Part shown: positions 1 to 64,000 of the stretch, one piece after another
Numbering within the stretch: the stretch's first letter is position 1
Layout: every line of letters begins with the position of its first letter
Assembly (NCBI GenBank): GCA_022616195.1
Contig: JAKEFG010000015.1
Coordinates: 9,354-73,353 of the forward strand
DNA from: Candidatus Wolfebacteria bacterium
GTDB taxonomy: Bacteria > Patescibacteriota > Minisyncoccia > Phycocordibacterales > EsbW-18
Reading direction: 5' to 3'
DNA: 64,000 nucleotides
Translations under genes and position numbers: made by a program
The notes under the pieces: generated by a model
What the model saw: the letters and a program-made list of their open reading frames with translations, nothing else
The model's database searches: none
Told to the model about the DNA's origin: nothing

Positions 1-8
1 GCTGGAGC

Positions 9-776
9 ATGGCGATGCTTATCATCATCTTTCCACTTTTTATTGTGCTCACTCGCATGGTGAACCAGAGTGTCCGACGGGAGCCTGCCAAAAAGGAGTT
101 GTGGATCAGACGCTGGCTTATCTACCTCACGCTTTTTATCGCAGGAGCGACGGTCGCTGTAGATCTTGTTGCTTTGGTAAACACCTTCCTTGGCGGGGAG
201 ATTACAGGGCGGTTTGCTGCCAAGGTGTTTGTGGTGTTTGTTGTTGCCCTCTCTGTGTTCGGCTACTATCTACTCTCCATTCGTGGTTATTGGGATACCC
301 GCGAGGCTACGTCAAAGCTCTTCGGGTGGGTTGTGGGGGTTGTTGCACTGGGTTCAATTATTGGAGGCTTCTTTATCATCGGTTCTCCCGCAACACAGCG
401 TGCGCTCCGTCTTGACCAGGAGCGCGTCTACAATCTCCAGAATATTCAGTGGCAGATTGTTGACTACTGGCAGAGCAAAGAAACGCTTCCGGCGGAACTC
501 GCATTGCTTGAGGATTCCATACGGGGATTCCGCGTGCCAGCTGACCCCGAGACAGGGGGACCGTATCGCTATGCGGTGACTGGCATGTATTCATTTGAGT
601 TGTGTGCGACATTTGTGCGCGCGAGTGCCGAAACACCCAAAGGAGTGCCGAGCACCCTACCGTACCGCGACGGAGGGCTGGACGAGAATTGGGAGCATGA
701 TGCGGGCGAGACATGCTTTACACGGACGATTGACCCGGAACTCTATCCACCTTATACCGAATCAGTAATCCGATAA
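9..776 (+). CDS. hypothetical multi-pass membrane protein; frame is open to the window edge, so the N-terminus may lie outside
   Basis: 255-aa ORF with at least four hydrophobic helices (IIIFPLFIVL, FIAGATVAVDLVALV, VFVVFVVALSVFGYYLL, GWVVGVVALGSIIGGFFII); no catalytic motif recognised. Confidence 0.5.
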   Translation: MAMLIIIFPLFIVLTRMVNQSVRREPAKKELWIRRWLIYLTLFIAGATVAVDLVALVNTFLGGEITGRFAAKVFVVFVVALSVFGYYLLSIRGYWDTREATSKLFGWVVGVVALGSIIGGFFIIGSPATQRALRLDQERVYNLQNIQWQIVDYWQSKETLPAELALLEDSIRGFRVPADPETGGPYRYAVTGMYSFELCATFVRASAETPKGVPSTLPYRDGGLDENWEHDAGETCFTRTIDPELYPPYTESVIR

Positions 777-857
777 CTAACGTACGATAAAAACATCGTC
801 CGCACTCATGCTACGTGAGGGCGGTTTGTTTCTGTGGTATAGTGTCATTCTACGGGG

Positions 858-3443
858 ATGGAACGCTATAACCACAAAGAAATAGAGAAGAGGTGGCAGA
901 AAAAGTGGAAAGAGCAAAAACTCTACGAAACGCCAGATACGGTGGAAGGGAAGGACAATTTTTACACGCTTGTGGAATTTCCGTATCCATCGGGTAATTT
1001 ACATGTTGGACATTGGTTTGCGTATATTGGTCCAGACATATTTGCACGCTTTATGCGTATGCAAGGAAAGAATGTACTTTTCCCGATCGGCTTTGATGCG
1101 TTTGGACTACCTGCTGAAAATGCTGCTATTAAGCGCGGTATTAATCCACGGGAGTGGACCTATTCGAACATCGCATACATGCGACAGCAGTTTGAAATGA
1201 TGGGAACCTCACTTGATTGGTCTCGAGAGATCATCTCGTGTGATCCCAGATATTATCGTTGGACACAGTGGCTCTTTCTGCAATTTTTCAAAAAAGGATT
1301 AGCATATCAAAAAGAAACGGAAGTGAACTGGTGTCCGTCGTGCAAGACGGTCTTGGCAAATGAGCAAGTGGTGACGGGTGTGTGTGAACGGTGTGGAACA
1401 GAAGTCGAAAAACGGCAGATGCTCCAATGGAATTTAAAAATCACCGACTATGCAGAGCGGCTCATTGATGATCTGGAAAAGCTCGATTGGCCAGAAGAAA
1501 TCAAACAAGCACAGCGGCATTGGATTGGTAGAAGTGAAGGTGCCCTCCTTACCTTTACTATCCAAGAACACAATGCGTCTGTAGAAATATTTACGACGCG
1601 TCCAGATACCTTGTTTGGTGCAACGTATCTGGTATTGGCTCCTGAACATACGCTCATTGAGTCCTTGAAAGATAAGATTACTAATTGGGATGAGGTGGAA
1701 GCGTATAGACAAACTGCACGGAAAAAAACAGATATTGAACGGACTGCTCTCGGAAAAGAAAAGACCGGAGTTGAGCTCCAGGGAATTACGGCACTCAATC
1801 CAGGCACGCAAGAGGAAATTTCCGTCTGGGTTGCTGATTATGTACTTTCTCACTATGGCACGGGCGCTATTATGGCGGTACCAGCACACGATGAGCGGGA
1901 TTTTGCGTTTGCACAGAAGTTTAACTTGGAAAAAGTTTGCGTTATCGAGCCGCGCTCTCTGGATGATTTTACCTTGCGCAAAATGCAGGGGGTGAGTGGG
2001 GAAGAAAAAATTACAGGTAGGGCTGTTGCATATTGGCCTGATGCCGGAGAGACACCGGAGCACGGTTTTAAGAGGGAGGTTGCCGCAATTCTTGCTGGAA
2101 AGTCCGTTTATGTCGGGGAAGGGACACTGGTGCACTCTGGAAAGTTTGATGGGATAACAACACAAGAGGCACGTGAGGCAATCACCAAAGCGGTTGGAGG
2201 CGAAATGAAAACAACCTACAAACTTCGCGACTGGACGGTGTCGCGACAGCGCTACTGGGGATGCCCGATTCCGGTCATTCACTGTGCAAAATGCGGTGTG
2301 GTACCCGTGCCGGAGCATGACCTACCGGTTGTGCTTCCCGAAATTGATGACTTCATACCGACAGGGAATGGTAAGTCGCCCTTAGCGAAAGTGGTGGATT
2401 GGGTGAATGTGAAATGCCCAGAATGTGGTGGAGATGCCGAGCGCGAGACCGACACCCTGGATACGTTTGTTGACTCGTCATGGTACTTTCTCCGCTACAC
2501 CGACCCGCACAACGACAAGGAGTTTGCATCGCGCGGGAAACAGGAGGCGTGGATGCCCGTTGGTTTCTATTCGGGTGGCGCGGAACACACGACCATGCAC
2601 CTTCTCTATTCCCGTTTCTTTCACAAGGTATTATTTGACCTCGGTTTGGTTGCCGACACGGAACCGTATGTTCGTAGAATGAATCGCGGACTCATCCTCG
2701 GTCCCGACGGCAACAAAATGAGCAAGTCAAAAGGAAACGTTATTGATCCCGATGATATGGTGGAGCGGCTCGGCGCGGATACCGTGCGGATGTATCTCGC
2801 GTTCATCGGTCCCTACAATGAAGTCGGCGCGTATCCGTGGAATCCGGACGGTGTTGTCGGTGTTCGACGGTTTCTTGAACGGGTGCATGTACTGGTTACA
2901 AAGATTGCAGAGGATAGGAAGAGACTGAAAGACGTCTCTGGCGGATCTGTTTTGATTCACAGAACTGTGAGGTTTGTAACTGAGGTTATCGGACGGCTCA
3001 AATTTAATACTGCCGTTGCACAACTCATGATTCAGTTTAATGGCGAGAATAGTGAACCTGATTGGCGAGGTAAACTTAATAACAAGGGAGAGTGGGAGAG
3101 TATGGAAGTAGACCTCATGGCCCTTAAGATGTTTTTAAAACTTCTTGCACCGTTCGCGCCGCACCTTGCGGAAGAATTGTGGTACCAACTGGGGAATACC
3201 ACCTCTGTCCATCTGGAGCCGTGGCCTGAGTACGACCCGACGCTCGTCGAGGAAGAACAGGTGACCATTGTGGTACAGGTGAACGGCAAGACGAGGGGAG
3301 AGTTCGAGGCAGCCCAAGATATTGATGAGACGGACGCGCGGGAGCGAGCACTTACTCTCCCGACGGTGGAAAAGTGGCTTGGGGGGAAGGAACCCAACAA
3401 AGTTGTCTATGTCCCCGGGCGGTTGGTAAATATCGTTGTCTAG
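858..3443 (+). CDS. leuS: leucyl-tRNA synthetase
   Basis: 861 aa; class I HIGH-type motif (PYPSGNLHVGHW), KMSKSKGNVIDP motif, CP1 editing region; ATG 14 nt downstream of TGgTATAGT extended -10 (835-843). Confidence 0.97.
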   Translation: MERYNHKEIEKRWQKKWKEQKLYETPDTVEGKDNFYTLVEFPYPSGNLHVGHWFAYIGPDIFARFMRMQGKNVLFPIGFDAFGLPAENAAIKRGINPREWTYSNIAYMRQQFEMMGTSLDWSREIISCDPRYYRWTQWLFLQFFKKGLAYQKETEVNWCPSCKTVLANEQVVTGVCERCGTEVEKRQMLQWNLKITDYAERLIDDLEKLDWPEEIKQAQRHWIGRSEGALLTFTIQEHNASVEIFTTRPDTLFGATYLVLAPEHTLIESLKDKITNWDEVEAYRQTARKKTDIERTALGKEKTGVELQGITALNPGTQEEISVWVADYVLSHYGTGAIMAVPAHDERDFAFAQKFNLEKVCVIEPRSLDDFTLRKMQGVSGEEKITGRAVAYWPDAGETPEHGFKREVAAILAGKSVYVGEGTLVHSGKFDGITTQEAREAITKAVGGEMKTTYKLRDWTVSRQRYWGCPIPVIHCAKCGVVPVPEHDLPVVLPEIDDFIPTGNGKSPLAKVVDWVNVKCPECGGDAERETDTLDTFVDSSWYFLRYTDPHNDKEFASRGKQEAWMPVGFYSGGAEHTTMHLLYSRFFHKVLFDLGLVADTEPYVRRMNRGLILGPDGNKMSKSKGNVIDPDDMVERLGADTVRMYLAFIGPYNEVGAYPWNPDGVVGVRRFLERVHVLVTKIAEDRKRLKDVSGGSVLIHRTVRFVTEVIGRLKFNTAVAQLMIQFNGENSEPDWRGKLNNKGEWESMEVDLMALKMFLKLLAPFAPHLAEELWYQLGNTTSVHLEPWPEYDPTLVEEEQVTIVVQVNGKTRGEFEAAQDIDETDARERALTLPTVEKWLGGKEPNKVVYVPGRLVNIVV

Positions 3444-3554
3444 AGGCGTTTCTGAGCTTGCCTTCTGCCATTTCTCAAGAAATGGTAGGGGGTTGACGGA
3501 GATAATGGTCGGTGCTAGAATGAGTGGCTGTGAGACAAGTACTACCTCTAAAAC

Positions 3555-3583
3555 TTGCACTTATTGCTCATTTGTGATATAGT
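3555..3583 (+). promoter_or_regulatory. sigma70-type promoter TTGCAC-17nt-TGaTATAGT; -10 ends 6 nt before ATG 3590 (leaderless mRNA implied); a second TTGACG-17-TAGAAT lies at ~3493-3521
   Basis: hexamers and spacing read directly from sequence. Confidence 0.5.
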
Positions 3584-3589
3584 GGTGCC

Positions 3590-4642
3590 ATGGCTACGAA
3601 AGCAAAATCGGAGAAAACGGTGAAATTGAACTTTGTCCCGAAACAGGTTGTCAAGCGCCTGCTTGCCGTGCTTCCTGATCGTGCTGTTGATGTCCTGACC
3701 CGTCGGTATGGACTCGGAAAGGACACCGGTCGTATGACGCTTGAAGCCATCGGTCAGATTTACGATATTACCCGAGAGCGCGTCAGACAGATCGAGAATT
3801 ACGCGCTCGGGGCCATCCGCAAGTCCGAAAGCTATGAGAAGGAAAGTAAGGCCATTGATGAGCTCGAGCGGCTCATCAACGCGATGGGGGTGGTTGTCCC
3901 GGAAGAATTTTTTCTCGATGAGGTTGCAAAGGACAAGAGCACCCAGAACTACATACACTTTCTGTTGGTGCTCGGTCACCCGTTCACTCGTTTCAAGGAA
4001 GACGAACATTTTACGCATCGCTGGCATATTGATGCAGATGTCGCCCGTGGTGTTGAGGAGGCGCTGAAGAACTTGTACGCGTCACTGCCGGACGAAGAGC
4101 TTCTGTCGGAGCCGGAGCTCATGACGAGATTTCTGTCACATCTCAAAGAGCTCGCGGACCAGTACCGCGACGAAGAAATTCTGAAACGCTGGCTTTCGCT
4201 CTCGAAGAAAATTGCCAAAAGCCCTCTGGGCGATTGGGGACGTGTTGAGTCAACTGCGGTGAGCCCCCGCGGCATTCGCGACTATGCGTATCTGGTGATT
4301 CTTCGGCACGGCTCACCGCTCCACTTCACCGAAGTGGCGAAACAAATCAGCAAGCTATTTGACCGGCGGGCACACACTGCAACCGCGCACAACGAGCTCA
4401 TAAAGGACCAACGGTTCGTGCTTGTCGGACGCGGGCTCTATGCACTCTCGGAGTGGGGATACATGCAAGGTGTCGTCAAAGACGTTATTGTCGAGATTCT
4501 CAAACAGCACGGTCCGCTGACCAAAGAGGAAATCATTGACCGGGTGCTCAAGGAACGCTACGTGAAGGGAAATACTATCGCGGTCAATCTGCAGGATCCG
4601 ATGTTTAAGAGGACAAAGGACGGGAAGTACGCGCTCGCGTAG
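3590..4642 (+). CDS. sigma-70 region-4-like HTH protein with ~280-aa uncharacterised C-terminal extension (not a complete sigma factor)
   Basis: N-terminal LLAVLPDRAVDVLTRRYGLG..TLEAIGQIYDITRERVRQIENYALGAIRK matches sigma70 region 4 / FliA-type HTH; regions 2 and 3 absent; remainder helical with no known motif. Confidence 0.8.
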   Translation: MATKAKSEKTVKLNFVPKQVVKRLLAVLPDRAVDVLTRRYGLGKDTGRMTLEAIGQIYDITRERVRQIENYALGAIRKSESYEKESKAIDELERLINAMGVVVPEEFFLDEVAKDKSTQNYIHFLLVLGHPFTRFKEDEHFTHRWHIDADVARGVEEALKNLYASLPDEELLSEPELMTRFLSHLKELADQYRDEEILKRWLSLSKKIAKSPLGDWGRVESTAVSPRGIRDYAYLVILRHGSPLHFTEVAKQISKLFDRRAHTATAHNELIKDQRFVLVGRGLYALSEWGYMQGVVKDVIVEILKQHGPLTKEEIIDRVLKERYVKGNTIAVNLQDPMFKRTKDGKYALA

Positions 4643-4784
4643 CAGCTCGGAACACTCTCCTTCAAAATTCCAGATGCCTGCATGCGCCGCTCTTGAGCGG
4701 CTGTTGGGCTCTGTTGTTAACAGAAACATACAGCTGGTATACATTCGCGGCAGAAACCAGTGGTGTGTTGGGAAGGAGGTTCAG

Positions 4785-5117
4785 ATGGAGAAAGAGGAAA
4801 TCCTACATCAAGCAAATGAGATCGTCGGCGAGCACGGTCTTGTCGCCGAGCTTCTTGAAGGGGTTCTATCTGTAGGTGTTGGTGGGGATGAGCGAACCTA
4901 CTTACCCGTGCTTTGTCTGCGGGGTTCGTTTCCAGGCGACGCTTCGAGAGATTTCTACCAAGCTCACGAACGAGTTACCTATCAACAGGGTGACATTCGA
5001 GCTTGCTCGTGCGTCCCAGTAACAGCGGAGTCACGTGTCTCGGGAAGTTATCGTACGGCGGCTTCCCCGTTTCTTTTCCTGCGAACCACTTACTACCCAC
5101 TACAAACTACGGACTGA
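4785..5117 (+). pseudogene. guaA: relic of GMP synthase C-terminal (dimerisation) domain; ATP-PPase and GATase domains absent
   Basis: GVLSVGVGGDERTYLPVLCLRGSFPGDASRDFYQAHERVTY aligns with GuaA C-terminal consensus ([39 protein letters not shown]); sequence after this diverges; strong SD AGGAGG 5 nt upstream and TGgTATACA -10 at ~4735-4743. Confidence 0.45.
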
Positions 5118-5134
5118 AGTGGTATCATGACAGC

Positions 5135-6430
5135 ATGGACATTCTCCGTGAACTTTTTACCGGTCCGGGTCTTAACCTCACTCTGAGCGGTCTGCGCCTG
5201 CTTGCGCTTGCCGCGCCGGTGTGGCTGCCGCTTGTGCTCGGTATCGGTTTTTGGAAGGTGTGGGTAGGGTATCGGCGAGCGGCGTTTATTAGTAGCATGG
5301 AGTGGGTATTTCTCGAGATTCTATTACCCCAGGAAATCACCCGCTCGCCGCTCGCCATGGAACTGGTGCTCAATACGTTCCAACAGAGCTTTGGCGAGGC
5401 GCATGCATATGAAAAGTACTGGAAAGGTGGGGTGCGTCCGTGGACGTCGCTTGAGCTTGTATCTGTTGAAGGATCCGTGCATTTCATCATCCGGATACAT
5501 AAGGGAAGCCGTGCACTCATCGAGTCACAGATTTACGCAGAATATCCCGATGTCGAGATACACGAGGTTCCTGACTATATCCACGGCATTGATTTCGACA
5601 ATGAACTCGTGCAGTTATGGGGCGCTGAGTTTGCGCTTACCAAAGCCGACCCGTATCCTATCAAAACCTACGTCGACTACGGTCTCGATCGCGATCCGAA
5701 AGAAGAGCAAAAGATAGATCCGATTGCGCCGGTCATTGAATGGCTCGGCTCGCTCGGTGCCGGCGAGCAGGCATGGATTCAAATACTCGTTCGTCAGCAT
5801 AAGGACGAAACGCCTAAAATGGTCGGACCGTTCCGAAAACTTGTTGAGTTCAAGGCAGACAAGAAAAAGCTCTCCGAAAAAATCAAGTTCTTCCCGACGA
5901 CTGATGCATGGAAGGATGCAGTAAAGAAAGAAATCGAGAAAGTCGTGAAGGAGCGGAAAATCCAGAGTAAGGATGAGGAAAGCGGTCCCGTGAAACTCAC
6001 GCGCATGGAAGAAGAGGTCATCACGGCGCTCGAGCGGAGCATCACCAAGGCGGCATTCGATGTTGGTATTCGCGGTATGTATGTCGCTGAAAAGGACAAG
6101 TTCAATCCGGCGAACATCGGCGGGCTCATCGGCTCGTTCAAGCAGTACAGCACGAATCACCTCAATGGCTTCAAGCCGGGTAAGACCACCGGCGTGAAAG
6201 CGCCCTGGCAGGACCCGTTCGGCACGCGGGTGCCGAGGCGCAAGCGCATCATGCTTGATGCCTACAAGCGCCGGAGTTATTTTCATTCGCCGTACAAGCG
6301 CAAGCCTTTCATTCTGAACACGGAAGAGCTCGCGACGATGTATCACTTCCCGGGACGCGTTTCTACGACGCCGACATTCAAGCGTCTTGAGGCACGAAAG
6401 GCGGAGCCACCAGCACACTTGCCGATGTAA
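5135..6430 (+). CDS. conserved hypothetical protein, N-terminal membrane anchor (LRLLALAAPVWLPLVLGIGFW), charged helical middle, C-terminal FILNTEELATMYHFPG motif
   Basis: long ORF with good coding character; start chosen at ATG 5135 because the upstream part of the ORF overlaps the guaA relic in another frame. Confidence 0.7.
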   Translation: MDILRELFTGPGLNLTLSGLRLLALAAPVWLPLVLGIGFWKVWVGYRRAAFISSMEWVFLEILLPQEITRSPLAMELVLNTFQQSFGEAHAYEKYWKGGVRPWTSLELVSVEGSVHFIIRIHKGSRALIESQIYAEYPDVEIHEVPDYIHGIDFDNELVQLWGAEFALTKADPYPIKTYVDYGLDRDPKEEQKIDPIAPVIEWLGSLGAGEQAWIQILVRQHKDETPKMVGPFRKLVEFKADKKKLSEKIKFFPTTDAWKDAVKKEIEKVVKERKIQSKDEESGPVKLTRMEEEVITALERSITKAAFDVGIRGMYVAEKDKFNPANIGGLIGSFKQYSTNHLNGFKPGKTTGVKAPWQDPFGTRVPRRKRIMLDAYKRRSYFHSPYKRKPFILNTEELATMYHFPGRVSTTPTFKRLEARKAEPPAHLPM

Positions 6431-6438
6431 TTCGACGT

Positions 6439-7407
6439 ATGACACGTCTTCTTGACTCGGTGAATACATTCCTGCCGCTTTCGTGTCTCACGGCGATTGC
6501 TGTTTTACTTGGGACAGCCTTGGTTCTTGTGGTGAGTCCGCCGCATGACTTTCCGAAAGGACAAGTAGTGGTGATCCCATATGGGGCAACACTCTCCGAG
6601 GTCGCTCGTGAGTTTGACTCACTTCAGTTGGTGAGATTTTCCACAGTGCTCAAATCGGTGATTCTGTTGCTCGGAGCATCTGAAACCATTCAGGCTGGTG
6701 ATTATATGTTTGCCGAACCGGTTGGTGTGATTACTTTGGGGCAGCGTATTGTGCGCGGAGACTTTGGATTGGATTACATCAAGGTACGTCTACCCGAGGG
6801 TGCTACACGGTATGTAATGGCAGATATTCTTACGGCAGCGCTACCGCACTTTGAGCGGGAACAATTTCTTGAGATAACAGAGGGATATGAAGGGTTTTTG
6901 TTTCCAGATACATACTTCTTTTCTCCTTCAGTAACTACCGAGGACGTTATGAACGCCCTGAGAGAGACTTTTGTTGAGAGGACAAGACCACTGAGAGATG
7001 AGGTGGCAGTGTCAGGGCATTCGTTTAGCGAGATTGTAACTATGGCATCGCTTGTAGAGCGTGAGGCACACGATCCGAGAGACCGGCGTCTTATCTCTGG
7101 AGTTTTGTGGAGACGTATTGCTATTGATATGCCGCTTCAGGTTGATGCGCCGTTCGTGGCACTCTTTGGTAAGGCATCTCATGAATTGACGCAAGACGAC
7201 CTTGCAACAACATCGCCGTACAACACGTATGTCCACAAGGGACTTCCACCAGAGCCTATTGGAAGCCCAGGACTTGATGCCATCCACGCCGCCCTTGACC
7301 CAACGGAATCGGACTACCTCTACTACCTTTCAGATACTAAAGGGGTGACCTATTACGCCGTCACATTTGAAGAGCACAAACGAAACAGAGAAATGTACCT
7401 CAACTAG
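6439..7407 (+). CDS. mltG: endolytic murein transglycosylase MltG/YceG
   Basis: N-terminal TM, YceG-like domain, C-terminal YNTYVHKGLPPEPIGSPG motif. Confidence 0.88.
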   Translation: MTRLLDSVNTFLPLSCLTAIAVLLGTALVLVVSPPHDFPKGQVVVIPYGATLSEVAREFDSLQLVRFSTVLKSVILLLGASETIQAGDYMFAEPVGVITLGQRIVRGDFGLDYIKVRLPEGATRYVMADILTAALPHFEREQFLEITEGYEGFLFPDTYFFSPSVTTEDVMNALRETFVERTRPLRDEVAVSGHSFSEIVTMASLVEREAHDPRDRRLISGVLWRRIAIDMPLQVDAPFVALFGKASHELTQDDLATTSPYNTYVHKGLPPEPIGSPGLDAIHAALDPTESDYLYYLSDTKGVTYYAVTFEEHKRNREMYLN

Positions 7408-7473
7408 GCCTTTATTGAGTAACCTTCGGTATGTTCGTACCCAGTGCTCTGCACATGATTTCCACAGAGCGGC

Positions 7474-7501
7474 TTGACTCTCAATTGCGAGGGAGTATAC
7501 T
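7474..7501 (+). promoter_or_regulatory. sigma70-type promoter TTGACT-16nt-TATACT upstream of the 23S-5S locus
   Basis: consensus-like hexamers. Confidence 0.5.
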
Positions 7502-7581
7502 TGGGGTATATATGAAAGCGACACAGAACTACATAGAGAGGCGGAGAACGTAGCTAGGCTATTTTGGTAGTGTGCCAAGTC

Positions 7582-7604
7582 TCCGCTCCGAGAGCGGATT
7601 TTTT
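7582..7604 (+). terminator. intrinsic-terminator-like hairpin (tccgctc-cga-gagcgga) followed by TTTTTT, ~75-95 nt downstream of the 7474 promoter
   Basis: 7-bp GC-rich stem plus T6 tract. Confidence 0.5.
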
Positions 7605-7614
7605 AGTTCTTGTT

Positions 7615-7650
7615 CCCGAGGTGCAACCTGTTCGCAGGTTGCACCTCGGG
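7615..7650 (+). other. perfect 16-bp stem hairpin with UUCG tetraloop (cccgaggtgcaacctg-ttcg-caggttgcacctcggg) in the 23S leader
   Basis: exact inverted repeat. Confidence 0.7.
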
Positions 7651-8330
7651 AGACGGAACGGAAAACACGATGGGCTGACTGGACGTTGACAAGCAAATAC
7701 ACGATAGAGAATCAAAGTCTCCGCTGACACGCGATGCGTACAGGCGGAGCAAGCAGGTAATTAAGTAAGGTATCAATGCTTGACATTGATACGCGGTTTT
7801 TAGATTTCCTAATAGGAGATCTGATAAGGGCGCACGGTGGATGCCTTGGCTCTAAACGGCGATGAAGGACGCGGCATGGCGGCGATATGCTTCGGGGAGG
7901 TGCCTAGCAACCTACGATCCGGAGATTTCCGAATGGGGAAACCCTGCGAGGTCAACCCTCGTGATCCTCTGATTCATCAGAGGAGGCACACCCGGGGAAG
8001 TGAAACATCTCAGTACCCGGAGGAACAGAGACTAATAAGTATTTCCTGAGTAGCGGCGAGCGAAATGGAAGAAGCCCAAACTCTGTGAAGCGAAAGCTAT
8101 GCAGAGGGTAGTAGGGTAACAACGTCATCTTTGATGAGGAGAGTTATAAAATGTTCTTCGTTAGCTGAATTCGTTGGAAAGCGAAGCCCGAGAGGGTAAT
8201 AGCCCCGTAATGCGAAAACGGAATGTCTCTCTTGTTGTTATTCCTGAGTACCCCGAGACATGAATAGCTCGGGGGAATCTGCCGGTACTAACCGGTAAGG
8301 CTAAATACGTTTAGAGACCGATAGTGAACC

Positions 8331-8361
<31 letters not shown>

Positions 8362-9636
8362 GGAGAGGGGGGTGAAATAGACCTGAAACCGTGCGTCTAC
8401 AAGGAGTCGAAGTGTCTTTTGGCACAACGGCGTGCCTATTGAAGAATGAGCCAACGAGTGTACGTGTACTGCTCGGCTAAGTCCTTTGTCGGACGAAGCC
8501 ACAGGGAAACCGAGTGTTAACAGCGCGAACTATAACTTTTTGCCGTGCGTGTGTTTCCTAGGACGCATGGTAAAGAGTTATCTGTAGTACATGTACGACC
8601 CGAAGCCGGGTGATCTACCCATGACCAGGGTGAACCTTACCGAAAGGTGGGGGGAGGCCCGAACCGATACGCGGTACAAAACGTTCGGATGAGTTGTGGG
8701 TCGGAGTGAAAAGCTAATCGAACCCGGTAATAGCTGGTTCTCTCCGAAATAGCTTTAGGGCTAGCGTTATGTGTTTCCCTCGGGGGTAGAGCACTGGAAG
8801 GAGTAGACAGGGCGAAAGCTCGCTTCTCCTATCAAACTCCGAATACCGAGGGTTAGAGCATAGCAGTTAGACTATGGGCGCTAAGGTCCATTGGTCAAAA
8901 GGGAAACAGCCCAGACCTCAAGCTAAGGTCCCTAAATCGACACTAAGTGCACGTAAGGAGGTGCAATTTCTCTGACACTGAGGAGGTTGGCTTAGAAGCA
9001 GCCATCCTTTAAAGAAAGCGTAACAGCTCACTCACTTAGAGATTGTGCGCCGCAAATAATCGGGGCTAAGTGTCGTACCGACGCTGAGGATTGTATCCCG
9101 TTTCGACGGGGTGCAGTGGTAGGAGAGCATTTCTATTGCTATGAAGCCCCTGTGTAAACCGGGGTGGAGCGATGGGAAGAGAGAATGTTGGCACAAGTAA
9201 CCGCAAGGCAGGTGCGATCCCTGCCCGCCGAAATCCCAAGGTTTCCTTGGCAATGTCAATCAGCCAAGGGTTAGTCGGTCCTAAGGAGATGGCGAAAGCC
9301 GTATCCGATGGACACACGGTTAATATTCCGTGACTTCCTGTTCATTCGATGGAGTAACGGAGGGTTGTACACGTTGCACATTATTGGATTTGTGTGCATG
9401 CTTTGAGGGAGTCAGTTAGGCAAATCCGGCTGACGCCACCCCGAGAAGTGTGCGGAATTCCGCTACGGCGGGAGAACAACGTGGAGCACGCTCCCGAGAA
9501 AAACTTCTAAGGTTCATGTCCAGGAAACCGTACCGCAAACCGACACAGGTGGGAAGGTCGAGAAGACCAAGGCGAACGGGTGAGAGATCCTCAAGGAACT
9601 CGGCAAAAAAGCGGCCGTAAGTTCGCAATAAGGCCT

Positions 9637-10028
9637 CCCAGCACTAGATTAAGTTCTTAAATGTAAACAGTAAGGAGAAAAAGCATGACAAATGAGCAGT
9701 ACCTAAAGGCAATCGGTGAAATGAAAAAAATAATACCGGCAGAAATTTTACCGGAGAGGATTGACACAAGCCGTAAATTCTCTGAAACTTCTGTAGAACA
9801 GAAGTTAAAACATTCTCTATATTTGTTAGAGAATGTCCCGACTTTTCTCGAGGTAGGAAAACGAGAAAAATCATCAAGACATTTAGCTTTTGCTCAGGCA
9901 ATCCTTTGGTCTTTGGACATGTTGGCAATCGACCAATTAATGGATTTCAACAGAAGATGATCATAATCGGGTGGTGATGATTATTTTTCACGCTCCCCGA
10001 ATTTTTAAGAATTTAATCTAGTGCTGGG
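9637..10028 (+). other. IVS-like insertion in a variable 23S helix (approx. E. coli helix 63 region), closed by a ~25-bp stem with one G-U; ~340 nt inserted
   Basis: cccagcactagattaagttcttaaa ... tttaagaatttaatctagtgctggg are reverse complements; flanking sequence continues into GACTGTTTACCAAAAACACAG (E. coli ~1770-1785). Confidence 0.65.
9685..9960 (+). CDS. 91-aa protein encoded inside the 23S IVS-like insertion (hypothetical, all-helical)
   Basis: ATG preceded by TAAGGAG 7 nt upstream; terminator-like hairpin plus T-run after the stop (~9955-9990). Confidence 0.55.
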   Translation: MTNEQYLKAIGEMKKIIPAEILPERIDTSRKFSETSVEQKLKHSLYLLENVPTFLEVGKREKSSRHLAFAQAILWSLDMLAIDQLMDFNRR

Positions 10029-10185
10029 CGCAGCGAAAGTATCCCTGGCGACTGTTTACCAAAAACACAGCTCCCTGCGAACTCGTAAGAGGATGTATAG
10101 GGGGTGACGCCTGACCAATGCCAGAAGGTCAAACGCGGAGGGTACATGTGACTTCGGTTATATGTGCTGGACTGCGTAAGCCCTG

Positions 10186-10224
<39 letters not shown>

Positions 10225-10883
10225 CAATTCCTTGTCTGGTAAGTTCAGACGTGCACGAATGGCGTAACGACTGGGGAACTGTCTCGAGGATTCGCCCGGT
10301 GAAAATGCAATGGGGGTGAAGATGCCCTCTACCTGCAGTTAGACGAAAAGACCCCAGGAGCTTTACTGTAACTTGATAGTGGGGGTACGTAGTATATGCG
10401 TAGCATAGGTGGGAGACGTTGAAGCGAAGGTCTCGGCTTTCGTAGAGTCGCCAGTGAAATACCACTCTTATATAGCGTGCTTTCTAACCTCGACGGCAAA
10501 AACGGCGGGGGACAGTATCTGGTAGGCAGTTTTAGTGGGGCGCTATCCTCCTAAAAAGTAACGGAGGAGCCTATTACGGTCAGCTAGGCGCGAATGGAAA
10601 CCGTGCCGATAGTGTAATGGCAGAAGCTGGCCTGACTGCAAGGGGTACATCCCGAGCAGGCGCGAAAGCGGAGCATAGTGAACCGAGAGTTCCCTTTAGA
10701 CGGGGCTCGAGATTAACGGATAAAAGTTACCCTGGGGATAACAGGCTGGTCCTGCCTAAGAGTCCATATCGACGGCAGGGTTCGGCACCTCGATGTCGGC
10801 TCACCGTATCCTGGCGCTGGAGAAGGTGCCAAGGGTTTGGCTGTTCGCCAATTAAAACGGTACGCGAGCTGGGTTCAGACCGT

Positions 10884-11360
10884 TCTGGGCATGAATCATA
10901 AGATATGAATCATGAATAGAGCAGTCTGAATCCGCTCATAACGACACAATCGTTTTTTCGTCTATGAAATAAGTCCCGATTTTGATGTATCAAAATCGAG
11001 GATCCCGACCAGAGCGTCGGGAATAGAATCAACCTAATCACGGCGGTCATGTGTAGTAATACGCATGTATCAAGCTGACCCCGATTTTGATGTATCAAAT
11101 CGAGGATCCCGACCAGAGCGTCGGGACTAATATCGGTGAATTTCTAGCTTCTAGGTAAGAAGAAGGAGGACACCGAGGGAATGGTTCGACTTTGCTCACC
11201 ACGAGCAAATAGAATTCGGCCCGTAGAGACTGAACGTCAGCGTTCCTTACTCATGTTTTGTGTTATACGCGACATGTGTTGGGAATATGCTACAGTCCGA
11301 TCCCGCCGGTAACGGCGGTGTGGCTAGACGCTAGGAGCTAGCGGCTAGTTGCTACAGTTG
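10884..11360 (+). mobile_element. ORF-less group-I-like intron inserted exactly after U2593 (E. coli numbering) of 23S
   Basis: exon reads GGGUUCAGACCGU | CGUGAGACAGG, matching E. coli G2581-U2593 | C2594-G2603; 5' exon ends in U and insert ends in G, as for group I introns; longest ORF <65 aa. Confidence 0.6.
10975..11126 (+). repeat. two direct copies (10975-11022 and 11080-11126) of a 48-bp element, each made of two hairpins (cgattttgat-gta-atcaaaatcg and tcccgac-cagagc-gtcggga), separated by 57 nt, inside the L2593 intron
   Basis: copies identical except one A in the A-run. Confidence 0.85.
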
Positions 11361-11423
11361 CGTGAGACAGGTTGGTCTCCTATCTACTGCAGGCGTTGAT
11401 TCTTGAGGGGAGCTGCTCCTAGT

Positions 11424-12251
11424 AAGTAATTGCTACTCTTCGGAGAGATCCGAAGTGACAATGTGGCTTATAACGGTGAAGCCTTCATATGATTACTGTC
11501 CGAGGATTGTGAATAGCTATTGGTCCAGCTATGGTATAATTCGCTTGCGGACCGTAATCCGCTGCAAGGTAATACCGTGGGAAGTCGATCTCAAACACAC
11601 ACAGCGTATATAGCGGGTTTTCTTGATGGTGACGGCAGTTTGATGCTGCAGATCAAAAAACGATCTGATACAAAACGAGGTATTCGTTTTATGGCAACAA
11701 TCTGTCTGTATCAAGATACTCGCCATGAGAGGCCGCTGTGCTGGATGCGTGAAGTTTTAGGCATTGGATATCTATCTCGACGCCGTGACGGCATTACAGA
11801 GTTACGTATCAATGGCTTTAGTCAGTGCAAAACAATTCTTGAACAACTAGTACCGTATATACGGTTTAAGAAGGTTCAAGTGAGTGCATTGCTCGAGGCA
11901 TGTACGGTACTGTGTACGACGCCGTTTTCAAAGCTCACGAAACAACAGCAGAAGTATTTGGTTGACCGTATTGTGATCATTCAACATGAAAACTATACAA
12001 CCAAGTCAAAAAAGCGTAGGGAAGAGCTGTATGCATGTTTGGATTTGACCCCGTAACGACTTGTTCATGTAGTTGCCACTACATGGCGGACTTGCTGATG
12101 TATTGAATCAGGAATGTATTCCTGACAATCTCAGTGGGTAACATGCCGCCACCCTCGTCCTCCATCTCATGGGGAACGGGTGAAGATATAGTCTATGCTC
12201 CTGGAAACAGGGGAGTAATCTTGTTTTTCAAAAGTGAAACAAGAGATACAT
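11424..12251 (+). mobile_element. 828-nt intron in the sarcin-ricin loop of 23S (after U2656), carrying a LAGLIDADG homing-endonuclease gene
   Basis: flanking exons join to GCUGCUCCUAGU|ACGAGAGGACCGGAGUGGAC, identical to the E. coli SRL sequence; 5' exon ends U and insert ends G. Confidence 0.75.
11520..12056 (+). CDS. single-motif LAGLIDADG homing endonuclease, I-CreI-like
   Basis: YIAGFLDGDGS motif; ~170 aa; GIGYLSRRRDG and LEQLVPYIRFKKVQVSALLEAC segments parallel I-CreI GVGYVRDRGS / FLTQLQPFLKLKQKQANLVLKII; ORF-track start is TTG 11520; in-frame GTG 11577 lies after a perfect TGgTATAAT (11531-11539). Confidence 0.85.
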   Translation: MVQLWYNSLADRNPLQGNTVGSRSQTHTAYIAGFLDGDGSLMLQIKKRSDTKRGIRFMATICLYQDTRHERPLCWMREVLGIGYLSRRRDGITELRINGFSQCKTILEQLVPYIRFKKVQVSALLEACTVLCTTPFSKLTKQQQKYLVDRIVIIQHENYTTKSKKRREELYACLDLTP

Positions 12252-12545
12252 GACGAGAGGACCGGAGTGGACTGACCGCTGGTGTACGAGCTGTCCTGCC
12301 AAGGGCATCGCTCGGTAGCTATGTCGGGACGGGATAACTTCTGAAAGCATCTAAGAAGGAAGCCCACCCCAAGATTAGGAATCATTAAGACCCGTGAGAG
12401 ATGATCACGTTGATAGGCACCAGGTGGAAGCACAGTAATGTGTTGAGCCGAGGTGTACTAATTCGTCGAGTATCTCCTATTAGGGAATCTGAAAATCGCT
12501 TAGTTCCTGCTTTTCTATCGTGTAGGCGACTGACTTTAAGTGTTG

Positions 12546-12656
12546 TGTGTTGGTGGTTCGACGCTGTGGAGACACCCGTTCTCATTCCGAACACGGCAGT
12601 TAAGCACAGTAGTGGCGATGGTACTCGCAAGGGGAGAGTAGCTAGCCGCCAACACA
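12546..12656 (+). rRNA. rrf: 5S ribosomal RNA
   Basis: CCGUUCUCAUUCCGAACACGG..GUAGUGGCGAUGGUACUCGCAAGGGGAGAGUAGCUAGCCGCC; ends pair as helix I. Confidence 0.85.
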
Positions 12657-12675
12657 CAGCACTTAACTTCTAAAA

Positions 12676-12703
12676 CCACCCGTGTGCGCACGGGCGTGTT
12701 TTG
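12676..12703 (+). terminator. hairpin cacccgtg-tgcg-cacgggcgtg followed by TTTTG, immediately after 5S
   Basis: GC-rich near-palindrome plus T-run. Confidence 0.55.
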
Positions 12704-12719
12704 CTACAATATAAGCACT

Positions 12720-13484
12720 ATGTCATGGGCAGGACGTCGCCGCGCACTTTACGTGAGTATCATAAGTGTCGTTGTCTTTGCGTTTTTCATCTGGGTTGGC
12801 TTTCGTATCTTCTATACTCCCCCGACGTGTTTTGATGGCAAGCGGAACGGTGTCGAGGAGGGGATTGATTGTGGCGGTGAGTGCGAACGTGTTTGTAGCT
12901 TTCAGGCGACACCGCCAATCGTATTGTGGAGTAGATTCTTCCAAATTGCACCTGGTGTCTACAACATTGTAGCACTTATTGAAAATCCAAATGTTGGCGT
13001 GGAGGCAAGAGACGTACCCTATGTATTCAAACTATATGATGCAAACGGGTTGTTGGTATACGAGCGTAAGGGGCAAATAACAATCCCCGCAGAGCACTCT
13101 TTTGTTGTTTTTGAAAGTGATATCATAGTTGGAGAGCGTATACCACAAAACAGCTTCTTTGAATTTACTGAGGTGCCGGACTGGCAGCGGCGTGAGAGGG
13201 AAGCCCCGACACTCCGTACAGGTGAACTGGTTTTAAGTAATGTATCAACCGCGCCGCGTCTTACCGCGATGCTCGAAAACACGATGTTTGCTGACGTAGA
13301 AAATATTGCTGTAGTTGCCGTGGTGTTTGACGAGAACGGGAATGCTCTTGCAACATCGCGCACAATTGTGGACCGCCTTGGAGGTGGCGAGCGGACAGCG
13401 CTTATCTTTACGTGGCAAACACCCTTTCCTGTGCCAGCTGCCAAGACAGTTCTCTATCCGGAGGTTCGGGAGAACGAGCGATGA
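12720..13484 (+). CDS. hypothetical N-terminally membrane-anchored protein (extracytoplasmic domain with a CGGECERVC cysteine cluster)
   Basis: ATG 12720 sits 9 nt after TGcTACAAT extended -10; the ORF-track GTG 12684 overlaps the 5S terminator. Confidence 0.7.
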   Translation: MSWAGRRRALYVSIISVVVFAFFIWVGFRIFYTPPTCFDGKRNGVEEGIDCGGECERVCSFQATPPIVLWSRFFQIAPGVYNIVALIENPNVGVEARDVPYVFKLYDANGLLVYERKGQITIPAEHSFVVFESDIIVGERIPQNSFFEFTEVPDWQRREREAPTLRTGELVLSNVSTAPRLTAMLENTMFADVENIAVVAVVFDENGNALATSRTIVDRLGGGERTALIFTWQTPFPVPAAKTVLYPEVRENER

Positions 13485-13579
13485 TAGCCCGACTTCACGG
13501 ACACATTGACCCCGTTAGAAATGTCACGTTAGTCCGGGTAAACACTGACGGAGTGCTCTTGTTTTATTGTAATTGATAT

Positions 13580-14713
13580 ATGAATTCTGCGTTTTCTCGC
13601 ATTTTTAACGGGGTTGATTGGGTTCTTTTTATTGCCACGCTGCCGCTCTGCGCTGCGGGTCTTGTTACAATACATTCGTTTGTCGGGACGGATACGTTTT
13701 TTACCCGTCAAGTGCTCTGGGTTCTTCTTGCTTTTGTGCTCTTCTTTGTGGCGAGTAGCATTGACTGGCGATTTCTCCGCAGGACAAATGTTGTTGTTGC
13801 ACTCTTTGTTGCGAGCATTGTTGCACTTCTTCTGCTTTTTTTGCTTGGCACGCGGACGTTGGGTGCAACATCTCGGTTTGATCTCGGACTTTTTTTCATT
13901 CAGCCGTCGGACCCGATAAAACTCGTACTTATCCTTGTGCTCGCAAAATATTTCTCACGCCGGCACGTTGAGATTGCTCACTATCGACATATTATTGTTT
14001 CCGGTTTCTATACGCTCATTCTCTTTCTGCTGTTATTCCTCCAGCCTGATTTTGGTTCGGCTGTCATTGTCTTCTTGGTGTGGTTTGGTATGGTGCTTGT
14101 CTCGGGTATTTCCAAGAAACACATTCTTCTCGTGTTTGTTACCGGTGCGTTCGTGTTTGGTGGGCTATGGGGCTTTGTGTTTCAGGATTACCAAAAAGAT
14201 CGCATTCGGACATTTCTCAATCCGCTCACGGATCTGCAGGGTGCTGGCTATAATGCTTTTCAGTCGACCATTGCCGTAGGTTCAGGACAGTTTCTCGGTA
14301 AGGGGGTCGGCTATGGCACGCAGTCGCGGCTTGAGTTTCTCCCAGAGTATGAGACGGACTTTATCTTTGCCGCATTCTCCGAGGAGTGGGGGTTTGTAGG
14401 CGTGGTCATTCTCTTTATGCTCTATGGGCTGGTGGTCTGGCGCATTGTCCGTGAGGCGGAGCATGGAGAAAGCAACTTTGAAACACTATTTGCACTCGGG
14501 CTCGCAATCCTTTTCGTGAGTCACTTTATAGTGCATGTTGGCATGAACATCGGACTACTCCCGGTGACCGGCATCACCATGCCCTTTATGAGTTACGGCG
14601 GCAGTCACCTGGCCATGGAGTTTGTAGGACTTGGCATCTTGATGGGCATGCGTGGGTATCGGCGTATCACGCAACCGCACAAACTGCGAGGCGAGTTTGT
14701 GGGTCCGCAGTAG
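13580..14713 (+). CDS. SEDS-family peptidoglycan polymerase (RodA/FtsW)
   Basis: 10-TM protein with GLLPVTGITMPFMSYGGSHL signature. Confidence 0.9.
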   Translation: MNSAFSRIFNGVDWVLFIATLPLCAAGLVTIHSFVGTDTFFTRQVLWVLLAFVLFFVASSIDWRFLRRTNVVVALFVASIVALLLLFLLGTRTLGATSRFDLGLFFIQPSDPIKLVLILVLAKYFSRRHVEIAHYRHIIVSGFYTLILFLLLFLQPDFGSAVIVFLVWFGMVLVSGISKKHILLVFVTGAFVFGGLWGFVFQDYQKDRIRTFLNPLTDLQGAGYNAFQSTIAVGSGQFLGKGVGYGTQSRLEFLPEYETDFIFAAFSEEWGFVGVVILFMLYGLVVWRIVREAEHGESNFETLFALGLAILFVSHFIVHVGMNIGLLPVTGITMPFMSYGGSHLAMEFVGLGILMGMRGYRRITQPHKLRGEFVGPQ

Positions 14714-14719
14714 CTCTAA

Positions 14720-15292
14720 CTATTCAGATACATCAACACCCTGGTCTGTGCGTGCCCGTATGACTTTACCGTGCTCTTCCATGATGACCTTTTTGATGTA
14801 GAGAGGGTCGGCGGCATCGCGAATGATGAAATCCTTTGCCTCACCGGCGGTGTGGATGTGTATGTCGCCGTATTTGAGGAATGTCGCGAGGACGCCGCTT
14901 ACCTCCACGGTTACATCCTGTATCTGCTCCAGGCGGAAGACAGAAATCTGTCGATTGAATGCTCCTCGCTGTTCCACGTCAAAAATGCGCTCGGTGGTGA
15001 GCACCCAGACATCTAGGTAGTAGTCGGTCCACTGAAAAAAGAAAACGACAAATAGAACAAGAAACCAGAGAAGGTAGAGAAATGTAAAAAACGCCCCACC
15101 GCCTGCCTGCGCAGACAGGCCGGTTTCAAGGAAACGCCCGTTGAGGAATTGCACAATCGGCGCCGTGAAGACAAGCGGGAGAAATATGAGAAACACCACT
15201 CCGGTAATGCGCGTATAAAAGACGAACATGTGCCGTCGCACCTCCGCGACGATATGTTCGTTTTCTCCGAGGTCTACGAGGTAGTCAGCCAT
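14720..15292 (-). CDS. membrane protein with bacterial PH domain (YdbS/YdbT-like, DUF304)
   Basis: two TM helices followed by a beta-rich ~90-aa module typical of bPH_2. Confidence 0.7.
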   Translation of the reverse strand: MADYLVDLGENEHIVAEVRRHMFVFYTRITGVVFLIFLPLVFTAPIVQFLNGRFLETGLSAQAGGGAFFTFLYLLWFLVLFVVFFFQWTDYYLDVWVLTTERIFDVEQRGAFNRQISVFRLEQIQDVTVEVSGVLATFLKYGDIHIHTAGEAKDFIIRDAADPLYIKKVIMEEHGKVIRARTDQGVDVSE

Positions 15293-15323
15293 GGTGGAGC
15301 TATTAGCAATTAGGTGCTAGGCA

Positions 15324-15542
15324 CTAGCTTATAGAGATAATAAGGAGGGCTTCGGTGATGAAGATGACAAGAGACACGCCGAAGTAAATAACCATAACGC
15401 GCCTGATGGCATGGCTCCCTTTCGTATAGGTGTGCCAGTGGTAGGAGAGTATCCAACTCACCACGAGCCACGCGCCAAAAACGATTGCGAGCACAATCCA
15501 AAGTGCGGTGGGAGATATGGCATATCCAATGAGCGTTTCCAT
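15324..15542 (-). CDS. small two-TM membrane protein (hypothetical)
   Basis: 72 aa, two hydrophobic helices, co-directional with neighbours; weak evidence. Confidence 0.4.
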   Translation of the reverse strand: METLIGYAISPTALWIVLAIVFGAWLVVSWILSYHWHTYTKGSHAIRRVMVIYFGVSLVIFITEALLIISIS

Positions 15543-15550
15543 GGGAAGTA

Positions 15551-17605
15551 TTATACCAACAGGTAGTCCAATGTCTTCCGGTCAACATTTGCCCCGGCCA
15601 CTCTAAACTTCACACGGTCCCCGAGCGTATAGGTTTTTTTGGTTTTCTCGCCCCTGATGCGGTAGTGCTTCTGGTCAAAGGCGTAGAAGTCGTTGGCAAG
15701 GTCGCGCATGCGGACGAGCCCTTCCGCGCCGCTTGTAAGCTCCTCCACGTAGATGCCCCACTCGGTAACGCCGGTGATAATACCCTCAAATATGTCACCG
15801 ACCCGTGCTGCCATGTACTCAACCTGTTTGTACTTAATGGACTCGCGCTCCGCTTTCTGCACCTCAATCTCTTTCTCCGAAAGCTCCTCTGCGACACTTT
15901 CGTAGTAAGCGAGCTCTGACGCCGGCACTTCTGCGCCGTGTAAGTGTTGCAACAGGAGGCGGTGTACGAGAAGATCCGGGTAGCGCCTGATGGGCGAGGT
16001 AAAATGCGTGTAGTGAGGGAACCCCAAACCGAAATGCCCGATGTTTTTTGTGGCGTAGGCGGCTTTTGCCATTGCACGGATGGCAGCTGTCTTGATGAGA
16101 TGTTCAATCGGCGTTCCCTCAATCTGTGCAAAGAGCGCGTTGATGTCTTTTGAGGAGATGTTCTTTTTTCGCTCGCCCCCGCCTGCCTTATGCGGCGAGC
16201 GGGCAGGGAAGCTGAAGCCGAGCCCGCGCACCAGGGCGGCAATTTCCGCAAGCTTTTCCTGGTCGGGGAGGTCATGGACGCGATAAATGAACCCTTTGTT
16301 GAGATTTTGCTTGCTGTGCGTGCGGTAGATGGTTTCAGCGACCTCCCGATTGGCAAGAAGCATCCACTCTTCAATGAGTTTGTGAGTGGCGAGCCGTTCC
16401 TTGCGGTAGATGCGAACAGGAGTTCCCTTCGCGTCAATCTCTACTTCTACCTCGTCCTGTTCAAAGTCAATCGCTCCTTTGGCGAAGCGACGTGTACGAA
16501 TATTCTCGGCAAGCGTGTTGAACACGGCGAGTTCACGTGCGAATTCACCACGCTGAGCATCAAGCACTTTTTGTGCCTCCTCGTAAGCAAAACGCCTGTC
16601 CGAGTTGATGATACCCTTACCGAACCAGCGCTCCTTGACGACACCCTCCTTGTCTATCAGGAATGTTGCCGAGAAGGTGAAACGCGGGACGCCAGGATTC
16701 AAACTGCACAGGTCGTTTGAGAGTTCTTCGGGGAGCATGGGTATTGTACGGTCGACAAGGTAGACCGAGAACCCCCGTTTTTCCGCCTCTTCATCAAGCG
16801 CGCTCCTGGTTTTCACATAGTGCGACACGTCGGCAATATGCACTCCCACCTCCCATAAGGTTTCGTTTCGTGCTCCGGATTTTGTGCTTCGGATTTCGCG
16901 AAGCGACAAGGCGTCATCAAAATCCTTCGCGTCATCCGGGTCTATAGTGCAGGTGGGGATTCCCCGAAAATCTCTTCGTTTGCCGGCACGGGTTTCGATA
17001 AATACTGGTTCGTTCGTTGGCGATAGCGAGGGGGGAAGGTCGGCAAGCTCATCCTTGCCTGCTTTCGCGATGCGCCCCGCTTCCGAGTCAACGGAGGATG
17101 GGAAACGAGTGTCTATATTGTAGGCAATGACGATGGAGGCAATTTCCACTTCGTGTTCCCCCTTTGCGCCGAGAATCTGCACAACCTTGCCGACGGGGGA
17201 CTTGGCCGGATCTTCCCAACGGACGAGCTCCACAACGATCTTTTGATTCGGTGAAAGACCGTCGGGGTTTTCGATCAGAATATCGGTATACATCTTGCTG
17301 TCGTCCGGGATGAGATACCAGATGTTCTTTTCCTGTTCTGCAATGCCGACGAAACGGGTCTTTGCGCGCCGTACAACACGGATCACTTCGCCGCGCGGCT
17401 CTCCGTCGCGGTGGCGGGGAAGCAGTGCCGCTTCCACCGTGTCGCCGTTGAGTGCTGTGTTCAAATGCTCTTGCTCCACGCGGACGTCTTCTTCAAAGTC
17501 GGGGTGTTGTATGAAACCAAGACCGCCGCGGGTGGTCGTAATCACTCCTTCAAAACGAAGTATTTTTTTTCTCTGTTTCTGTTTGGGACGTCTCCTTTGT
17601 GCCAT
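15551..17605 (-). CDS. rnr: ribonuclease R (RNB-family 3'-5' exoribonuclease with S1 domain)
   Basis: RNB catalytic region (IDPDDAKDFDDALS), C-terminal S1; start taken at MAQRRRPKQ (ATG 17605); the longer ORF-track start overlaps rpsP. Confidence 0.92.
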   Translation of the reverse strand: MAQRRRPKQKQRKKILRFEGVITTTRGGLGFIQHPDFEEDVRVEQEHLNTALNGDTVEAALLPRHRDGEPRGEVIRVVRRAKTRFVGIAEQEKNIWYLIPDDSKMYTDILIENPDGLSPNQKIVVELVRWEDPAKSPVGKVVQILGAKGEHEVEIASIVIAYNIDTRFPSSVDSEAGRIAKAGKDELADLPPSLSPTNEPVFIETRAGKRRDFRGIPTCTIDPDDAKDFDDALSLREIRSTKSGARNETLWEVGVHIADVSHYVKTRSALDEEAEKRGFSVYLVDRTIPMLPEELSNDLCSLNPGVPRFTFSATFLIDKEGVVKERWFGKGIINSDRRFAYEEAQKVLDAQRGEFARELAVFNTLAENIRTRRFAKGAIDFEQDEVEVEIDAKGTPVRIYRKERLATHKLIEEWMLLANREVAETIYRTHSKQNLNKGFIYRVHDLPDQEKLAEIAALVRGLGFSFPARSPHKAGGGERKKNISSKDINALFAQIEGTPIEHLIKTAAIRAMAKAAYATKNIGHFGLGFPHYTHFTSPIRRYPDLLVHRLLLQHLHGAEVPASELAYYESVAEELSEKEIEVQKAERESIKYKQVEYMAARVGDIFEGIITGVTEWGIYVEELTSGAEGLVRMRDLANDFYAFDQKHYRIRGEKTKKTYTLGDRVKFRVAGANVDRKTLDYLLV

Positions 17606-17627
17606 AACTCGGATTGTAGCAGACAGA

Positions 17628-17656
17628 TTGACGCAGGACACCTCTCCTGCTATTAT
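17628..17656 (+). promoter_or_regulatory. TTGACG-17nt-TATTAT promoter; -10 ends 10 nt before the rpsP ATG
   Basis: consensus-like hexamers in the 61-nt divergent rnr/rpsP intergenic region. Confidence 0.5.
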
Positions 17657-17666
17657 TACGCTTCGT

Positions 17667-18164
17667 ATGCTTAAGATACGTCTCAAACGAGTCGGACGGC
17701 GCAATGACCCGTCGTTTCGCATTGTGGTAACCGAAAGCGCCCGTGGCCCCAAGAGCGGGAATGTGGTTGAGCAGGTGGGGTTCTACAATCCCAAGACCAA
17801 GGAGCGCAGTGTTGACGGTGCGCGTGTTTCGTATTGGATGGAACGCGGGGCACAACCGTCGGACACGCTCTACAACATGTTGGTGGACGAGAAAGTTATT
17901 GGTGGCAAGAAGAAAAATGTTCTGCCGCGGAAGAGTCCTGTAGTCAAAGAGCAACCGACATCCGGTGACTCACAGCGCACGACAGAAGTAGCATCGGAAG
18001 GCCAGATGACAGAGACGGCAGGTGCAGGGGGGAGTAAAGGGGAAGAGACAAAACCTGCTAAGCCTGTCCCCACATCCGAAGAAGTTTCTGTGGAGAAAGT
18101 GGAGGCCTCTCCGAGCGAGGCCCCGCAAGAAGAAGTAAAGGAAACACTAGAATCTGAGGAGTAA
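17667..18164 (+). CDS. rpsP: 30S ribosomal protein S16 with low-complexity acidic C-terminal tail
   Basis: MLKIRLKRVGRRNDPSFRIVVTESARGPKSGNVVEQVGFYNP. Confidence 0.9.
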   Translation: MLKIRLKRVGRRNDPSFRIVVTESARGPKSGNVVEQVGFYNPKTKERSVDGARVSYWMERGAQPSDTLYNMLVDEKVIGGKKKNVLPRKSPVVKEQPTSGDSQRTTEVASEGQMTETAGAGGSKGEETKPAKPVPTSEEVSVEKVEASPSEAPQEEVKETLESEE

Positions 18165-18391
18165 GATTGTTGGTCGTAGCTCGTTGTGTTACTATGAAGC
18201 GGTACTGTACAGGTCGTACGGTAGTTAATTAGAAAGGTAGTATTTACCCGCCCACTAACTTTGCTGTTGCGTTTTGTTGCGACGTCGGCAGGAGGTGCGA
18301 GTGTTGGAGTGTAGCGCACGTTTACATTTGTGGTAGGGGGTCGGCAAACACACAGGCAATGACAGTAAAGTTAGTGGGCGGGCAGGCAACC

Positions 18392-18703
18392 ATGGCAAAG
18401 GAATTGGATCAGGACTTTCTGGAGTATGTTATCAAAGCGCTCGTTGACCACCCGGAGGCAGTTAAGGTAGGTCGAACGGTTGACGAAATGGGAGTTCTCC
18501 TCACACTCGATGTACATAAAGAGGACATGGGGAAGGTTATTGGTCGCCAAGGCAACACCGCCAAAGCGATTCGCACCCTCTTGCGGGTCGTGGGTATGAA
18601 GAACAACGCCCGAGTAAACTTGAAGGTGAACGAGCCGGAAGGGGGCACGATGAGTTCTGCCTCGGTAAGCGTTGATGATGCAATGAATGAGCTCAAAGCG
18701 TGA
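18392..18703 (+). CDS. KH-domain RNA-binding protein (KhpA/YlqC-like)
   Basis: GKVIGRQGNTAKAIRTLL (GxxG KH motif); conserved position between rpsP and trmD. Confidence 0.75.
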   Translation: MAKELDQDFLEYVIKALVDHPEAVKVGRTVDEMGVLLTLDVHKEDMGKVIGRQGNTAKAIRTLLRVVGMKNNARVNLKVNEPEGGTMSSASVSVDDAMNELKA

Positions 18704-18740
18704 AACAGTTTTTAGGCCTTAGGCTCTAGCAAACAACACA

Positions 18741-18768
18741 AAAATCCCGCATTGCGGGATTTTTGTGT
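18741..18768. terminator. bidirectional intrinsic terminator aaaatcccgc-att-gcgggatttt
   Basis: 10-bp stem flanked by A4 and T5 tracts. Confidence 0.6.
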
Positions 18769-18794
18769 GACTTTTACAATGACGGTACAATCAT

Positions 18795-19499
18795 ATGATT
18801 ACTTTCCATATCATCACCGTTTTCCCTGAAAGTATGGAGTCGTATCTCGCGACGTCCGTACTAGGGAGAGCTGTGAAAGAAGGACATATCGCCGTTCGTT
18901 TTTACAATCCTCGTGACTACACGGACGACTCGCATCAGACCGTTGACGACACTTCATACGGTGGGGGTGCGGGCATGGTCATGAAAGCACTTCCAATTGC
19001 AGAGGCGGTTGCCAAAGCACGTTCGGCTATTGGCGAAGGGAAGCGGATAAAGACGATACTTCTTTCTGCAAAGGGCGAGCAGTATATGCAACGGCACGCG
19101 GTCTTGTTTGCAAACAATTTTGATCACATTATTATCATTGCCGGACGATATGAAGGTATTGATGAACGGGTGATTTCAATGACCAGTGCAGAAGAACTTT
19201 CAGTCGGTCCGTACGTGCTGACTGACGGGGAGCTTCCCGCAATGACTCTTGTGTCGTCAGTGGCGCGCCTGCTCCCAGGTGTTATTTCGTTTGCCTCGCT
19301 TAGGGAAGAATCGCATTGGGACGAGCGGCTGAGGGACGAAGGGGCGGGGGCGCTTGAGTATCCGCACTACACTAAGCCGGAGGTCATTATCTATAAAGGA
19401 CATGAGTACCGTGTCCCAGAGGTTCTACTCTCGGGCAACCATAAGGAAATTGAAGTGTGGCGGAGCAAGCAAAGAAGAGGGGATTTGCCAAAAAGCTGA
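18795..19499 (+). CDS. trmD: tRNA (guanine37-N1)-methyltransferase
   Basis: SPOUT/TrmD motifs (ITVFPE, YGGGAGMVM, GRYEGIDERV); ATG 4 nt after TACAAT. Confidence 0.93.
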   Translation: MITFHIITVFPESMESYLATSVLGRAVKEGHIAVRFYNPRDYTDDSHQTVDDTSYGGGAGMVMKALPIAEAVAKARSAIGEGKRIKTILLSAKGEQYMQRHAVLFANNFDHIIIIAGRYEGIDERVISMTSAEELSVGPYVLTDGELPAMTLVSSVARLLPGVISFASLREESHWDERLRDEGAGALEYPHYTKPEVIIYKGHEYRVPEVLLSGNHKEIEVWRSKQRRGDLPKS

Positions 19500-19535
19500 T
19501 CGTGTGTCTTATCCACAGTTTATACACGCCGGTAA

Positions 19536-19564
19536 TTGACACCCAACGCACTTTCTATTAGAAT
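19536..19564 (+). promoter_or_regulatory. TTGACA-17nt-TAGAAT promoter, ~160-nt leader before rpoB
   Basis: perfect -35 and near-consensus -10. Confidence 0.55.
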
Positions 19565-19641
19565 GTCCCGGACGCTTTGGTGAGTGAGTTGTGGGGGGAA
19601 AGCGGCATTTTAATACCGTATATAAAAGGCATATTCGCATT

Positions 19642-19661
19642 TTGCTAGCGTTTTCTAGCAA
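19642..19661 (+). promoter_or_regulatory. perfect 7-bp inverted repeat TTGCTAG-cgtttt-CTAGCAA in the rpoB leader (possible operator or attenuator)
   Basis: exact palindrome; function unknown. Confidence 0.3.
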
Positions 19662-19725
19662 GTAGCTAGTTGTGCCGCACGTTCCTCTAATGAAGGGAGC
19701 GTGTGCTGTTTGTGTCTCCTTGTCT

Positions 19726-22700
19726 ATGCCTACAGAGCAAAAACACTTCGGAAAATACAAGAAGCCACTCGCACCGATGCCAAATCTTGTGGAGGAGCAA
19801 CTTCGCTCGTTCCGCAGCTTTCTTGCGAATGGGGTTACAGATATCTTCAAGGAGTTCTCACCACTCGCTGACTATTCAGGTAAGAAGTTTGAGTTGGCAT
19901 TCTCTGATATTACCATCGGCGAACCAAAATACGACGAAGAACACGCCAAAGAAAACAAGCGCACATATGAAGGGACCCTATCTGCGCAGGTGACACTCTT
20001 CAATAAAACACTTGGAACCAAAAAGGAACAGGAGATTTTCCTTGCCGATTTTCCGCTCATGACCGATCACGGGACGTTTATCTTTAACGGTGTCGAGCGG
20101 GTTATTGTACCCCAGCTCATTCGCTCATTTGGGGTTTTGTTTGGCTCACAAGATATAAAAGGACGCCAGTATTTTGGTGCAAAAATCATACCGTCACGCG
20201 GTGTTTGGATTGAGTTGGAGACGGATGCGCAGAATGTTATTTGGGTCCGTATTGACCGCAAGCGGAAATTCTCAGTCACGAGTCTACTGCGGGTGCTTGG
20301 TGCTAAGACGGACGCAAATATACGGGAACTCTTTAAAAAACACCCCGGAGCGAAGGAATACATCAATGCATCACTTGAGAAGGATGTAGCGACGAATCAA
20401 GACGAGTCGTTTGTTGAAATTCATCGCAAGCTTCGCGACGGTGATCTGGCGACGGTCGAGAACGCTCGTGAGTTAGTTAATTCAATCTTTAACGAAGATA
20501 GGTACGACCTCTCGGAAGTTGGACGATACCGTTTTAACCACCGATTTGGCAAGAGCACTGACCCTAAGGAATTGGGACGCCAGACAATTGACTTGGACGA
20601 TGTTACAACTATTGTCACACATATTATTGAGCTTAACAACACGCCGGGGGCGGTTGCAGACGATATTGATGACCTAGGCTCACGCCGTGTGCGCTATGTC
20701 GGCGAGATGCTTCAACACCGTCTTCGTGTCGGACTAACGCGCATGAAGCGGCAGACTCAGGACAGGATGTCTATTCTTGATGCAGAAACAACACTTCCTG
20801 TGCAGCTTGTCAATCCTCGTCCACTCACTGCTCAAATCAAGGAGTTTTTTAGTACCAACCAGCTTTCACAGTTTATGCAACAGGAGAATATCCTGCAGGA
20901 GATTGAACACCTCCGGACGTTTTCAGCGCTCGGTCCTGGCGGGCTCACGCGCGAGCGGGCTGGTTTTGAGGTTCGCGATGTACACCCATCACACTACGGG
21001 CGTCTCTGCCCAATCCACACACCTGAGGGTCCAAATATTGGTCTCATTCTTCACCTTGCAACATATGCACGCATTAATGATTTTGGCCTCATTGAAACTC
21101 CATATGCACGTGTTGCAGACGGTGTCATCACCGGCGAGGTGGTGTACTTGAATGCGCAGGACGAGGAACAATACCGCATTGCGCATGTGGCGACGCATTC
21201 CGATGAGACGGGAAACATTCTGGACGAAAAAGTAGAGGTTCGCTTCATGGGTAAGCCTGACTTGGTTGATCGAAGCCAGGTTGACTTCATTGACGTGGCA
21301 ACAAACCAAGCATATTCAATTGCAACATCACTCATTCCATTCTTGAATCACAATGATGCAAACCGTGCGCTTATGGGCTCCAACATGCAGAAGCAAGCGG
21401 TGCCGTGCATCAAGCCACAACCGCCATTGGTTGCGACTGGGATGGAGGCACAGGCAGCACGTGATTCTGGGCGAGTAGTACTTGCACGCGAGGCTGGCAC
21501 TGTTTCCTATGTTGACGCACGTATGGTGAGAGTGAAGGGTGAGAAAGGAAAAGATGAAGAATACCCCCTCGTCAATTTCTCTCGAACGAATAGTTTTACC
21601 GTGTTTCACCAGCGTCCGGCTGTGAGTGTCAATGATACGGTGAAGCGTGGTGATATGCTTGCTGATACTTCATCAACTACAGGCGGTCAACTCTCAATAG
21701 GGCAGAATGTGCTTGTCGCGTTTATGTCCTGGTCCGGCATGAACTTTGAAGATGCCATTGTGATTTCCGAGCGGCTGGTGAAGGACGATGTGTTTACATC
21801 AGTGCATACTGAAGAATTTCTCTGCAATGTTCGCGATACCAAACTTGGTCCGGAGGTGACGACGCACGATATCCCAAATGTTGGTGAGGCAAAACTCAAA
21901 AACCTTGATGAAGAGGGCATTATCCGTATTGGCTCGGAAGTCCGTCCGGGTGATATCCTGGTCGGCAAAGTAACACCTAAAGGTGAAACCCAGCTTACAC
22001 CTGAGGAGCGGCTCCTTCGTTCCATTTTTGGCGAGAAGGCAAAGGACGTGAAAGACACGTCGCTTCGGATGGAAGCAGGGAAGCGTGGCCGTGTTGTCGG
22101 TGTTAAGGTGTTCTCGCGCGAGCACGGTGATCAACTTGAGTCGGGCATCATCAAGAAAATCTTTATTGAGGTCGCGGAACTCCGTCGTGTGCAGGTTGGT
22201 GATAAACTCGCCGGTCGTCACGGCAACAAAGGCGTTATTGCTAAAGTGCTCGCAGCAGAAGATATGCCGTATATGGAGGACGGCACGCCGGTTGACCTTA
22301 TCGTGACACCTCTCGGTGTGCCCTCGCGCATGAACCTGGGACAAATTCTTGAAATCCACCTCGGTCTGGCCGCTCACACCCTGAACTATCAAGCGATTGT
22401 TCCGGCGTTTGCAGGTGCCACAGAATCGGAGATTAGAGATGAACTCAAGGCGGCGGGCTTTCCCGAAAGTGGCAAAGTGCCACTTCGTGATGGGCGTACC
22501 GGTAAGAAGTTTGATAAGGATATTGCGCTTGGGTATATGTATATGCTCAAACTTGAACATATGGTTGAGGATAAAATTCACATGCGTTCAATTGGTCCGT
22601 ATTCGCTCATTACCCAACAGCCCTTGGGCGGGCGGGCACAGCGTGGCGGCCAGCGGTTTGGCGAGATGGAGGTCTGGGCGCTCCTCGGGCACGGTGCGGC

Positions 22701-22872
22701 ATATACGTTGCGAGAGATGCTTACGATGAAGTCGGATGATATTCTCGGACGCTCGGCAATGTTTGATGCGATTGTAAAAGGTGAGCCGATTCGTCCCCCA
22801 AACATCCCAGCATCGTTTAATGTACTCGTGCACTATCTGCGCGGGTTATCGCTTGATATAGATTTTCGCTAA
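19726..22872 (+). CDS. rpoB: DNA-directed RNA polymerase subunit beta
   Basis: 1049 aa; rifampicin-cluster region (FFSTNQLSQFMQQENILQEIEHLRTFSALGPGGL), GNKGV, catalytic motifs. Confidence 0.97.
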   Translation: MPTEQKHFGKYKKPLAPMPNLVEEQLRSFRSFLANGVTDIFKEFSPLADYSGKKFELAFSDITIGEPKYDEEHAKENKRTYEGTLSAQVTLFNKTLGTKKEQEIFLADFPLMTDHGTFIFNGVERVIVPQLIRSFGVLFGSQDIKGRQYFGAKIIPSRGVWIELETDAQNVIWVRIDRKRKFSVTSLLRVLGAKTDANIRELFKKHPGAKEYINASLEKDVATNQDESFVEIHRKLRDGDLATVENARELVNSIFNEDRYDLSEVGRYRFNHRFGKSTDPKELGRQTIDLDDVTTIVTHIIELNNTPGAVADDIDDLGSRRVRYVGEMLQHRLRVGLTRMKRQTQDRMSILDAETTLPVQLVNPRPLTAQIKEFFSTNQLSQFMQQENILQEIEHLRTFSALGPGGLTRERAGFEVRDVHPSHYGRLCPIHTPEGPNIGLILHLATYARINDFGLIETPYARVADGVITGEVVYLNAQDEEQYRIAHVATHSDETGNILDEKVEVRFMGKPDLVDRSQVDFIDVATNQAYSIATSLIPFLNHNDANRALMGSNMQKQAVPCIKPQPPLVATGMEAQAARDSGRVVLAREAGTVSYVDARMVRVKGEKGKDEEYPLVNFSRTNSFTVFHQRPAVSVNDTVKRGDMLADTSSTTGGQLSIGQNVLVAFMSWSGMNFEDAIVISERLVKDDVFTSVHTEEFLCNVRDTKLGPEVTTHDIPNVGEAKLKNLDEEGIIRIGSEVRPGDILVGKVTPKGETQLTPEERLLRSIFGEKAKDVKDTSLRMEAGKRGRVVGVKVFSREHGDQLESGIIKKIFIEVAELRRVQVGDKLAGRHGNKGVIAKVLAAEDMPYMEDGTPVDLIVTPLGVPSRMNLGQILEIHLGLAAHTLNYQAIVPAFAGATESEIRDELKAAGFPESGKVPLRDGRTGKKFDKDIALGYMYMLKLEHMVEDKIHMRSIGPYSLITQQPLGGRAQRGGQRFGEMEVWALLGHGAAYTLREMLTMKSDDILGRSAMFDAIVKGEPIRPPNIPASFNVLVHYLRGLSLDIDFR

Positions 22873-22877
22873 CATAT

Positions 22878-25800
22878 ATGGAGAAGAAACGAGGAGATAT
22901 TCCACGAGAGTTCAACGAGATGTTCCTTCGGCTTGCGAGTCCGGAGCGGATCTTGGAGTGGTCATATGGCGAAGTGACCAAACCGGAAACAATCAACTAC
23001 CGTACGCAGCGAAGCGAAAAGAACGGACTCTTTGACGAAAAGATTTTTGGTCCCGAGAAGGACTTTGAGTGCTATTGCGGCAAGTACCGTGGCATTCGTT
23101 ATCGCGGTATTATTTGTGAGAAGTGCGGTGTTGAAGTAACACGTTCTATCGTCCGCCGCGAACGCATGGGACATATTGAGCTCGCAACACCCGTTGCACA
23201 CATTTGGTTTCTTCGGAACATCCCGTCGCGCATGGCGCTTCTTTTAGGTGTCTCGGCGCCGGACTTGGAGAAGGTAGTCTACTTCGCTGCGTATATCGTG
23301 ACGGCAATCTCTGAAGATGAGCGTGTCCGCCTTCTCAAGGACTTGGAATCTGAGTACAAGAGCAAGACAAAATCACTTCAGGACGCAAAATCAAAATCGG
23401 CCTTGAAGGAAGCATATCTCGGAGCGAAACGTGATATTCAGAGTATACGGGTTGGGAGTATTATTGATGACGCGACGTATGCGCGTTTCAGCATGAAGTA
23501 CGGCTCGCTTTTTGAGGCGGCGACTGGTGCAGAAGCTATTCACGCGATTTTCAATACCATTGATCTCAAGAAACTTGCTAAGGAAGTGGAGGCGGAACTT
23601 GCCGAGGGTAAGGCGGCAGACAGTAAAAAGCTTAAGAAACGGTTGTCACTCATTAACGCAATGATTCGCTCAAAGGTGCGTCCAGAGTGGATGTTTGTAA
23701 CCATACTCCCGGTCATCCCTGCGGCGATTCGTCCGATGGTGGCGCTTGAGGGCGGACGTCATGCGACGAGTGATTTAAACGACCTCTACCGACGCGTCAT
23801 CAATCGCAACAACCGCCTCAAAAAATTAGTGGACATTAAAGCGCCGGCGGTCATTTTACGGAATGAAAAGCGCATCTTGCAAGAGGCGGTAGACGCGCTA
23901 ATTGACAACTCAATGAGACAGGGGAGCTCGTATTCGGTGATGAGTCAGGCACAGCGCCGTCCTCTGAAATCGCTTGCAGACAATCTCTCCCGCAAGCAGG
24001 GTATTTTCAGACAGAACCTTCTTGGGAAACGCGTTGACTACTCAGGGCGTTCTGTCATCGTGGTCGGCCCTGAACTTCATCTCGACCAGTGTGGCCTGCC
24101 GAAACACATGGCGCTTGAGCTCTTCCGTCCGTTTGTCATCCAAAAACTTTTGGAACGTGAGTATGCATTTAACATTCGCGGTGCAGGACGTCTGATTGAT
24201 GAGAGAACTCCGGAAGTGTGGGAGATTCTTGAGGAAGTTATTACTGACAAGTACGTACTCTTGAACCGTGCACCGACTCTCCACCGGCTCGGCATTCAAG
24301 CATTCCGTCCCGTTCTCATCGAAGGCGAGGCGATTCAGATTCACCCGCTTGTTGTTCAGGCGTTCAATGCCGACTTTGACGGTGACCAGATGGCAGTACA
24401 TGTGCCGCTCTCTAAGGAAGCCCAGAAAGAGGCAGAGATGATTATGTCAGCAAGTCGGAATCTCCTTCGCCCCGGATCAGGCGCTCCGATTGTCTCCATA
24501 GCACACCAGGACATCATTCTTGGGTGTTATTGGATGACCAAGATCGTGGAGGGTGAGAAGGGTGAGGGGAAAGCGTTCGAGTCGCCGAACGCTGCCATCA
24601 CCGCGTTTAATTTTGACAACGTGTCGCTTCGAGCGAAGATTTTTGTCAAGCCGACAGGGAAAGAAAAATATTCACCTTTCGGGGGCAACCGGTTTGAAAC
24701 ATCGATTGGCCGACTCTTGTTCAACGGTGTCTTGCCTGATGACTATGCATTCATTAACGCCGAGATTACCAAGAAGGAAATGGGCAAAATTGTTGCAACA
24801 ATTATCGCTCGGTATGACCATGAGACGGTCACAGAGATTTTAGACAAAATAAAAGCGTTTGGTTTCCGATATACGACAGCATCGGGTATCACGTTCGGGT
24901 TGGGGGACATTCCAATTCCAAAGGCCAAAAAAGAACTTGTTGACAGGGCAATCGCTGCCTCAGGCGAGGTACACGCGCAGTATGAAGACGGGCTGTTGTC
25001 CGAGGACGAGCGATATCGGCAAAATATTGAGATTTGGCATGGGTTGCGTGCTGAGATGGAGCGTGCGGTTGATGACACGCTTGATGCGCAGAGCTCTATT
25101 AATGATATGTGGCGCTCGGGTGCCCGCGGCTCACTCTCACAAATCACCAATATGGCGGGAATGAAAGGCCTCATCGCTGGGCCGCAGGGACGCATTATTG
25201 AGTTTCCGATCCTCTCATCAAACAAAGAGGGACTTACACCGATCGAGTACTTTATTACAACCCACGGTTCTCGGAAGGGACTCGGTGATACCGCGCTCAA
25301 CACGTCACGATCAGGATATCTAACGCGTCGTCTCTTTGATGTTTCACAGGATGTGGTAATTACTGAAGAGGACTGTAAAACAAAAGGCGGTATTGTAATC
25401 AAGCATCAAAACCTTGGCGGCATTGAAGTACCACTCACCAAAGGTCTCGCTGGCAGATTTCTTGCAGATACAGTGAAGGATACAGACGGTACTATCTTGT
25501 TCAAACGAAACGACTACATGACGGAGGAGTACGCGGAAACCATTGCATCGGCAGGTATTGAGGAGGTCTTTGTACGCTCACCTATGACCTGCGAGTCAGT
25601 TGAGGGTATTTGCGTACGTTGCTATGGGCGTGATATGGGACGCAATGATCCTGTATCACTCGGCGAAGCGGTCGGAACGATTGCCGCGCAGTCTATTGGA
25701 GAGCCGGCAACTCAGCTCACCATGCGCACGTTTCATGCCGGGGGAACCGCGAGCGTCGGGGGTGACATTGTGCAAGGTCTTCCGCGCGTGGAAGAAATTT

Positions 25801-26546
25801 TCGAGTGCCGCCCGCCGAAGAACCCCGCAATCATTGCTGACGTTGCAGGGACGGTCACGGACATTATAGATACTGGGAAAGAGAAAATCATTACCGTTCT
25901 TTCAAATGCGACGGATATCAAGAAAAAGAAGGAGGGGAAGACTGAGGCAACCGAGTATGGCATACATCGCTATCGTATGTCGCTGGTAAAAAAGGGCGAC
26001 ACGGTGGAAAAGGGAGAATTGCTAACCGATGGGTCAGCGGACCTCCAGAAACTTTTCAAGCTTGCAGGCAAGGAGAAGACGCAGGAATACATCATTTCCG
26101 AAATCAGCAAAATCTATGAATTGCAGGGAGCATCGGTTGCTCGTCCGCATATTGAGGTTATCGTCCGACAGATGTTCTCTCGTTATAAAGTGACTCATTC
26201 CGGCGATACGGATTTCTCTGTAGGTGATGTTGTCGAACAAAGTGAACTTACTCGCGTGAATGAAGAAATAAACAATAAAGGTGGTACGGAGGCAAAAGCG
26301 CGCCAGCTTATCATGGGTATCGCGTCAGTGGCACTCTCACGACGAAGTTTTCTCTCGGCGGCATCGTTCCAGAACACAAACCGTGTTCTGATTGACGCGG
26401 CGCTTCGGGGGAGCTCTGATCCCATCAAAGGTCTCAAAGAGAACGTTATCGTCGGCCGTTTGATCCCTGCCGGAACCGGCTATGCGGGAAGTCCCAAGTG
26501 GGAGCTTGTGCACAATCTTCGAGACGAGGAGGATGTCGACGAGTAA
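22878..26546 (+). CDS. rpoC: DNA-directed RNA polymerase subunit beta'
   Basis: NADFDGD catalytic motif, zinc-binding CxxC pairs, bridge helix. Confidence 0.97.
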   Translation: MEKKRGDIPREFNEMFLRLASPERILEWSYGEVTKPETINYRTQRSEKNGLFDEKIFGPEKDFECYCGKYRGIRYRGIICEKCGVEVTRSIVRRERMGHIELATPVAHIWFLRNIPSRMALLLGVSAPDLEKVVYFAAYIVTAISEDERVRLLKDLESEYKSKTKSLQDAKSKSALKEAYLGAKRDIQSIRVGSIIDDATYARFSMKYGSLFEAATGAEAIHAIFNTIDLKKLAKEVEAELAEGKAADSKKLKKRLSLINAMIRSKVRPEWMFVTILPVIPAAIRPMVALEGGRHATSDLNDLYRRVINRNNRLKKLVDIKAPAVILRNEKRILQEAVDALIDNSMRQGSSYSVMSQAQRRPLKSLADNLSRKQGIFRQNLLGKRVDYSGRSVIVVGPELHLDQCGLPKHMALELFRPFVIQKLLEREYAFNIRGAGRLIDERTPEVWEILEEVITDKYVLLNRAPTLHRLGIQAFRPVLIEGEAIQIHPLVVQAFNADFDGDQMAVHVPLSKEAQKEAEMIMSASRNLLRPGSGAPIVSIAHQDIILGCYWMTKIVEGEKGEGKAFESPNAAITAFNFDNVSLRAKIFVKPTGKEKYSPFGGNRFETSIGRLLFNGVLPDDYAFINAEITKKEMGKIVATIIARYDHETVTEILDKIKAFGFRYTTASGITFGLGDIPIPKAKKELVDRAIAASGEVHAQYEDGLLSEDERYRQNIEIWHGLRAEMERAVDDTLDAQSSINDMWRSGARGSLSQITNMAGMKGLIAGPQGRIIEFPILSSNKEGLTPIEYFITTHGSRKGLGDTALNTSRSGYLTRRLFDVSQDVVITEEDCKTKGGIVIKHQNLGGIEVPLTKGLAGRFLADTVKDTDGTILFKRNDYMTEEYAETIASAGIEEVFVRSPMTCESVEGICVRCYGRDMGRNDPVSLGEAVGTIAAQSIGEPATQLTMRTFHAGGTASVGGDIVQGLPRVEEIFECRPPKNPAIIADVAGTVTDIIDTGKEKIITVLSNATDIKKKKEGKTEATEYGIHRYRMSLVKKGDTVEKGELLTDGSADLQKLFKLAGKEKTQEYIISEISKIYELQGASVARPHIEVIVRQMFSRYKVTHSGDTDFSVGDVVEQSELTRVNEEINNKGGTEAKARQLIMGIASVALSRRSFLSAASFQNTNRVLIDAALRGSSDPIKGLKENVIVGRLIPAGTGYAGSPKWELVHNLRDEEDVDE

Positions 26547-26614
26547 CGTTCCTTACAATACAACAGTTCTGAGACAGCGTTATGTGTGAAACACCGTAGA
26601 TCTGTGACTTGTCT

Positions 26615-28285
26615 ATGAGCACAACCGTAGAACAAATTAAAGAACGACTCTCTATTCAGGATGTAGTGGGGAGCTACGTCAAACTTGATCGTGCCGGGAA
26701 AAATCTAAAGGCGGCGTGTCCGTTTCACAACGAGAAGACCCCGTCCTTTTTTGTCTCTCCTGAGCGCGGTTCATACTACTGCTTTGGGTGCGGTGCTAAA
26801 GGCGATGTCTTCACGTTTGTTGAGGAGTTCGAGGGGACTGATTTTCAGGGGGCTCTCAAGCTGCTCGCGGAACGCGCCGGTGTCGAGATAACCTACGGTT
26901 GGTCCGGACGGGGAAATCATCGCGAGAAAGACCGGCTTCATGAGGCAATGGAGAGCGCGACTGAGTTCTTTGAAAAAAATCTGATAGAAAACACAGCGGC
27001 ACAAGCATACCTGTCGGAGCGCGGTGTAACCGAGAAGTCAATTACTGACTTTCGGTTGGGCTACGCACGAGACGAGTGGCGGAGACTCTACAGCAGGCTC
27101 TCACAAAAAGGATTTACTGACGGTGAACTCCTCACGGCAGGCCTCATTAAACGACGTGAGAACGGGGCAGGGTACTACGACACCTTTCGGGGACGGATTA
27201 TGTTTCCCATCAGCGACACCTCAGGGCGTCCCGTTGCGTTCTCTGGACGGGTGTTTCCACCAATCCCGGATGGAGAAGAGGCGGTTGGGGAACGGGCGGC
27301 AAAGTATGTTAATAACCCCGAGACGCCACTCTTTCACAAGTCACGGGTGCTCTACGGCTATGACCACGCTAAAAGTGCAATGCGAAAATATGATTTCTGT
27401 ATTGTTGTTGAGGGACAGACCGATGTTATCATGAGCCACCAAACAGAATTCAAGAACACGGTAGCGCCCCTGGGTACGGCACTAACCCGCGACCATCTGG
27501 AGAGCATCAGGCGTCTCTCCAACAACCTCATTCTTGCGCTTGATGCTGATACGGCGGGTACTGCCTCGGCGGGTCGCGGAGCGGAGCTCGCGCTCGCGAT
27601 GGGGTTTGACGTAAAGGTGGCAAAACTTCCGAAGGGGAGTGACCCCGCGGATGTTATTAAGGAAGACCCGGAATTGTGGCGGAGCGCTATCCGCGAAGCG
27701 ACCCACATAGTCGAGTTTCTGATGAGTGTTGTTGCCGAGTCCGCCAAGGATGTGCGTGCGTTTGCGCTTGCGGTGCGAAAGACGGTTCTCCCGTATATTG
27801 GGCGGATTGATAACAAGATTGACCAAGCACACTTCGTCAAGCTCGTCGCGGAAAAGCTTGGGGTGAGCGAGCGGAGCGTACAAACGGAGGTTGAAAAGCT
27901 CGCACGCGAAAACGTTTCAGAGACACCACACACGGCACCCGCTACGCCCGACGTGAAGCACAGTGACCGCGTGCGCAGACTACTGGTACTGCTTATATGG
28001 CAGAAGAGGCTTGACGTCCCGGAGCTCGACGTACCGAGCATTACCAAGCGGCTTCTTGAGTTTACGGGAGCGGACTCGCTTGAAACGCTCATGGCGCGCT
28101 ATGGAGAAGAGATTTTGTTCGCGGCAGATCTCGAGACCGAGTCGCCGGTGAAGGAAGTGGCGGAATTACTGAAACTTCTCGAGATAACACACCTTGAGGA
28201 CAAGCGCGAGAAAGCTCGGGACAAGGACATGAAAGAGTTTCAGGAACTCTCCAAGAAGAAAGACGAACTTAAGCGAAACGCGTAG
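26615..28285 (+). CDS. dnaG: DNA primase
   Basis: zinc ribbon (CPFHNEKTPSFFV..YYCFGCGAKGD), TOPRIM (VVEGQTDV..LALDADTAG); ORF-track start 26609 is TTG. Confidence 0.92.
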   Translation: MSTTVEQIKERLSIQDVVGSYVKLDRAGKNLKAACPFHNEKTPSFFVSPERGSYYCFGCGAKGDVFTFVEEFEGTDFQGALKLLAERAGVEITYGWSGRGNHREKDRLHEAMESATEFFEKNLIENTAAQAYLSERGVTEKSITDFRLGYARDEWRRLYSRLSQKGFTDGELLTAGLIKRRENGAGYYDTFRGRIMFPISDTSGRPVAFSGRVFPPIPDGEEAVGERAAKYVNNPETPLFHKSRVLYGYDHAKSAMRKYDFCIVVEGQTDVIMSHQTEFKNTVAPLGTALTRDHLESIRRLSNNLILALDADTAGTASAGRGAELALAMGFDVKVAKLPKGSDPADVIKEDPELWRSAIREATHIVEFLMSVVAESAKDVRAFALAVRKTVLPYIGRIDNKIDQAHFVKLVAEKLGVSERSVQTEVEKLARENVSETPHTAPATPDVKHSDRVRRLLVLLIWQKRLDVPELDVPSITKRLLEFTGADSLETLMARYGEEILFAADLETESPVKEVAELLKLLEITHLEDKREKARDKDMKEFQELSKKKDELKRNA

Positions 28286-28301
28286 TTTTTAGTTTGTATA
28301 C

Positions 28302-29579
28302 ATGGCGGTACATAAGAAAAAAAAGAATACGGGGACAGCAAAACGCACGGCGAGACGTGCGATATCGCGACGTGCCACAGGGTCGCGGAAGACCAAGGCA
28401 AAAGGCACACGTTCACGCGCTTCTGTGCGGAAAGGTCGTGTTCGCACACAACCGAAGGTGAAAACCGTCGTAGCAAAGAAGACGCCGGAGAAAGCGGCGA
28501 AGCAAACCAAGCGCGAGCGGGAGTTCTGGAAGCGTGCGGAGAAGCTCTTTGTCAAAGGACGCGAGCGCGGTTTTATTACCTATGACGAAATTCTTAAGGA
28601 GTTTCCGAGAGTTGAGGATGACGTGCTCTTTCTGGAACAACTCTACGATTCACTCGGTGCTGAAACTATTGACGTACTTGAAAGTGGGGGGCTTCTTGAT
28701 CTTGGTGACACGGGGCGGGAGAAAAATGTTTATGAGCGCGGGGCGAGCGGGTACGATTCCATACAAATGTACCTCCGCGAAATCGGTCAGTATGAGCTTA
28801 TTACTGCTTCCAAGGAGCGCGAACTTGCCAAGCGTATTGAAGAAGGGGATGAAGAAGCAAAAAACCTCCTCGCGCGTGCCAACCTGCGACTCGTTGTCTC
28901 CATTGCGAAGAAATATGCGAACCGAAGCCCGAACCTCACGCTTCTCGACCTCATCCAAGAAGGAAACATCGGCCTCTTCAAGGCAGTGGAGAAGTTTGAC
29001 TGGCGCAAAGGGTATAAGTTCTCGACGTATGCGACCTGGTGGATTCGTCAGGCAGTGACGCGCGCGATTGCCGACCAGTCACGGACTATCCGCATTCCGG
29101 TGCACATGGTGGAAACGATTGCCAAATACAAGCGCATCTCACGGCGTATGGCGCAGGACCTCGGGCGCGACCCCATGCCGGAGGAAATTGCGCTTGAGAT
29201 GGGGTTGGATGTTGAAAAAATCCACCACATTGAAAAAATAAACCAGAACGTCGTCCCGCTAGAAACGCCGGTGGGCAAAGACGAGGACGGGAGCTCCACA
29301 CTCGGTGACTTTATTGCCGACGATACCATAGAATCGCCGGATACCGACGCGTCGCGCCGTATTTTGACGACGCAGATTTCCGAAGTGCTGAATGAACTCT
29401 CGCCTAAGGAGCGAAAAATTCTTGAGATGCGCGCGGGGCTTATGGACGGCATCCCGCACACGCTTGAAGAAGTGGGGAAGGAGTTTGGTGTCACCCGCGA
29501 GCGCATCCGGCAGATTGAGGCGAAGGCACATGAAAAAATCCGCCAGCACCAACGGGCTTCAAAACTGAGGAATTATTAA
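28302..29579 (+). CDS. rpoD: RNA polymerase primary sigma factor (sigma-70) with lysine/arginine-rich N-terminal extension
   Basis: region 2.4 [27 protein letters not shown]; region 4 HTH ([23 protein letters not shown]). Confidence 0.95.
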
Positions 29580-29725
29580 CCGCTCGCGCGTTAGTGCAAT
29601 ATGCGGTTAGTAACCGAACACTCAACGGGTTGAGTGCTCTGGTATAAAAGCAACGAACCCCACCCGACCGCGGTGAGCCGAGTGGGGCTCGTGCGGGGGT
29701 GGGGCTGGGCGGCGTGTAGCCGCAG

Positions 29726-30088
29726 TCAGCGGTTCGGAGAAGGGGACTCCAGTGCCTTGAGTACCAGAATCCACCTTCCCATGGTGGTGTGGTGGGAGAA
29801 GGTGACATTCAGCACCCGCACGCGACTTCCGGGTTCCGGCCTGTAGCCGCTCACAGCGGTGAACAGGTCGCCGTCCGAGATACGCCGGACGATGACGAAC
29901 GAGAAACCAGTGCCCGGGATCTCGTCGCTGAACCCGACGACCTCGAAATCCTCTTGCCACTCGCTGTGGACTTCGGGTGCCGGAAGCCCCGCCTGCCCCG
30001 ACGCCTTGATGTCGTGCTCGACACGCACCAAGACGAGTATCATCAGGGCCGTCACCATCGCCTTGGCCAAAACGCTGAAGATTTTCAT
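29726..30088 (-). CDS. small secreted/anchored hypothetical protein (signal-peptide-like N-terminus)
   Basis: MKIFSVLAKAMVTALMILVLV; GGAGG 5 nt upstream of ATG; G+C-rich relative to neighbours. Confidence 0.6.
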   Translation of the reverse strand: MKIFSVLAKAMVTALMILVLVRVEHDIKASGQAGLPAPEVHSEWQEDFEVVGFSDEIPGTGFSFVIVRRISDGDLFTAVSGYRPEPGSRVRVLNVTFSHHTTMGRWILVLKALESPSPNR

Positions 30089-30254
30089 CTCTTCCTCCTT
30101 GTCGTTATAGTTCTCACTTCTGCTGTAGACGCACCAGTATGCACCTGCAGCAGAAGTGAAAGTATGCCACCAATCTTTTAAAGGACTTTGACGACATTAT
30201 AGCAGATAGAAATACTACCGTCAAGTTTTTTAGGATGTGCTAAAATAGCCTTTA

Positions 30255-31094
30255 ATGACAGTCCCAAAAACGTCCGGTGGAAAAAAGAAATACCCTATCA
30301 ATCATTGGAGTTATTCTTCGCTCATTGCGTACCTGCGCAATCCTTTGGCCTGGCACAAGCGTTATGTTGAGGGTGTGTATGACATCCCAGCAACACCCGC
30401 ATCGGTGGTCGGGCGCGCGGGGCATACGGCGCTCCAGCACTTCTACGGCGGACTCTCCAAGGAAGCGGCGGTTGACCTCGGATTGGAGTATCTTCGAAAT
30501 ATTCCTGACTTTGAGATTGAGTTCGGAAAGGCGACATCTTCCGGGGCGAAGAAGAAAAAGCGCGTCGTGATGGAGCGGGAGTATGTGCGGGCGATTTCTT
30601 TCTACCTCGCGCGTCCGCCGCGGCACAAGGTGCTTGGTGTTGAAGTAAAAGCGCTCGGACACGTTCCCGGTATTCCAGTTCCCGTGAAAGCGGTATCGGA
30701 CCTCGTGGTTGTGTCGCGTGTGGACCCCGAAGCGGTCGATATCGTTGACCACAAATTCGTTGATTTTTTTGGCAGAACTGAAACGGATAACCCCTTATTT
30801 ATGGTCCAGGCGCTCTTCAACTACTACACCGTGCTCGCCGAGTTTGAGAAGCCGGTGAGGCGCTTTCTTGTATATGAGTGCAAGAAAAAGAAAAACAGGG
30901 ACGGAAAGTCACAACTGCGGCGCCACTACATTGATTTCCGCAAATACGAAAAGGAGTTCGCCCTCTTTCATCGCCTGCTTGCCGACGCGACGGAGGATGT
31001 CCGCACGCGCAAGGTGTTTTTGCCCAACCCGTCTGATATGTTTGAAGGGAAAAACTCGCTTGATATTTATCGCTGGGAGCTTGCCGGCAAGTAA
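30255..31094 (+). CDS. PD-(D/E)XK nuclease superfamily protein (RecB/Cas4-like N-terminus, no Cys cluster)
   Basis: N-terminal WSYSSLIAYLRNPLAWHKRYVEG; D..(E/D)xK-like DLVVVSRVDPEAVDIVDHK. Confidence 0.7.
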   Translation: MTVPKTSGGKKKYPINHWSYSSLIAYLRNPLAWHKRYVEGVYDIPATPASVVGRAGHTALQHFYGGLSKEAAVDLGLEYLRNIPDFEIEFGKATSSGAKKKKRVVMEREYVRAISFYLARPPRHKVLGVEVKALGHVPGIPVPVKAVSDLVVVSRVDPEAVDIVDHKFVDFFGRTETDNPLFMVQALFNYYTVLAEFEKPVRRFLVYECKKKKNRDGKSQLRRHYIDFRKYEKEFALFHRLLADATEDVRTRKVFLPNPSDMFEGKNSLDIYRWELAGK

Positions 31095-31134
31095 CCGGGC
31101 GGGTAAGAATAGATCCTAAAAAACGTCTTCTTCT

Positions 31135-31644
31135 ATGAACCAAAACACCAACCCGGAGGAACTCTTTTTGAAGGCGTATGAGGGGTTTGGTGATTCGGTC
31201 TTTCGGCACTGCTATCTGCGCGTTTCGCCTCGCGAGGAAGCGGTGGATATTACCCAGGAGGCATTCATGAAGGTGTGGGACTATCTCCGCACCGGGCAAG
31301 AAGTTCACAACATGAAGGCGTTTGTGTTTAAGACAGTGAACAATCTCATCATTGACTGGTACCGGAAGAAAAAACCGGTGACGCTTGACGACGAAGAGGC
31401 GCTCCGTATTCCCGACACTCTACACGCTACAGATCCGGAACTCGCGGCGCTCGGCAGAGAAGCACTCACACTTCTTGCGCGCCTTGATGGAGAGTACCGA
31501 ACTGTGGTGGAACTCCGTATCATTGAAGGATTTGGTCCTAAGGAGATTGCCGAGATCTTGGGCGAGACCGAGAACGCGGTATCGGTGCGCATTCACCGCG
31601 GCATTGCAAAACTTCGTGAATTGTATGAAAGCTCACCGGAGTAA
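31135..31644 (+). CDS. ECF (group IV) sigma factor
   Basis: sigma70 region 2 (AFMKVWDYL..NNLIIDWYRKKK) and region 4 (EGFGPKEIAEILGETENAVSVRIHRGIAKLRE). Confidence 0.88.
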   Translation: MNQNTNPEELFLKAYEGFGDSVFRHCYLRVSPREEAVDITQEAFMKVWDYLRTGQEVHNMKAFVFKTVNNLIIDWYRKKKPVTLDDEEALRIPDTLHATDPELAALGREALTLLARLDGEYRTVVELRIIEGFGPKEIAEILGETENAVSVRIHRGIAKLRELYESSPE

Positions 31645-31648
31645 CGTC

Positions 31649-32848
31649 ATGGAAGAAGAATTTGCACAACTGAAGAGTCAACTTGAAACAATTCGTCTCT
31701 CTGCGGCGGAGCGTGAGCGCGTGCATGCGGTGCTTTCGGAATACGTCACGCACCGGCCTGTGTCGCGCGGCTCTGCGCCGGCGCCTGTGGGATACGCGTG
31801 GTTTGCCGTACACCGTTTTGTCGCGGTGGTTGCCGTAGCGCTTGTCGTAGTACTTTTTGGTGGAACGGTCTCATATGCCGCGGAGGGGGCGCTTCCCGGC
31901 GATGCGCTCTATGCGGTGAAAGTGGGCGTCAACGAGCCGCTTCGCGACACGTTCGCGCGCACGCCCGAACATAGAGCGACGCGGGAGGTTGATAAGGTGA
32001 ATCGTCGGCTTGCGGAAGCGGAGACGCTTGCCGCAGAAGGGCGTCTCAATGCGGCGCTCCGTGAGGATATCGAAACGCGTGTCACTGTGCATCTTGCCGC
32101 GGCGGAAGCACGCGTCGCGATGCTCAAAACCGACACGGATATCGCCGAAACGCTTGATGCGACGCTTGACGTGCACGACAGTATCCTCGCCTCGCTTGGG
32201 GAAGACGAGGTGGACGGCGAGGAAGTGGGCGTGCTTCTTGCGCGCGTGCGCACCGTGACGTCTCTACGGGCACACGAATACGGAAGGAGCGGGGGCGAGG
32301 AGCCGCAGGCACCAATGATGGCGCTCCAGACACCGTCTCCCTCTGCGGACGAAGAAGAACAACAAGCGGCGGCGGAAAGCGGCGCAGAGGCGGACCTTGC
32401 GGCAGAGATAACGGAGGTGGGGGCGGAGCTGGATACACTCCAGGAACGTGCTCTCTTAGGGCGTCCCAACGTGCGCATTTCGGTGCGCGAGGAGGCGGAG
32501 CGTCTTCTCAACGCGGCTGACAGAGCGCTTGCGGATGCCGACAAGGAACTTGCGAAAGGAGAATTTGAAACAGCGGAAGAAAAACTCACACTCGCGCGGC
32601 GCGCACTGCACCGCGCGACGATCGTGCTCAACGCCGCACTGCGGCTTCCGGAGAACATCAAACTTTTTCCCGTCCGGCTTCCGGAAAACGGTAGTGACGC
32701 TGACGCGCAAAATGGCGACGGCGACGTTGAGAGCGCGTCGGTGGGGAGTGACCGAGAGGGCAATGACGACGGTGAAGACAGAGAAGAATCACGGCGCGGC
32801 TCGTCACGCGAAGACGACGATGGACGGACGCGAAGGGGAGCAGGTTGA
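31649..32848 (+). CDS. putative anti-sigma factor (cytoplasmic N-term, one TM, DUF5667-like extracytoplasmic helical domain, highly acidic tail)
   Basis: starts 5 nt after the ECF stop; TM AWFAVHRFVAVVAVALVVVLFGG; Ala/Arg/Glu-rich coiled region; C-terminal DADAQNGDGDVESASVGSDREGNDDGEDREE. Confidence 0.7.
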   Translation: MEEEFAQLKSQLETIRLSAAERERVHAVLSEYVTHRPVSRGSAPAPVGYAWFAVHRFVAVVAVALVVVLFGGTVSYAAEGALPGDALYAVKVGVNEPLRDTFARTPEHRATREVDKVNRRLAEAETLAAEGRLNAALREDIETRVTVHLAAAEARVAMLKTDTDIAETLDATLDVHDSILASLGEDEVDGEEVGVLLARVRTVTSLRAHEYGRSGGEEPQAPMMALQTPSPSADEEEQQAAAESGAEADLAAEITEVGAELDTLQERALLGRPNVRISVREEAERLLNAADRALADADKELAKGEFETAEEKLTLARRALHRATIVLNAALRLPENIKLFPVRLPENGSDADAQNGDGDVESASVGSDREGNDDGEDREESRRGSSREDDDGRTRRGAG

Positions 32849-32878
32849 GAATATCCTGAAATTTTAGGATGCGGATGG

Positions 32879-34780
32879 TTACTTACTCGTGAACCGGTAC
32901 ACGCCGTCCCAACGCTCGGGGGGCTGCTGTTTGAATTCCCGCGCCCGCTCAAGAAGGAGCGCGGACGGACCGTCTGGTTCTGTAGCGAGCGCCTCGTTGA
33001 ATGCAGCGATTGCTCTGTCCCAGTCGCCCCGCTCGTACGCCGCCCGTCCGCGCTCATAGTGTTCAAAAAGTGTTTGGTGTGCGGGTGTCACGCCGCGCGC
33101 GATGAGCTCATAGAGGGCGCGCGGCTCGCTTTTGCCTTTGACCGCGACGCGGTCAAGGAGACGTGTGGGAAGGTCGGGTAGGGCGGCAATTGCGTCGCGG
33201 GTGTTTTCTCCAATAAGGATAGGGACGCCGTACGCTTTGGTGAGCCCCTCGAGGCGCGACGAGAAGTTCACTTCGTCGCCGACGATGGTGTAGTTGAAAC
33301 GTTTCGCGGAGCCCATGTTACCCACGACGACCTCGCCCGTCGAGATGCCGATGCCGATGCGGATTTCCGGCTTACCGTCTTTCTTCCATGTTTTGTTGAG
33401 CATATCAAGTATGGCAATCATGGCGAGCGCTCCGCGGCAGGCGTGCTCCGCGTGCGTGGGGTCGTCAATCGGTGCCCCCCAGAACGCCATAATCGCATCC
33501 CCGATGTATTTATCGACGAGTCCGCGATGTTCCAAAATAGTGTCCGTCATTGCCGAGAGATATTCGTTGAGGCGCTCCGTGAGTTCTTCGGGCGAGAGCG
33601 ACTCCGAGAGTGTGGTGAATCCGCGGATGTCGGAGAAGAGAATGGAGAGCGTTTTTCGTTTGCCCCCGAGCGAGAGCTTTGAAGGGTCGCGGACGAGTTC
33701 GTTCACAACCTCGGGTGCAAGGTAGTACTGGAACGTGGTGCGGATGAATTGTTTTTCGCGCGCCTCGGTTGCGTATTGGTACACGACGCCTCCCCCTGCG
33801 GCGAGGATGAACGCGAGCTCAAGATAGAGCACGGGAGTGACGAGATACACGCCGAAGAGCGCCGCCGCCACGAGGTAGATGAGGCCGACGCCGAGAGCGA
33901 ACAGAACGATGAGCGGCAGGGTTTTTCGGATGAATGCCGCGAGAAGCGTTGCGAGAAATGCGGCGAGGGCGATGCCAAGGACACCCCACGGGCGCGGCAA
34001 ATCGCGGAAGCGGCTCGGCGATTCAAGTGTCGCGAGCGCGTTCGCCTGAAACTCAACGCCCGGCATGAGCCCCACGGGCGTTTCAACGCTGTCTTTGAGG
34101 TCGGGCGCGGTGGCGCCGATGAGCACCGTTTTGTGAGCGAAAACGTCTTCGGGTACCGTACCCTCGAGCACGTCTATAAGCGAAATGGTCGGGAACGTTT
34201 CGGCAGGCCCCCGCCAATCAATTCGTGCGGTTTCGGGAATTACCGCAGTTTTTCCCGCAAGCGCTTCCGCGAAGCTCGGCCTACCGAGCGCCATGAGACG
34301 CACAGCGCCGTCCGCGTCGAGGGAGACATTCACCGCCCCGAGGGAAACGTTCTCTCCCGTGAGGGAAGGGAGCGGCCCGAAGCTGTTTCCGGTGCGCGGG
34401 TCTATAAAGAGTGGCAGGACGACGCGCCCCGGAAACGTCCGGAGCGCCTCCGCAAGCCGGTTATCGTCAAATGCGCCCACTCGCGACGGCTCCGCGAAAT
34501 TAACGTCAATGCCGACGACCTCGGCCCTACGGAGGCGCGCGATGGCGTCGGCAAACACGGCGCGCGGCCACGGCCACTGACCGACTGCGCGCAAACTTCT
34601 GTCGTCAATCGCGATAATGAGAATGTCTCGCGGCGGGTCTTTTCGTATAACAAACCGGTCAAGGATATTTTCCTCGGCGGTATCAAGCGCTCCGGAGAGG
34701 TAGAGCGCTCCGGCGAGAAGGGCGGCGATGAGCGCGACGAGCGCGAGACCGATGTGCCGACGGTGGAGAAAAACACCCAT
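32879..34780 (-). CDS. CHASE2 sensor - class III adenylate/guanylate cyclase (with C-terminal TPR-like segment)
   Basis: CHASE2 region (ILIIAIDDRSLRAVGQWPWPRAVFADAIARL), TM bundle, cyclase core LSILFSDIRGFTTLSE..KYIGDAIMAFWGAP..GISTGEVVVGNMGS. Confidence 0.88.
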   Translation of the reverse strand: MGVFLHRRHIGLALVALIAALLAGALYLSGALDTAEENILDRFVIRKDPPRDILIIAIDDRSLRAVGQWPWPRAVFADAIARLRRAEVVGIDVNFAEPSRVGAFDDNRLAEALRTFPGRVVLPLFIDPRTGNSFGPLPSLTGENVSLGAVNVSLDADGAVRLMALGRPSFAEALAGKTAVIPETARIDWRGPAETFPTISLIDVLEGTVPEDVFAHKTVLIGATAPDLKDSVETPVGLMPGVEFQANALATLESPSRFRDLPRPWGVLGIALAAFLATLLAAFIRKTLPLIVLFALGVGLIYLVAAALFGVYLVTPVLYLELAFILAAGGGVVYQYATEAREKQFIRTTFQYYLAPEVVNELVRDPSKLSLGGKRKTLSILFSDIRGFTTLSESLSPEELTERLNEYLSAMTDTILEHRGLVDKYIGDAIMAFWGAPIDDPTHAEHACRGALAMIAILDMLNKTWKKDGKPEIRIGIGISTGEVVVGNMGSAKRFNYTIVGDEVNFSSRLEGLTKAYGVPILIGENTRDAIAALPDLPTRLLDRVAVKGKSEPRALYELIARGVTPAHQTLFEHYERGRAAYERGDWDRAIAAFNEALATEPDGPSALLLERAREFKQQPPERWDGVYRFTSK

Positions 34781-34783
34781 GGT

Positions 34784-35860
34784 TTATTGTTGCCCTTGAG
34801 GATAGGCAACTGTGCCGGTGGGCTCACTGCCGTTTGCGCCTGCGGACTCTCTCTCGGGACTCGGCTCCGCGACGGAGAGGGCGTCGGAGAGCGTTGCGCG
34901 CACTCCCGCGGCGTTGACGACACTCACATCAAAGGTACCCGCGCTATTGAGGAGCCGTGCATCAAAGTAGAGCGTGCTGTCCTGCGGTATGAAAAATTCA
35001 GCGATACTTTGGGAACCCACAAAGACCTCTGTGACGTCGGTGAACCCCGAGCCGGTGAGGACAATATTGTCTTCTTCGCCCAACACCGCCGCCGAGGGGT
35101 TCACCTGGATGAGCGTGAGCGGAGGTGGCGGGGATATGTCGGGCTCCGCGGGCGGCATCGCGAACTCCGTGTCGATTTCTGCAGGCGGCTCCGCGAAGTC
35201 GGGGTTGTTGAACCCGAACCACTCGCTTGAAGTGTCTTCGGGCGAGAGCGGCTCTATGATGATGCCGTCCGTAAAGCTCACCGTCGCTTTTGAGCCCGCT
35301 TCAACGGTCTCAAGCGTGTTGGGAAGGCGCTCGCCGGTTTCGGGGTTCTTTTGTATGACATCCACACTATTCTCCGTTACCAGTATGCTCGTACTTGCGG
35401 CGCTCGCGTTCGTGCCGAATGAAGTGCCGCGCACCGCGGCAACCGCGTGCTGTGTTTCTATTTCGTAAAACTCCCCCTGTTCAAGCGATTTTTCAATGCG
35501 CGACCAGAGGTTTCCCGTATGGAGCGCGAGTGCGGTGCGCCCGGCGTCTCCCGCGGCGACGGTGAGCTCCGTGTTCTCGCCGACGACGGTGATGCTCGTA
35601 CCCGGCGCCTCAATCAAGGCGCGCCCCGTATCGTCGGTGCGTACAATCGCGCCGGGGAAGAGCTCCATGCTACTGGTGGCGGCAGTAAAACTTACACTCG
35701 ATGTTGCCCGGACAGAGAGCGCGGCGGAGAGTACGGTGAGGCGGGAGGGGAATGCCGCACCCTCGTTGGGTGTTTCCGCGTCACCGGATAAGAGAAGCCA
35801 CGCGCCACCCGCGACAAGAAGCACTACGAGGGCAAGAACGGTTTTTGCCCACAGTTTCAT
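34784..35860 (-). CDS. FecR-domain protein with signal peptide and C-terminal Ig-like region; forms an operon with the CHASE2 cyclase (4-nt gap)
   Basis: HAVAAVRGTSFGTNASAASTSILVTENSVDV resembles the FecR (PF04773) core; N-terminal MKLWAKTVLALVVLLVAGGAWLLLS. Confidence 0.75.
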   Translation of the reverse strand: MKLWAKTVLALVVLLVAGGAWLLLSGDAETPNEGAAFPSRLTVLSAALSVRATSSVSFTAATSSMELFPGAIVRTDDTGRALIEAPGTSITVVGENTELTVAAGDAGRTALALHTGNLWSRIEKSLEQGEFYEIETQHAVAAVRGTSFGTNASAASTSILVTENSVDVIQKNPETGERLPNTLETVEAGSKATVSFTDGIIIEPLSPEDTSSEWFGFNNPDFAEPPAEIDTEFAMPPAEPDISPPPPLTLIQVNPSAAVLGEEDNIVLTGSGFTDVTEVFVGSQSIAEFFIPQDSTLYFDARLLNSAGTFDVSVVNAAGVRATLSDALSVAEPSPERESAGANGSEPTGTVAYPQGQQ

Positions 35861-35918
35861 GAACCTATCCTACGCTTCTCGCGGGTGCGGAGCAAGGAAA
35901 GGTGAAAGACCTGTTATT

Positions 35919-36332
35919 TTATTGCCAGACCGCGAGAATGATGCCCATCACAAGCAGATTTACGAGGTCGTAGCCGATGTTGAGGAAGTAGAGTTTCCAC
36001 GGGCGCATCTCCCAGAGAACGGAGCCGAGCTTGGTGGTCACGAAGAAACCGAGCCAGACGAGAAAGCCGAGCGTGAGACCGCCGGTCACGCCCGCGACAC
36101 CGAGTGAAGAAATGAGGTAGGCGAGCGTGAACGCGGTGACGAGCGCGCCGATGAAGCCAATGATATACGACTTCATCATCCCCTTCTTTTTACCCGCATC
36201 CATCTGTAGAGGGGTGATACCCATAAGCGCCATCCACGGTTTGCCGAAGAGCGGACCGTACCAGAGGGAGCCAATGCCCATGGCGACGATGCCCGCAACA
36301 AGGACAGCAAGATAGTTGATATCTCCAAACAT
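35919..36332 (-). CDS. DUF1761-family membrane protein
   Basis: MFGDINYLAVLVAGIVAMGIGSLWYGPLFGKPW N-terminus, 4 TM. Confidence 0.65.
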   Translation of the reverse strand: MFGDINYLAVLVAGIVAMGIGSLWYGPLFGKPWMALMGITPLQMDAGKKKGMMKSYIIGFIGALVTAFTLAYLISSLGVAGVTGGLTLGFLVWLGFFVTTKLGSVLWEMRPWKLYFLNIGYDLVNLLVMGIILAVWQ

Positions 36333-36506
36333 ACTGTTGTGTGTAACGGTGAGCTAGTAATGGCGACACTCTCTACTCTACACCATCCGAGGGCACTTTC
36401 CACACATACGTTTTTTGGCTACAATAGAGCATATTCTGCGGCTGCCCTGTCCTGTTAGACGCGGATGCTGTCTAATGGGATCAACGACCCCGCACCAAAA
36501 TTTCGC

Positions 36507-36578
36507 TCCGCGGTAGCACAGCGGTAGTGCAGCTCCCTGTTAAGGAGTTGGTCGCAGGTTCGAATCCTGCCCGCGGAG
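36507..36578 (+). tRNA. tRNA-Asn (anticodon GTT), CCA not encoded
   Basis: 7-bp acceptor stem tccgcgg/ccgcgga, D stem gcac/gtgc, anticodon loop cuGUUaa, T arm gcagg-ttcgaat-cctgc. Confidence 0.85.
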
Positions 36579-37001
36579 CGAAGCATTGATGCGAAGTGGG
36601 AGGAGCAGCGAGCGTTCCAGCTTGCCCCGCCGGAGTTCTCACGAAGGAGGGCCCGCGGAGCCATTCGAGAAGTTCATGGCCCTGTGTCAGGCCCAGGGGC
36701 GGGCATTTTGTCTCTTTTCTCCAACAACAGAAGTCGAAGTCTGTGCATGCTGACCCGTGGTTTGTCGCACAAGCTAAAGTTGAAAATCTGATTTTGATAA
36801 CGGAGGAGGCGGTGAGTAGTCCCAAGAGAATCCCGCAAGTCTGTACAGCCGTCGGCGTAAAATCCCTCAGTATTCTCGGACTGATTCAGGAAGAAGGTTG
36901 GAGTTATTAGGGAGCCACGCAAAAATTATATAATTTTGGTATGATAAAAAAGCGAGTACGCCGGTTCGCCTAACAAAATCTTTAATAATAACTTTGAGCC
37001 T

Positions 37002-37388
37002 ATGGCAAAAGTAATCACAACCGAAGAATTGAAAAAGAAAATTGATGACCTGCTTGCCGGCAAGGCAGGGGGCGGAGATTTTTACCCCATTGATGCGCTC
37101 GCGCCGACAAGCTTTGCGGCGCGCCATATCCCCGGAGCAAAAAATGTTCCCAACGGTCTTCAATACGCGGAAAACTTTGAAAAGGTTGTAGGCGCGCCGA
37201 AGGACCTGCCTGCCGGCAGGCAGGCGCCTGAAATCATCGTCTATTGTTCGTCAAGCGGCTGTATGGCAAGCGTCCAGGCGGCTCATGCTCTTGAGGAAGC
37301 CGGATACACCAACGTTACCCACTACAAAGACGGCCTCGCCGGCTGGCAGAAAGCGGGATACGAATTTGAGGGAGAAGCGGCGGCATAG
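37002..37388 (+). CDS. single-domain rhodanese-like sulfurtransferase
   Basis: active-site loop YCSSSGCMAS; GWQKAG tail. Confidence 0.88.
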   Translation: MAKVITTEELKKKIDDLLAGKAGGGDFYPIDALAPTSFAARHIPGAKNVPNGLQYAENFEKVVGAPKDLPAGRQAPEIIVYCSSSGCMASVQAAHALEEAGYTNVTHYKDGLAGWQKAGYEFEGEAAA

Positions 37389-37512
37389 TCAGCCCTGCAA
37401 AAAATTTCAAAAATCATGAATCTTTTGCTCACCTCTAGCTCCTAACCTCCAGCGCCTACCACTGTCTGGTGTGGTATACTAAGATACGTTATTAGCCTTA
37501 AATGTACATAGT

Positions 37513-37974
37513 ATGAAAAATACAGTTATTTGGATTGTTGTCATACTCGTTATTGTTCTTGCCATCTTTTGGTTCATGAATCGCCCTGACGGCGAAGTAC
37601 CAACTGAAGAACAGGAGCAAGAACAAGAGGAGGAAGTGCAATCAGTCACCGTCTCTCTTAGTGAGCAAAATGACTCCGGCATGTCAGGGGTTGCTATACT
37701 TACTGAAGTAGAAGGAGGCACGCATGTTGCGCTTAATCTTACCGGGGCACCTGAAGGTGTAGCACAACCGGCACACATTCACACGGGTTCGTGTGCTGCT
37801 ATCGGAGAAGTAGTGTATCCGCTTGAATCCCCAGTCAATGGCGTTTCCGAAACACTGCTCAATACTTCACTGGACAGCTTGCTCATAAGCCAGCTTCCAC
37901 TTGCGCTCAATGTCCACAAATCTGCCGAAGAGGTAGATGTGTATGTTGCATGTGGGGACTTAGATTTAGGCTAA
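37513..37974 (+). CDS. membrane-anchored protein with CHRD-like domain (AHIHTGSC motif)
   Basis: N-terminal TM, acidic EQEQEQEEE linker, then HIH-containing beta domain; assignment tentative. Confidence 0.5.
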   Translation: MKNTVIWIVVILVIVLAIFWFMNRPDGEVPTEEQEQEQEEEVQSVTVSLSEQNDSGMSGVAILTEVEGGTHVALNLTGAPEGVAQPAHIHTGSCAAIGEVVYPLESPVNGVSETLLNTSLDSLLISQLPLALNVHKSAEEVDVYVACGDLDLG

Positions 37975-38003
37975 TAGATAAACTCCAAGACGGTTTGTCG
38001 TCA

Positions 38004-38040
38004 GAAAATCCCCGTCTGCGCCAGCGGGCGGGGATTTTCT
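38004..38040 (+). terminator. intrinsic terminator gaaaatcccc..ggggattttct
   Basis: GC-rich stem flanked by A/T runs, 30 nt after the stop. Confidence 0.55.
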
Positions 38041-38055
38041 CCCTAGTTGTATTAA

Positions 38056-38094
38056 AAATACATACCTGCCTGTCCGGCAGGCAGGTATGTATTT
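38056..38094 (+). terminator. second tandem hairpin with a 17-bp perfect stem (aaatacatacctgcctg-tccgg-caggcaggtatgtattt), followed by TCTTCTT
   Basis: exact inverted repeat; its core cctgcctg(t)ccggcaggcagg also occurs at 37205-37224 inside the rhodanese CDS. Confidence 0.6.
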
Positions 38095-38305
38095 CTTCTT
38101 GGGGGGTATATCCACACACTAGGTTTCCTGTGGTGTGAACACAAGCAAAGCTCGACAGGAAACATATTGACATCTGTTTGTTCCCGGGGTATCATCTTCC
38201 CAGACCATCCTTACGGGGTTAACCCCGCCGTGCTCGTCTCGGGCCGTGTGGGCCTCGGGATAATCGCACCTCACAACGGATTGTGAAACCAAGGAGGTTC
38301 TTCCG

Positions 38306-38827
38306 GTGAAGCACACGACTCTGATCGCACTCGCACTCCTCACCGTTCTCGCCGCTCCCCCCGCGTTCGCTCAGGAGGAGTCCATTCGCGTCGAGAGCAC
38401 CGTTCTCGTGGACGAGGGGGTTGTCCAGGACCTCCGCTCGCCCGAGGTCCGGCTGTACGTCGTCCGGGAGTGGGGAGATCTGTGGTGGATCCGGCTGGGA
38501 ACCTGCGAGCCACCGACATCGCCCACACTCGTGTTGCACTTCGAGCAAGGAGTCGGAACCCTCCAGGCGGTCCTGGCCGCCGAGGAAAGCTTCCTCTATG
38601 AGAGTACCGACGACCAGCCCAGTCGGGACTTCGCCGACCTCACGGAGGCCGCGGAGCACGGTTGCGAACCGCTCTCCCGCGAAGAATTCCTCGCGGAACT
38701 CCCGACGGAGCTCCGCGACCTCTTGGAGGGTACTTCCGCGGCCCCGGCCTACAACTACGAGATCGTGACGGTCGAGGAGGACGGCACCGTGCGGCTCTCT
38801 CGGAGTCCCGATCCTCCCACGCAGTGA
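38306..38827 (+). CDS. secreted hypothetical protein (cleavable signal peptide, acidic)
   Basis: MKHTTLIALALLTVLAAPPAFAQEE; GTG start 8 nt after AGGAGG; ~60% G+C. Confidence 0.6.
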   Translation: MKHTTLIALALLTVLAAPPAFAQEESIRVESTVLVDEGVVQDLRSPEVRLYVVREWGDLWWIRLGTCEPPTSPTLVLHFEQGVGTLQAVLAAEESFLYESTDDQPSRDFADLTEAAEHGCEPLSREEFLAELPTELRDLLEGTSAAPAYNYEIVTVEEDGTVRLSRSPDPPTQ

Positions 38828-38860
38828 GGCTCGGGGCGGCGACCCTGTGTTCTTTCGTTA

Positions 38861-38890
38861 CCCCGCGCTTCGGACACCGAAGCGCGGGGC
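38861..38890 (+). terminator. 13-bp perfect stem hairpin ccccgcgcttcgg-acac-ccgaagcgcgggg, T-run 8 nt further
   Basis: exact inverted repeat after the stop at 38827. Confidence 0.5.
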
Positions 38891-38986
38891 GAACTCGTTT
38901 TATCTGGTGTGAGTGTTCCTGCCTGCGGGGTCATTATTTTTCACTCAAGATAGACCAAAGAACCTTTTACTGGTTTAATTGGGTCT

Positions 38987-40210
38987 ATGTCTACACGGAA
39001 GAACATATTTCTTTGGGCTTTATACGACTTCGCAAACTCAGTAGTTTCAATTGTATTTTTTCTTTATTTCTCACAGTGGATTGTTATTGACCAAGGTGTT
39101 GCAGACATCTGGTTTAATCTTGTTTTTACCATAGCCGCAGTGCTTTTGTTACTCTCTGTTCCTACCACGGGGGCATTGTTAGATAAATACTGGAGACGTA
39201 TTACTGGTCTGCGCTATACCACGTTTGGTACCGTCATTTCGTATGGACTATGCGGTGTTCTCGCTATTTTGGGATACGGTGTTCCAGCCCTCATATTGTT
39301 TGGAGTCGGTTGGTATATCTATCTTCTTTCTTTCACGTTTTATACTCCTCTTCTCAATGACATAGCGTCCCCCGAAAGACGTGGCCGTGTTTCGGGTTAC
39401 GGTATAGCGGCGAATTACTTAGGACAAATAGCCGGCTTGATACTTGTTCTACCGTTTGCCACGGGGAGTGTTAACTTATTCGGGGGTTCTCTTAGGGCCG
39501 AGACGTTATTGCCTTCCGTGGTTGTATTTTTGTTGCTTGCTTTACCGATGCTTATTTTCTTTAAAGAACCACACAAAGAGCAAAAATCATTTTCGTTGTC
39601 AGTAGAAATCAAGCAATCATTGGTGAAGACCAAGGAACTTTTTATGGTCTCTGGCGTTCTCGCTTTTTTCCTAGCGTATTTTTTCTTTAACGACGCTATT
39701 TTGACCGCGGCTAACAACTTCTCCATTTTCCTTGAACAGGTGTGGAAGGTTCCTGATACTACCAAAACGTATATACTTCTCGGGATCCTAATTACTTCTG
39801 CGATTGGTGGGCTTGTATCTGGTCCGATTGCAGACAGATTTGGTCACAAAAAGACGCTTATTGTTATACTCTCTGGGTTGGTTGTCATTTTGCCGTTTAT
39901 TGCTTGGGTAAGTAACTTTACCCTGTTTGTCGTCGCCACTGCGCTAATGGGGCTGTGGTTTGGCTCAAACTGGACAGTGTCTCGTTCATTGATGAGTCAC
40001 CTTGCTCCGACAAGTGGGCACAACCTCACGTTTGGATATTTTGGTTTAGTAGAACGAGCATCGTCTTTAGTGGGCCCTGTCGTATGGGGACTCATAGCCA
40101 CAAATCTTGTGTCTATAGGGCCTACGAGGTATAGAATAGCAGCAACAATCGTAACGCTGTTCATTCTCTTGGGTCTGGTTGCGATGAGGAAGGTCCCTAA
40201 GGGAGCTTGA
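38987..40210 (+). CDS. MFS transporter, UMF1/Atg22-like family
   Basis: 12 TM; N-terminal LWALYDFANS motif characteristic of UMF1. Confidence 0.85.
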   Translation: MSTRKNIFLWALYDFANSVVSIVFFLYFSQWIVIDQGVADIWFNLVFTIAAVLLLLSVPTTGALLDKYWRRITGLRYTTFGTVISYGLCGVLAILGYGVPALILFGVGWYIYLLSFTFYTPLLNDIASPERRGRVSGYGIAANYLGQIAGLILVLPFATGSVNLFGGSLRAETLLPSVVVFLLLALPMLIFFKEPHKEQKSFSLSVEIKQSLVKTKELFMVSGVLAFFLAYFFFNDAILTAANNFSIFLEQVWKVPDTTKTYILLGILITSAIGGLVSGPIADRFGHKKTLIVILSGLVVILPFIAWVSNFTLFVVATALMGLWFGSNWTVSRSLMSHLAPTSGHNLTFGYFGLVERASSLVGPVVWGLIATNLVSIGPTRYRIAATIVTLFILLGLVAMRKVPKGA

Positions 40211-40285
40211 ACTTTTCACAATCTCGTGGTAGAATGAACCTAACCGAGAAAGAACCCTTGTTTTGGTCCTTTTGAAGGTATTGTA

Positions 40286-41533
40286 ATGCAGACATCGAGA
40301 ACTCACAGAGGAAAACGCCCGGGTCGGGAAGGGCGTCCTTTTCACCACGGGCGGAGGGGACAACCCTCGCGCGCGCCCTTTCGCGCGCGCGGTCAGGGCG
40401 GACAGCGAGGGCGAAAGCGCTTTTTATCAGAGCGGATTGACGTCTCCCGCTACATCAACAAGGCGGTCATTACCGAGGCGGTGGAGCACTTTGTTCCCGA
40501 GCACCGGTTTGCCGACTTTGCCATTGACGCGCGCCTCAAAGCGGCTATTGCTAAAAAGGGCTACACGGAGCCGACCCCCATCCAAGACCGCACTATTTCG
40601 CACATTCTCCGCAGGGAAGACGTGGTGGGGATTGCCAACACCGGCACGGGGAAAACCGCGGCGTTCCTCGTTCCCTTGATTGACAAGATATTGAAACACA
40701 AAGACGAGCGAGTACTCGTTATGGTGCCGACGCGCGAGCTTGCCCAGCAGATTGAAGGGGAACTTCGCGGCTTTGCGGCGGGGCTCTCCGTTCACGGCGT
40801 GGTCTGCGTCGGGGGCGTCGGCATCGGCGCACAGATGGCAGGGCTTCGCCGGAGACCGCACTTCGTCATCGGGACGCCGGGACGGCTCAAGGATCTTCTG
40901 GAACGCAAGGCGCTCTCGCTTGCCGATTTCCGGACCGCTGTCTTGGACGAGGCGGACCGCATGCTTGATATGGGATTTGTGCATGATATGCGCAAAATCC
41001 TCTCGCTCCTCCCGTCGCCGCGCCACACGCTCTTCTTTGCCGCGACGTTTTCGCGCGAGATTGAAAAGCTGGTGGGGGAGTTTCTGCGCACGCCCGTGCG
41101 CGTGAGCGTCAAGACACAGGAAACCGCCGCATCCATTGAGCAGGACGTGGTACGCATACCGCCCGGAAAGCAGAAGCTGGACGTACTCTATGACCTTTTG
41201 ATACAACCCGCCTTCAACAAAGTGCTTGTCTTCGGACGCACCAAGTGGGGCGTTGAAAAGCTTGCTAAAGCACTTGTGGCTAAGGGGATACGCGCGGAGT
41301 CCATTCATGGCAACAAGACACAGGGCAGGCGCCAGCGGGCGCTTGACCTCTTTAAGCGCGACCACGTGCAGGTCTTGGTGGCAACCGATGTCGCGGCGCG
41401 CGGGCTTGATATCGTGGGCGTGTCGCACGTCATCAACTTTGACCTGCCCGCGTCGCACGAGGACTATATTCACCGTGTCGGCAGAACGGGACGCGCCGGG
41501 AAACGCGGCACAGCACTCACATTCATTGACTAA
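40286..41533 (+). CDS. DEAD-box ATP-dependent RNA helicase with ~45-aa Arg/Gly-rich N-terminal extension
   Basis: Q motif, GTGKT (motif I), DEAD, SAT-like FAATFS, HRVGRTGRAG (motif VI). Confidence 0.93.
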   Translation: MQTSRTHRGKRPGREGRPFHHGRRGQPSRAPFRARGQGGQRGRKRFLSERIDVSRYINKAVITEAVEHFVPEHRFADFAIDARLKAAIAKKGYTEPTPIQDRTISHILRREDVVGIANTGTGKTAAFLVPLIDKILKHKDERVLVMVPTRELAQQIEGELRGFAAGLSVHGVVCVGGVGIGAQMAGLRRRPHFVIGTPGRLKDLLERKALSLADFRTAVLDEADRMLDMGFVHDMRKILSLLPSPRHTLFFAATFSREIEKLVGEFLRTPVRVSVKTQETAASIEQDVVRIPPGKQKLDVLYDLLIQPAFNKVLVFGRTKWGVEKLAKALVAKGIRAESIHGNKTQGRRQRALDLFKRDHVQVLVATDVAARGLDIVGVSHVINFDLPASHEDYIHRVGRTGRAGKRGTALTFID

Positions 41534-41708
41534 CGTGCGCGGCGGAATGTCGTTGTTCTGCATTTTCTCGGAGTGCTGGCCGGTAACCCCTTCAGGAGAA
41601 ACGGCGGTGATGCCAAGTGGGCATCACAAAGAACTCTTGTTTTTGAACGGTATGATATACTGGACTGGTATCGGTCGGTATTACTACACTAACTACACAT
41701 ACTATATT

Positions 41709-41900
41709 ATGATGAAGCTAACGTGCAAAGACCTTAACCCCAACTCAACGTGTCATTATGAGGCGCACGGGGAGACCGCCAAGGAAGTCGCGGAGAATAT
41801 GATGGCGCATGCTACGGCAGAGCACGCCGCAGATTTGGAGAAGATGGGTATGTCGGATGAAGAGATGATGCAGCTGCTTGAGTCAAAGGCGCATGAGTAA
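41709..41900 (+). CDS. DUF1059-family small protein
   Basis: MKLTCKDLNPNSTCHYEAHGETAKEVAENMMAHATAEH fits the Cx(n)CxF..GETEEEV..HA..H pattern. Confidence 0.55.
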   Translation: MMKLTCKDLNPNSTCHYEAHGETAKEVAENMMAHATAEHAADLEKMGMSDEEMMQLLESKAHE

Positions 41901-41965
41901 CATTTGCGCTTCCGTGTTACGGAGGTGGTTTGGGAAATTGTCAGTGTAAAATACTTTAGGGAAGT

Positions 41966-42337
41966 ATGAATGAACACAACGCTTCAGATATGAAACAAGA
42001 GGAGTCCCCGCAAGGAGCCGCTCCTCAGCAGAACACGGGTGGAAACAGAACACTTATGAGTGTTCTGGCCTACATCGGACCGCTTGTTATTATTTCGTAT
42101 CTGTTCGCGAAGGATAATCCGTTTGTAAAATTTCACATCAAGCAGGGGCTGGTACTCTTCGTCATTGAAATTGTCGCGTGGTTTCTCGGTATGATGGTGT
42201 GGGTGCTCTGGCCGCTCGTCAACATCGTGAATCTCATCACCCTCATACTTTCCATTGTCGGCATTGTGAACGTGGTGAAAGGGAGAGAGAAAATGCTCCC
42301 GCTCGTGGGTTCGCTCGCCAAGCACTTCCCGATATAA
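41966..42337 (+). CDS. DUF4870-family membrane protein
   Basis: LAYIGPLVIISYLFAKDNPFVKFHIKQGLVL motif, 2-3 TM. Confidence 0.6.
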   Translation: MNEHNASDMKQEESPQGAAPQQNTGGNRTLMSVLAYIGPLVIISYLFAKDNPFVKFHIKQGLVLFVIEIVAWFLGMMVWVLWPLVNIVNLITLILSIVGIVNVVKGREKMLPLVGSLAKHFPI

Positions 42338-42349
42338 TCCGCCTACGGC

Positions 42350-42898
42350 ATGAGCTTGCCCACGCGAGAGGACGCGGAGAAGCTTCTTGATGCGCATGTT
42401 GCCGATGCGTACCAACGGTACCACGCGCGAATGGTTGCCGTTGCCATGGAGGGCTACGCAGGACTCTACAACGAGGACGCGGAGTTGTGGTATCTCACGG
42501 GGCTCTTGCACGACATTGATTTTGAGAAGCACCCGAATGAACATCCGGCGCGGGCGCTCGCATGGTTTCACGAGTGGGGATATCCCGATAGTGTGATACA
42601 CGCGGTAGAGGCGCACGCGCACGGGTACAACAATTTCACAACACTACCAGAGACGAAGCTTGCCGCGGCGCTTCTCGCATGCGACGAAATTAGCGGCATT
42701 TTCTACGCGTACCAAAAACTGAATCCCGTCCCGTTCGGTACTATGAAGGTTTCGTCAATCAAAAAGCGGCTGAACGAGAAATCATTTGCCGCCAAAATTG
42801 AACGGGGGAGTATCTACCTTGGCTGTGAAAAACTCGGCGTTGACCTTGATACGCACATCGGTAACCTCATTCGATTTTTCTCCGCGCTCGACGCATAA
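42350..42898 (+). CDS. HD-domain phosphohydrolase
   Basis: H..HD motif (LLHDIDFEKHPNEH), further His residues; ATG 12 nt after TATAAT. Confidence 0.8.
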   Translation: MSLPTREDAEKLLDAHVADAYQRYHARMVAVAMEGYAGLYNEDAELWYLTGLLHDIDFEKHPNEHPARALAWFHEWGYPDSVIHAVEAHAHGYNNFTTLPETKLAAALLACDEISGIFYAYQKLNPVPFGTMKVSSIKKRLNEKSFAAKIERGSIYLGCEKLGVDLDTHIGNLIRFFSALDA

Positions 42899-42904
42899 CG
42901 CACC

Positions 42905-43792
42905 ATGCTTGCTGTCTTAAGAGTTGTTGTCCTCGCGGTCATATTCATTGCGTTCGGCGCGTGGTACGCGTACGATGTGCCCGCGCCGCCGGAACCTGCC
43001 GCGTTTCGGGAGGTGTCTACTGCGGATGTTGCGGTTGACACGATTGTGCCCGATGGCGCGCCCGCAGCGCCCGCTTCTGCTCGACAAGCCGAGCGGCGAC
43101 CGTCAGGATGGTCGCTCCTCTACGACTCGGCGCTCTCCGCCGACGCTATTGTGGCGCTCACCAACGCGGAGCGTCGTGCGACGGGGCTCGCCGCGCTCAC
43201 CCCAAACAGCGCGCTCGCGCAGGCGGCACTTGCCAAGGCAGAGGACATTCTCGCGCGCGGCTATTTTGAGCACATCGCGCCCGACGGCACCCGCCCGGCC
43301 GACCTCGCCCTCCGCGCGGGATATCCGTACATCCTTATCGGTGAGAACCTCGCGCTCGGCGAGTTCAAGAGCAGTGAAGAGGTGGTCGCAGGCTGGATGG
43401 AAAGCACGGAGCACCGCGAGAACATTCTCCACGAGCGGTATCGTGATATTGGCGTCGCGCTTCTTGAGGGAGAATTTGAAGGCGAGGAGCTTTTTGTTGC
43501 GGTACAGGAGTTTGGTATGCCCCGCTCTGCGTGTCCCGAGCTCCCGACGACGCTCGGCAATATTCTTGCAGCGTATGAGGTGGAGCTTGACGCACTCCGT
43601 TTGCGACTCAACGACGAGTATGCGGCACTTGACGCGACCGAGAAAAAATACGGCGGAGCGTACGGAGAACGCGTTGACGCGTACAACGCCGCGGTGGAAG
43701 CGTTCAACTGGCTTCTGATGACGGTGAAAGATCGTACCGTGGAGTACAATGACCAAGTCCGTGCGTTCAACGTGTGTGTTGAGGGGATATAA
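42905..43792 (+). CDS. CAP/SCP/PR1-like (YkwD) domain protein, membrane-anchored
   Basis: N-terminal TM; LTNAERRATGLAALTPNSALAQAALAKAEDILARGYFEHIAPDG..GENLALGEFKSSEEVVAGWMESTEHRENIL. Confidence 0.8.
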   Translation: MLAVLRVVVLAVIFIAFGAWYAYDVPAPPEPAAFREVSTADVAVDTIVPDGAPAAPASARQAERRPSGWSLLYDSALSADAIVALTNAERRATGLAALTPNSALAQAALAKAEDILARGYFEHIAPDGTRPADLALRAGYPYILIGENLALGEFKSSEEVVAGWMESTEHRENILHERYRDIGVALLEGEFEGEELFVAVQEFGMPRSACPELPTTLGNILAAYEVELDALRLRLNDEYAALDATEKKYGGAYGERVDAYNAAVEAFNWLLMTVKDRTVEYNDQVRAFNVCVEGI

Positions 43793-43838
43793 CAGGAGAG
43801 GATTGTGTGTTATAGTCACGTTTGTAAAAGAACCTGCT

Positions 43839-44711
43839 ATGCGTAAGCTGTCTCAAGATACACAATTTGCCGTTCTCGGAGCGGTCATTGTGCTTGGCGC
43901 GCTCGGGTATGTCATCTACGACCTCTCCGCGGACCGGACGGCGCTCCAGAGCCGCGCTCGAGAACTTGAAGGGAAACTTGCCGAAACGGAGGAGATGCTC
44001 GCAGAGTCGGAAGAGGAGGGGAGACAACTCGCCGAGGCACTTGAAGCGGAGCAGGAACGCCTGCGCGATTTGGGCGAACAGGTGGAAGAAATTACCGGCA
44101 CGGTGGGGAACTTGGAAAAACTTGCCGAGCTTGCTCCGGAACTTCTGCAGAAATATTCCAAAGTGTATTTTTTGAACGAGCATTTCGCGCCGGAACGGCT
44201 TACGGACATTGACGCCGAGTTTCTTTACGACGAGAGCCGGGAGGAACAGGTGGACAGACGCGTCTGGCCGTTCCTTGAGGACTTGCTTGAGGACGCGCGA
44301 CGCGACGGCGTGGAACTCTACGTTGTTTCCGGCTATCGCTCATTCGGCACGCAGGCGGCGGTAAAGTCAAACTATGTCGTGCAGTACGGAAGCGGCGCAA
44401 ATACGTTCTCGGCGGAGCAGGGGTACTCGGAACACCAACTCGGTACCACGGCGGACTTCATTACCACAGGCATCGGCGGAACGCTTTCGGGTTTTGAGAA
44501 CACGGAAGCGTACGACTGGCTTCTGGAGAACGCACACAAGCATGGTTTTACGCTCTCGTACCCCGAGGGGAATGCTTTCTATATCTTTGAACCGTGGCAC
44601 TGGCGTTTTGTCGGACGCGACCTCGCGCGCGACTTGGACCGCAAAAATCTTCACTTCTACGACCTGCCGCAGACGGAGATAGACACGTATCTTTTGGAGA
44701 TTTTCGATTAA
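43839..44711 (+). CDS. M15-family D-Ala-D-Ala carboxypeptidase (VanY-like), membrane-anchored with coiled-coil linker
   Basis: SGYRSFGTQ and SEHQLGTTADF zinc-binding motifs. Confidence 0.8.
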   Translation: MRKLSQDTQFAVLGAVIVLGALGYVIYDLSADRTALQSRARELEGKLAETEEMLAESEEEGRQLAEALEAEQERLRDLGEQVEEITGTVGNLEKLAELAPELLQKYSKVYFLNEHFAPERLTDIDAEFLYDESREEQVDRRVWPFLEDLLEDARRDGVELYVVSGYRSFGTQAAVKSNYVVQYGSGANTFSAEQGYSEHQLGTTADFITTGIGGTLSGFENTEAYDWLLENAHKHGFTLSYPEGNAFYIFEPWHWRFVGRDLARDLDRKNLHFYDLPQTEIDTYLLEIFD

Positions 44712-44725
44712 CGCGAGAAGCCACA

Positions 44726-45175
44726 ATGACTGGCGCGTTTACTCTCAAGAGCCCCGCGTTTGCCCACAACGGTGTGATTCCCGCGAAGTACACCTGCGAC
44801 GGAGAAGATGTGAGCCCACCGCTTGCGTGGGAGAATATTCCGGAGGGGATACGGTTTTTGGTGCTTATCATGGACGACCCCGACGCGCCGCGCGGCACAT
44901 GGGTTCACTGGATTGTATTCAACATTCCGCCCGACACAGCCCGTATTGAAGAGGGGAAGGAGCCGGAAGGGGTTTCAGGGAACAACAGCTGGCTCACGTT
45001 GGGGTATGGCGGCCCGTGCCCGCCCGAGGGTGTACATCGCTACTTCTTTAAGCTCTACGCGCTTGACACCATGCTTGACTTGTCCGAGGGGGCGACAAAG
45101 GCGGAGGTTGAAGCGGCAATGACAGGACACATACTCGCAGAAACGACGCTCATAGGATTGTACGAGCGGAGCTAG
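44726..45175 (+). CDS. YbhB/YbcL-family PEBP (Raf-kinase-inhibitor-like) protein
   Basis: DDPDAPRGTWVHW and GPCPPEGVHRYFF motifs. Confidence 0.85.
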   Translation: MTGAFTLKSPAFAHNGVIPAKYTCDGEDVSPPLAWENIPEGIRFLVLIMDDPDAPRGTWVHWIVFNIPPDTARIEEGKEPEGVSGNNSWLTLGYGGPCPPEGVHRYFFKLYALDTMLDLSEGATKAEVEAAMTGHILAETTLIGLYERS

Positions 45176-45232
45176 TTTCTGCGAGAAATTCGAAGCACGA
45201 AATCCGAAGCTCGAAACAAATCATAAATTCCA

Positions 45233-45517
45233 ATGTCTAAAACAGTGAGGGTGAAGGTGACGCCGGGAGCGAAGAAAGAGTTGGTTGAAAAGGTGTCGGA
45301 TGATATGTTTCGTGTCGCGGTGCGTGAGGAGGCGGAGCGGAATCAGGCGAACATCCGAGTGCAGGAACTTCTTGCGCGGCAGTTTGCGGTATCGGTGCAA
45401 AACGTTAGAATAGTGGCGGGGCATCATTCCCGAACGAAACGGTTTGAAATCAATGTGGAGTCAGTACCATCTCTAAGAGTTTATGATAAACACAAACATC
45501 AAAGCGACCAACATTGA
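45233..45517 (+). CDS. DUF167 (YggU-like) protein
   Basis: VKVTPGAKKE..ANIRVQELLARQF..V.IV.GHHSRTKRFEI. Confidence 0.7.
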   Translation: MSKTVRVKVTPGAKKELVEKVSDDMFRVAVREEAERNQANIRVQELLARQFAVSVQNVRIVAGHHSRTKRFEINVESVPSLRVYDKHKHQSDQH

Positions 45518-45875
45518 GCTTACGCCCGCAATCAGGGCGTATGTGGAGGAGAAGGTGGTGATGCTTGGAAAGCTTATTGACCCGAATGATACGATTGCGC
45601 GCGCGGACGTTGAGGTCGGACAAACGACGAAACATCACCAGTCGGGCGACATTTTTCGCGCGGAAATAAATCTTCACATCGCGGGGGCGGATTTGCGCAC
45701 CGAGTCAGAGCGGGAAGATCTCTACGCGGCAATAGATGAAGCAAAGGATGAGCTCATGCGCCAGCTACGAAAGGAAAAGACGAAGCGCACCGATCTCGTG
45801 CGCAGAGGCGGACTCGCATTGAAACGCATGCTTCACCGATTTAGCCGTTCTAACGAAGCTGAAGACAATGTCTAA
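45483..45875 (+). CDS. hpf: ribosome hibernation promoting factor / RaiA family
   Basis: MINTNIKATNIELTPAIRAYVEEKVVMLGK. Confidence 0.85.
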   Translation: MINTNIKATNIELTPAIRAYVEEKVVMLGKLIDPNDTIARADVEVGQTTKHHQSGDIFRAEINLHIAGADLRTESEREDLYAAIDEAKDELMRQLRKEKTKRTDLVRRGGLALKRMLHRFSRSNEAEDNV

Positions 45876-46500
45876 GACCATACAACTACTTGTGTCGCTT
45901 GCAGGCGCCGTTGTGGTGCTTGCGGTGATACTTGGATTCCTGCATTATCTACAACGCGCCGACACGTCGCCGGCGGTTGACACTGATACACGTATGGAAA
46001 ACGATGTACAAGCACAACTTCCTCGCGCCGTGCTGAAGACGAGCAAGGGAACGATTGAACTGGAATTGTTTGAAGGGGAAGCACCCGAGACGGTCGGCAA
46101 CTTCATCGCGCTTGCCGAGGACGGTTTTTATGACGGGACGAGATTTCACCGCGTGATACCAAACTTTATGATTCAAGGGGGCGACCCGCTTTCCAAAGAT
46201 GACGACCAGAAAGAACTGTGGGGAACGGGTGGGCCGGGGTACATGTTTTCCGACGAGTTTACGGAGGAACTCTCTAACGTGCGCGGGACGATTGCCATGG
46301 CGAATGCGGGACCTGACACCAACGGGAGCCAGTTTTTCATCAACATTGTCGACAACACGTTCTTAGATGGCAAGCACGCGGTATTCGGGCGCGTCGTCGA
46401 CGGAATGGAGATCGTGGATGCAATTGTAGGTGTACCGACCGAGGGGCCTGACCGCCCCGTTGACGACATCGTGCTTGAGAAAGTGACTATTGAGAGGTAG
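45868..46500 (+). CDS. cyclophilin-type peptidyl-prolyl cis-trans isomerase, N-terminally anchored
   Basis: FHRVIPNFMIQGGDP..GTIAMANAGPDTNGSQFFI..HAVFGRVVDGMEIV. Confidence 0.9.
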   Translation: MSKTIQLLVSLAGAVVVLAVILGFLHYLQRADTSPAVDTDTRMENDVQAQLPRAVLKTSKGTIELELFEGEAPETVGNFIALAEDGFYDGTRFHRVIPNFMIQGGDPLSKDDDQKELWGTGGPGYMFSDEFTEELSNVRGTIAMANAGPDTNGSQFFINIVDNTFLDGKHAVFGRVVDGMEIVDAIVGVPTEGPDRPVDDIVLEKVTIER

Positions 46501-47371
46501 GTTCGTTTCGCCGAAGGAAGCTCTCGTAGTCCATTTCATGTTTCCCTTCGGGGATGACTTTCTTGATGGTGAGCTTGCCGTCACGATAGTTTGCGTCGGT
46601 GATTTTAACGCGTACTTTTTTGCCGTTCTTCTCGGCAAAAAAGTACGCCTTGGGCCATGCATCATATGCCTGTATTGTGAGAAAGTTTTGATACGGGTTG
46701 TCGTTGAGGTCAATGTGTGCATCTTCTTTTTTAATAAGTTTGCAATATGTTGCTTCGTTGTGGTCTTGCTGCACCGCCGCAATTTCACCCGCAACCCATC
46801 TGGGTATGGTGTCGGCAAGCAGTTTGCCCCCGGTGTGAGCCAGTATTTTTGCTAATGTACTGGCCCGCAACGGCCACTCCTCATTTTTAATTTTTACTTT
46901 TTCATTTTGTACGACTGGCCCATGGTCCATCTCCTCGTCGATTTGCATGATGGTAACACCGACGTTACGGTCGTCACTGAGAATCTGTGTCTCCACAGGT
47001 GACGGTCCGCGGTATTTCGGCAGAAGCGATGGGTGTACATTCAAAACACCGTGTTTCGGGACGTCAGTGACCGTCCGTGGAATGATTTTGCCGTAGGCGG
47101 CAACGATAAACAACTCTAAGTCATACGTCTTAAGTTTTGAGAGAAAGCCAGGGTCGTTCAGTTTTTTGGGTTGAAGTGTGGAAATGCCGTGTATGTCTGC
47201 CCACACTTTGACCGGTGGCGGGGTAAGCTTCAAGCCGCGCCCTTTCGACCTGTCGGGCGCGGTTACAATGATGGCGGGTAGCAAGCCTGCACGCTCAAGT
47301 TCGTCAAGAACGATGACGGCAAACTCCGGCGTTCCAAAAAATGCAAAGGGGATGTTTTCTGAAGCTTTCAT
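46487..47371 (-). CDS. fmt: methionyl-tRNA formyltransferase
   Basis: FFGTPEFA, SLLPKYRGPSP, formyl-transferase fold; start at MKASEN. Confidence 0.9.
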   Translation of the reverse strand: MKASENIPFAFFGTPEFAVIVLDELERAGLLPAIIVTAPDRSKGRGLKLTPPPVKVWADIHGISTLQPKKLNDPGFLSKLKTYDLELFIVAAYGKIIPRTVTDVPKHGVLNVHPSLLPKYRGPSPVETQILSDDRNVGVTIMQIDEEMDHGPVVQNEKVKIKNEEWPLRASTLAKILAHTGGKLLADTIPRWVAGEIAAVQQDHNEATYCKLIKKEDAHIDLNDNPYQNFLTIQAYDAWPKAYFFAEKNGKKVRVKITDANYRDGKLTIKKVIPEGKHEMDYESFLRRNEPTSQ

Positions 47372-47443
47372 GATACATTCGGTTGTCTGAAACATTCTAA
47401 TATTCTATAGAATATTAGAATGTTTCAGCGTGGTTACGATGTC

Positions 47444-47965
47444 TTATGTCTCTGTTTTTTCAGAAAGTTTATAAACATCTTTTGCCTTATCGGTGTAGAG
47501 GACGCCGTTGAGGTGATCTATCTCATGCTGGAAGATTTGCGCGAGAAGCCCCGCTCCTTTGAGCGTGAAGGGCTTACCTGTCGCGTCGTATGCCTCAAGG
47601 GTTGCCTCAAGGGCCCGCTCCACCCTCCCCTGAAGCCCCTCAACGGAAAGACACCCTTCTTCAACCCACGCCGTTTCCTTCGAAGTATTAGTTAGTCGGG
47701 GATTGATAAAGACCAAGTCGGGATGCTTCTCGACTATCTCTCCTTTGTTGTCTCGCCGTGCGAAGAGCGTACCTGATACGATGAACATCCGGAGTGACTC
47801 TCCGATTTGCGGAGCGGCGAGCGCAACGCCGTGATGCTCACGAGCAAGCACTTTGGACATTTGTTCGGCAAGCGCCGAGATTCGCTCTCCACCAAGTTCA
47901 CCGGTCTCAATTTCGGCGGCTCTTTTCCGAAGAACCGGGTTATCTTTCTGGATAATGTCAGTCAT
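47444..47965 (-). CDS. def: peptide deformylase
   Basis: GVALAAPQIG, EGCLS, QHEIDHL motifs; start at MTDIIQ. Confidence 0.9.
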   Translation of the reverse strand: MTDIIQKDNPVLRKRAAEIETGELGGERISALAEQMSKVLAREHHGVALAAPQIGESLRMFIVSGTLFARRDNKGEIVEKHPDLVFINPRLTNTSKETAWVEEGCLSVEGLQGRVERALEATLEAYDATGKPFTLKGAGLLAQIFQHEIDHLNGVLYTDKAKDVYKLSEKTET

Positions 47966-47990
47966 GGGGAAAGTATACAAAGTACACGAG

Positions 47991-48033
47991 CTTAAAACAA
48001 AAAGCCCGCGCCGTGGAAGGGTCCAGCGCGGGG
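47991..48033 (-). terminator. minus-strand intrinsic-terminator-like element (GC hairpin cccgcgc..gcgcggg then CTTTTTGTTTTAAG on the minus strand), ~30 nt upstream of the def start codon
   Basis: read from sequence; possible attenuator. Confidence 0.45.
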
Positions 48034-48118
48034 GGGGAGGGCTCAGACCCCGGGCGGTGTGCGCCATCGCCAGTTGCGGAGTCTGAACCAGCTCACATTT
48101 TAAATCCGCTATTTTTAT

Positions 48119-48145
48119 TTGTCAACACACTCGTTGTGGTATAAC
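48119..48145 (+). promoter_or_regulatory. TTGTCA-15nt-TGgTATAAC promoter; -10 ends 6 nt before the mnmA ATG (leaderless)
   Basis: extended -10 with TG. Confidence 0.5.
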
Positions 48146-48151
48146 AAACCA

Positions 48152-49240
48152 ATGGGAAAGGGGCAAAAAAGGATTTTCGTTGCCATGAGCGGAGGGGTTG
48201 ATTCTTCAGTTGCGGCAGCTTTGCTCAAAGAATCCGGGCATGAGGTAACCGGAGTGTTCATCAAGGGCTGGTATCCGGAGTGGCTCCCGTGCAATTGGCG
48301 CGAAGAGCGCCGTGACGCGATGCGGGTTGCAACACGGCTCAGCATCCCGTTTGAGACGTTTGACTGCGAGGACGCGTACAAAAAGAATGTTGCCGATTAC
48401 ATGATTGCCGAATACCAAACAGGGCGGACGCCTAATCCCGATGTTGTATGCAACAAAACCATCAAGTTCGGCGCATTTTTCGACGAAGCCCTGCGGTGCG
48501 GTGCCAACATGATTGCCACAGGGCATTATGCCCGACTTCGTCAGGCAAAATCAAAAAATAAAAATCAAAAAGTAAAAATCGAACTGTTGACTGGGGTGGA
48601 CGAGAACAAAGACCAGAGTTATTTTCTCTGGGCGCTCTCACAGAAGGTTCTGGGACGGACGTTTTTCCCGGTGGGTGATTACACGAAGCCGGAGGTGCGG
48701 ACAATTGCAAGACGGTTCGGACTTCCAACTGCGGAGAAGAAAGAAAGCCAGGGGCTTTGTTTCCTTGGTCATGTGGATGTGCACGAGTTTCTCGGTCACT
48801 ATACAACGATTGTACAGGGTGATGTTCTGGATACATCGGGCCGCGTTATTGGGAAGCACAAAGGAGCGATTGTGTACACACTTGGACAACGCCACGGATT
48901 TACGATTACTTCGCAGCGTTCCGACGAAGGCAAGCATTACGTTGTGGCGAAGGACATGAGGCGCAACACAATAACCGTATCGGAACGTTTACAGGAAGAA
49001 CACGCGGTTTCCGAGGTAGCGCTTGCGGAAGCGAACTGGATTGGCGCGGAGCCGCGCGTGGGCATGTCGTATATGGCGCGCTTTCGGTACCGGCAGAAGC
49101 TCCAAAGGTGCACGATTATCGAGGCGGCTGCCGCAGGTGCGCGCATTCGTTTTGACACGGTACAGACGGCAGTGTCGCCCGGTCAATCATTGGTACTTTA
49201 TGACGGCGAGGTGTGCCTTGGCGGCGGGGTCATTGTCTAG
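48152..49240 (+). CDS. mnmA: tRNA-specific 2-thiouridylase
   Basis: PP-loop SGGVDSS, catalytic Cys pattern, C-terminal barrel; contains a low-complexity KSKNKNQKVK insert. Confidence 0.92.
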   Translation: MGKGQKRIFVAMSGGVDSSVAAALLKESGHEVTGVFIKGWYPEWLPCNWREERRDAMRVATRLSIPFETFDCEDAYKKNVADYMIAEYQTGRTPNPDVVCNKTIKFGAFFDEALRCGANMIATGHYARLRQAKSKNKNQKVKIELLTGVDENKDQSYFLWALSQKVLGRTFFPVGDYTKPEVRTIARRFGLPTAEKKESQGLCFLGHVDVHEFLGHYTTIVQGDVLDTSGRVIGKHKGAIVYTLGQRHGFTITSQRSDEGKHYVVAKDMRRNTITVSERLQEEHAVSEVALAEANWIGAEPRVGMSYMARFRYRQKLQRCTIIEAAAAGARIRFDTVQTAVSPGQSLVLYDGEVCLGGGVIV

Positions 49241-49331
49241 TGAGTAGTGTGTAGCGGAGACGTTTGTTTTTTGCTATACTACACACTACTTACTACCTGC
49301 CTGCGCAGGCTGGTTTACCACACACTAAAAC

Positions 49332-49793
49332 ATGACCGTGAAACAGATCATCATTCTTATTATTGTCGTCATTCTGCTCGGTCTTGTTGTGTGGGGCGGA
49401 TTTGTCTTTGTCGACAGAAACTCGCTGGTTACTGATGAGTTTACAGCTCCGACAACGACGGACCGCAATCTTGACGGCGACGACACGCGGCAGGAAAAAC
49501 TCACCATCACGCACGAGTACTCGGGGGGCGTACATCACTATGCCGGGGTGGTGACGGTACCCACGCCATGCCACGCGCTCACCACTGATGCCACGGTTGC
49601 CGAATCGTTCCCGGAGCAAATCCGCATAGTGCTGACAACCACGGCTCCGGCACCGGACACTGTCTGCATACAGGTGCTTGACCAGGAATCGTTTGAAGTG
49701 ACGGCGCGGGCAAGTGCGGGCGCGCTCCTCGTCGGCGTGACGCTTGACGGCATTTCGCTACCGTTTGAGATTTTTGAGGAAGCGAAGGGATAA
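49332..49793 (+). CDS. hypothetical N-terminally anchored protein
   Basis: 153 aa, one TM then a Thr-rich extracytoplasmic domain. Confidence 0.55.
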   Translation: MTVKQIIILIIVVILLGLVVWGGFVFVDRNSLVTDEFTAPTTTDRNLDGDDTRQEKLTITHEYSGGVHHYAGVVTVPTPCHALTTDATVAESFPEQIRIVLTTTAPAPDTVCIQVLDQESFEVTARASAGALLVGVTLDGISLPFEIFEEAKG

Positions 49794-49804
49794 CGATACG
49801 CACA

Positions 49805-50644
49805 ATGGTACTTGTCACTAAGGCAAACGGAGAGGAGGAGCTGTTTCAACCCGATAAGTTAAGGCGTTCGCTTGAACGTGCCGGTGCCCACGCGGAAACG
49901 GTTGCGCGAATCGTGACGCGCGTTGAAGGCGAACTGCGCGACGGCATGACTACGGCGGAAATTTACCGACACGCCTTTGAGCTGCTCAAACGTGAAGAAG
50001 ATAAACCTATTGCCGCGCGGTACTCACTCCGGCGCGCCATCATGGAACTTGGCCCCTCGGGGTTTCCGTTTGAGTCGTTTCTTGCTGAGCTGTTCCGTCA
50101 AGAGGGATACCGCGCCACGACGAACGTGTATCTCTCTGGAAAATGCACCGAACATGAGATTGATGTGCTTGCGGAAAATGACGCGAGGGTTGTTGCGGTA
50201 GAAGCGAAATTTCACAACGAATCAGGATACAAGACCGACCTGAAGGGTGTACTCTATGTCAACGCGCGTGCGGGAGACCTTAAAGAAACACATTTTGACG
50301 GCAAGGAGACTTCCGGCAAGGAGGGGGCGGTGTGGCTTATCACCAATACGAAGTTTACCCACAACGCGATTCGCTACGCAGAATGTGCAGGGCTTACTAT
50401 TATCGGGTGGACCTATCCACACCACGGCAACCTGCACGACCTCATAGACGCGTCGGGACTGCACCCAGTTTCCTGTCTCACGACGCTCTCCCAGGCACAG
50501 AAAAATCTCCTGCTTGAGCGGCGTATCGTGCTCTGCCGATTTCTCATGGAGCATCCGGAGACTCTTCAAGAAATCGGGCTCTCCGCCGCCAAAACCGACA
50601 CCGTTATTCAAGAAGCCCGCGGGTTGTGCGCTCCTCGAAGGTGA
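49805..50644 (+). CDS. ATP-cone domain fused to a restriction-endonuclease-like (Mrr/PD-(D/E)XK) domain
   Basis: N-terminal VTKANGEEELFQPDKLRRSLERAG..ETVARIV..DGMTTAEIY (ATP-cone); then IDVLAENDARVVAVEAKF (D..ExK). Confidence 0.7.
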   Translation: MVLVTKANGEEELFQPDKLRRSLERAGAHAETVARIVTRVEGELRDGMTTAEIYRHAFELLKREEDKPIAARYSLRRAIMELGPSGFPFESFLAELFRQEGYRATTNVYLSGKCTEHEIDVLAENDARVVAVEAKFHNESGYKTDLKGVLYVNARAGDLKETHFDGKETSGKEGAVWLITNTKFTHNAIRYAECAGLTIIGWTYPHHGNLHDLIDASGLHPVSCLTTLSQAQKNLLLERRIVLCRFLMEHPETLQEIGLSAAKTDTVIQEARGLCAPRR

Positions 50645-50658
50645 GGTAGAATCAGGGT

Positions 50659-51312
50659 ATGAACAACAAACACCGGGGAGAGCGGACATCGTCCAACAAT
50701 CAGCCGTATCGGGACAACAACCGGAACAATGTGTCGGCGCCAACACTCTTTCCGAAACCGAATATGCAAAACGGATCATCGCGCGCCACGTGGCGTATAG
50801 TCATTGGAACACTTATTGGTCTCATAGTCGGGTTTGTTGCCGGAGCGCTCATATTCCGAGGTGTCACATCCGTGACCGATACGACGGACACAGACAACAT
50901 AGATGGGGATGGAAACGAAGCCTCGGGGAGTGTGGTTGTGACACCACAGACAGGTGGGGATGCCGATCCAAGCGGGAGAGTCATTCTTCCGGAGAGCGGG
51001 GCGACCAGTGCGGATGTGGTGCTCGTTAAGGACCAACCTGCGGGGGAATCGGTATTTCTTTCCCGTGTGGGGCTTTCGGTGCCGGGTTGGGTAGCTATTC
51101 AGGAAGACAGTGACGGAGAGCCGGGCAACATTCTCGGTGCTCAGCGTTTTGACGCCGGGGTATACCAAGGGACGGTAAAATTGCTACGTCAGACGGAGGT
51201 GGGGGAGCGGTACCATGCAACGCTGTGGCGGGACAACGGCGACAAACTCTTCAATTTTGAAACGGACACATTACTCACGAGTGCAGAGACGATGATGTTT
51301 GAAGTGTACTAA
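50659..51312 (+). CDS. hypothetical membrane-anchored protein (disordered N-term, one TM, beta-rich C-domain)
   Basis: 217-aa ORF, TM WRIVIGTLIGLIVGFVAGALIF. Confidence 0.55.
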   Translation: MNNKHRGERTSSNNQPYRDNNRNNVSAPTLFPKPNMQNGSSRATWRIVIGTLIGLIVGFVAGALIFRGVTSVTDTTDTDNIDGDGNEASGSVVVTPQTGGDADPSGRVILPESGATSADVVLVKDQPAGESVFLSRVGLSVPGWVAIQEDSDGEPGNILGAQRFDAGVYQGTVKLLRQTEVGERYHATLWRDNGDKLFNFETDTLLTSAETMMFEVY

Positions 51313-51317
51313 GGTCA

Positions 51318-51608
51318 GTGAATAGTTTGTCGTCGGTGATGAGTAGCGTGGCAGGAAATATGCAGAAACTGAATGTACAAGGAATCGGCGTGGCGCTCGG
51401 CATCACGTGGGCGCTCGGGTGCTTACTCATCGGACTCTCGGCGCTTGCGTTTGGCTACGGTGCAGAATTTGTTGCGGCGGTCGGTACGTTTTATATCGGC
51501 TACGCGCCGACACTTCTCGGCGTACTCATCGGCACGGTCTGGGGATTTGTGGATGCGTATATCGGCGGTGTCATTTTTGTGTGGCTGTATAATAAATTTA
51601 CGAAATAA
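51318..51608 (+). CDS. small 3-TM membrane protein (hypothetical)
   Basis: ORF-track start is GTG 51318; in-frame ATG at 51339. Confidence 0.5.
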   Translation: MNSLSSVMSSVAGNMQKLNVQGIGVALGITWALGCLLIGLSALAFGYGAEFVAAVGTFYIGYAPTLLGVLIGTVWGFVDAYIGGVIFVWLYNKFTK

Positions 51609-52073
51609 ATGGAGGCTCTCGGCACATTTGATATATCCGTAGTTGTACAGTTTCTTATCGCGCTTCTCTTGGGCGCGCTCTTGGGGACGGAGCGGACGCT
51701 TGCCCACAAGAAAGCGGGCATGCGTACCTACGGGCTGGTGTCTATGGGCTCGTGCCTTTTTGTAGTGACCTCGCTTATTTTCTTTGTAACGTTTGGCGCG
51801 GCGGCAATGCCGGAGCTGATGCGGGTGATTGCGGGTATCATCACCGGAGTCGGGTTTCTTGGGACCGGAGTAATTATCTTTAAGGACACGGAGCTTACCG
51901 GTGGGCTCACGACCGCGGCGGGACTCTGGGTTGCCGCTGGCATCGGCGTTGCGGTGGGGTTCAAACTCTATGCCGTCGCGGCGCTTGCAACGGTACTCAC
52001 ACTTCTCACCTTCACTATCTTTTGGTATTTGGAAAATCGGGTGAAGGACATTACGAACGGGCACGAGGGCTAG
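51609..52073 (+). CDS. MgtC/SapB-family membrane protein
   Basis: LGALLGTERTLAHKKAGMRTYGLVSMGSCLF motif. Confidence 0.85.
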   Translation: MEALGTFDISVVVQFLIALLLGALLGTERTLAHKKAGMRTYGLVSMGSCLFVVTSLIFFVTFGAAAMPELMRVIAGIITGVGFLGTGVIIFKDTELTGGLTTAAGLWVAAGIGVAVGFKLYAVAALATVLTLLTFTIFWYLENRVKDITNGHEG

Positions 52074-52075
52074 GA

Positions 52076-52108
52076 AAGATTTGCCATAGGCAATCTTTGA
52101 TTTTTTCT
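52076..52108 (+). terminator. intrinsic terminator aaagatttgcc-ata-ggcaatcttt + TTTTTTCTC
   Basis: 10-bp stem and T6 immediately after the MgtC stop. Confidence 0.6.
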
Positions 52109-52178
52109 CTTCTACCTGCTATATTGGAACCTGGAGTTAGGCGGTCTTTCCACACAACCAACTTCTATGGAGGCAGGT

Positions 52179-52649
52179 ATGCGAGTACTCAAACTGCACC
52201 CGGCCTCTAGAGAGGCGCTCAGGATTCTGCGCCGGCAGGAGGGGGGTATTTCGACCATACATCTTCACACCGCGCTTCTGCGGAGGAGATTCATCCCTCT
52301 CCATTTCATACAGCAGCGCAGTCTGCTAGAGAGGGCAGATTTCATTAGAGTCAAGGCTGCTCAAATCTCTGACAGAGATGTCGATGGTGGTCGCGGTGAC
52401 GTAGGCACCGCGCGTGACGAACGGGAGGTGCTCTTTCCCGGAGGGCGGCTTCTGCAGCTGTCGGGGGAAGTACCCAGGGGGCTCCGACTGCCGCCGGGAA
52501 CATCGGAGCCGCTCCTTCCGCTCGAGCCACCTAAGGGAGCAAGAGTCCGCTCTTCTCGCGAGGCGCTTCGACCGGTAGCGGTACGGGGGAGGCGGCCGCG
52601 GGGAATAGCGAAGCTTCTCCGCGAGTTGGAAGCAAAAAAAGGGGAGTGA
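52179..52649 (+). CDS. questionable Arg-rich hypothetical ORF within a G+C-rich segment, bracketed by a TGcTATATT -10 (52117-52125), a GGAGG site and a downstream terminator-like hairpin (~52659-52700)
   Basis: 156-aa ORF, very basic, no recognisable domain; could instead be non-coding. Confidence 0.3.
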   Translation: MRVLKLHPASREALRILRRQEGGISTIHLHTALLRRRFIPLHFIQQRSLLERADFIRVKAAQISDRDVDGGRGDVGTARDEREVLFPGGRLLQLSGEVPRGLRLPPGTSEPLLPLEPPKGARVRSSREALRPVAVRGRRPRGIAKLLRELEAKKGE

Positions 52650-52719
52650 CGCGTGAACGGTCGCCGGCAGTTCTACTGCATTTCGGCGACCCTCTTTTTC
52701 TTTGTGCTATACTGGCGCG

Positions 52720-53571
52720 ATGGCTGACTACGGTTACTACAAACGCACCAGGGGGCTTTTTGACCCTCTTCGGCATGGCTTAGGTCACGCGTTGCCCAAG
52801 GAGCCCTTCAGACTCTCACGCTCAAAAATTGACCTTTTTTGGGAGTGCCCGCGCTGTTTTTATCTTGATAGGCGGCTTGGCGTGCCGCGCCCGTCACTGC
52901 CCGGCTTTACCCTGAACATTGCCGTTGACCACTTGCTGAAAAAAGAGTTTGATACGCATCGGGCGAAGGGGGACCCGCACCCCTTGATGACCGAGTACAA
53001 GATTGACGCGGTGCCGTTCGCGCACAAAAAACTGGACGTCTGGCGCAACAATTTCAAGGGGGTTGAGCGTTTGCACACGCCGACCAATTTTCTGGTCTTC
53101 GGCGCTATTGACGATGTGTGGGTCAATCCAAAAGGAGAGCTCCACGTTGTTGATTATAAAGCCACCAGCAAGGCGGAGAAACCGGACCTTGAGGGATTCT
53201 GGCAGCAGGTATACAAGCGGCAGATGGAAGTGTACCAGTGGCTCATGCGCGGCAACGGTTTTGAGGTGTCTGACACGGGCTACTTTGTGTATGTCAACGG
53301 GCGCAAGGACGCAGAGGCGTTTGACGGTAAGCTTGAGTTTGACGTGGACATCATTCCGTACACAGGCGACGACGGTTGGGTGGAGCGAACACTTCTAGAT
53401 GCTCAAAAAGCACTTGAGGCGGATGTGATTCCGGAGGCAGGCCAACACTGCGAGTACTGTCCGTATCGACAGTATGCGGGTGAATCAATCAGGGAGACAC
53501 TCGCTGTCCATACGAGAGGAGAAAAACAACATAAACAAAAAAAGGGGGGACAGAAAGAAACACCATTTTGA
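52720..53571 (+). CDS. Cas4-like PD-(D/E)XK nuclease with four-cysteine cluster (DUF83/AddB-type)
   Basis: N-terminal FWECPRCFYLDRRLGV, central DDVWVNPKGELHVVDYKATS (D..DYK), C-terminal CEYCPY; ATG 6 nt after TGcTATACT. Confidence 0.75.
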   Translation: MADYGYYKRTRGLFDPLRHGLGHALPKEPFRLSRSKIDLFWECPRCFYLDRRLGVPRPSLPGFTLNIAVDHLLKKEFDTHRAKGDPHPLMTEYKIDAVPFAHKKLDVWRNNFKGVERLHTPTNFLVFGAIDDVWVNPKGELHVVDYKATSKAEKPDLEGFWQQVYKRQMEVYQWLMRGNGFEVSDTGYFVYVNGRKDAEAFDGKLEFDVDIIPYTGDDGWVERTLLDAQKALEADVIPEAGQHCEYCPYRQYAGESIRETLAVHTRGEKQHKQKKGGQKETPF

Positions 53572-53576
53572 GTATT

Positions 53577-53837
53577 ATGAAGAATCAAAACTTTAAAGAA
53601 AGGGTGTTGAAGGTCGTGGCGCGGATTAAGCGAGGGAAGGTTCTCACATACAAACAAGTGGCGACGCGTGCTGGGAACCCGAGGGCGGCGCGCGTAGTGG
53701 GGAATATTATGAAGCAAAACTATGACCCGAAGATACCGTGCCACCGGGTGATACGGAGTGATGGGGCTATGGGTGGCTACAACCGCGGTGGTGCAACCAA
53801 GAAACGGGCGCTTCTTAAAAAAGAAGGTGCGGCTTAA
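53577..53837 (+). CDS. MGMT-family (O6-alkylguanine-DNA alkyltransferase DNA-binding/active-site domain) protein
   Basis: LTYKQVATRAGNPRAARVVGNIM..IPCHRVIRSDGAMGGY (PCHRV active-site motif); ORF-track start 53568 is TTG. Confidence 0.8.
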   Translation: MKNQNFKERVLKVVARIKRGKVLTYKQVATRAGNPRAARVVGNIMKQNYDPKIPCHRVIRSDGAMGGYNRGGATKKRALLKKEGAA

Positions 53838-53842
53838 GAACA

Positions 53843-54385
53843 CTGGACACGGAGGTTAAGCAGGCAACACTTTTTATTCTCTGTGGTGAGGCGTTCTCTG
53901 GGAAATCAACGCTTGCCAAACGCGCTGCGGAACGTTACAATGCCGAGGTAATCGGTCGGGACAGAATCTATTTTGCACTTGACGATATTCTCGTTCTTGA
54001 GGATACGCCGGAGGATGACGATGATGCACTGTGGAACAATCTCTGGCCGATAGCCGTGCAGGGTGCTCGAAACCAGCTCTTGCTTGGTAAATCGGTAGTG
54101 TTTGATGATAACTGTCTTCACCTACACCAACGGGACGAGCTTCGTGCTGTTGCAGAAAAAAGTGATGCAAAGAGCGTACTTATCTACCTTGATATACCAG
54201 ATAAGGTTCTCAAAGAACGGAAAGAGAAGAATAAGATAACCAAAGAACGACATGATGTACCGTCTGCATGGCTTAAAGAAGATGAGAAGGTATTTGAGCG
54301 CCCGACTGCTACAGAACGTCCGATTATTTATACTCCAGATACCGACCTAGAGGGATGGTTTAAGAAAATAGATGAGATTTTCTAA
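53843..54385 (+). CDS. P-loop NTPase, AAA_33/polynucleotide-kinase-like; start codon uncertain (no in-frame ATG/GTG/TTG before the Walker A)
   Basis: frame open from 53819; LFILCGEAFSGKSTLAK Walker A; GGAGG at ~53851-53855; possible CTG 53843 or ATT 53876 start. Confidence 0.55.
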   Translation: MDTEVKQATLFILCGEAFSGKSTLAKRAAERYNAEVIGRDRIYFALDDILVLEDTPEDDDDALWNNLWPIAVQGARNQLLLGKSVVFDDNCLHLHQRDELRAVAEKSDAKSVLIYLDIPDKVLKERKEKNKITKERHDVPSAWLKEDEKVFERPTATERPIIYTPDTDLEGWFKKIDEIF

Positions 54386-54476
54386 TACACCCGCGGACAC
54401 CCAGGGTTATTTTAACCACAGTGTTATTTGCTATACTGTTTTATGCGGCTAGTGCCTAGTCGCTAGACGTTACATC

Positions 54477-55100
54477 ATGGTCATTCAATACCACGGATTG
54501 GAGTCGTTCAAAGTACAATTCGGCGACACCACGCTTGCGTTTAACCCTGTTTCTAAAAAGTCCGCGCACAGGTCAACGAGTTTTGGCGCCGACATCGCGC
54601 TCGTGTCGCTTAATCATCCGGACATGAACGGCGTGGAAACCGCCGCACGCGGCGACAAGAACCCGTTTGTCGTTTCCGGACCCGGTGAGTATGAGATCAG
54701 TGGCGTCGCCGTGCGCGGCCTCCCGTCGACGTCACACTACGGCGGCAGTAATGGTATCAATACGATATACCTCGTGACCCTTGAAGGAATGTATCTCTGC
54801 TTTCTTGGGACACTCGGCGAGGGGGAGCTTCCGAGCGCTATTCAAGAAGAACTCGATGAGATTGATATTCTCTTCATCCCGGTCGGCGGCAGTGGGGTCC
54901 TTGATGCAAAGGCGGCGCATAAGCTCTCCACCAAACTGGAGCCACACATTGTTGTTCCGATGCACTATACCGACACTTCGCTCAAGCAGTTTCTGAGAGA
55001 AGAAGGAGAAAGCAACGGCACTCCGGTTGACAAACTGACGCTCAAACAAAAAGACCTCGTTGGAAAAGAGGGAGAAATTATTGTTCTTAAGACACTGTAG
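54477..55100 (+). CDS. MBL-fold metal-dependent hydrolase (UPF0173-like)
   Basis: HxHxD-like LNHPDMNG, further His/Asp ligands. Confidence 0.8.
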   Translation: MVIQYHGLESFKVQFGDTTLAFNPVSKKSAHRSTSFGADIALVSLNHPDMNGVETAARGDKNPFVVSGPGEYEISGVAVRGLPSTSHYGGSNGINTIYLVTLEGMYLCFLGTLGEGELPSAIQEELDEIDILFIPVGGSGVLDAKAAHKLSTKLEPHIVVPMHYTDTSLKQFLREEGESNGTPVDKLTLKQKDLVGKEGEIIVLKTL

Positions 55101-55504
55101 TGTTTGAGTTCATACACAAATTGCAGAACAGGCCGGAATCGACCCGTCGACATTTTGCTTTTGTTGCCTCGCTTCTGATAACGCTTGCTATCGTGGGCGT
55201 GTGGCTCACAACGATTCCAAGCCGTACCTCATTGGAACGACGTGTCCGCGTGGAAAATACCGACGTGACCCCACTTCGCTCGCTTACTGATAGTTTCTCT
55301 GGGCTGTTCTCAAACGTGCCAGAGCACGTGAAAAACTTCACCGGTATGTTTACACAACCCGCACCCGTGGCAACCAGTACGGGCGCAGGCCTCGCGAAGC
55401 CGCCTGCGGGGTTGCCGGGACAAAATGACTCAAGTACTACTACGGATACACAGGACACGGCGACGCTCGTGGAACCGGATTTACCAAGAGAAACAGGCAA
55501 CTAA
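55100..55504 (+). CDS. hypothetical membrane-anchored protein; GTG start overlaps the upstream stop (taGTG)
   Basis: 134 aa, one TM, Thr/Pro-rich tail. Confidence 0.5.
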   Translation: MFEFIHKLQNRPESTRRHFAFVASLLITLAIVGVWLTTIPSRTSLERRVRVENTDVTPLRSLTDSFSGLFSNVPEHVKNFTGMFTQPAPVATSTGAGLAKPPAGLPGQNDSSTTTDTQDTATLVEPDLPRETGN

Positions 55505-55595
55505 TCATATGTGAGAATCCACCCGTAATCCCCATGCTTCGGGCTGTTTTTGACTGGAAACAATCCCTAAAATGTGCTATACTTAATACACGAAT

Positions 55596-58070
55596 ATGGC
55601 TACGAATAAGGACAAAATCACTACACACGAGGAGGACGCGCGAGGGAAAACCGGGAATGTTGTCGTTCGTAGCGTCTCGGCGGAAATGAAGGAGTCGTAT
55701 CTTGACTATGCGATGTCGGTTATCACCGCGCGCGCTCTTCCGGATGTTCGGGATGGACTCAAGCCCGTGCACCGGCGCGTGCTCTATGCGATGCATGGCA
55801 TGCGGCTTACTGCCTCCGCAAAGACCCGCAAGTCGGCGGCGGTGGTGGGTGAGGTGCTCGGTAAGTACCACCCACATGGTGATATCGCGGTGTATGATTC
55901 GCTCACCAAGCTCGCGCAGGATTTTTCCACGCGCTATCCGCTCATTGTCGGGCAAGGAAACTTTGGTTCCATTGATGGAGACAATCCTGCAGCGATGCGC
56001 TACACCGAAGTAAAAATGAGTAAAATTGCCGGCGAGCTCCTCCGCGACATTGAGAAGGAGACGGTTGACTGGCGCCCCAACTATGACGGCACGCATCAAG
56101 AGCCAATCGTGCTTCCTGCAGCAGTACCAAATTTGCTCTTGAACGGTACGCTGGGTATTGCAGTTGGTATGGCGACTAACATTCCGCCGCATAACCTCCG
56201 TGAGGTCGCGAATGCCACAATACACCTCGTTGAACATCCCGACGCAACAACGGAAGATTTGCTCTCGCATATCACTGGGCCCGATTTTCCAACGGGGGGT
56301 ATTGCCTACAACAAGAAAGACATCCAGCATGTGTATGCGAATGGCAAGGGCGGCGTCGTGGTGCGCGGCCGTGCCGAGGTGACCGAAGACGCAAAAGGGA
56401 ACGCACAGATTGTTATTTCCTCTATTCCGTTTCGGGTCAATAAATCAGATCTTGTGGTGAAAATCGCCGACTTGGCGCGCGAAAAGAAGATTGACGGCAT
56501 CAAAGATCTTCGCGACGAGTCAACCAGCGAAGTCCGAATTGTCATTGAGCTGAAGGGGAATGCGCATCCGCAAAAGGTGCTGAACTATCTCTACAAACAC
56601 ACACAACTTGAGGACACATTCCACTACAACATGGTGGCACTTGTCGACGGCGTGCCGCAGACGCTATCGCTCAAGGGTATTCTTGAGGAATTTGCAGTGC
56701 ATCGCGCTGAAGTAGTTCGTCGACGGACTCGCTTTGATCTCACCAAGGCTGAAGACCGCGGGCACATTCTCTTAGGGCTTAAGAAAGCTCTTGATCATAT
56801 TGATGCCATCATTGCACTTATCAAAAAAGCAAAGGACGTGCCCACAGCACATCGGGGACTTATGGCTGGATTTGCACTCTCCGAACGCCAGGCCACTGCA
56901 ATTCTTGAAATGAAGCTGCAGAAACTTGCTGGGCTGGAACGCAAAAAAGTTGAAGATGAGCTGGCTGAGGTGCAAAAACTCATTGCCGAGCTGTCGGATA
57001 TCTTGAAAAGCCCGAAGAAAATTCTCAAGATAATTACCGACGAACTGCACCGTGTTGCCGAAGAATACGGCGACGACCGTCGGACTACCATTGTCACCGG
57101 CGGTGTGCAGGAGCTTTTTACTGAAGATCTCATTCCTGACGAAGAGAGTATGTTGGTTCTGACGGCGGGGGGGTATCTCAAACGTACCAATCCAGGCGAG
57201 TATCGCAGGCAGCGTCGAGGTGGAGTGGGAGTTGTTGACATCAGTACTAAGGAAGAGGACTTCGTAACCACATTTCTTACTGCAAGTACGCACAGTGATC
57301 TGCTGTTTTTTACGGATCGTGGAAAGGTGTATCAGATAAAAATGTACGATATTCCAGAAGGCAAGCGGGCGACGCGCGGCAAGTCAGTCATGAATTTCCT
57401 GTCGCTCTCGAGTGACGAACGAGTTACCTCAGTACTCGCACAGCCTAAGGAGGTAAAAGGAAATGGGGGATCACTCATGATGGTTACCAAGCATGGTGTT
57501 ATCAAGAAGGTAACCGCGGCGGCGTTTACAGATGTGCGTCGGAGCGGTCTCATTGCCCTCACGCTAAGGGGTGACGATCAGCTTGTGTCGGCTGGTTTTG
57601 TAAAGCGTGACGATCACGTTGTTGTTACCACAAAACAGGGAAAGGCAATTCGGTTTAAGGAGTCAGACACCCGAACCATGGGCCGAGCCGCGTCAGGCGT
57701 GCGTGCAATCAAACTCACCAAGGGCGACGAGGTGGTTTCGGCTGACGTTCTCTCGTTAGGGGGCAACAAGCCGGAGCTTCTTGTGGTCATGGCAAAGGGA
57801 TATGGAAAGAAAACCCCGCTCAAGGAATACAAGGTGCAGAAACGCGGCGGCGCTGGTATCAAGGCAGCAAATGTGACTAACAAAACCGGAGAGCTTGTTT
57901 CGGTGCGGATAGTTGCTGCGGATGACAGCGAGATTGTCGCAATGTCCAAACACAGTCAAGTAGTGCGCACGGGGCTCAAGGAAATACCCTCTCTCGGGCG
58001 CGCGACGCAGGGTGTGCGCATTATGAAACTGCGCGACGGAGACAGCATCGCATCGGTGACCTGTGTGTAG
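55596..58070 (+). CDS. gyrA: DNA gyrase subunit A
   Basis: active-site region AAMRYTE, QRDR-like segment, C-terminal beta-pinwheel repeats; ATG 12 nt after TGcTATACT. Confidence 0.97.
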
Positions 58071-58149
58071 TTCTCTCAATTGTAGGCGCGGCTTGGTTGC
58101 AATATTATGCACTTCGTAATTTACAATCTGTACTTCATAATTCAAGCCG

Positions 58150-58689
58150 ATGGCGTTTTCAGATCCACAGCGAAATATTGAACAACTCGGACTTTCGGAG
58201 GGTATGCGGGTGGCTGATTTTGGTGCGGGGTCGGGATTCTACACAGTTGCTGCGTCGGGGAAGGTCGGAATGGACGGACGAGTGTATGCAATTGATATTC
58301 AATCCGGGCTTCTCGGCCGCATACAGGACACTGTACACGGCGTACAAACGAGTAACATTGAGGTATTACAGGGGGATCTTGAGCACGAGGGCGGATCAAA
58401 ACTCAGGGACGGGACCGCTGATGTGGTGCTTGCTGCCAACATACTCTTCCAGGTGACTCGCAAGGAAGTCTTTCTTAAAGAAGCGTGGCGTGTTCTGAAA
58501 TCAGGCGGTCGGCTCCTACTGGTTGATTGGAGGGGTGCGTTTGGTGGTGTTGGTCCGCGTCAACGCGATGTGGTGGCAGAAACAGCCGCTGAGCAACTGC
58601 TCAGGAATGCTGGATTTAGTATAGAAAGACGTATTCAAGCGGGGGAACACCATTATGGGATAGTCGCGCGCAGGCCAAAAGGTGCATAA
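58150..58689 (+). CDS. class I SAM-dependent methyltransferase
   Basis: VADFGAGSGFY (motif I), acidic motif II, LKSGGRLLLVDW. Confidence 0.85.
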   Translation: MAFSDPQRNIEQLGLSEGMRVADFGAGSGFYTVAASGKVGMDGRVYAIDIQSGLLGRIQDTVHGVQTSNIEVLQGDLEHEGGSKLRDGTADVVLAANILFQVTRKEVFLKEAWRVLKSGGRLLLVDWRGAFGGVGPRQRDVVAETAAEQLLRNAGFSIERRIQAGEHHYGIVARRPKGA

Positions 58690-58702
58690 TGCATAATGAG
58701 AT

Positions 58703-59986
58703 ATGAATTTTAAAGCTATTATATTGGGATTGTTTGTCTTTTTTCTCATTGCAGGTGCTATTGCATTTGCAACGTTTCGTGGCGGGCGTGGCGACGCGAC
58801 ACCCATCAGTCCAGTGATGCTTTGGGGTACGCTCTCAGCACGTGAAGTGAATGCTCTCATTCAGCACATACAGATTGAATTGGACACGGACTTTCCCGTG
58901 GTGTATCGCGAGATATCCCCGGATAATTTTGATCGTGAACTCGTTGAGGCGCTCGCCTCCGGGCGCGGCCCCGACATGATTTTTCTTCCACAAGATCTTA
59001 TCATGCGACATCGCGATAAACTCTACGCTATTCCATTTGAATCGTTTTCCGAGCGCGACTTTCTGGACAGGTTCATAGAGGAAGGGGAGCTCTATCTCTC
59101 ATCTTCAGGGAGCTTGGCGTTGCCCTTCGCTGTTGACCCTCTCGTGCTCTATTGGAATCGGACGTTGTTTGCAAACGCGGGTATTGCGGAGCCGCCGCGT
59201 TTCTGGGACGAAATGCTGGTTCTTGTAAGTCGACTTACTGAGCGCGATGAGCGTGGTAATATTACGCGGAGTGCGATTGCACTTGGGGAGTTCGGGAATG
59301 TTACGCATGCAAAAGAGATTATCTCTGCACTCATCATGCAATCCGGGAATCCGATTGTCTCTGGTACGAGTGATGCACCAAACGTTGTTCTCACTGAGCG
59401 TCTCTTGGCTCCGGAGCCGCCGACTGCGGCGGCGCTCCGCTTCTACACAGAATTTGCGAATCCGGTGAAGCCGACGTACTCGTGGAATCGCTCGCTCCCG
59501 CCGTCACAATCGGCGTTCCTCGCCGGGGATACGGCACTCTACATCGGGTTTGCGAGCGAATTGTTTGAGTTGCGTGAGAAAAACCCCAATCTGAACTTTG
59601 ACGTTGCTGCCCTGCCGCAGATTCGTGGTGCTACGGCAGAGAAAACCTTCGGTGCGATGCACGGCGCCGCGATTCTCAAGAGCTCCCCGAACACCACGAG
59701 TGGCTTTCAAGTCTTGAGCATTCTCACTGGCCAAGACGTGCTCAAGGCATGGGAGGGTGAAACGGGACTCCCGCCGGTACGGCGGGATCTTCTCTCGGTG
59801 CCGCAGACAGACGCGTTTCGCTCGGTTTTCTACAACTCGGCGCTCACTGCGGACGCATTTCTTGACCCCAGTCCTTCCGCGACGGGCATCATTTTCCGTG
59901 ATATGGTGGAGAATATAACGTCGGGTAGGGCAGACGTGAGTAATGTGGTGCAAGATGCGTCGGCCCGCCTTGAACAGCTGTTTTAA
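58703..59986 (+). CDS. membrane-anchored extracellular solute-binding-protein-like (SBP family 1) protein
   Basis: VLYWNRTLFANAGIAEPPRFWDEM resembles the MalE-type LYYNKDLF..PPKTWDEL signature; no permease or ATPase genes adjacent. Confidence 0.6.
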   Translation: MNFKAIILGLFVFFLIAGAIAFATFRGGRGDATPISPVMLWGTLSAREVNALIQHIQIELDTDFPVVYREISPDNFDRELVEALASGRGPDMIFLPQDLIMRHRDKLYAIPFESFSERDFLDRFIEEGELYLSSSGSLALPFAVDPLVLYWNRTLFANAGIAEPPRFWDEMLVLVSRLTERDERGNITRSAIALGEFGNVTHAKEIISALIMQSGNPIVSGTSDAPNVVLTERLLAPEPPTAAALRFYTEFANPVKPTYSWNRSLPPSQSAFLAGDTALYIGFASELFELREKNPNLNFDVAALPQIRGATAEKTFGAMHGAAILKSSPNTTSGFQVLSILTGQDVLKAWEGETGLPPVRRDLLSVPQTDAFRSVFYNSALTADAFLDPSPSATGIIFRDMVENITSGRADVSNVVQDASARLEQLF

Positions 59987-59991
59987 CGACT

Positions 59992-60447
59992 ATGTATTCT
60001 CTCCGGCGGAGCGCAGGTTCCACAATTATCACCGGCTTGATGCTCGTGACCTTGGTAGGGCTTTTTGCCGGTCCGGTTGTATATGCACAGGATGAAGACC
60101 CGAGCCGATTTTTTGGTTTGGTGCCTTGTACCGGCGTTGCTCCTGACCCAGACCGGGTTGGGCCGCCCGCACCGAACGAACACCCATGCACCTTTACCGA
60201 TCTGGTAGCGGCAGCACAAAAGGTTATTGACTGGCTACTCTATGCCGCGGTCTTTTTTGCGGCTACTCTCTTCAGCTGGGCGGGCTTTCTCTATGTAACG
60301 TCGGCAGGGGAAACGGGGAAGGTGAGTCGGGCGCACGGCATATTCAAAAATGTCCTCATTGGGTTTATTATAGCGTTAGCGGCATGGCTCATCGTGCACA
60401 CCATTACCACGGCGCTTCTTAGGGATCAGTCGCTTCCGCTATTGTAA
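59992..60447 (+). CDS. pilin-like small membrane protein, paralog 1 (signal peptide + two hydrophobic helices)
   Basis: MYSLRRSAGSTIITGLMLVTLVGLFAGPVVYAQDE; C-terminal LLYAAVFFAATLFSWAGFLYVTSAGETGKVSRAHGIFKNVLIGFIIALAAWLI. Confidence 0.7.
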   Translation: MYSLRRSAGSTIITGLMLVTLVGLFAGPVVYAQDEDPSRFFGLVPCTGVAPDPDRVGPPAPNEHPCTFTDLVAAAQKVIDWLLYAAVFFAATLFSWAGFLYVTSAGETGKVSRAHGIFKNVLIGFIIALAAWLIVHTITTALLRDQSLPLL

Positions 60448-60453
60448 ACATAC

Positions 60454-60870
60454 ATGACAGAGAATTGTAGAAAACTTTTTTGGGCACTTGTGCTTTTTGT
60501 TATTGCTTGGACGCCTCGTCTTGTGTCTGCTCAACGGGGAGGGGGAGGAAATACTCCTCCTCCGCCCGGGGGCGGGGGGAACGCGCCTCCTCCGCCGGCT
60601 CCTACTGCCGTCAAGCTCACGAACCCGCTCAAAGCAGAGAGCCTCGCTGGCTTTATAGAACAGGTGCTCATTATTGTCCGCGACATCGGCTTCCTGGTGG
60701 CGGTGTTCTTTATTGTCTATGCCGGATTTCTCTTTGTGACGGCGCGCGGTGACGAGACGCAGCTCACCAAGGCAAAGGGCGCGTTTCTCTGGGCGGTTGT
60801 TGGTACAGCCGTGCTTCTTGGTGCCTGGATATTTGCGAAAGCAATCCAAGGCACCGTTAACGCATTGTAG
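60454..60870 (+). CDS. pilin-like small membrane protein, paralog 2 (contains a GGGGN-PPPP tandem repeat)
   Basis: signal peptide ..LVSAQRG; FLVAVFFIVYAGFLFVTARGDETQLTKAKGAFLWAVVGTAVLLGAWIF. Confidence 0.7.
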   Translation: MTENCRKLFWALVLFVIAWTPRLVSAQRGGGGNTPPPPGGGGNAPPPPAPTAVKLTNPLKAESLAGFIEQVLIIVRDIGFLVAVFFIVYAGFLFVTARGDETQLTKAKGAFLWAVVGTAVLLGAWIFAKAIQGTVNAL

Positions 60871-60883
60871 GGTATACTGTTCT

Positions 60884-61249
60884 ATGAGAACGATGAGAAA
60901 GGTTACAGAGAAGATACTGCAGCTCACTGTACTTGGTTTTGGTGCCATGCCTCTTGTGGTGTCGGCAGAGACATTAGAGAGTCTCATCAGAACAAAACTT
61001 CTGATTTTGGTGAACCCCATTATCCTGGTGGTGAGCGGACTAGCACTAGTTTTCTTTTTCTGGGGGATTGCAAAGTTGATACTTTCCGCCGGTGATGAAA
61101 AGGGGCGCGAGGAGGGTAAGAAGGTGATGCTCTGGGGCATCATCGCTCTTTTCGTTCTGTTTTCTGTCTGGGGTATAGTACAGTTGTTACAACGAAGTCT
61201 GTTTGATGGAGTATTGCCCCCACCTGCGCCGTTCTCATCGGACTCATGA
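60884..61249 (+). CDS. pilin-like small membrane protein, paralog 3
   Basis: signal peptide ..AMPLVVSAE; LALVFFFWGIAKLILSAGDEKGREEGKKVMLWGIIALFVLFSVWGIV; ATG 5 nt after TATACT. Confidence 0.7.
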   Translation: MRTMRKVTEKILQLTVLGFGAMPLVVSAETLESLIRTKLLILVNPIILVVSGLALVFFFWGIAKLILSAGDEKGREEGKKVMLWGIIALFVLFSVWGIVQLLQRSLFDGVLPPPAPFSSDS

Positions 61250-61324
61250 GTTATTTTATATCTCCAGTATTTTGTTTCGATGATGTTGGTTGATTACTAT
61301 AATAATAAGCGATATGTTACGTGT

Positions 61325-61738
61325 ATGGCATCTCACTATAAAAGCGGAGTAGCAATAGTCAGCGCACTCGTGTTATTCGCGGTCATGGTGCCGCGGGTTG
61401 TTTTTGGGCAAACCATAACAGGGATACTTGATACAGCGGGTGGTATTGTCGGTCGGCTGATACCGATAGTCGCCGGGGTTGCTCTACTCGTTTTCTTTTG
61501 GGGACTTGTCAGGTTTATTGCGAGCGCGGGAAGCGAAGACGGGCGAAAGGCGGGAAAACAAATAATGCTCTGGGGCATCATCGCGCTCTTTGTCATGATA
61601 GCGATTTGGGGCATCGTTGCATTTATAAGGGTCTCTCTTGGTGTCAATCAGGAGGATAATCCGAACGCTCCCTGCCTCAGAGGTCTTCCTGGGTGTCCTA
61701 GTTCTGGGGGTTCCAGTGGCGGCACTCAGTCAGTGTAA
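61325..61738 (+). CDS. pilin-like small membrane protein, paralog 4
   Basis: VALLVFFWGLVRFIASAGSEDGRKAGKQIMLWGIIALFVMIAIWGIV; Gly/Ser-rich tail. Confidence 0.7.
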   Translation: MASHYKSGVAIVSALVLFAVMVPRVVFGQTITGILDTAGGIVGRLIPIVAGVALLVFFWGLVRFIASAGSEDGRKAGKQIMLWGIIALFVMIAIWGIVAFIRVSLGVNQEDNPNAPCLRGLPGCPSSGGSSGGTQSV

Positions 61739-61882
61739 AGGAAGAGTTCAGTGGATTCCGACTAATCCACAGCATCTTGATAGTATTGTATGATCCTGTG
61801 CTATCCTTAAACGTGTAGTCGGCACGCCGCATCGCTGGCGTCATTAATCAAAATAGTAGTAAGTTTCTATAATATAAATAGT

Positions 61883-62242
61883 ATGAAAACGTTTCAGAAA
61901 GTTCTTATTCTCACGGGCGCGGCGCTTCTGCCGGTCGCAACGGTGCATGCCCAACTCGGGAACATTGAAGATATCGTTGATGGTATTGGTCGGATTGTCA
62001 GCCTTTTGACACCGATTGTCGTCGGTATCGCGCTTCTCGCGTTCTTTTGGGGTCTTGCGAAGTTCATCTTCAGCGCTGGTGATGAAGAGGCGCGCAAGGC
62101 GGGCAAACAAATCATGATTTATGGTATTATCGCTCTCTTTATCATGATTTCCATCTGGGGCATCGTCCGCTTCATCGGTGACGCGTTGGATATTGATCCT
62201 GAAAGAAACCCCGGGGCAGTTCCCGGCGTTCCCATTCCCTAG
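61883..62242 (+). CDS. pilin-like small membrane protein, paralog 5
   Basis: signal peptide ..LPVATVHAQ; IALLAFFWGLAKFIFSAGDEEARKAGKQIMIYGIIALFIMISIWGIV; ATG 9 nt after consensus TATAAT. Confidence 0.7.
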   Translation: MKTFQKVLILTGAALLPVATVHAQLGNIEDIVDGIGRIVSLLTPIVVGIALLAFFWGLAKFIFSAGDEEARKAGKQIMIYGIIALFIMISIWGIVRFIGDALDIDPERNPGAVPGVPIP

Positions 62243-62306
62243 TTTTCGTCCTACACTACACCTTTCGAGCCGACACGGGTAGGTGTTGGTTTGTACCACA
62301 ACTTCC

Positions 62307-62603
62307 ATGCCCACCACCTCTATTGAAGTATTGGTCCCGAAGGTGTACGACACGATAGTCGTGCCGATATTCTGGGTGCTCTTTAGTGTCGCCTTCATTG
62401 TCTTTTTCTGGGGCGTGGTTGAATTTATTCGGGATGCGGGGAGCGAAGATGGTAGGAAGAAAGGACGCCAACACATGCTCTGGGGCATCATCGGGATTCT
62501 CATAATGTCCTCGGTATTCGGTATCACTAGGGTACTGATTGATACCGTCGGCTTGAGCGGCGACAAAGGAGGCGTTACGGGTCCGCCCGTGCTTCAGCCG
62601 TAG
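62307..62603 (+). CDS. pilin-like small membrane protein, paralog 6 (no obvious signal peptide)
   Basis: VAFIVFFWGVVEFIRDAGSEDGRKKGRQHMLWGIIGILIMSSVFGIT; ORF-track start 62283 is GTG. Confidence 0.65.
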   Translation: MPTTSIEVLVPKVYDTIVVPIFWVLFSVAFIVFFWGVVEFIRDAGSEDGRKKGRQHMLWGIIGILIMSSVFGITRVLIDTVGLSGDKGGVTGPPVLQP

Positions 62604-62615
62604 TAAAAAACCTTA

Positions 62616-62642
62616 GCCGCCCCCGCGCTTCGCGGGGGTGGC
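62616..62642 (-). terminator. GC-rich hairpin (gccgcccccgcg-ctt-cgcgggggtggc) with T-tract on the minus strand; terminates the convergent minus-strand gene
   Basis: 12-bp stem; minus strand reads ..AAGGTTTTTTACTAC after it. Confidence 0.55.
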
Positions 62643-62728
62643 CTTGTGTACAAAAGAAAAGACGAGGCCGTGTGCACGAGTTTAAGCCGTGCGCGTGCCT
62701 CATCCGTGCCCGCTGGAGCGGGTGTCAG

Positions 62729-64000
62729 CTAGGAATCCCAGGCGGAGTAAACCTCCACCATTGACGTCGGTGAGACGCCGACGAACTGCAGGGTCTCCAG
62801 GTACTCCTCGGGACCGAGCACCTTTGCCTCGCGAAGGTTGATGTGCTCGTCCTGTGGCGAACATTCTCCGAGTACCCGTCCGTTGACGAACACGACAATC
62901 GTCCCCGAAAGCACGTGCCATCCGAAATCGGTTCCGCCAACCGCCGAGTAGAGCGGTGACATCTCGTCCGTCTTAAGCAACTTCACCTCGGTCGGCTTGG
63001 TCGCTGTGAGGACGGTGAATTGAGATGCGGGACCCCGACTCCCTTCGCTCAGCGCCGCCTGTGTTGCGGCTGGCGGAGGCTCTGCCTCACGCTCGGCCAC
63101 CCACTCCCACGCGGGCACGAGATACTCGTCGTATACCCAGCGAGCGGTAGGTGTGAGAGCGACCGCGGTGATGACCGCAACGACTCCCACCGCCAAGGTG
63201 CGCTTCCACCCCGCGAGGGTGGTAACGACGACGAGCGCGAGCGCGAGCGCCACGAGGTACTCCGGGTGCTCCACGAACGGCACCAGGAGGAGTACCAAGA
63301 CGGCGAACGCGAGTTGTCCGACGCGCCGCTTGATGAGTGCCTTCCGCGCTTGCCAACTCCTCTCATCTTCCTTTTCCTGGAGGAGTTCAGCGACTTCCTC
63401 CATGAGCCGGTTGATGGGGAAGGCAAGAGCGTAGACGAGTGTCAGCAGTCCTGCGGTGATGGCGAAGAACGCGAGTGCGACCCATCGGTACTGCTCCAAT
63501 CCGAGGAAGATGGTAGAACCCGCGAAAGCTACCGCGAGTACCACGGGCACGGCGAGGAGCACTAGGTACTGCACGCCGAGGCGCTTCGCCTGTTTCCAGG
63601 CGTTGCTTTCGTATACCCTTCTCCAACCGTCGGCGATTGCGCTCGCGGAGCGAGCGAGCACCCCCGAGCGGTCAAGCATGTCGAGGTAGAGCCGAATCGT
63701 CTCGTCACCCTCGTTCTCGAACGAGTTCCAGAAGGCGATGAAGTTCTCCTCCGCCCTGCGTCCGGGGACGATGACATCCTTGACCGGAGTCTCGGATATC
63801 TTCCTACCCTTTTTGCGCGCCCTGCCGGCGCGCCCGCGGGGCTCCTCGTTGTCCCACTCCTCGATGACTTTCGAGAGGGCGGGGACGCCGCCGATCTCGT
63901 TGCGGCAGGCGGCGAGGGTGTTCCCGAGTATTCGTTCGAACCGAGCCCGGTCCCAGCCGTCCATCGCGGCGTAGATCTGCTCCACCTTGCGGCGTGCGGC
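62729..64000 (-). CDS. hypothetical polytopic membrane protein, 5' end beyond window; G+C-rich
   Basis: frame open to the window edge; several TM helices (VQYLVLLAVPVVLAVAFAG, LAFAVLVLLLVPFV, VVAVITAVALTP); no known motif. Confidence 0.6.
   Translation of the reverse strand, partial: AARRKVEQIYAAMDGWDRARFERILGNTLAACRNEIGGVPALSKVIEEWDNEEPRGRAGRARKKGRKISETPVKDVIVPGRRAEENFIAFWNSFENEGDETIRLYLDMLDRSGVLARSASAIADGWRRVYESNAWKQAKRLGVQYLVLLAVPVVLAVAFAGSTIFLGLEQYRWVALAFFAITAGLLTLVYALAFPINRLMEEVAELLQEKEDERSWQARKALIKRRVGQLAFAVLVLLLVPFVEHPEYLVALALALVVVTTLAGWKRTLAVGVVAVITAVALTPTARWVYDEYLVPAWEWVAEREAEPPPAATQAALSEGSRGPASQFTVLTATKPTEVKLLKTDEMSPLYSAVGGTDFGWHVLSGTIVVFVNGRVLGECSPQDEHINLREAKVLGPEEYLETLQFVGVSPTSMVEVYSAWDS

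Follow-up and report, generated by a model that had tools for sequence, protein, structure and literature searches.

Extended -10 promoters abutting start codons and probable leaderless mRNAs in a lineage of Parcubacteria

GeneMarkS-2 group C, which includes Mycobacterium, Streptomyces, Corynebacterium and Deinococcus, is rich in leaderless mRNAs, and its members have a Pribnow box 6-8 nt from the ATG start of first operon genes in about a quarter to a third of their transcription units (PMC6028130, PMC3898074, PMC4633059). Extended -10 promoters of the sigma-70 type are known from E. coli and Gram-positive bacteria, and the leaderless lambda PRM/cI mRNA starts at the A of its ATG (PMC10491246). 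In a subgroup of the Parcubacteria, the anti-Shine-Dalgarno motif has been lost and the mode of translation start was left open (Tsurumaki et al. 2022, PMC9297842).

This report concerns a 64-kb stretch of DNA, referred to as the window, and related Paceibacteria loci. The genome is probably of the leaderless-rich, group C-like type, an arrangement that is well known in Actinobacteria and Deinococcus. Like group C, it has a -10 peak at 6-7 nt, a bias toward the first genes of operons and an ATG start. However, the remaining genes of group C organisms have Shine-Dalgarno sites and here almost none do (a Shine-Dalgarno 5-mer lies at 4-10 nt in 66 of the 1099 genes of 80 related loci). In addition, the promoters are strongly extended -10 (TGn), with a weak -35 and a marked tail at 9-14 nt, and the lineage belongs to the candidate phyla radiation (CPR).

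The resemblance to the extended -10 promoters of E. coli and Gram-positive bacteria includes the TG one base before TAnnnT, the weak or absent -35 and the region 3.0 His and Glu of the sigma factor. Lambda PRM/cI and similar cases, however, are single genes in hosts that rely on Shine-Dalgarno sites, whereas the pattern described here is genome-wide and shared by the lineage. An A+T-rich element near the starts in a Shine-Dalgarno-poor genome is also typical of Bacteroidota (GeneMarkS-2 group B), but the group B motif precedes all genes and has no TG, while the element described here is depleted before operon-internal genes. The Parcubacteria studied by Tsurumaki et al. are in the same taxonomic group and the scarcity of Shine-Dalgarno sites fits their observation; their paper, however, reports an rRNA feature (PMC9297842), and the window has no 16S gene. 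No report on the prevalence of leaderless mRNAs in CPR bacteria or Parcubacteria was found in the open-access papers searched, in which the only CPR transcription-start data were for the saccharibacterium Nanosynbacter lyticus, with starts inferred from RNA-seq coverage.

With a probability of about 0.8, we conclude that the TGnTAnnnT elements are extended -10 promoters of the sigma-70 type that abut start codons and that leaderless or near-leaderless mRNAs are widespread in this Parcubacteria (Paceibacteria) lineage. The motif is enriched, keeps a defined geometry, depends on operon position, is followed almost exclusively by ATG and is conserved across the relatives.

Close -10 boxes in the window

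Bacterial RNA polymerase initiates about 7 nt after the -10 hexamer, and this usual distance was assumed for all predicted transcription starts. The features at the focal gene are:

3493 to 3521, + strand: a second, fuller promoter (TTGACG, 17 nt, TGcTAGAAT), 54 nt upstream of the focal promoter
3555-3560, + strand: -35-like TTGCAC, 17 nt before the hexamer TATAGT
3575-3583, + strand: focal extended -10 TGATATAGT, followed by GGTGCC (6 nt) and ATG 3590
3590 to 4642, + strand: focal gene, 350 aa, with sigma-70 region 4 and HARE-HTH domains (Pfam)

The ATG is at 3590, 6 nt after the element, exactly as originally predicted, and transcription is predicted to start at the A of this ATG. Use of the fuller promoter would add a leader of ~60 nt. 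The protein has 184 relatives in metagenomes, whereas a search for records with its exact sequence gave no match; the closest orthologues of the gene have leaders of ~35 nt without a Shine-Dalgarno site, and so the leaderless arrangement is not kept in them.

Close -10 boxes precede many other genes in the window:

835 to 843, + strand: leuS -10 TGGTATAGT, 14 nt before ATG 858, with a predicted 5' UTR of ~7 nt
5120 to 5128, + strand: TGGTATCAT, 6 nt before ATG 5135 of a 431-aa hypothetical protein
12702 to 12710, + strand: TGCTACAAT, 9 nt before ATG 12720 of a 254-aa hypothetical protein
15550 to 15558, - strand: TGGTATAAT, 7 nt before ATG 15542 of a small ORF (~77 aa) upstream of a bPH_2 gene
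17613 to 17621, - strand: RNase R -10 TGCTACAAT, 7 nt before ATG 17605
17628 to 17656, + strand: rpsP promoter (TTGACG, 17 nt, TGcTATTAT), 10 nt before ATG 17667
30238 to 30246, + strand: TGCTAAAAT, 8 nt before ATG 30255 of a PD-(D/E)XK nuclease
41700 to 41705, + strand: TACTAT, 6 nt before the second ATG (41712) of a small DUF1059 gene
47402 to 47407, - strand: fmt TAGAAT, 6 nt before the ATG at 47395-47393
48137 to 48145, + strand: mnmA TGGTATAAC, 6 nt before ATG 48152; the hexamer ends in C where T is expected
50647 to 50652, + strand: TAGAAT, 6 nt before ATG 50659 of a DUF7282 protein
52705 to 52713, + strand: TGCTATACT, 6 nt before ATG 52720 of a PD-(D/E)XK nuclease
55575 to 55583, + strand: gyrA -10 TGCTATACT, 12 nt before ATG 55596
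60873 to 60878, + strand: TATACT, 5 nt before ATG 60884 of a T4SS-pilin paralogue
61868 to 61873, + strand: TATAAT, 9 nt before ATG 61883 of a T4SS-pilin paralogue

The promoters of rpsP and RNase R are back-to-back within a 61-nt intergenic region. The gyrA gene has no -35 at 16-18 nt; most of its orthologues keep the extended -10, either at 9-14 nt (~28 of them) or at 31-42 nt, and none of the gyrA orthologues examined has a Shine-Dalgarno site.

The spacings given in the original prediction for leuS, rpsP, gyrA and the genes with elements at 12702 and 52705 (14, 10, 12, 9 and 6 nt, respectively) were borne out, as were the -10 boxes of the two pilin paralogues. Three of its other examples are weak. 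TACAAT at 18786-18791 does lie near the trmD ATG, but the distance is 3 nt rather than 4, so short that transcription directed by this hexamer could not begin at the ATG; another TACAAT (18775-18780) is 14 nt away. The HD gene has a TATAAT close to its start, at 11 nt instead of 12, and this hexamer shares bases with the stop codon of the preceding gene. For mnmA the 6-nt spacing is right, but the conserved final T is missing. The cases at 5120, 17621-17613 (-), 15558-15550 (-) and 30238 and those of the fmt, DUF7282 and DUF1059 genes add to the original list. Altogether, ~11-16 of the roughly 50 genes in the window have the box at 6-9 nt and six have it at 10-14 nt.

If the start codons were mis-assigned and the true starts were further downstream, these -10 boxes would simply give ordinary leaders. 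The gene starts were chosen blind to the motif as the first ATG of each long ORF, which is a crude rule, and the starts of the hypothetical proteins at 5135, 12720 and 15542 are placed from ORF structure alone. However, the N-termini of three proteins match the first residues of solved homologues: residue 1 of LeuS aligns to residue 1 of Thermus LeuS, residue 1 of S16 to residue 1 of a solved homologue, and the N-terminus of MnmA aligns within 3-4 residues of that of a solved homologue. Mis-assignment also predicts no sharp peak exactly 6 nt from the first ATG, and there is no excess of in-frame ATGs at codons 2-5. We consider this explanation very improbable.

Enrichment and spacing of the motif

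The window contains 15 matches to TGNTATANT versus 2.85 expected, and none of 100 dinucleotide-preserving shuffles of the window attains this number. Of these matches, 12-13 are upstream of genes in the sense orientation and 13 are on the + strand, as are most of the window genes. Likewise, TGNTANNNT is followed 4-14 nt later by the ATG of an ORF of at least 150 codons in 10 cases versus 1.99 expected (p = 3e-5), and TANNNT is exactly 6 nt before the start in eight of 45 genes, while ~0.7 would be expected per position. The original observation of a recurrent extended -10 motif was thus confirmed.

The spacing was also determined in two sets of relatives, 80 related Paceibacteria loci with 1099 genes and 62 non-redundant, independent metagenome loci with 285 genes; the best GyrA identity to the window is 70% among the matches listed. 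In the first set, TANNNT occurs 126 times at 6 nt, 77 times at 7 nt and 86 times at 9 nt against ~28 per position, and the corresponding counts for TGNTANNNT are 43, 20 and 21 against ~3. The peak is replicated in the metagenome loci, with 33 cases at 6 nt versus ~8.

Could such a pattern result from chance, from base composition or from the in-frame TAA and TAG stops that delimit ORFs before the first ATG? Hexamers of the form TA[AG]NNT do show a rise with a 3-nt period, at 0, 6 and 9 nt, as in-frame stops predict, and over the 20 nt next to the starts there is a general excess of plain TANNNT, partly due to the A+T-rich context and stop codons. However, hexamers that cannot contain an in-frame stop retain the 6-nt peak (80 versus 17 for TA[CT]NNT and 45 versus ~3 for TATA[ACG]T). 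Stops therefore account for part of the 0/6/9 periodicity and not for the peak, and in view of the shuffles and the replication in two independent locus sets, this explanation is effectively rejected.

A secondary TANNNT peak at 0-1 nt was considered as a sign of true starts two codons downstream; this was rejected, as in-frame ATGs are not enriched there. The secondary peak arises because T is preferred at -1 and the context is A+T-rich.

The motif-blind starts, the stop control and the two sets of relatives agree with the original prediction of extended -10 promoters abutting start codons. The contrast between first and internal operon genes, described below, the exclusivity of ATG and the N-termini fixed by structures agree with the reading of the element as a promoter at the start.

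Promoter character and operon position

The consensus is a weak TT at about -35, then t.TGnTAtaaT, five bases, T and ATG, so that position -1 is a pyrimidine and position +1 the first base of the ATG. The TG of the extended -10 appears in the logo as t and g at positions -3 and -2, and the information content of the -35 region is at most 0.2 bit. A scan for classical two-hexamer promoters gave 19 matches versus 17.6 in shuffles, i.e., no enrichment; the signature is the extended -10 and not the -35. Some promoters do have TTGnnn at 17 nt, for example, those of rpsP, the gene at 30088 and the focal gene. Canonical two-hexamer promoters with long leaders are present upstream of the 23S rRNA and rpoB genes, and so the element serves elsewhere as a normal promoter. 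The housekeeping sigma factor is encoded in the window:

28302 to 29579, + strand: RpoD, with region 3.0 motif PVHMVETI kept

This motif aligns with PVHMVETI of the solved SigA chain 8x6f_E. In E. coli sigma-70, the region 3.0 His and Glu (H455 and E458) read the TG of extended -10 promoters.

The occurrence of the element depends on operon position. Of the genes transcribed divergently from their neighbour, 13.5% have an extended -10 at 6-9 nt, compared with 7% of those that follow a gene on the same strand after a gap of more than 80 nt and 3.4% of those at most 25 nt from the upstream gene, a ~4-fold depletion versus divergent genes. In addition, where an ORF of 100 codons or more begins 6 nt after TGNTANNNT, its first codon is ATG in 50 cases, GTG in two and TTG in four. 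Leaderless translation requires a 5' AUG.

These observations also bear on whether the A+T-rich hexamer could instead act in the translation of leadered mRNAs, as a signal of the non-Shine-Dalgarno or unstructured A/U-rich kind, as in Bacteroidota. A ribosome site would precede all genes, whereas the extended element is depleted before operon-internal ones; plain TANNNT does occur before the latter (23 at 6 nt in 267 genes) and shows a moderate excess throughout the range of 0-17 nt, which would fit such a signal. The preference for T at -1 and the A+T-rich upstream context are also found in leadered genes, and with Shine-Dalgarno sites so rare, many leadered genes need some other signal. However, RNA polymerase contacts the TG that lies two bases upstream of the hexamer, and we know of no role for this TG in ribosome binding. 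The peak spans a single base, at the canonical distance between -10 and start, the same nonamer lies 22-51 nt upstream of other genes and also in full -35/-10 promoters, and the exclusivity of ATG suits 5'-terminal initiation. A translation signal is therefore improbable, and the motif behaves as a promoter and not as a ribosome site.

With -10 boxes 6-14 nt before many starts, many mRNAs probably begin at or beside the AUG, with no Shine-Dalgarno site. An ordinary sigma-70-type RNA polymerase would read the TGnTAnnnT elements, and with a spacing of 6-9 nt the first base of the mRNA would be that of the AUG itself or would lie 1-3 nt upstream. Presumably, the 5'-terminal AUG would be bound directly by the ribosome and initiator tRNA without Shine-Dalgarno pairing. 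We infer the exact transcription starts, the mode of ribosome recruitment and the leaderless status from promoter geometry. Spacings of 10-14 nt would produce a 5' UTR of ~3-8 nt, too short for a Shine-Dalgarno site, and the secondary maximum at 9 nt with its tail to 14 nt would imply very short leaders rather than none. The ~3% of operon-internal genes that have the element count against the leaderless reading, as do the leadered orthologues of the focal gene and the weak trmD, mnmA and HD examples. Most other genes are leadered or operon-internal, likewise without a Shine-Dalgarno site.

There are practical consequences. Gene prediction that depends on Shine-Dalgarno sites will put starts in the wrong place in these genomes. 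A single signature, TGnTAnnnT followed after 6-9 nt by ATG, identifies promoter and start together in a fifth to a third of the genes; in the window it corrects several longest-ORF starts (5135, 12720, 17605, 48152, 52720 and 60884). Work to express genes of these uncultivated bacteria, or to express genes in them, will need this arrangement of promoter and start. A heavy load of leaderless mRNAs, together with leadered genes that lack Shine-Dalgarno sites, offers a concrete and testable answer to the question of initiation in Parcubacteria and adds to the picture of reduced and unusual CPR ribosomes.

Leadered genes, Shine-Dalgarno sites and the 16S rRNA tail

The leadered and Shine-Dalgarno-led genes of the window display the following features:

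4773 to 4779, + strand: AAGGAGG before ATG 4785 of a 110-aa ORF with an ordinary G+C of 0.53
30100-30094, - strand: AAGGAGG before ATG 30088 of a small gene, G+C 0.61
30196 to 30204, - strand: promoter (TTGACG, 17 nt, TGcTATAAT) for the ~100-nt leader of the gene at ATG 30088
38291 to 38297, + strand: AAGGAGG, 8 nt before GTG 38306 of a secreted 173-aa protein, G+C 0.66
49272 to 49280, + strand: TGCTATACT, 51 nt before ATG 49332; leadered, no Shine-Dalgarno site
52117-52125, + strand: promoter TGCTATATT, upstream of the gene at ATG 52179
52169-52173, + strand: GGAGG, 5 nt before ATG 52179; G+C of the gene 0.61
54429 to 54437, + strand: TGCTATACT, 39 nt before ATG 54477 of an MBL-fold gene; leadered, no Shine-Dalgarno site

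A 7-codon ORF begins 5 nt after the nonamer of the MBL gene; this nonamer had been predicted correctly, with a distance of 40 nt that was one too many. Four clear Shine-Dalgarno cases are present among the ~50 window genes: the canonical sites predicted for the 30088 (-), 38306 and 52179 genes were found, and the 4785 gene is the fourth. Three of the four have a G+C of 0.61-0.66 versus 0.527 for the window. However, high G+C alone does not predict a Shine-Dalgarno site: such sites are absent from the largest G+C-rich block (32.9-35.9 kb, with cyclase and FecR genes), and the 4785 gene has an ordinary G+C. In the 80 related loci, Shine-Dalgarno 4-mers occur at 5-8 nt in 26-45 cases per position versus a background of 11, and this usage is thinly spread over the loci and not confined to a few.

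The original prediction of two initiation regimes in one genome is incomplete. A large third class consists of leadered or operon-internal genes in which no Shine-Dalgarno site was found, including MBL, hyp153, CHRD, VanY, DEAD, rpoB, rpoC, rpoD and yceG, which brings the number of initiation classes to at least three.

A broader proposal, which we regard as speculative and rather doubtful, is that the Paceibacteria have largely abandoned Shine-Dalgarno initiation, some having lost the anti-Shine-Dalgarno tail. The default would be an AUG right behind an extended -10, plus leadered or coupled genes without Shine-Dalgarno sites, and canonical sites would survive mainly on G+C-rich genes, including a fast-evolving membrane-protein cluster that is positionally conserved beside the T4SS-pilin genes. 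If true, the genes would form two coexisting populations that differ in their translation signals, and the cause could be either recurrent gene import or a separately regulated expression class. The Shine-Dalgarno-led proteins of the window and the 62.7-64 kb ORF had no matches among the genes of the related loci, and Pfam searches with ten Shine-Dalgarno-led cluster proteins from the relatives yielded hardly anything beyond weak SPFH matches.

The rRNA and tRNA genes in the window are the 23S, the 5S and one tRNA gene. The four perfect Shine-Dalgarno sites suggest that an anti-Shine-Dalgarno sequence may still be functional in this particular genome. A pattern search and blastn located the 16S 3' end in one of 160 related loci, a Taylorbacteria MAG (L062). 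Its 3' tail, GGAAUAUUUCAAAUUU, has no CCUCC at the canonical place; a CUCCUU is present ~27 nt beyond that place, inside a hairpin. The same 16S gene carries an insertion of ~860 nt that misled the Rfam alignment, and its end was read directly from the sequence.

Position of the -10 element relative to start codons

The leaderless-rich arrangement predicted for this genome is solid, and it is not surprising in kind. Picking a start codon after a -10 box would be circular. Starts were therefore assigned by rule, taking the first ATG of every long ORF that overlaps no other, and TANNNT was counted at every distance. TANNNT lies at exactly 6 nt in 8 of 45 window genes, against about 0.7 per position. 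Across 1099 genes in 80 loci of related genomes (1.29 Mb), the peak is one base wide at 6 nt (126 genes, with 77 at 7 nt, 86 at 9 nt and a background of about 28), and the extended form is found 43, 20 and 21 times at 6, 7 and 9 nt over a background of about 3. Since a spacing of 6 nt keeps the hexamer in the reading frame, its TAA or TAG could delimit the ORF; a recount using hexamers that cannot be stops gave 80 vs. 17 for TA[CT]NNT and 45 vs. about 3 for TATA[ACG]T. In 62 further metagenome loci, non-redundant and independent of the first set, the 6-nt spacing is seen in 33 of 285 genes vs. about 8.

The nonamer TGNTATANT occurs 15 times in the window (2.85 expected; none of 100 shuffles reaches 15), and 12-13 of the 15 are in sense orientation upstream of genes. 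Counted from the motif instead, 10 copies of TGNTANNNT have an ATG 4-14 nt downstream that opens an ORF of at least 150 codons (1.99 expected; p = 3e-5). Two perfect sense copies of TGNTATANT in coding sequence, at 37692-37700 (CHRD-domain gene) and 39862-39870 (MFS transporter), may be internal promoters or chance matches. T is preferred at -1 of the ATG and the 5-6 bases before it are A+T-rich in the window and the 80 loci, leadered genes included, which accounts for a secondary TANNNT peak at 0-1 nt; a downstream alternative ATG does not explain that peak.

The core-gene start codons are fixed by homology. Residue 1 of LeuS aligns with residue 1 of Thermus LeuS (MERYNHKEIEKRWQ vs. MEKYNPHAIEAKWQ), residue 1 of S16 pairs with that of S16 from Thermus and E. 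coli, and MnmA starts within 3-4 residues of solved homologues. The usual distance from the hexamer to +1 is six bases; therefore, at a spacing of 6 nt, transcription would begin with the A of the ATG. At 7-9 nt, 1-3 bases would come before the ATG, and at 10-14 nt the UTR would be about 3-8 nt long; spacings of 6-14 nt leave no room for a Shine-Dalgarno (SD) site. Ribosomes and initiator tRNA would be recruited directly to the 5' AUG. Both fmt and def are in the window, so formyl-methionine initiation is presumably retained.

Gene classes in a curated table of 49 window genes (numbers are start coordinates)
Good hexamer at 5-9 nt, 11 genes: 3590, 5135, 12720, 15542, RNase R, 30255, fmt, DUF7282, 52720, two pilins
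Weaker hexamer at 5-9 nt, 4 genes: mnmA, FecR, ftsW, third pilin
Hexamer at 10-14 nt, 6 genes: leuS, rpsP, gyrA, HD, DUF4870, trmD
Operon-internal (gaps of at most 17 nt) without SD: about 10 genes
Leadered without SD: several genes
Canonical SD: 4 genes
Outside the 49: DUF1059, a fifth weaker case (second ATG, 6 nt past TACTAT)

The coordinates of the original prediction were mostly exact, and a few spacings changed. The trmD hexamer is 3 nt rather than 4 nt from the ATG, and thus too close for a leaderless promoter role; a second TACAAT lies 14 nt upstream of this ATG. The HD gene spacing is 11 nt, not 12 (its hexamer overlaps the stop codon of the upstream gene), that of MBL is 39 nt, not 40, and mnmA is a flawed example in that its final hexamer base is C. 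The following cases had been missed:

5120-5128
15558-15550, - strand
17621-17613, - strand
30238-30246
fmt, the DUF7282 gene and the DUF1059 gene

Promoter or ribosome signal

The TG, operon position, ATG preference and the occurrence of the same nonamer farther upstream and of full promoters elsewhere point to a promoter rather than a ribosome signal. The element bears the extended -10 TG and a faint TT where the -35 is expected. It is common ahead of genes that cannot do without a promoter of their own and rare inside operons: the share of genes with an extended -10 at 6-9 nt is 13.5% for divergent genes, 7% for same-strand genes whose gap exceeds 80 nt and 3.4% where the upstream gene is no more than 25 nt away. 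Among codons 6 nt past the motif from which a long ORF runs, 50 are ATG, two GTG and four TTG; leaderless translation is known to need a 5'-terminal AUG. The same nonamer lies 22-51 nt upstream of the MBL, hyp153, CHRD and VanY genes, and full promoters (TTGACx, 16-17 nt, TAnnnT) with long leaders are found at:

7474-7501, before 23S rRNA
19536-19564, before rpoB

PVHMVETI of region 3.0, the residues that read the extended -10 TG, is retained in the housekeeping sigma factor, which is canonical.

Two intergenic regions have additional features. The divergent RNase R and rpsP genes share 61 nt (17606-17666) with two back-to-back extended -10 elements, TGCTACAAT (-) and TGCTATTAT (+), whose -35 regions must overlap. 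An ATG 5 nt past the MBL promoter nonamer opens a seven-codon ORF (ATG CGG CTA GTG CCT AGT CGC TAG, within 54438-54476), with 10 nt between its end and the MBL ATG; this short ORF could be leaderless and feed re-initiation.

The focal gene, gyrA and related systems

The focal gene (3590-4642) encodes a 350-aa fusion of a sigma-70 region 4 helix-turn-helix and a HARE-HTH domain. Two promoters precede it:

3493-3521, near-consensus: TTGACG, 17 nt, TGcTAGAAT; 54 nt upstream of the focal promoter
3555-3583, + strand, focal promoter: TTGCAC (3555-3560), 17 nt, TG-preceded TATAGT (3578-3583), GGTGCC, ATG at 3590

Given the second promoter, the mRNA may be made in two forms, one leaderless and the other with about 60 nt of leader. 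A metagenome scan found 184 relatives (38-64% identity among the best 80 of 184), which makes the product a conserved Parcubacteria protein, possibly RNA-polymerase associated. Its orthologues give a mixed comparison: distant ones have TTGACA, 17 nt and TGnT(T/A)AAAT at 6-10 nt from the ATG, and closer ones have a leader of about 35 nt without SD. In most of the 80 loci, the gyrA orthologues have retained a strong extended -10. Their leader length is clade-specific: 9-14 nt in about 28 loci, whose proteins begin with MAKK..., and 31-42 nt in a second group, with MPKKT... starts. An SD site is absent from all of them. Together these patterns suggest that the lineage-wide constant is SD-independent initiation behind extended -10 promoters and that strict leaderlessness of a given gene shifts over evolutionary time.

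In GeneMarkS-2 group C, 25-50% of the operons are leaderless, with the Pribnow box 6-8 nt away from the start (PMC6028130). The arrangement found here matches both this group and the leaderless transcriptomes of mycobacteria and Deinococcus, which were mapped by experiment. Unlike in those systems, SD sites are nearly absent from the other genes, the extended -10 dominates and there is a tail of very short leaders. Our search of open-access papers found none tying leaderless mRNAs to CPR, Patescibacteria or Parcubacteria, and located only one CPR start-site set, from a Saccharibacterium. The finding is useful for annotation, and the arrangement would plausibly explain how translation starts in those Parcubacteria that lack an anti-SD sequence.

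Shine-Dalgarno genes, G+C content and rRNA

The window is a compact bacterial genome fragment with a G+C of 52.7%. Pfam scans of about 60 ORFs detected housekeeping genes (leuS, ftsW, RNase R, rpsP, trmD, rpoB/C, dnaG, rpoD, fmt, def, mnmA, gyrA) and CPR-typical domains (DUF5671, DUF5667 and four T4SS-pilin paralogues); its GyrA has at most 70% identity to Kaiser-, Taylor-, Yonath- and Nomurabacteria-type MAG proteins among the matches listed, which places the organism within the Parcubacteria, in the class Paceibacteria. Perfect AAGGAGG or GGAGG precedes genes 30088(-), 38306 and 52179 (G+C 0.61-0.66) and 4785 (0.53), and for two of the four the promoter upstream is a native-type extended -10 (30204-30196 and 52117-52125).

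The predicted link between SD sites and high G+C is real and general, but it is no simple rule. In relatives, 66 genes with an SD 5-mer at 4-10 nt average 4.5 percentage points above locus G+C (p ~1e-12), a shift not seen for the same 5-mers at 24-30 nt; however, the G+C-rich window block at 32.9-35.9 kb yielded no SD sites, and the majority of SD-less genes are not leaderless. Many SD genes of the relatives share a syntenic location in a cluster of minus-strand genes for fast-evolving membrane proteins, directly after the A+T-rich pilin genes and 6.5-9.5 kb downstream of the gyrA start (about 16.5-19.5 kb in the 80 loci). This cluster is a conserved G+C-rich island (mean +3 to +4.5 points over 29 loci), and the window has the same jump at 62.6-63.6 kb (+9 to +10 points; region 62600-64000). 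Its genes supply much of the lineage's SD usage, with many canonical sites; Pfam found almost nothing in the cluster proteins except weak SPFH matches.

Rfam searches for rRNA and tRNA genes found one tRNA gene, no 16S gene in the window, and:

7814-10965, 23S rRNA
12549-12654, 5S rRNA

The 23S gene has no linked 16S gene, as the end of yceG lies 400 nt upstream of it. The 23S rRNA is 3152 nt long vs. 2925 nt for the model and hence has insertions that total about 230 nt; an ORF preceded by TAAGGAG lies inside it (9685-9960), and the 1.6-kb gap that separates it from the 5S gene holds a LAGLIDADG endonuclease ORF (11520-12056).

The sole 16S 3' end among 160 related loci, from the Taylorbacteria MAG locus L062, reads ...GCUGCUCGUGGAAUAUUUCAAAUUU past helix 45, without CCUCC; CUCCUU occurs about 27 nt farther along, inside a hairpin. 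This is consistent with the anti-SD motif being found in only 48% of Parcubacteria (PMC9297842). Three G+C-rich cluster genes of L062 have, anecdotally, only degenerate purine tracts upstream. The perfect SD sites of the window suggest that its genome may still use SD pairing for a few genes.

The L062 16S gene (1-1185) is interrupted after about position 1390 (E. coli numbering) by an insertion of about 860 nt, which encodes a LAGLIDADG-type ORF (552-986) and made the Rfam aligner misplace the 3' end. On the minus strand of L062, near-perfect 16-bp palindromes (GGCCATAATTATGGCC at about 10790-10805 and GGCCACAATTATGGCT at 12162-12177) lie about 30 nt upstream of the ATG of two paralogous G+C-rich cluster genes and look like an operator or a hairpin.

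What the first reader, a model, noticed from the sequence alone, without database searches (positions are those of the whole stretch)
4785..5117. Relic of the GMP synthase C-terminal domain retained with its own promoter and strong SD
An ~110-aa ORF matches the GuaA dimerisation/C-terminal domain around the GV(M/G)GD(G/E)R(T/K)Y core, but lacks the glutamine amidotransferase and ATP-pyrophosphatase domains. The last ~40 residues no longer align, and the frame overlaps the start of the next gene. It is nevertheless preceded by a TGgTATACA -10 and AGGAGG, so it may be expressed as a mini-protein or be a recently decayed gene. In a lineage lacking de novo purine synthesis this documents gene loss in progress.
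Basis: partly seen in the sequence, partly recalled or inferred. Interest (0 to 1): 0.55.

Follow-up and report, generated by a model that had tools for sequence, protein, structure and literature searches.

The report
Frameshifted stand-alone GMP-synthase-like mini-gene
The ORF is not a leftover of a full-length guaA gene but a recently frameshifted copy of a small, uncharacterised ~80-residue protein family of Patescibacteria that consists of a single GMP-synthase dimerisation-type domain, so it is a modest pseudogene finding that happens to point to an undescribed mini-protein family.

Summary
The 110-aa ORF at 4785-5117 exists and has the SVGVGGDERTY core, an AAGGAGG Shine-Dalgarno and a promoter-like site. 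Its Pfam GMP_synt_C hit is sub-threshold (14.6 bits, E=0.035, cutoff 27).

Homology searches found about 384 cluster representatives. Most are 79-170 aa stand-alone proteins made of one GMP-synthase dimerisation-type domain. They are closest to the D1 sub-domain of long (human-type and Woesearchaeota) GMP synthases. A homologue model has pLDDT 95 and TM 0.72-0.76 to GMPS structures.

The window copy is frameshifted:
- Family residues 1-52 are read in the ORF's frame (4785-4940).
- Residues 53-80 are read in the +1 frame (4936-5019, stop 5020-5022).

This explains why the last ~58 residues "no longer align". Restoring five bases (a second GCGAC) gives an ungapped 80-aa family member. The shifted half keeps every invariant residue, so the lesion is recent.

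In 70 Patescibacteria loci the flanking genes (sigma70_r4/HARE-HTH and DUF8128) are adjacent, with no mini-gene and no guaA between them. The ORF is therefore not an in-situ guaA relic, and it does not overlap the real start of the next gene (5135). No function is known. The conserved GDxR loop corresponds to the XMP-phosphate-binding arginine that GMPS donates across its dimer interface.

The parts
4717..4745 (+). Promoter-like site: TTAACA-17-TACATT.
   Evidence: 1 site found against 0.5 expected. This is a consensus match only. TATACA lacks the conserved final T. TGGTATAAT-like motifs are enriched in the window (13 found, 6.4 expected) and often sit just upstream of start codons.
4773..4779 (+). 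Shine-Dalgarno AAGGAGG, 5 nt upstream of the ATG at 4785
   Evidence: Read directly from the sequence.
4785..4940 (+). 5' part of the mini-gene in its native frame. It covers aa 1-52 (MEKEEIL...SVGVGGDERTY...LRGSFPGD) and encodes helix 1 and the beta-hairpin that carries the GDxR loop.
   Evidence: tblastn with family members gives 55-64% identity over aa 1-51, E down to 2e-18. hmmsearch matches profile positions 8-63 at E=6e-22. In the model of the ORF as called, pLDDT is above 90 for residues 1-50.
4936..4944 (+). Frameshift junction. GCGAC (4936-4940) is needed in both frames. Restoring a second GCGAC copy (5 nt) gives ...FPGDATLRE... with the family's exact spacing.
   Evidence: The two HMM pieces abut at profile position 63. 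The repaired 80-aa sequence aligns without gaps to 52 family members. The 5-nt deletion itself is an inference.
4936..5022 (+). 3' part of the mini-gene, now in the +1 frame: ATLREISTKLTNELPINRVTFELARASQ plus TAA at 5020-5022. It encodes helix 2 and the last strand.
   Evidence: hmmsearch matches profile positions 63-90 at E=1.1e-8. tblastn E=2e-7. All family-invariant residues (N, L, P, N, R, V) are kept.
4941..5117 (+). Out-of-frame tail of the ORF as called (aa 53-110). It is not homologous to anything.
   Evidence: No family or Pfam match beyond aa 52. pLDDT is 42-63 from residue 60 onward.
3590..4642 (+). Upstream neighbour: sigma70 region 4 + HARE-HTH protein. It is not part of the feature.
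   Evidence: Pfam. It is conserved and directly adjacent to the DUF8128 gene in 70 related loci.
5135..6430 (+). Downstream neighbour: DUF8128 protein, 431 aa, real start at ATG 5135. It is not part of the feature.
   Evidence: Gene call and PF26449 in L002. Homologues align from residue 1.

Best explanation
Window 4785-5022 is a recently inactivated (frameshifted) copy of a small stand-alone gene. The gene belongs to an unnamed family of roughly 80-100-residue proteins, found at least in Paceibacterota and other uncultured genomes. Each member is a single GMP-synthase dimerisation-type domain (helix, beta-hairpin, helix, strand).

The family is closest to the D1 sub-domain of long GMP synthases. 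It keeps the GV(G/Q)GDxR(T/S)Y loop. In GMPS the arginine of that loop is donated across the dimer or pseudo-dimer interface to the phosphate of XMP. The family lacks the PP-loop ATP-pyrophosphatase core, the GATase domain and the C-terminal KPPxTIEWE XMP-binding loop, so it cannot make GMP.

In this genome an out-of-frame lesion at 4936-4944 moved the second half of the gene into the +1 frame. The lesion is most simply the loss of one copy of a GCGAC tandem, 5 nt. Translation from the intact Shine-Dalgarno and ATG would give 52 native residues followed by 58 unrelated ones, lacking helix 2 and the last strand, and most likely non-functional.

The mini-gene sits as a lineage-specific insert inside an otherwise conserved LeuRS / sigma-HARE-HTH / DUF8128 / YceG block. 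It did not arise by erosion of a guaA at this position.

Shown: the homology, the fold, the frameshift, the absence from syntenic loci and the existence of the family. Inferred: the 5-nt deletion, loss of function, and the nucleotide-phosphate-binding/dimerisation role of intact members.
For: Family:
- Intact homologues P0002-P0007 are 81-143 aa.
- A profile search of 1.84 billion representatives gives 384 hits at E<=1e-3 and 67 at E<=1e-10. Most are 79-170 aa with the domain at the C-terminus.
- NCBI names two of them hypothetical proteins, one in a Paceibacterota bacterium.
- Purifying selection: L001 against L005 gives pN 0.18, pS 0.72, dN/dS about 0.08.

Fold:
- The AF2 model of P0004 has pLDDT 95.3.
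- The top 15 Foldseek PDB hits are all GMP synthases. The first 14 have TMq 0.72-0.76; the fifteenth, human 2vxo, has TMq 0.67.

D1-likeness:
- The best PDB sequence hit is human GMPS 490-569, ungapped. Bacterial GuaA needs an 11-residue gap.
- In six-frame searches minis score 102-128 bits, the D1 of 600-630-aa GMPS 59-72 bits, and most canonical GuaA 46-58 bits.
- D1 is residues 450-578 of human GMPS (PMC9312489). Arg524 in D1, and Arg249 of the Methanocaldococcus jannaschii ATPPase subunit (MjATPPase), bind the XMP phosphate from the partner sub-domain or chain (PMC10526850).

Frameshift:
- tblastn and hmmsearch place family residues 1-52 in frame 3 and residues 53-80 in frame 1.
- All other members examined are in one frame.
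- The same sequence is present in a Logan assembly of SRR16971108, 100% identical over 8019 nt.
- The junction is not in a homopolymer.
- Recent origin: pN of the shifted half (0.30-0.42) is no higher than that of the N-terminal half (0.31-0.40).

Synteny:
- In 70 loci the sigma/HARE-HTH gene is followed directly by the DUF8128 gene. The median gap is 135 nt among the 47 closer loci (sigma-like protein more than 50% identical) and ranges from -18 to 585 nt across all 70. The gap in the window is 492 nt.
- No trace of the family was found in any of the 80 related loci fetched around DUF8128 homologues, even at E<=10.
Against: - The window and the Logan contig may derive from the same reads, so a consensus error is not strictly excluded.
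- No read-level data or intact allele of this same gene was found.
- The exact ancestral junction (5-nt deletion, 2-nt deletion or 1-nt insertion) cannot be decided.
- The function of intact family members is untested. No conserved gene neighbour was found.
- Pfam scores of the family straddle the gathering threshold (23-32 bits).
Confidence: 0.7

Rival explanations
1. One reading: this is the eroded remnant of a full-length guaA that once sat here. It has lost its GATase and ATP-pyrophosphatase domains, and it documents ongoing loss of purine metabolism.
For: Sequence and fold homology to the GMPS C-terminal domain. The gene is indeed damaged.
Against: - The nearest relatives are intact mini-proteins of the same length with their own start codons.
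- The family resembles the D1 sub-domain and lacks the 11-residue insertion and the KPPxTIEWE end of bacterial GuaA.
- 70 syntenic loci have no guaA or remnant at this position.
- Only 142 nt of non-coding DNA lie upstream, and they show no GATase or PP-loop remnants.
Confidence: 0.04
2. The gene is intact in the organism, and the frameshift is a sequencing, assembly or consensus artefact.
For: The shifted half is perfectly conserved at all invariant positions. That is what an artefact would look like. The data are metagenomic.
Against: - The identical sequence appears in a k-mer-based Logan assembly.
- The junction is not in a homopolymer. The simplest repair is 5 nt, which is not a typical read error.
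- Long genes in the window (861, 1066 and 1222 aa ORFs) are unbroken, so the assembly is not indel-prone.
Confidence: 0.13
3. The gene is expressed through programmed +1 ribosomal frameshifting, for example tRNA-Phe slipping on UUU-C at 4929-4932, or through transcriptional slippage. This would yield a full-length domain.
For: UUU C allows re-pairing of tRNA-Phe in the +1 frame. The Shine-Dalgarno, the ATG and the downstream frame are intact.
Against: - No other family member examined is frameshifted, so the site is not conserved.
- There is no known stimulatory element such as a rare or stop codon in the A site.
- The profile supports FPGD in frame 3, beyond the UUU. A slip at UUU would shorten the loop by two residues.
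Confidence: 0.03
4. The 110-aa ORF as called is the functional product: a half-domain (helix 1 plus the GDxR hairpin) with a new C-terminal tail.
For: The ORF is open for 110 codons and has a strong Shine-Dalgarno. The first 50 residues are modelled confidently.
Against: - The tail has no homologue anywhere among 5.8 billion proteins except the identical sequence.
- Tail pLDDT is 42-63.
- 58 stop-free codons at about 53% GC is not unusual by chance, roughly 6% (my own estimate).
- The alternative frame still encodes the conserved half.
Confidence: 0.05

Closest known systems
D1 sub-domain of long GMP synthases (human GMPS residues 450-578, PDB 2VXO; also 600-630-aa GMPS of Woesearchaeota and other uncultured organisms)
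   Same: - Same fold.
- Ungapped sequence alignment to human residues 490-569.
- Same GVQGDxR(S/T)Y loop, whose arginine (Arg524) contacts the XMP phosphate.
- No C-terminal KPPxTIEWE loop.
(PMC10526850)
   Different: D1 is an internal insertion in a 600-700-aa enzyme and packs in cis against D2. Here the domain is a free-standing protein of about 80 aa with its own start and stop codons, and no partner has been identified.
C-terminal dimerisation sub-domain of bacterial GuaA and the archaeal GMPS ATPPase subunit (Pfam PF00958 GMP_synt_C; PDB 1GPM, 2DPL, 6JP9)
   Same: Fold match at TMq 0.72-0.76. The conserved GDxR loop and the NRV strand are present.
   Different: - The family lacks the roughly 11-residue insertion between strand 2 and helix 2.
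- It lacks the terminal XMP-binding loop.
- It is not attached to a PP-loop domain.
- Pfam scores are at or below threshold.
Split (two-subunit) GMP synthases of archaea
   Same: They are a precedent for GMPS modules being encoded as separate polypeptides (PMC10526850).
   Different: The archaeal split lies between the GATase and the ATPPase, and the dimerisation sub-domain stays fused to the ATPPase. A separately encoded dimerisation-type domain has not been described in the papers searched.

Membership tests
Glutamine-hydrolysing GMP synthase GuaA (NCBIfam NF000848 / TIGR00884) | N-terminal class-I glutamine amidotransferase domain | tested here: not met
   The ORF is 110 aa. No GATase similarity was found in it, in its flanks, or anywhere in the window.
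Glutamine-hydrolysing GMP synthase GuaA (NCBIfam NF000848 / TIGR00884) | PP-loop ATP-pyrophosphatase core (SGGVDS) | tested here: not met
   Absent from the ORF. The only PP-loop match in the window is MnmA at 48119-49240.
Glutamine-hydrolysing GMP synthase GuaA (NCBIfam NF000848 / TIGR00884) | C-terminal XMP-binding loop KPPxTIEWE, and a score above the model cutoff | tested here: not met
   The repaired protein ends ...FELARASQ. NCBIfam scores are 15.6 bits for both models, against cutoffs of 400 (NF000848) and 338.75 (TIGR00884).
Pfam PF00958 GMP_synt_C domain | Score at or above the gathering threshold (27 bits) | tested here: not met
   The ORF as called scores 14.6 bits. Intact family members score 23.4-32.4 bits, so some pass.
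Pfam PF00958 GMP_synt_C domain | GMPS dimerisation-domain fold (helix, beta-hairpin, helix, strand) | tested here: met
   Tested on homologue P0004: pLDDT 95.3, and the top 15 PDB hits are all GMPS, with TMq 0.72-0.76 for the first 14. For the window ORF only the first half can adopt the fold.
Pfam PF00958 GMP_synt_C domain | Conserved GVxGDxRxY loop carrying the trans-acting arginine | tested here: met
   SVGVGGDERTY at aa 29-39. Correspondence to human Arg524 follows from the alignment and from PMC10526850.
Stand-alone D1-like mini-protein family (unnamed; P0002-P0076 and others) | Full-length match to the family profile in one reading frame | tested here: not met
   The match is split: profile positions 8-63 in frame 3 and 63-90 in frame 1.
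Stand-alone D1-like mini-protein family (unnamed; P0002-P0076 and others) | Significant similarity over both halves, family length and own start codon | tested here: met
   E=6e-22 and E=1e-8 for the two halves. The repaired 80-aa sequence aligns without gaps, and M1 aligns with the family N-termini.
Pseudogene (frameshift class) | Reading frame disrupted relative to intact homologues, with homology continuing in another frame | tested here: met
   The same sequence is in a second assembly. Read-level confirmation is not testable here.

The most novel reading that the evidence does not exclude
Free-standing D1-like mini-proteins may be trans-acting half dimer interfaces. They would dock onto the dimerisation sub-domain of a GMPS ATP-pyrophosphatase, or onto another nucleotide-monophosphate enzyme. 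OPRTase-mini and MOSC-mini fusions exist. The mini-protein would supply the phosphate-binding arginine loop, as D1 does in cis in human GMPS. Such genes could also be the evolutionary source of the D1 insertion, which reviews describe as absent from bacterial and archaeal GMPS but which is present in a Woesearchaeota enzyme. The window copy would then be a recently lost accessory of nucleotide salvage in a Paceibacterota lineage.
Probability: 0.12. Interest if true: 0.6.

Novelty: new variant of a known kind. Interest (0 to 1): 0.3.

Why it matters
For this genome the result is mainly an annotation correction.
- The locus should be annotated as a frameshifted small gene (4785-5022), not as a 110-aa protein or a guaA fragment.
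- It says nothing about purine-pathway loss.

The wider point is modest but real. A well-known enzyme sub-domain, the GMPS dimerisation/XMP-phosphate-binding module, exists as a conserved stand-alone mini-protein family in several hundred sequence clusters from uncultured organisms, including Paceibacterota. These proteins are annotated as hypothetical, and their scores hover around the Pfam threshold. The family is closest to the D1 insertion of eukaryote-type GMPS. It could therefore inform how that insertion arose, and whether such modules act in trans on nucleotide enzymes in organisms that depend on salvage.

Tried and rejected
- Searching JGI metagenome contigs for the junction with a variable gap (GGTTCGTTTCCAGG N0-12 CTTCGAGAGATTTCTACC), to find an intact allele, gave no match.
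- The protein search with the ORF as called found only the identical sequence and one homologue at 64% identity. No close intact allele is known.
tblastn of the repaired protein against 50,697 phage records gave no match. There is therefore no evidence of a phage origin.
- A search for repeats flanking the insert found only short chance-level matches. GC content is the same as in the neighbouring genes. There is no sign of a mobile element or recent transfer.
- Gene-neighbourhood inference found no shared partner across seven different contexts: FAD oxidase, HD_4, LeuRS/TatD, SET/Ddl, MauE-like, unknown ORFs, and sigma-HARE-HTH/DUF8128.
- The metagenome scan with the family alignment mostly returned full-length GMPS and only two further minis.
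- P0077, an 807-aa repeat protein, matched the profile 12 times. Its sequence shows many near-identical tandem repeats, so I judged the match spurious.
- dN/dS beyond the L001/L005 pair is uninformative because synonymous sites are saturated. Two sequences (L003, L086) were out of register in that quick calculation.
- Whether the genome has a guaA elsewhere could not be tested from one 64 kb window.

Full report
**What is at the coordinates.**
- An ATG-initiated ORF runs from 4785 to 5117 on the + strand and encodes 110 aa.
- AAGGAGG lies at 4773-4779, five bases before the ATG.
- TGGTATACA is at 4735-4743. The consensus scan reports an overlapping TTAACA-17-TACATT site at 4717-4745.
- The protein contains SVGVGGDERTY at residues 29-39.
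- Against Pfam the ORF gives only a sub-threshold hit to GMP_synt_C (PF00958): E=0.035, 14.6 bits against a gathering score of 27, covering residues 23-47.

**The ORF belongs to a family of small stand-alone proteins.**
- A word-indexed search with the ORF found only the identical protein and one 93-aa homologue, P0002.
- Searching with P0002 found five more proteins of 81-143 aa.
- A profile of these six was scanned by HMMER over 1.84 billion cluster representatives. It gave 384 hits at E<=1e-3 and 67 at E<=1e-10. Most are 79-170 aa with the domain at the C-terminus.
- The consensus is ...ANEIxxPYGLxAExxxxxxSVGVxGDxRTYxPVxxLxGPFPGxxxLxxxSTEITNxLPxNRVTfEl.
- NCBI calls two members "hypothetical protein", one in a Candidatus Paceibacterota bacterium. 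IMG calls one "GMP synthase PP-ATPase subunit".
- Members score 23-32 bits against PF00958, straddling the threshold. They are far below the NCBIfam GuaA cutoffs.
- The one pair with unsaturated synonymous sites (L001 and L005) has pN 0.18, pS 0.72 and dN/dS of about 0.08. The family is therefore a real protein family under constraint.
- A few members carry N-terminal fusions: an orotate-phosphoribosyltransferase-like domain (P0029), a MOSC domain (P0026), and an unassigned domain of about 65-90 aa.

**Fold and closest relatives.**
- An AlphaFold2 model of P0004, built with a 53-sequence alignment, has mean pLDDT 95.3 and the order helix, strand, strand, helix, strand.
- The top 15 Foldseek PDB hits are all GMP synthases. 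TMq is 0.72-0.76 for the first 14 and 0.67 for the fifteenth, human 2vxo.
- By sequence, the family profile's best solved-structure match is human GMPS residues 490-569, aligned without gaps. Bacterial enzymes need an 11-residue gap.
- That human segment lies in the D1 sub-domain, residues 450-578 (PMC9312489).
- In six-frame searches of fetched loci:
  - minis score 102-128 bits;
  - the first of the two C-terminal sub-domains of 600-630-aa GMPS scores 59-72 bits;
  - most canonical 520-550-aa GuaA score 46-58 bits.
- One such long enzyme is annotated in a Woesearchaeota archaeon.
- The family's conserved GDxR loop aligns with human Arg524. According to PMC10526850, Arg524, like Arg249 of the Methanocaldococcus jannaschii ATPPase subunit acting from the neighbouring chain, contacts the phosphate of XMP.
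- The family lacks the C-terminal KPPxTIEWE loop, the PP-loop core and the GATase domain. It cannot be a GMP synthase.

**The window copy is frameshifted.**
- tblastn with family members matches residues 1-51 to 4785-4937 in frame 3, at 55-64% identity and E down to 2e-18. It matches the C-terminal third to 4942-5019 in frame 1.
- hmmsearch on six-frame translations gives profile positions 8-63 in frame 3 (E=6e-22) and positions 63-90 in frame 1 (E=1.1e-8). A TAA stop lies at 5020-5022.
Residues 53-110 of the called ORF are out-of-frame sequence.
- The bases GCGAC at 4936-4940 are needed in both frames. Inserting a second GCGAC gives ...FPGDATLREISTKLTNELPINRVTFELARASQ, an 80-aa protein. It aligns to 52 family members without a gap and raises the Pfam score to 24.0 bits over profile positions 18-81.
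- Loss of one unit of a 5-nt tandem is my inference. Other indels that restore the frame cannot be excluded.
- The shifted half keeps every family-invariant residue. Its non-synonymous divergence from relatives (pN 0.30-0.42) is no greater than that of the in-frame half (0.31-0.40). The lesion is therefore recent.
- In a model of the ORF as called, pLDDT is above 90 for residues 1-50 and 42-63 from residue 60 onward.

**Is the frameshift real?**
- A Logan assembly of run SRR16971108 contains a contig 100% identical to window 1-8019, including the same 110-aa ORF.
- The junction is not in a homopolymer.
- Long genes in the window are unbroken.
- None of the other family members examined at the DNA level is frameshifted. 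This argues against a conserved recoding site.
- I cannot exclude that both assemblies rest on the same reads.
- No intact allele was found, either in the protein collection or with a junction-spanning pattern in JGI metagenomes.

**Genomic context.**
- The window is from a Patescibacteria (Paceibacteria-like) genome. Evidence: a 23S rRNA match 3152 nt long against a 2925-position model, a LAGLIDADG ORF between 23S and 5S, and best matches to Lloydbacteria and Paceibacterota MAGs.
- The order LeuRS, sigma70_r4/HARE-HTH protein, DUF8128 protein, YceG is conserved.
- In 70 related loci the sigma-like gene is followed directly by the DUF8128 gene. The median gap is 135 nt among the 47 closer loci and ranges from -18 to 585 nt across all 70. 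The gap in the window is 492 nt.
- None of the 80 related loci contains any trace of the family, even at E<=10.
- The mini-gene is thus a lineage-specific occupant of this intergenic position. No guaA has ever been seen there.
- GC content matches the neighbouring genes, and there are no flanking repeats.
- The next gene starts at ATG 5135. The repaired mini-gene ends at 5022 and the called ORF at 5117, so neither overlaps it.
- No GMPS is encoded in the 64 kb window. The only PP-loop hit is MnmA.
- Other family members sit in unrelated contexts with no shared neighbour. There is no phage match.

**Mechanism.**
- Shown: this is a single GMPS dimerisation-type domain, D1-like, with the arginine loop retained and no catalytic parts.
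- Inferred: intact members act as small dimerisation and nucleotide-phosphate-binding modules, either as homodimers or docked on a partner nucleotide enzyme. This is consistent with the PRTase and MOSC fusions. No partner has been identified.
- In this genome the product is most probably inactive. It would have 52 native residues carrying helix 1 and the hairpin, but would lack helix 2 and the last strand.

**Verdict.**
- This is a recently frameshifted member of an uncharacterised stand-alone mini-protein family, not a guaA relic documenting purine-pathway loss.
- Interest is low to moderate. Most of it lies in the family rather than in this locus.

Noticed in passing
window 5120-5128 and 5135: TGGTATCAT, an extended -10-like motif, ends only 6 nt before the ATG of the DUF8128 gene. 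This suggests a leaderless or near-leaderless transcript. Similar arrangements occur at 835-843 (LeuRS ATG at 858) and 38971-38979 (ATG at 38987). TGGTATAAT with up to one mismatch occurs 13 times against 6.4 expected.
   Followed up: partly
window 7814-12654: The 23S rRNA match is 3152 nt long against a 2925-position model, which implies insertions. A 1.58 kb spacer separates it from the 5S rRNA. That spacer holds a 178-aa LAGLIDADG homing-endonuclease ORF at 11520-12056. No 16S rRNA is present in the window.
   Followed up: partly
window 858-7407; loci L006-L080: The four-gene block LeuRS, sigma70_r4 + HARE-HTH protein, DUF8128 membrane protein, YceG is conserved in order across dozens of Patescibacteria MAGs. 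The tight sigma-like/DUF8128 pairing may indicate a functional link.
   Followed up: partly
P0078, P0083, P0091 and others; loci L090-L095, L102, L146: Prokaryotic GMP synthases of 600-630 aa carry two tandem dimerisation sub-domains (D1-like plus D2). One is annotated in a Woesearchaeota archaeon. Reviews describe the D1 insertion as absent from bacterial, protozoal and archaeal enzymes (PMC10526850).
   Followed up: partly
P0029 (306 aa), P0026 (238 aa), P0009-P0015: The mini domain occurs fused behind an orotate-phosphoribosyltransferase-like domain, behind a MOSC domain, and behind an unassigned N-terminal domain of about 65-90 aa shared by several members.
   Followed up: partly
L086/L087 5001-5243: Family member P0025 lies next to, and divergent from, a 1006-aa LeuRS in a MAG labelled Anaplasmataceae. 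In the window the mini-gene is also about 1.3 kb from LeuRS. This is possibly coincidence, and the taxonomic label of that MAG looks doubtful.
   Followed up: no
window 4683-4700: The short hairpin GCCGCTCTTGAGCGGC lies just after the sigma-like gene's stop and before the mini-gene's promoter-like site. It was not called as a terminator by the scan because it has no T-run.
   Followed up: no

Follow-up and report, generated by a model that had tools for sequence, protein, structure and literature searches.

A small helical-protein gene in a stem-closed insertion at helix 63 of a Parcubacteria-like 23S rRNA gene

What is a small protein gene doing inside a 23S rRNA gene, and how might it be expressed from there? 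The role of the cargo carried by rRNA insertions is a standing question. Intervening sequences (IVSs) that bear an ORF have been known since the work on Leptospira and Coxiella, and outside CPR bacterial rRNA seldom contains an insertion that codes for protein. We know of no function for the PF05635 “IVS protein”, although the family has been known for some 30 years. The window analyzed here, a single stretch of 64 kb, holds an element of this kind in helix 63 of its 23S rRNA gene, and the family of its predicted 91-aa product adds a type of cargo distinct from PF05635 and the homing endonucleases.

Such a find is less surprising in CPR, since protein-coding rRNA insertions are both common and described there (Tsurumaki et al., 2024; PMC11270868). 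As far as the accessible text of that survey goes, CPR often carry insertions in their rRNA genes, some of which code for proteins (Tsurumaki et al., 2024, citing Brown et al., 2015), and non-intron insertions with small ORFs (GIY-YIG, 23S_rRNA_IVP) have been described, so that protein-coding insertions other than introns are already known from CPR rRNA. In the same accessible text cargo is annotated through Pfam only, so that an ORF without a Pfam domain would stay uncharacterized, and helix 63 is not mentioned. Nor was cargo resembling phrog_7775 found reported as rRNA-borne in the literature, as far as the accessible texts extend. What is new at the present locus is a phrog_7775-like cargo, predicted to be helical and related by sequence neither to PF05635 nor to homing endonucleases; the use of helix 63 as a landing pad for varied cargo; and an apparently imported gene led by a Shine-Dalgarno (SD) sequence against the background of an SD-poor host.

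The stem-loop on helix 63 and its host gene

The insertion comprises 392 nt (9637-10028, + strand) at the tip of helix 63 in domain IV of the 23S rRNA, where it replaces the hairpin at E. coli positions 1707-1751 (MAFFT alignment against E. coli rrlH, L009). These 392 nt compare with 45 nt in E. coli, which makes the element an insertion as defined for CPR rRNA (at least 100 bp relative to E. coli rRNA; Tsurumaki et al., 2024). A repeat search finds only one inverted repeat in the segment, whose 25-nt arms (9637-9661 and 10004-10028) are 96% complementary and enclose 342 nt; the one position of the stem that is not a Watson-Crick pair is a G-U. In the minimum free energy (MFE) fold of 9620-10045 the same 25 bp form the closing helix, and the fold is very stable (-130.5 kcal/mol, z = -6.45), with none of 100 shuffled sequences reaching its stability. 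Comparison with the mini-hairpins of related 23S genes identifies the outermost ~6 bp of the stem as the native base of helix 63. An earlier, sequence-only reading of this DNA had placed a segment of ~340 nt at the tip of a variable 23S helix; this is correct, because relatives hold a mini-hairpin at the same position, and the 25-bp stem with its single G-U pair is likewise reproduced exactly.

The element also stands apart in composition, with a GC content of 37-42% against about 50-56% in the flanking rRNA. An Rfam search of 9630-10035 gave no significant match, to an intron or otherwise, even at E ≤ 10, and the segment shows neither group I nor group II structure. A promoter scan found no promoter-like site on the + strand inside the insertion. 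The apex of a surface helix of 23S rRNA is thus replaced by a long, near-perfect stem of 25 bp without intron structure, and long insertions at this position are sporadic among relatives (see below). These are features of RNase III-type IVSs, the geometry that the sequence-only reading had proposed.

The host 23S rRNA gene spans 7814-12470 on the + strand (cmscan with LSU_rRNA_bacteria, 2121.8 bits; MAFFT alignment against rrlH). A whole-window Rfam scan ends the gene at 10965 because of two further insertions downstream. Re-alignment of the 3′ part continues through model position 2912 at window position 12469, which puts the true end at ~12470, 79 nt 5′ of the 5S rRNA gene (12549-12654, Rfam scan). 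Both downstream insertions are intron-like, with Intron_gpI scores below the gathering threshold. The second insertion of the gene (10884-11360, 477-480 nt; 19.7 bits) follows E. coli position 2593 (model position ~2621), and the third (11424-12252, 829-837 nt; 21.3 bits) follows position 2656 (model position ~2685) and includes, at 11520-12056, a LAGLIDADG_1 ORF (Pfam E = 7.5e-10). Both positions are listed as LAGLIDADG hot spots of CPR rRNA genes in the accessible part of the CPR survey, which also describes several insertions within one 23S gene (PMC11270868). Smaller differences from E. coli are insertions at 8104-8156 (53 nt, after position 287) and at 8528-8557 (30 nt) and 8575-8596 (22 nt), the latter two near positions 651-668, and small deletions of E. 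coli positions 1160-1167 and 2779-2796.

No 16S or tRNA gene lies 5′ of the 23S gene in window positions 1-7813, so that over a distance of at least 7.8 kb the 16S gene is not linked to 23S-5S. The gene that precedes the 23S gene is a YceG-like ORF ending at 7407. Neighbors within the window include genes for DUF5671 and DUF8128 proteins, LeuRS, YceG, FtsW and RNase R; the signature motif of RNase III is absent from the 64-kb window, which covers part of the genome. From these neighbors, the sites of the 23S insertions and the nearest 23S genes (Ca. Adlerbacteria, Paceibacterota and Niyogibacteria; the nearest is ~82% identical), the host looks like a member of the CPR/Parcubacteria type.

The 91-aa protein and its family

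Inside the loop lies an ORF of 91 aa that starts with ATG (9685-9960, + strand), and the Shine-Dalgarno sequence TAAGGAG (9671-9677) ends 7 nt 5′ of the start codon. Both are present as the sequence-only reading had described them. The same reading had reported a hairpin plus T-run behind the ORF, and here only the description holds. There is a weak A/T-rich hairpin at 9963-9988, with 6-bp arms ATAATC (9963-9968) and GATTAT (9979-9984), a loop of 10 nt and TTTT immediately afterwards. As an intrinsic terminator it is unconvincing and was rejected: a terminator scan of the + strand does not report it, and the MFE fold puts the T-run in the loop of another hairpin.

Is this ORF a gene? An exhaustive HMMER search of 1.84 billion representative proteins with a cut-off of E ≤ 1e-3 returned 60 representative homologs (best 8.2e-17 at 52% identity, next 9.5e-14), nearly all of them 82-135 aa long and aligned end to end. 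The exhaustive search was needed, as a word-indexed search with the single 91-aa protein found nothing. The alignment has the signature H..Y[ML]...EKA.R[WH]LGF.QG.LW...ID.L...NRP, and its near-invariant residues H43, K62, R65, L67, Q71, and N89 (window numbering) are all kept in the window protein. An AlphaFold2 model built from the family alignment (mean pLDDT 97, pTM 0.87) predicts an all-helical protein with helices at residues 3-16, 37-56, 60-76, and 82-90, in line with the helical product expected from the sequence alone; its calculated mass is ~10.7 kDa and its pI 8.0. Taken together, the homologs, the conserved residues and the confident model indicate that ORF 9685-9960 is a genuine protein gene.

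Both a chance ORF and an assembly artefact are effectively refuted. The homology, at E = 8e-17, is to independent proteins, and the boundaries of the insertion fall exactly at the base of helix 63, where they form the 25-bp stem, which a chimera would not do. Nothing specific speaks for chance. An antisense ORF of 94 aa (9644-9928, - strand) does lie across the helix-63 gene, with a similar score for host codon usage; homology lends it no support, and most likely it arises as a by-product of the sense gene, which is AT-rich.

The family leads to phages. phrog_7775, a phage family without known function, matches 53 of the 61 aligned proteins, the window ORF being counted among the 61 (best 5.2e-16). 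The phrog_7775 HMM does not match the window protein itself at E ≤ 0.01. This protein sits in a divergent branch, with R-H-L instead of R-W-L, and is tied to phrog_7775 through intermediates only. Pfam has no match for it at E ≤ 10, nor for any other of the 61 aligned proteins; NCBIfam returns only noise for it, and neither PADLOC nor a PDB sequence profile search gives a match, so that a function is not assignable. Pfam likewise finds no homing-endonuclease domain in the ORF. A HEPN-like or nuclease role, considered on account of the conserved H/E-K/R/Q/N residues, was rejected as unsupported by any motif or fold, and no such claim is therefore made.

How does the protein relate to the four-helix-bundle IVS proteins? 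The sequence-only reading had recognized in it no motifs of this family, PF05635 (23S_rRNA_IVP), and had suggested that it may be a different IVS-borne protein, and the profile searches bear this out. Membership of PF05635 was rejected, there being no Pfam match. Comparison of the family alignment with the PF05635 proteins 2gsc and 2rld by hhalign gives a probability of 0.08% with one aligned column, and a PDB profile search with the family lists no PF05635 chain. As positive controls, 2gsc and 2rld, both solved PF05635 proteins, score 1.9e-35 and 2.1e-32 against the Pfam 23S_rRNA_IVP profile. Because it is unrelated in sequence to PF05635, the 91-aa protein is to be regarded as an IVS-borne protein of another kind, with 60 homologs of its own.

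The gene appears foreign to its host. Its GC content is 37%, and 37% at third codon positions (GC3), against 54 and 59%, respectively, in 44 long host ORFs. Only 5 of these 44 have GGAG, GAGG or AGGA upstream, and host genes with well-defined starts (e.g., at 858, 6439, 13580 and, on the - strand, 17752) have no Shine-Dalgarno sequence; the 16S anti-SD lies outside the window. Given the SD-poor host genes, and given that the GIY-YIG ORFs which relatives carry at this site (see below) lack a strong SD, TAAGGAG looks as if it came in together with the gene, the simplest source being a phage or another bacterium. With little or no SD in host genes, efficient translation of an SD-led ORF in this host is uncertain.

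Where do the homologs reside? Eight were examined (P0028, P0062, P0068, P0001, P0002, P0072, P0066, and P0067), and all are free-standing genes, none of them in rRNA. Most have CPR-like chromosomal settings, adjoining SecY-Adk-Map, a PilM cluster with pseudouridine synthase, NusA, or an RND pump, and one lies in a phage-like gene array. An Rfam scan of seven loci (L002-L008), which cover five homologs, detected no rRNA. Two contigs, L004 and L156, are syntenic across the PilM cluster, a tRNA-binding protein and the pseudouridine synthase, and the homolog gene is therefore a stable chromosomal resident in that CPR lineage. Searches with tblastn place typical family members in jumbo phages (Agrobacterium phage Atu_ph07, Sinorhizobium phage Phosso, and a 735-kb uncultured phage) and in rV5-like coliphages. 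All of them are hypothetical by annotation, the source entries naming a “hypothetical protein” only, and those of Atu_ph07 and the rV5-like coliphages stand amid arrays of small hypothetical genes. The free-standing homolog P0062, from one CPR lineage, is located directly 3′ of two tRNA genes (L004, 5438-5915; L005, 1106-1583).

A further copy in rRNA was sought in several ways. Searches with the back-translated product found no rRNA-borne or close copy of the ORF in GTDB genomes, JGI metagenomes or IMG/VR; the family occurs in 0 of 143 other Parcubacteria 23S loci among the matches listed; and the 64-kb window contains no paralog elsewhere. When the ORF product and the FtsW-like neighbor were searched for by exact match, the only other contig to appear was one of 8.4 kb from Logan (SRR16971108), which ends ~200 nt into the 23S gene. 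No second rRNA-borne member of the family came to light in these searches.

Helix 63 in related 23S genes

How unusual is an insertion at this site? The exact 27-nt 3′ flank is shared by 23 genomes among the GTDB species representatives, all of them CPR (Ca. Adlerbacteria, Paceibacterota, Niyogibacteria, Wildermuthbacteria, Nomurabacteria, and some labeled Saccharibacteria). A metagenome search for the 5′ flank yielded at least 120 loci, 115 of those listed having both flanks. The flank pattern used biases this sample, which covers the matches listed, so that its counts are minimum values. Helix 63 is a mini-hairpin of 16-40 nt in 21 of the 23 GTDB relatives, and the other two, L010 and L023, have long-stem insertions without an ORF, ~165 and ~220 nt in length. 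Among the metagenomic matches listed, 89 of 115 have a short hairpin and 26 (23%) have 84-574 nt between the flanks, compared with 411 in the window. Closing stems in these 26 long insertions measure 12-32 bp, with a median of 19 when the window is counted in, against a median of 7 bp in the short hairpins, again among the matches listed. Long-stem insertions are thus present in about 20% of 138 related 23S genes (23 plus 115, among the matches listed), in which helix 63 more often has the form of a hairpin of 15-38 nt, and none is identical to that of the window. The sequence-only reading had called for a comparison with the 23S genes of relatives; none of the helix-63 insertions in these 138 genes, among the matches listed, carries a member of the 91-aa family.

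Other cargo does occur there. Five metagenomic insertions (L034, L062, L073, L089, and L126), with 327-340 nt between the flanks, contain stand-alone GIY-YIG ORFs of 83-101 aa (Pfam E from 1e-16 to 5e-18). They resemble the window element in their site, in a closing stem of 19-26 bp, in the size of their ORF, and in overall length (~310-320 nt against 392 nt). They differ in encoding a nuclease domain without a strong SD, whereas the cargo of the window is predicted to be a helical non-nuclease and has a canonical SD. One further insertion of 316 nt (L137) holds an unrelated ORF of 77 aa, one of 574 nt (L064) has no clear ORF, and the remaining long insertions are also without a convincing ORF. 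Within this flank-biased sample, stem-closed insertions have settled repeatedly in helix 63 of the Parcubacteria clade, and their cargo is interchangeable.

The stems themselves may be related. The closing stem of the window (9637-9668 and 9996-10028) is ~80% identical to that of the ORF-less L085 and similar to that of the GIY-YIG-bearing L062, with compensatory differences, although the overall 23S identity of L085 and L062 to the window is only 67-74%. This likeness hints at a shared or transferred stem scaffold in which the cargo has been swapped.

Could the whole element then be a mobile cassette? It would be a selfish element of the homing type, with the 91-aa protein in place of a GIY-YIG nuclease and aiding mobility or maintenance. 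Such an origin would suit the GIY-YIG ORFs of like size, architecture and site in five related lineages, the resemblance of the stem to those of L085 and L062 in otherwise distant 23S genes, and the foreign composition. However, the 91-aa protein bears no nuclease or DNA-binding signature; it is predicted to be all-helical, with a pI of 8.0. The eight homologs are free-standing, and five that were checked (L002, L004, L006, L007, and L008) lack the long flanking inverted repeats of a mobile stem-plus-ORF cassette. One of the positions is syntenic in two CPR contigs, and no other rRNA-borne copy turned up in GTDB, JGI, IMG/VR or the 143 listed 23S loci. We regard a mobile cassette as decidedly unlikely.

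The singular occurrence of this cargo raises another prospect, that a phage-derived gene landed by illegitimate recombination in a pre-existing long stem and is now a neutral passenger or being lost, with no expression of consequence. The element is unique among the 138 relatives (among the matches listed), its composition and translation signal are unlike those of host genes, and the ORF-less long-stem insertions L085, L010, and L023 would represent a possible end state. But the ORF is full length with every near-invariant residue in place, its modeled fold reaches a pLDDT of 97 and the SD spacing is intact, and a decaying passenger is accordingly very unlikely.

Proposed release and translation of the element

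We favor a different account, that the helix-63 element is an RNase III-type IVS with a new cargo in the 23S rRNA of a Parcubacteria-like CPR bacterium, and give it a probability of roughly 60%; its excision and translation are inferred. Perfect duplexes of at least 20 bp are canonical RNase III substrates. The element extends the helix-63 tip of what is taken to be the single 23S gene of the host and would be transcribed only within pre-23S rRNA, because no internal promoter was seen on the + strand. RNase III would cut the 25-bp stem and release the IVS without religation. The 23S rRNA would then be left in two pieces of ~1.8 and ~1.1 kb, once the downstream intron-like insertions are removed, and the ribosome would hold the pieces together. 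The released, stem-capped RNA, present at rRNA-level abundance, could act as mRNA for the 91-aa protein. Horizontal transfer is the most likely route by which the gene itself reached the helix-63 stem, a recurrent landing site, its donor being a phage or another CPR genome. Our working guess is that the product is a phage-type accessory protein that gains expression from the rRNA transcript, rather than a factor that processes the IVS.

Several published observations fit these steps. CPR bacteria retain rnc (PMC12641178). In E. coli, insertions into helix 63 are tolerated, and eukaryotic ES27 sits at this same helix (PMC2441807). The accessible part of the CPR survey reports that insertions in rRNA genes do not remain in the transcripts and that a portion of them may be IVSs of the RNase III type (PMC11270868).

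Would the segment instead stay in the mature ribosome? A helix-63 extension could be retained in mature 23S rRNA like an ES27 expansion segment, its ORF untranslated or translated from the precursor only. The eukaryotic ES27L also emerges from H63, where the ribosome tolerates large additions (PMC2441807). The compact and very stable fold of the insertion would agree with such a structure, and cleavage is only inferred here. ES27L is retained in mature rRNA in a structural or regulatory capacity and encodes no protein, whereas the present element contains an intact, foreign gene with an SD and an AT-rich composition, unlike a structural expansion segment. A near-perfect 25-bp duplex in a lineage that keeps rnc, together with the reported absence of CPR rRNA insertions from transcripts in the accessible survey text (PMC11270868), also argues against retention, which we hold to be unlikely.

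If the excised IVS is translated, a foreign gene would owe its expression to the rRNA promoter and to processing by RNase III. A broader proposal is that phrog_7775-like proteins form a second, independent class of IVS proteins, small and helical like those of PF05635 (S23p/Avd) and, like them, found free-standing, in phages and at times within rRNA IVSs. Their residence in rRNA would then be an adaptive expression strategy, in which transcription at rRNA level and RNase III release of a stem-capped mRNA serve protein expression, and what they do may be linked with the ribosome, with RNA processing or with the conflict between phages and CPR hosts. This is a long shot. The practical value of the locus is modest: besides a testable site, it offers an alignment and a confident structure model for a phage/CPR family that is otherwise anonymous.

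Read as an RNase III-type IVS, the element has its closest counterparts in the ORF-bearing 23S IVSs of Leptospira and Coxiella burnetii. Those are likewise insertions of a few hundred nt in a surface helix, with a long stem and one small all-helical ORF, and they too are sporadic and belong to hosts whose genomes are reduced and have one rRNA copy. They differ in their cargo, the PF05635 (S23p) four-helix bundle, to which the protein of the window is unrelated in sequence. The short IVSs of Salmonella, Yersinia, and Campylobacter are excised by RNase III. In these, too, the loop of a surface helix has given way to an extended stem, and the distribution among strains is sporadic, but they are only ~90-150 nt long, non-coding, and located in helices 25 and 45.

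Follow-up and report, generated by a model that had tools for sequence, protein, structure and literature searches.

A 477-nt group I intron interrupts the 23S rRNA gene of the window, by which we mean the whole 64-kb stretch of DNA analysed here, and this intron carries two near-identical direct copies of a 48-nt unit that folds as two adjacent hairpins. The units are probably copies of a small palindromic double-hairpin repeat, REP/MITE-like in character, present at two permissive sites of the intron. The intron itself is ordinary and adds nothing new, and ORF-less group I introns at position 2593 are routine in CPR bacteria; the duplicated module is real and modestly novel, and probably belongs to a new family of small repeats in Patescibacteria, captured here within a ribozyme.

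An ORF-less group I intron at position 2593 of the 23S rRNA gene

In a gapless alignment of the ligated exons with the annotated E. coli 23S gene, the insertion fell between T2593 and C2594, which confirms the placement after U2593 made in the first-pass annotation. The 23S gene starts at 7814, stops at 10883/10884 and resumes at 11361, and the 477-nt intron in between occupies 10884-11360 of the + strand, on which all intron features described below lie unless stated otherwise; its junctions in the window sequence read GGGTTCAGACCGT|tctggg...cagttg|CGTGAGACAG. By the same alignment, the final 13 nt of the 5′ exon (GGGUUCAGACCGU, 10871-10883) end at E. coli U2593. The exon segment following the intron (11361-11423, E. 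coli 2594-2656) leads to a second interruption of the same gene at 11424-12252, after U2656/A2657, in which an ORF at 11520-12056 matched LAGLIDADG_1 in Pfam (E = 7.5e-10). The 5S gene of this rRNA unit lies at 12549-12654, and the surroundings are gene-dense and bacterial: YceG lies upstream, FtsW lies downstream, and rpoB/rpoC are found at 19.6-26.5 kb. In CPR 23S genes, 2593 and 2657 are both published hot spots of group I introns, and 222 ORF-less introns have been counted in these genes (PMC11270868).

The insert had been described as encoding no protein, and this description was upheld. The longest ORF overlapping the intron is a 62-aa frame with a TTG start on the minus strand (10910-11098), and none of the three longest intron ORFs, this frame included, gave a credible Pfam match.

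The assignment of 10884-11360 as a canonical HEG-less group I intron, belonging to the 2593 family of CPR/Patescibacteria-type bacteria, is based on the exon junctions, a weak Rfam match, covariation and the fold (whole-intron MFE z-score −7.3). A guide complementary to the ligated exons GACCGU|CGUGA was found at 11038-11048 (UCACG-GCGGUC, UCACGGCGGUC). It pairs with CGUGA of the 3′ exon (P10) and with GACCGU of the 5′ exon (P1), placing G11043 opposite U2593 as the splice-site G.U pair; this arrangement was conserved in 29 relatives among the matches listed. Upstream of the guide, the fold contains a 5′-proximal hairpin (CAUGAAUCAUAAGAUAUGAAUCAUG, 10890-10914), which recurs with variable sequence in every family member listed, followed by an element that we termed B (AGAGCAGUCUGAAUCC, 10918-10933) and that pairs with exon nucleotides −13 to −1 and intron nucleotides 1-3 as an alternative to P1. 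Downstream of the guide, the P2 hairpin with its GUAA tetraloop was folded at 11048-11067, where relatives also bear a GNRA-capped hairpin, and the P3 5′ strand GCUGAC (11074-11079) pairs perfectly with GUCAGC at 11236-11241, P3 covarying across the family. J3/4 (UAAUA), P4, P5 and P6 occupy 11128-11222 (P4, 11133-11138/11171-11176; P5, 11141-11170; P6, 11177-11222), and the region from J6/7 to the P7 3′ strand occupies 11223-11298 (P7 5′ strand, 11226-11232; P3 3′ strand, 11236-11241; P8, 11243-11285; J8/7; P7 3′ strand, 11293-11298). P9, capped by a GUAA tetraloop, and P9.1 were assigned to 11303-11355 by folding and family comparison, and the intron ends with the terminal omega-G, G11360. 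The R and S elements are conserved, P7 shows G-C/A-U covariation (11 versus 10 sequences), and the P3/P7 pseudoknot core is thus supported by covariation. Together, the guide/exon pairing, the G.U pair, the terminal G and the covarying core bear out the earlier reading of a group I intron at L2593, which would be expected to self-splice and to go on splicing despite its modules.

The covariance-model search proposed in the first-pass annotation did return a group I match, but a weak one: Intron_gpI (RF00028) was found at 11043-11319 with 19.7 bits and E = 0.009, the latter referring to a 506-nt search, which is below the 50-bit gathering threshold. Apart from this match and a spurious 5.8S match, Rfam returned nothing for the whole intron and the module. 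L115, a short module-free relative, was also sub-threshold with 29.2 bits, which indicates that the low score is a property of the family and not a defect of the window intron. Such inserts, together with the long 5′ region of the family, partly explain why the Rfam model under-scores these introns, and surveys may therefore under-count them.

Relatives were collected in two ways. A scan for the hairpin, described below, led to L021, a Paceibacterota MAG with a homologous insert of ~480 nt at the same rRNA position, its rRNA being 74-90% identical to that of the window. Taken with the intron family and with insertion sites typical of CPR, this identity makes the window probably Patescibacteria DNA. 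A metagenome scan, using as its pattern two conserved core strands common to the window and L021, then retrieved at least 120 loci with at least 33 distinct inserts of 302-648 nt between L2593 exons. The common layout of this family comprises a 5′ hairpin, the B segment ACAGU(C/U)UGAACCC, a variable stretch, the guide (C/A)UCACG-GCGG(U/C), a GNRA-capped P2, P3, a 5-nt J3/4 and P4-P6. After these come the R element GUAGAGACU(R)AA, then P8 and the S element, and P9, capped by GUAA, precedes the closing G. The B element was present in 28 of the 28 listed relatives having the anchors. In a 21-sequence alignment, 94.3% of cells were paired in the B helix, P3, P4, P6 and P7, compared with 22-47% in slid-partner controls; the alignment segments were chosen by sequence anchors, two of them from the search pattern, and P6 and most of P7 are invariant by construction. 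Both sides had changed in 10 pairs, comprising four compensatory pairs in the B helix, four of the six pairs of P3, and one each in P4 and P7. Core identity was ~55-67% among 29 aligned introns from the matches listed. Exact-protein look-ups for strain variants or closer relatives yielded two short Logan contigs from run SRR16971108, neither of which reaches the intron.

The intron contains two near-identical double-hairpin modules

The duplicated unit of about 48 nt recorded in the first-pass annotation is present as two direct copies, at 10975-11022 and 11080-11126, whose sole difference is one A missing from the A-run of copy 2. A repeat search recovered a 20-nt block at 100% identity and, with flanks included, a 38-nt block at 92%, spaced by 104-105 nt, and shuffled windows gave zero repeat matches, so that the repeat is far beyond chance. 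Each unit was predicted to fold into two adjacent hairpins, copy 1 reaching −25.2 kcal/mol (z −4.8) and copy 2 −19.0 kcal/mol (z −3.3). In module 1 (10975-11022), hairpin a spans approximately 10974-11002 and hairpin b spans 11003-11022 (UCCCGAC-CAGAGC-GUCGGGA). Module 2, a 48-nt insert at 11080-11127 between P3 and J3/4, has its hairpin b at 11107-11126.

The earlier description of two adjacent hairpins stood, while its details of the first one needed revision. Hairpin a reads cgattttgat-gt-atcaaaatcg, with "gt" rather than "gta" between the arms, is effectively a 9-bp stem closing a UGUA loop, and continues at its base as UCC...(A)GGA, for a total of ~13 bp and one bulged A.

One module interrupts the P3-J3/4 boundary and the other a variable 5′ region

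Among the matches listed, the distance from the start of the P3 5′ strand to the start of P4 is 10 nt in 31 other distinct relatives, compared with 58 nt in the window and ~61 nt in L021; the P3/J3-4 site is thus filled in 2 of 33. L093 and L066 read GCUGAC-UAAUA-UCGGUG without interruption, where the window reads GCUGAC-(48 nt)-UAAUA-UCGGUG. The spacing in relatives, these two sequences and the perfect P3 pairing identify module 2 as a clean 48-nt insert at the P3/J3-4 boundary, with a 1-nt ambiguous C at its junction. To our knowledge, this boundary is not a recognised place for group I peripheral domains.

Module 1 falls in a variable stretch that separates the 5′ splice-site helix from the guide and in which short relatives have one simple hairpin; 15 nt remain between the module and the downstream guide. 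L131 has the same flanks (UUUUUUCGUCUAUGAAA...AAGAAACCAACC) without module 1, and L063 lacks it as well. Double hairpins homologous to module 1 were found at this place in L110, L041/L101 and L021. Of these, L110 shares with the window its unusual B variant GCAGUCUGAAUCC and the AU-rich first hairpin CGAUUUUGAU..AU(C/U)AAAAUCG, and from these sequence features it looks like the closest relative of the window intron among the matches listed. It lacks module 2, which is therefore most simply regarded as a recent copy of module 1.

Module 1 occupies the same place in four divergent introns, and its stems include the compensatory pair of segments CCCGAU/AUCGGG in L041 as well as G.U pairs, a pattern that also fits selection at the RNA level and weighs against a passenger.

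L021 bears two modules at the same two sites as the window, with a different hairpin pair at P3/J3-4. It represents a different lineage from the window, and its module 2 either goes back to an old insertion that was precisely lost elsewhere or arose independently at a favoured site; the core, with identities of ~60%, is too noisy to tell whether module 2 of the window and that of L021 descend from one ancestor. The two-module pattern of L021 could also mean that the two-module architecture itself is old, which would count against repeated insertion.

The module positions match none of P2.1, P5abc, P6a/b and P9.x. With copy 2 between P3 and J3/4 and copy 1 upstream of the guide, the suggestion in the first-pass annotation of a duplicated peripheral domain such as P5abc or P9.x found no support.

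Free-standing copies occur in other genomes

A search for the exact 20-mer of hairpin b, TCCCGACCAGAGCGTCGGGA (TCCCGAC-CAGAGC-GTCGGGA), through 596 Gb of genomes (one per species) found 21 loci, none of them in this organism, where ~1 locus would be expected by chance by our own arithmetic for 596 Gb and both strands; since the scan took exact matches, the constancy of the CAGAGC loop is in part a consequence of this design. Several MAGs carry the exact hairpin on at least two contigs, and 9 of the 21 loci belong to Patescibacteria.

The tandem layout CCCGAC-variable loop-GUCGGG(G/A)-UCCCGAC-CAGAGC-GUCGGGA recurs in seven free-standing copies, of which six belong to the Patescibacteria loci and the seventh (L013) comes from an unclassified MAG. 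One is located just after the recA stop codon (L004), three precede same-strand tRNA genes by 25-61 nt (L008, L013 and L014), two lie between genes (L016 and L019), and one, in L021, runs antisense to the rRNA within the 23S-5S spacer. The first hairpin of L014 includes CGAUUUUG..AAAAUCG and is thereby window-like. Free-standing copies were found in both orientations, and the ten ORFs beside them encode RecA, a Mur ligase, RecQ, a sulfatase, a TPR protein and similar products of unrelated housekeeping genes, with no transposase among these ten. Rfam assigned no family to the free-standing copies, and we found no literature description of such repeats in Patescibacteria. A CCCGAC hairpin at position 2296 of L021 was set aside as the apex of a native rRNA helix.

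In Chitinophagales and Kuenenbacteria, a longer palindrome, GGRGATTGCTTCG-stem-CARAGC-stem′-CTCGCAATGAC, has the hairpin at its tip. The inner stem of these composite units is absent or is GGT/ACC, GGC/GCC or TCCCGAC/GTCGGGA, the outer stem differs by phylum (ATTGC/GCAAT versus ATCTC/GAGAT), and a T-run follows most of the units. A terminator reading of the CPR double hairpins was considered and rejected, as no consistent T-run follows the copies.

The genome-wide search for further copies that had been proposed was thus productive in other genomes and unproductive at home: no additional copy of the module exists in the 64-kb window, even at 2 mismatches, an observation that counts against dispersal in this particular genome. 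Among viral sequences in IMG/VR, one 18-mer match was seen, which was judged, without a chance figure, to be no enrichment. Rather than occurring nowhere else and mapping to a standard helix, as would be the case for an ordinary duplicated intron domain, the unit has copies elsewhere and sits at non-standard sites within the intron.

Origin of the duplicated module

In our view, a small palindromic double-hairpin repeat is the probable source of both 48-nt units. The first-pass annotation offered three readings, among which the MITE-like one is the best supported, by the occurrence of the unit elsewhere and by its clean 48-nt presence/absence among relatives, with the proviso that strict MITE features were not found. 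The repeat would have settled where the intron structure permits it, namely in the variable region that separates the 5′ helix from the guide and at the P3/J3-4 boundary. Each unit would fold on itself as two autonomous hairpins, leaving P1/P10 and the P3-P9 core formable, so that the intron would still splice and the element would be tolerated as a passenger. Copy 2 may be a recent duplicate of copy 1, generated by a local hop or by gene conversion; it bears the lineage-specific AU-rich first hairpin of copy 1 with one A deleted, and the near-identity of the copies points to recent copying of one from the other. Under this reading, the units would be mobile at the DNA level and neutral to their host intron.

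A bolder extension may be entertained tentatively. The unit could be a genuinely mobile bacterial double-hairpin element, the first counterpart of such elements outside organelles, with a preference, in Patescibacteria, for genes of structured RNAs (tRNA leaders, an rRNA spacer and the core junction of a ribozyme), and could be spread or maintained by a conserved hairpin-specific trans-acting factor. An apical CARAGC hairpin is common to intergenic elements of Chitinophagales, Kuenenbacteria, Gemmatimonadales and Acidobacteria, and, if the mobile-element reading is true, this sharing across phyla would imply such a factor in very different bacteria.

The main rival explanation is that the double hairpins are functional peripheral RNA domains, serving as a platform for a protein cofactor or chaperone or as an element of folding or tertiary contact; the free-standing copies near tRNA and rRNA genes would then serve RNA processing, and the duplication would provide a second functional copy. 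Such a role would account for the constant location of module 1 across the window, L110, L041/L101 and L021, where its stems show compensatory or G.U changes, for the two modules of L021 at the same two sites, for the uniform sense orientation of the intron copies, and for the location of 4 of the 7 free-standing copies in likely pre-tRNA or pre-rRNA transcripts. It is nevertheless somewhat unlikely, because module 2 is missing in 31 of the 33 listed family members and module 1 in most of them while the same core is kept, the loops of the intron copies vary (CAGAGC, CAAAGC, UGAAAU and UGAAAC), the free-standing copies occur in both orientations beside unrelated genes, and we know of no peripheral domain recognised at the P3-J3/4 site.

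A weaker rival is generic similarity, in which the hairpins are terminator or stabiliser hairpins of the kind found in CPR genomes and an intron hairpin was expanded and duplicated by slippage or recombination, with no mobile family involved. GC-rich, terminator-like CCCGA..UCGGG stems are common in CPR contigs, with T-runs in L059, L093 and L103, and the resemblance among first hairpins may be partly generic. The T-runs following the Chitinophagales/Kuenenbacteria composites and the lack of an extra copy in the window would likewise suit this explanation. We consider it improbable, given the identity of 20 of 20 nt, the 6-nt loop included, at 21 loci against ~1 expected, the tandem layout of the seven free-standing copies with a T-run after 0 of the 7, and the fact that the entire unit was cleanly inserted at a second site, which was independently used in L021.

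The two remaining explanations can essentially be excluded. A repeat-induced misjoin in the metagenome assembly would be conceivable for an organism that is found in one public run and whose other assemblies break near the rRNA operon, but it is very unlikely, as the flanks of both copies complete a canonical intron (P3 before the module, J3/4-P4 after it), two modules occupy the same two sites in L021, a MAG assembled independently, and the copies differ by an indel. That the modules are remains of a degraded homing-endonuclease gene, as offered in the first-pass annotation on a site where LAGLIDADG genes are frequent in CPR introns (PMC11270868), is hardly credible, since the intron shows no coding signal (its longest ORF, of 62 aa, lies on the minus strand, and none of the three longest has a credible Pfam match), the unit is a 48-nt palindromic structure also present in intergenic DNA, and 0 of the 33 listed relatives (≤648 nt) have a HEG at the module sites.

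If the units are indeed copies of a small palindromic repeat, they point to an undescribed repeat family in Patescibacteria, whose tiny genomes are thought to be poor in mobile DNA. They also suggest that two sites of a group I ribozyme tolerate ~50 nt of foreign structure, one of them, P3/J3-4, beside the catalytic core, and tolerance at this site could be useful for ribozyme engineering as well as for intron annotation.

Comparison with known systems

The closest published counterparts of the host intron are the CPR 23S introns at position 2593 (PMC11270868, Tsurumaki et al. 2024), which share the same site (23IS12) and among which ORF-less members are also common; 2656/2657, where the window gene has its LAGLIDADG intron, is a listed site in that survey too. 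The survey text contains neither the word "hairpin" nor the word "repeat" and describes no internal repeats or hairpin modules (PMC11270868). With scores of 19.7 and 29.2 bits, the window family falls under the Rfam threshold, and surveys such as PMC11270868 may file it as unclassified.

Cr.LSU of the Chlamydomonas chloroplast, the host of I-CreI, is likewise a group I intron and likewise follows U2593 of the rRNA. Cr.LSU encodes I-CreI and belongs to class IA3, with P7.1/P7.2 between P3′ and P8. The window intron differs in having no ORF and in leaving 1 nt between P3′ (11236-11241) and P8 (11243-11285), and thus no P7.1/P7.2, the feature that defines the IA3 subgroup. The label "Cr.LSU/I-CreI-type" given in the first-pass annotation therefore holds for the site and no further: the link is positional, and the HEG of this 23S gene resides in the second intron (2656/2657).

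Among bacterial repeats, REP/BIME elements and MITEs resemble the module in being short palindromic repeats with a conserved stem that lie between genes, convergent or tandem. They come in several copies per genome; the exact hairpin of the module is on at least two contigs in several MAGs, and the window has the two intron copies. The 5′ GTAG feature of REPs was seen in 2 of 11 copies and ATAG in 2 of 11. No RAYT or IS partner was identified for the module, and its apical hairpin is common to several phyla, which is unusual for REPs. As for the marks of a MITE, the unit consists of two internal palindromes without terminal inverted repeats, and neither a clear target-site duplication nor an adjacent transposase was found; a CTTCG direct repeat flanks the single hairpin in L019 and L022 only.

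In behaviour, the module is much like the short hairpin units of mitochondria, namely the double-hairpin elements (DHEs) of Allomyces, the repetitive hairpin-forming elements of sponges (PMC2800124) and the GC clusters of yeast (PMC4478555). It shares with the mitochondrial DHEs the non-coding adjacent hairpins, the dispersal over intergenic, intron and rRNA-region sites, the presence/absence at orthologous sites and the lack of a transposase of its own. It differs from them in that they are organellar and unrelated in sequence, whereas the host of the module is bacterial and one copy occupies a ribozyme core junction; the likeness is one of behaviour, and no sequence kinship is claimed.

IStrons (PMC4227781) also combine mobile DNA with a group I ribozyme in a way that makes insertion harmless to the host gene. 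They carry a full IS with its transposase beside the ribozyme, whereas here a 48-nt non-coding hairpin pair lies inside the ribozyme itself.

An exon-intron helix at the 5′ splice site of the L2593 introns

Inspection of the 5′ splice site of the ORF-less L2593 group I intron found a 16-position helix, in which the final 13 exon nucleotides and the initial three intron nucleotides (10871-10886) pair with 10918-10933. Among the matches listed, this helix is conserved across all L2593-family loci, its intron strand reading ACAGU(C/U)UGAACCC, and four of its pairs covary. The nucleotide opposite U2593 is A in 18 of 21 sequences, which rules the helix out as the catalytic P1. It must compete with, or stack on, the short P1 formed from the guide sequence approximately 100-200 nt downstream. 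In 23S helix 93, the 3′ strand is similar to this ACAGU(C/U)UGAACCC segment.

Core sequences in other introns

The core pattern, defined as GTAGAGACTRAAYGT...AGTCCRATCC, also matched many AT-rich introns not located at L2593, which accounted for approximately 85 of the 120 metagenome loci among the matches listed (L023-L142). This suggests, at the level of sequence matches, that catalytic-core sequences are common to the bacterial L2593 family and these AT-rich introns. The latter may be organellar, given that in L048, the one example inspected, the upstream ORF appeared LAGLIDADG-like by eye. One contig returned by the same scan (L054) contains eight CCCGAY...RTCGGG palindromes within approximately 6 kb (4062-9671), and these resemble the hairpin or GC-cluster repeats of organelles.

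Palindromic repeats in other genomes

An intergenic palindromic unit, GGRGATTGCTTCG-[variable stem]-CARAGC-[stem′]-CTCGCAATGAC, was found to recur across phyla, occurring in Chitinophagales and unclassified MAGs (L002, L003, L005, L006, L009 and L017) and in Kuenenbacteria (L019 and L022). The units often appear as inverted pairs, usually with a T-run after them, and their outer stem depends on the phylum, being ATTGC/GCAAT versus ATCTC/GAGAT. In both Kuenenbacteria loci, a CTTCG direct repeat lies on both sides of the inner hairpin.

The 23S-5S unit and its second intron

Upstream of the 23S gene (window 1-7800), both a 16S gene and spacer tRNAs are absent, and YceG (6439-7407) lies immediately upstream, indicating no linkage between the 16S gene and the 23S-5S unit. 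Approximately 150 nt before the 5′ end of the 23S gene (7596-7668) is a hairpin with a perfect 16-bp stem, CCCGAGGUGCAACCUG-UUCG-CAGGUUGCACCUCGGG; miRNA matches there were spurious and produced by the hairpin itself. A 21-nt inverted repeat on either side of the 5S gene (12536-12666) is probably a processing stem. Elsewhere, GC content reaches 0.61 at 32000-36000 versus approximately 0.51 in the remainder of the window.

The sarcin-ricin loop region of the 23S gene is interrupted after U2656/A2657 by a second group I-type intron (11424-12252). This intron ends in a terminal G and encloses a LAGLIDADG_1 ORF (11520-12056), and its match to Rfam Intron_gpI (11954-12214, 21.3 bits) is weak. The 23S gene of L021, a Paceibacterota MAG with a homologous L2593 intron, is without a 2656/2657 intron and carries an additional group I intron at 3477-3752 (71.3 bits, above the Rfam threshold). 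The U2656/A2657 insertion site in the window is the same as the published CPR 23S intron hot spot "2657" (PMC11270868).
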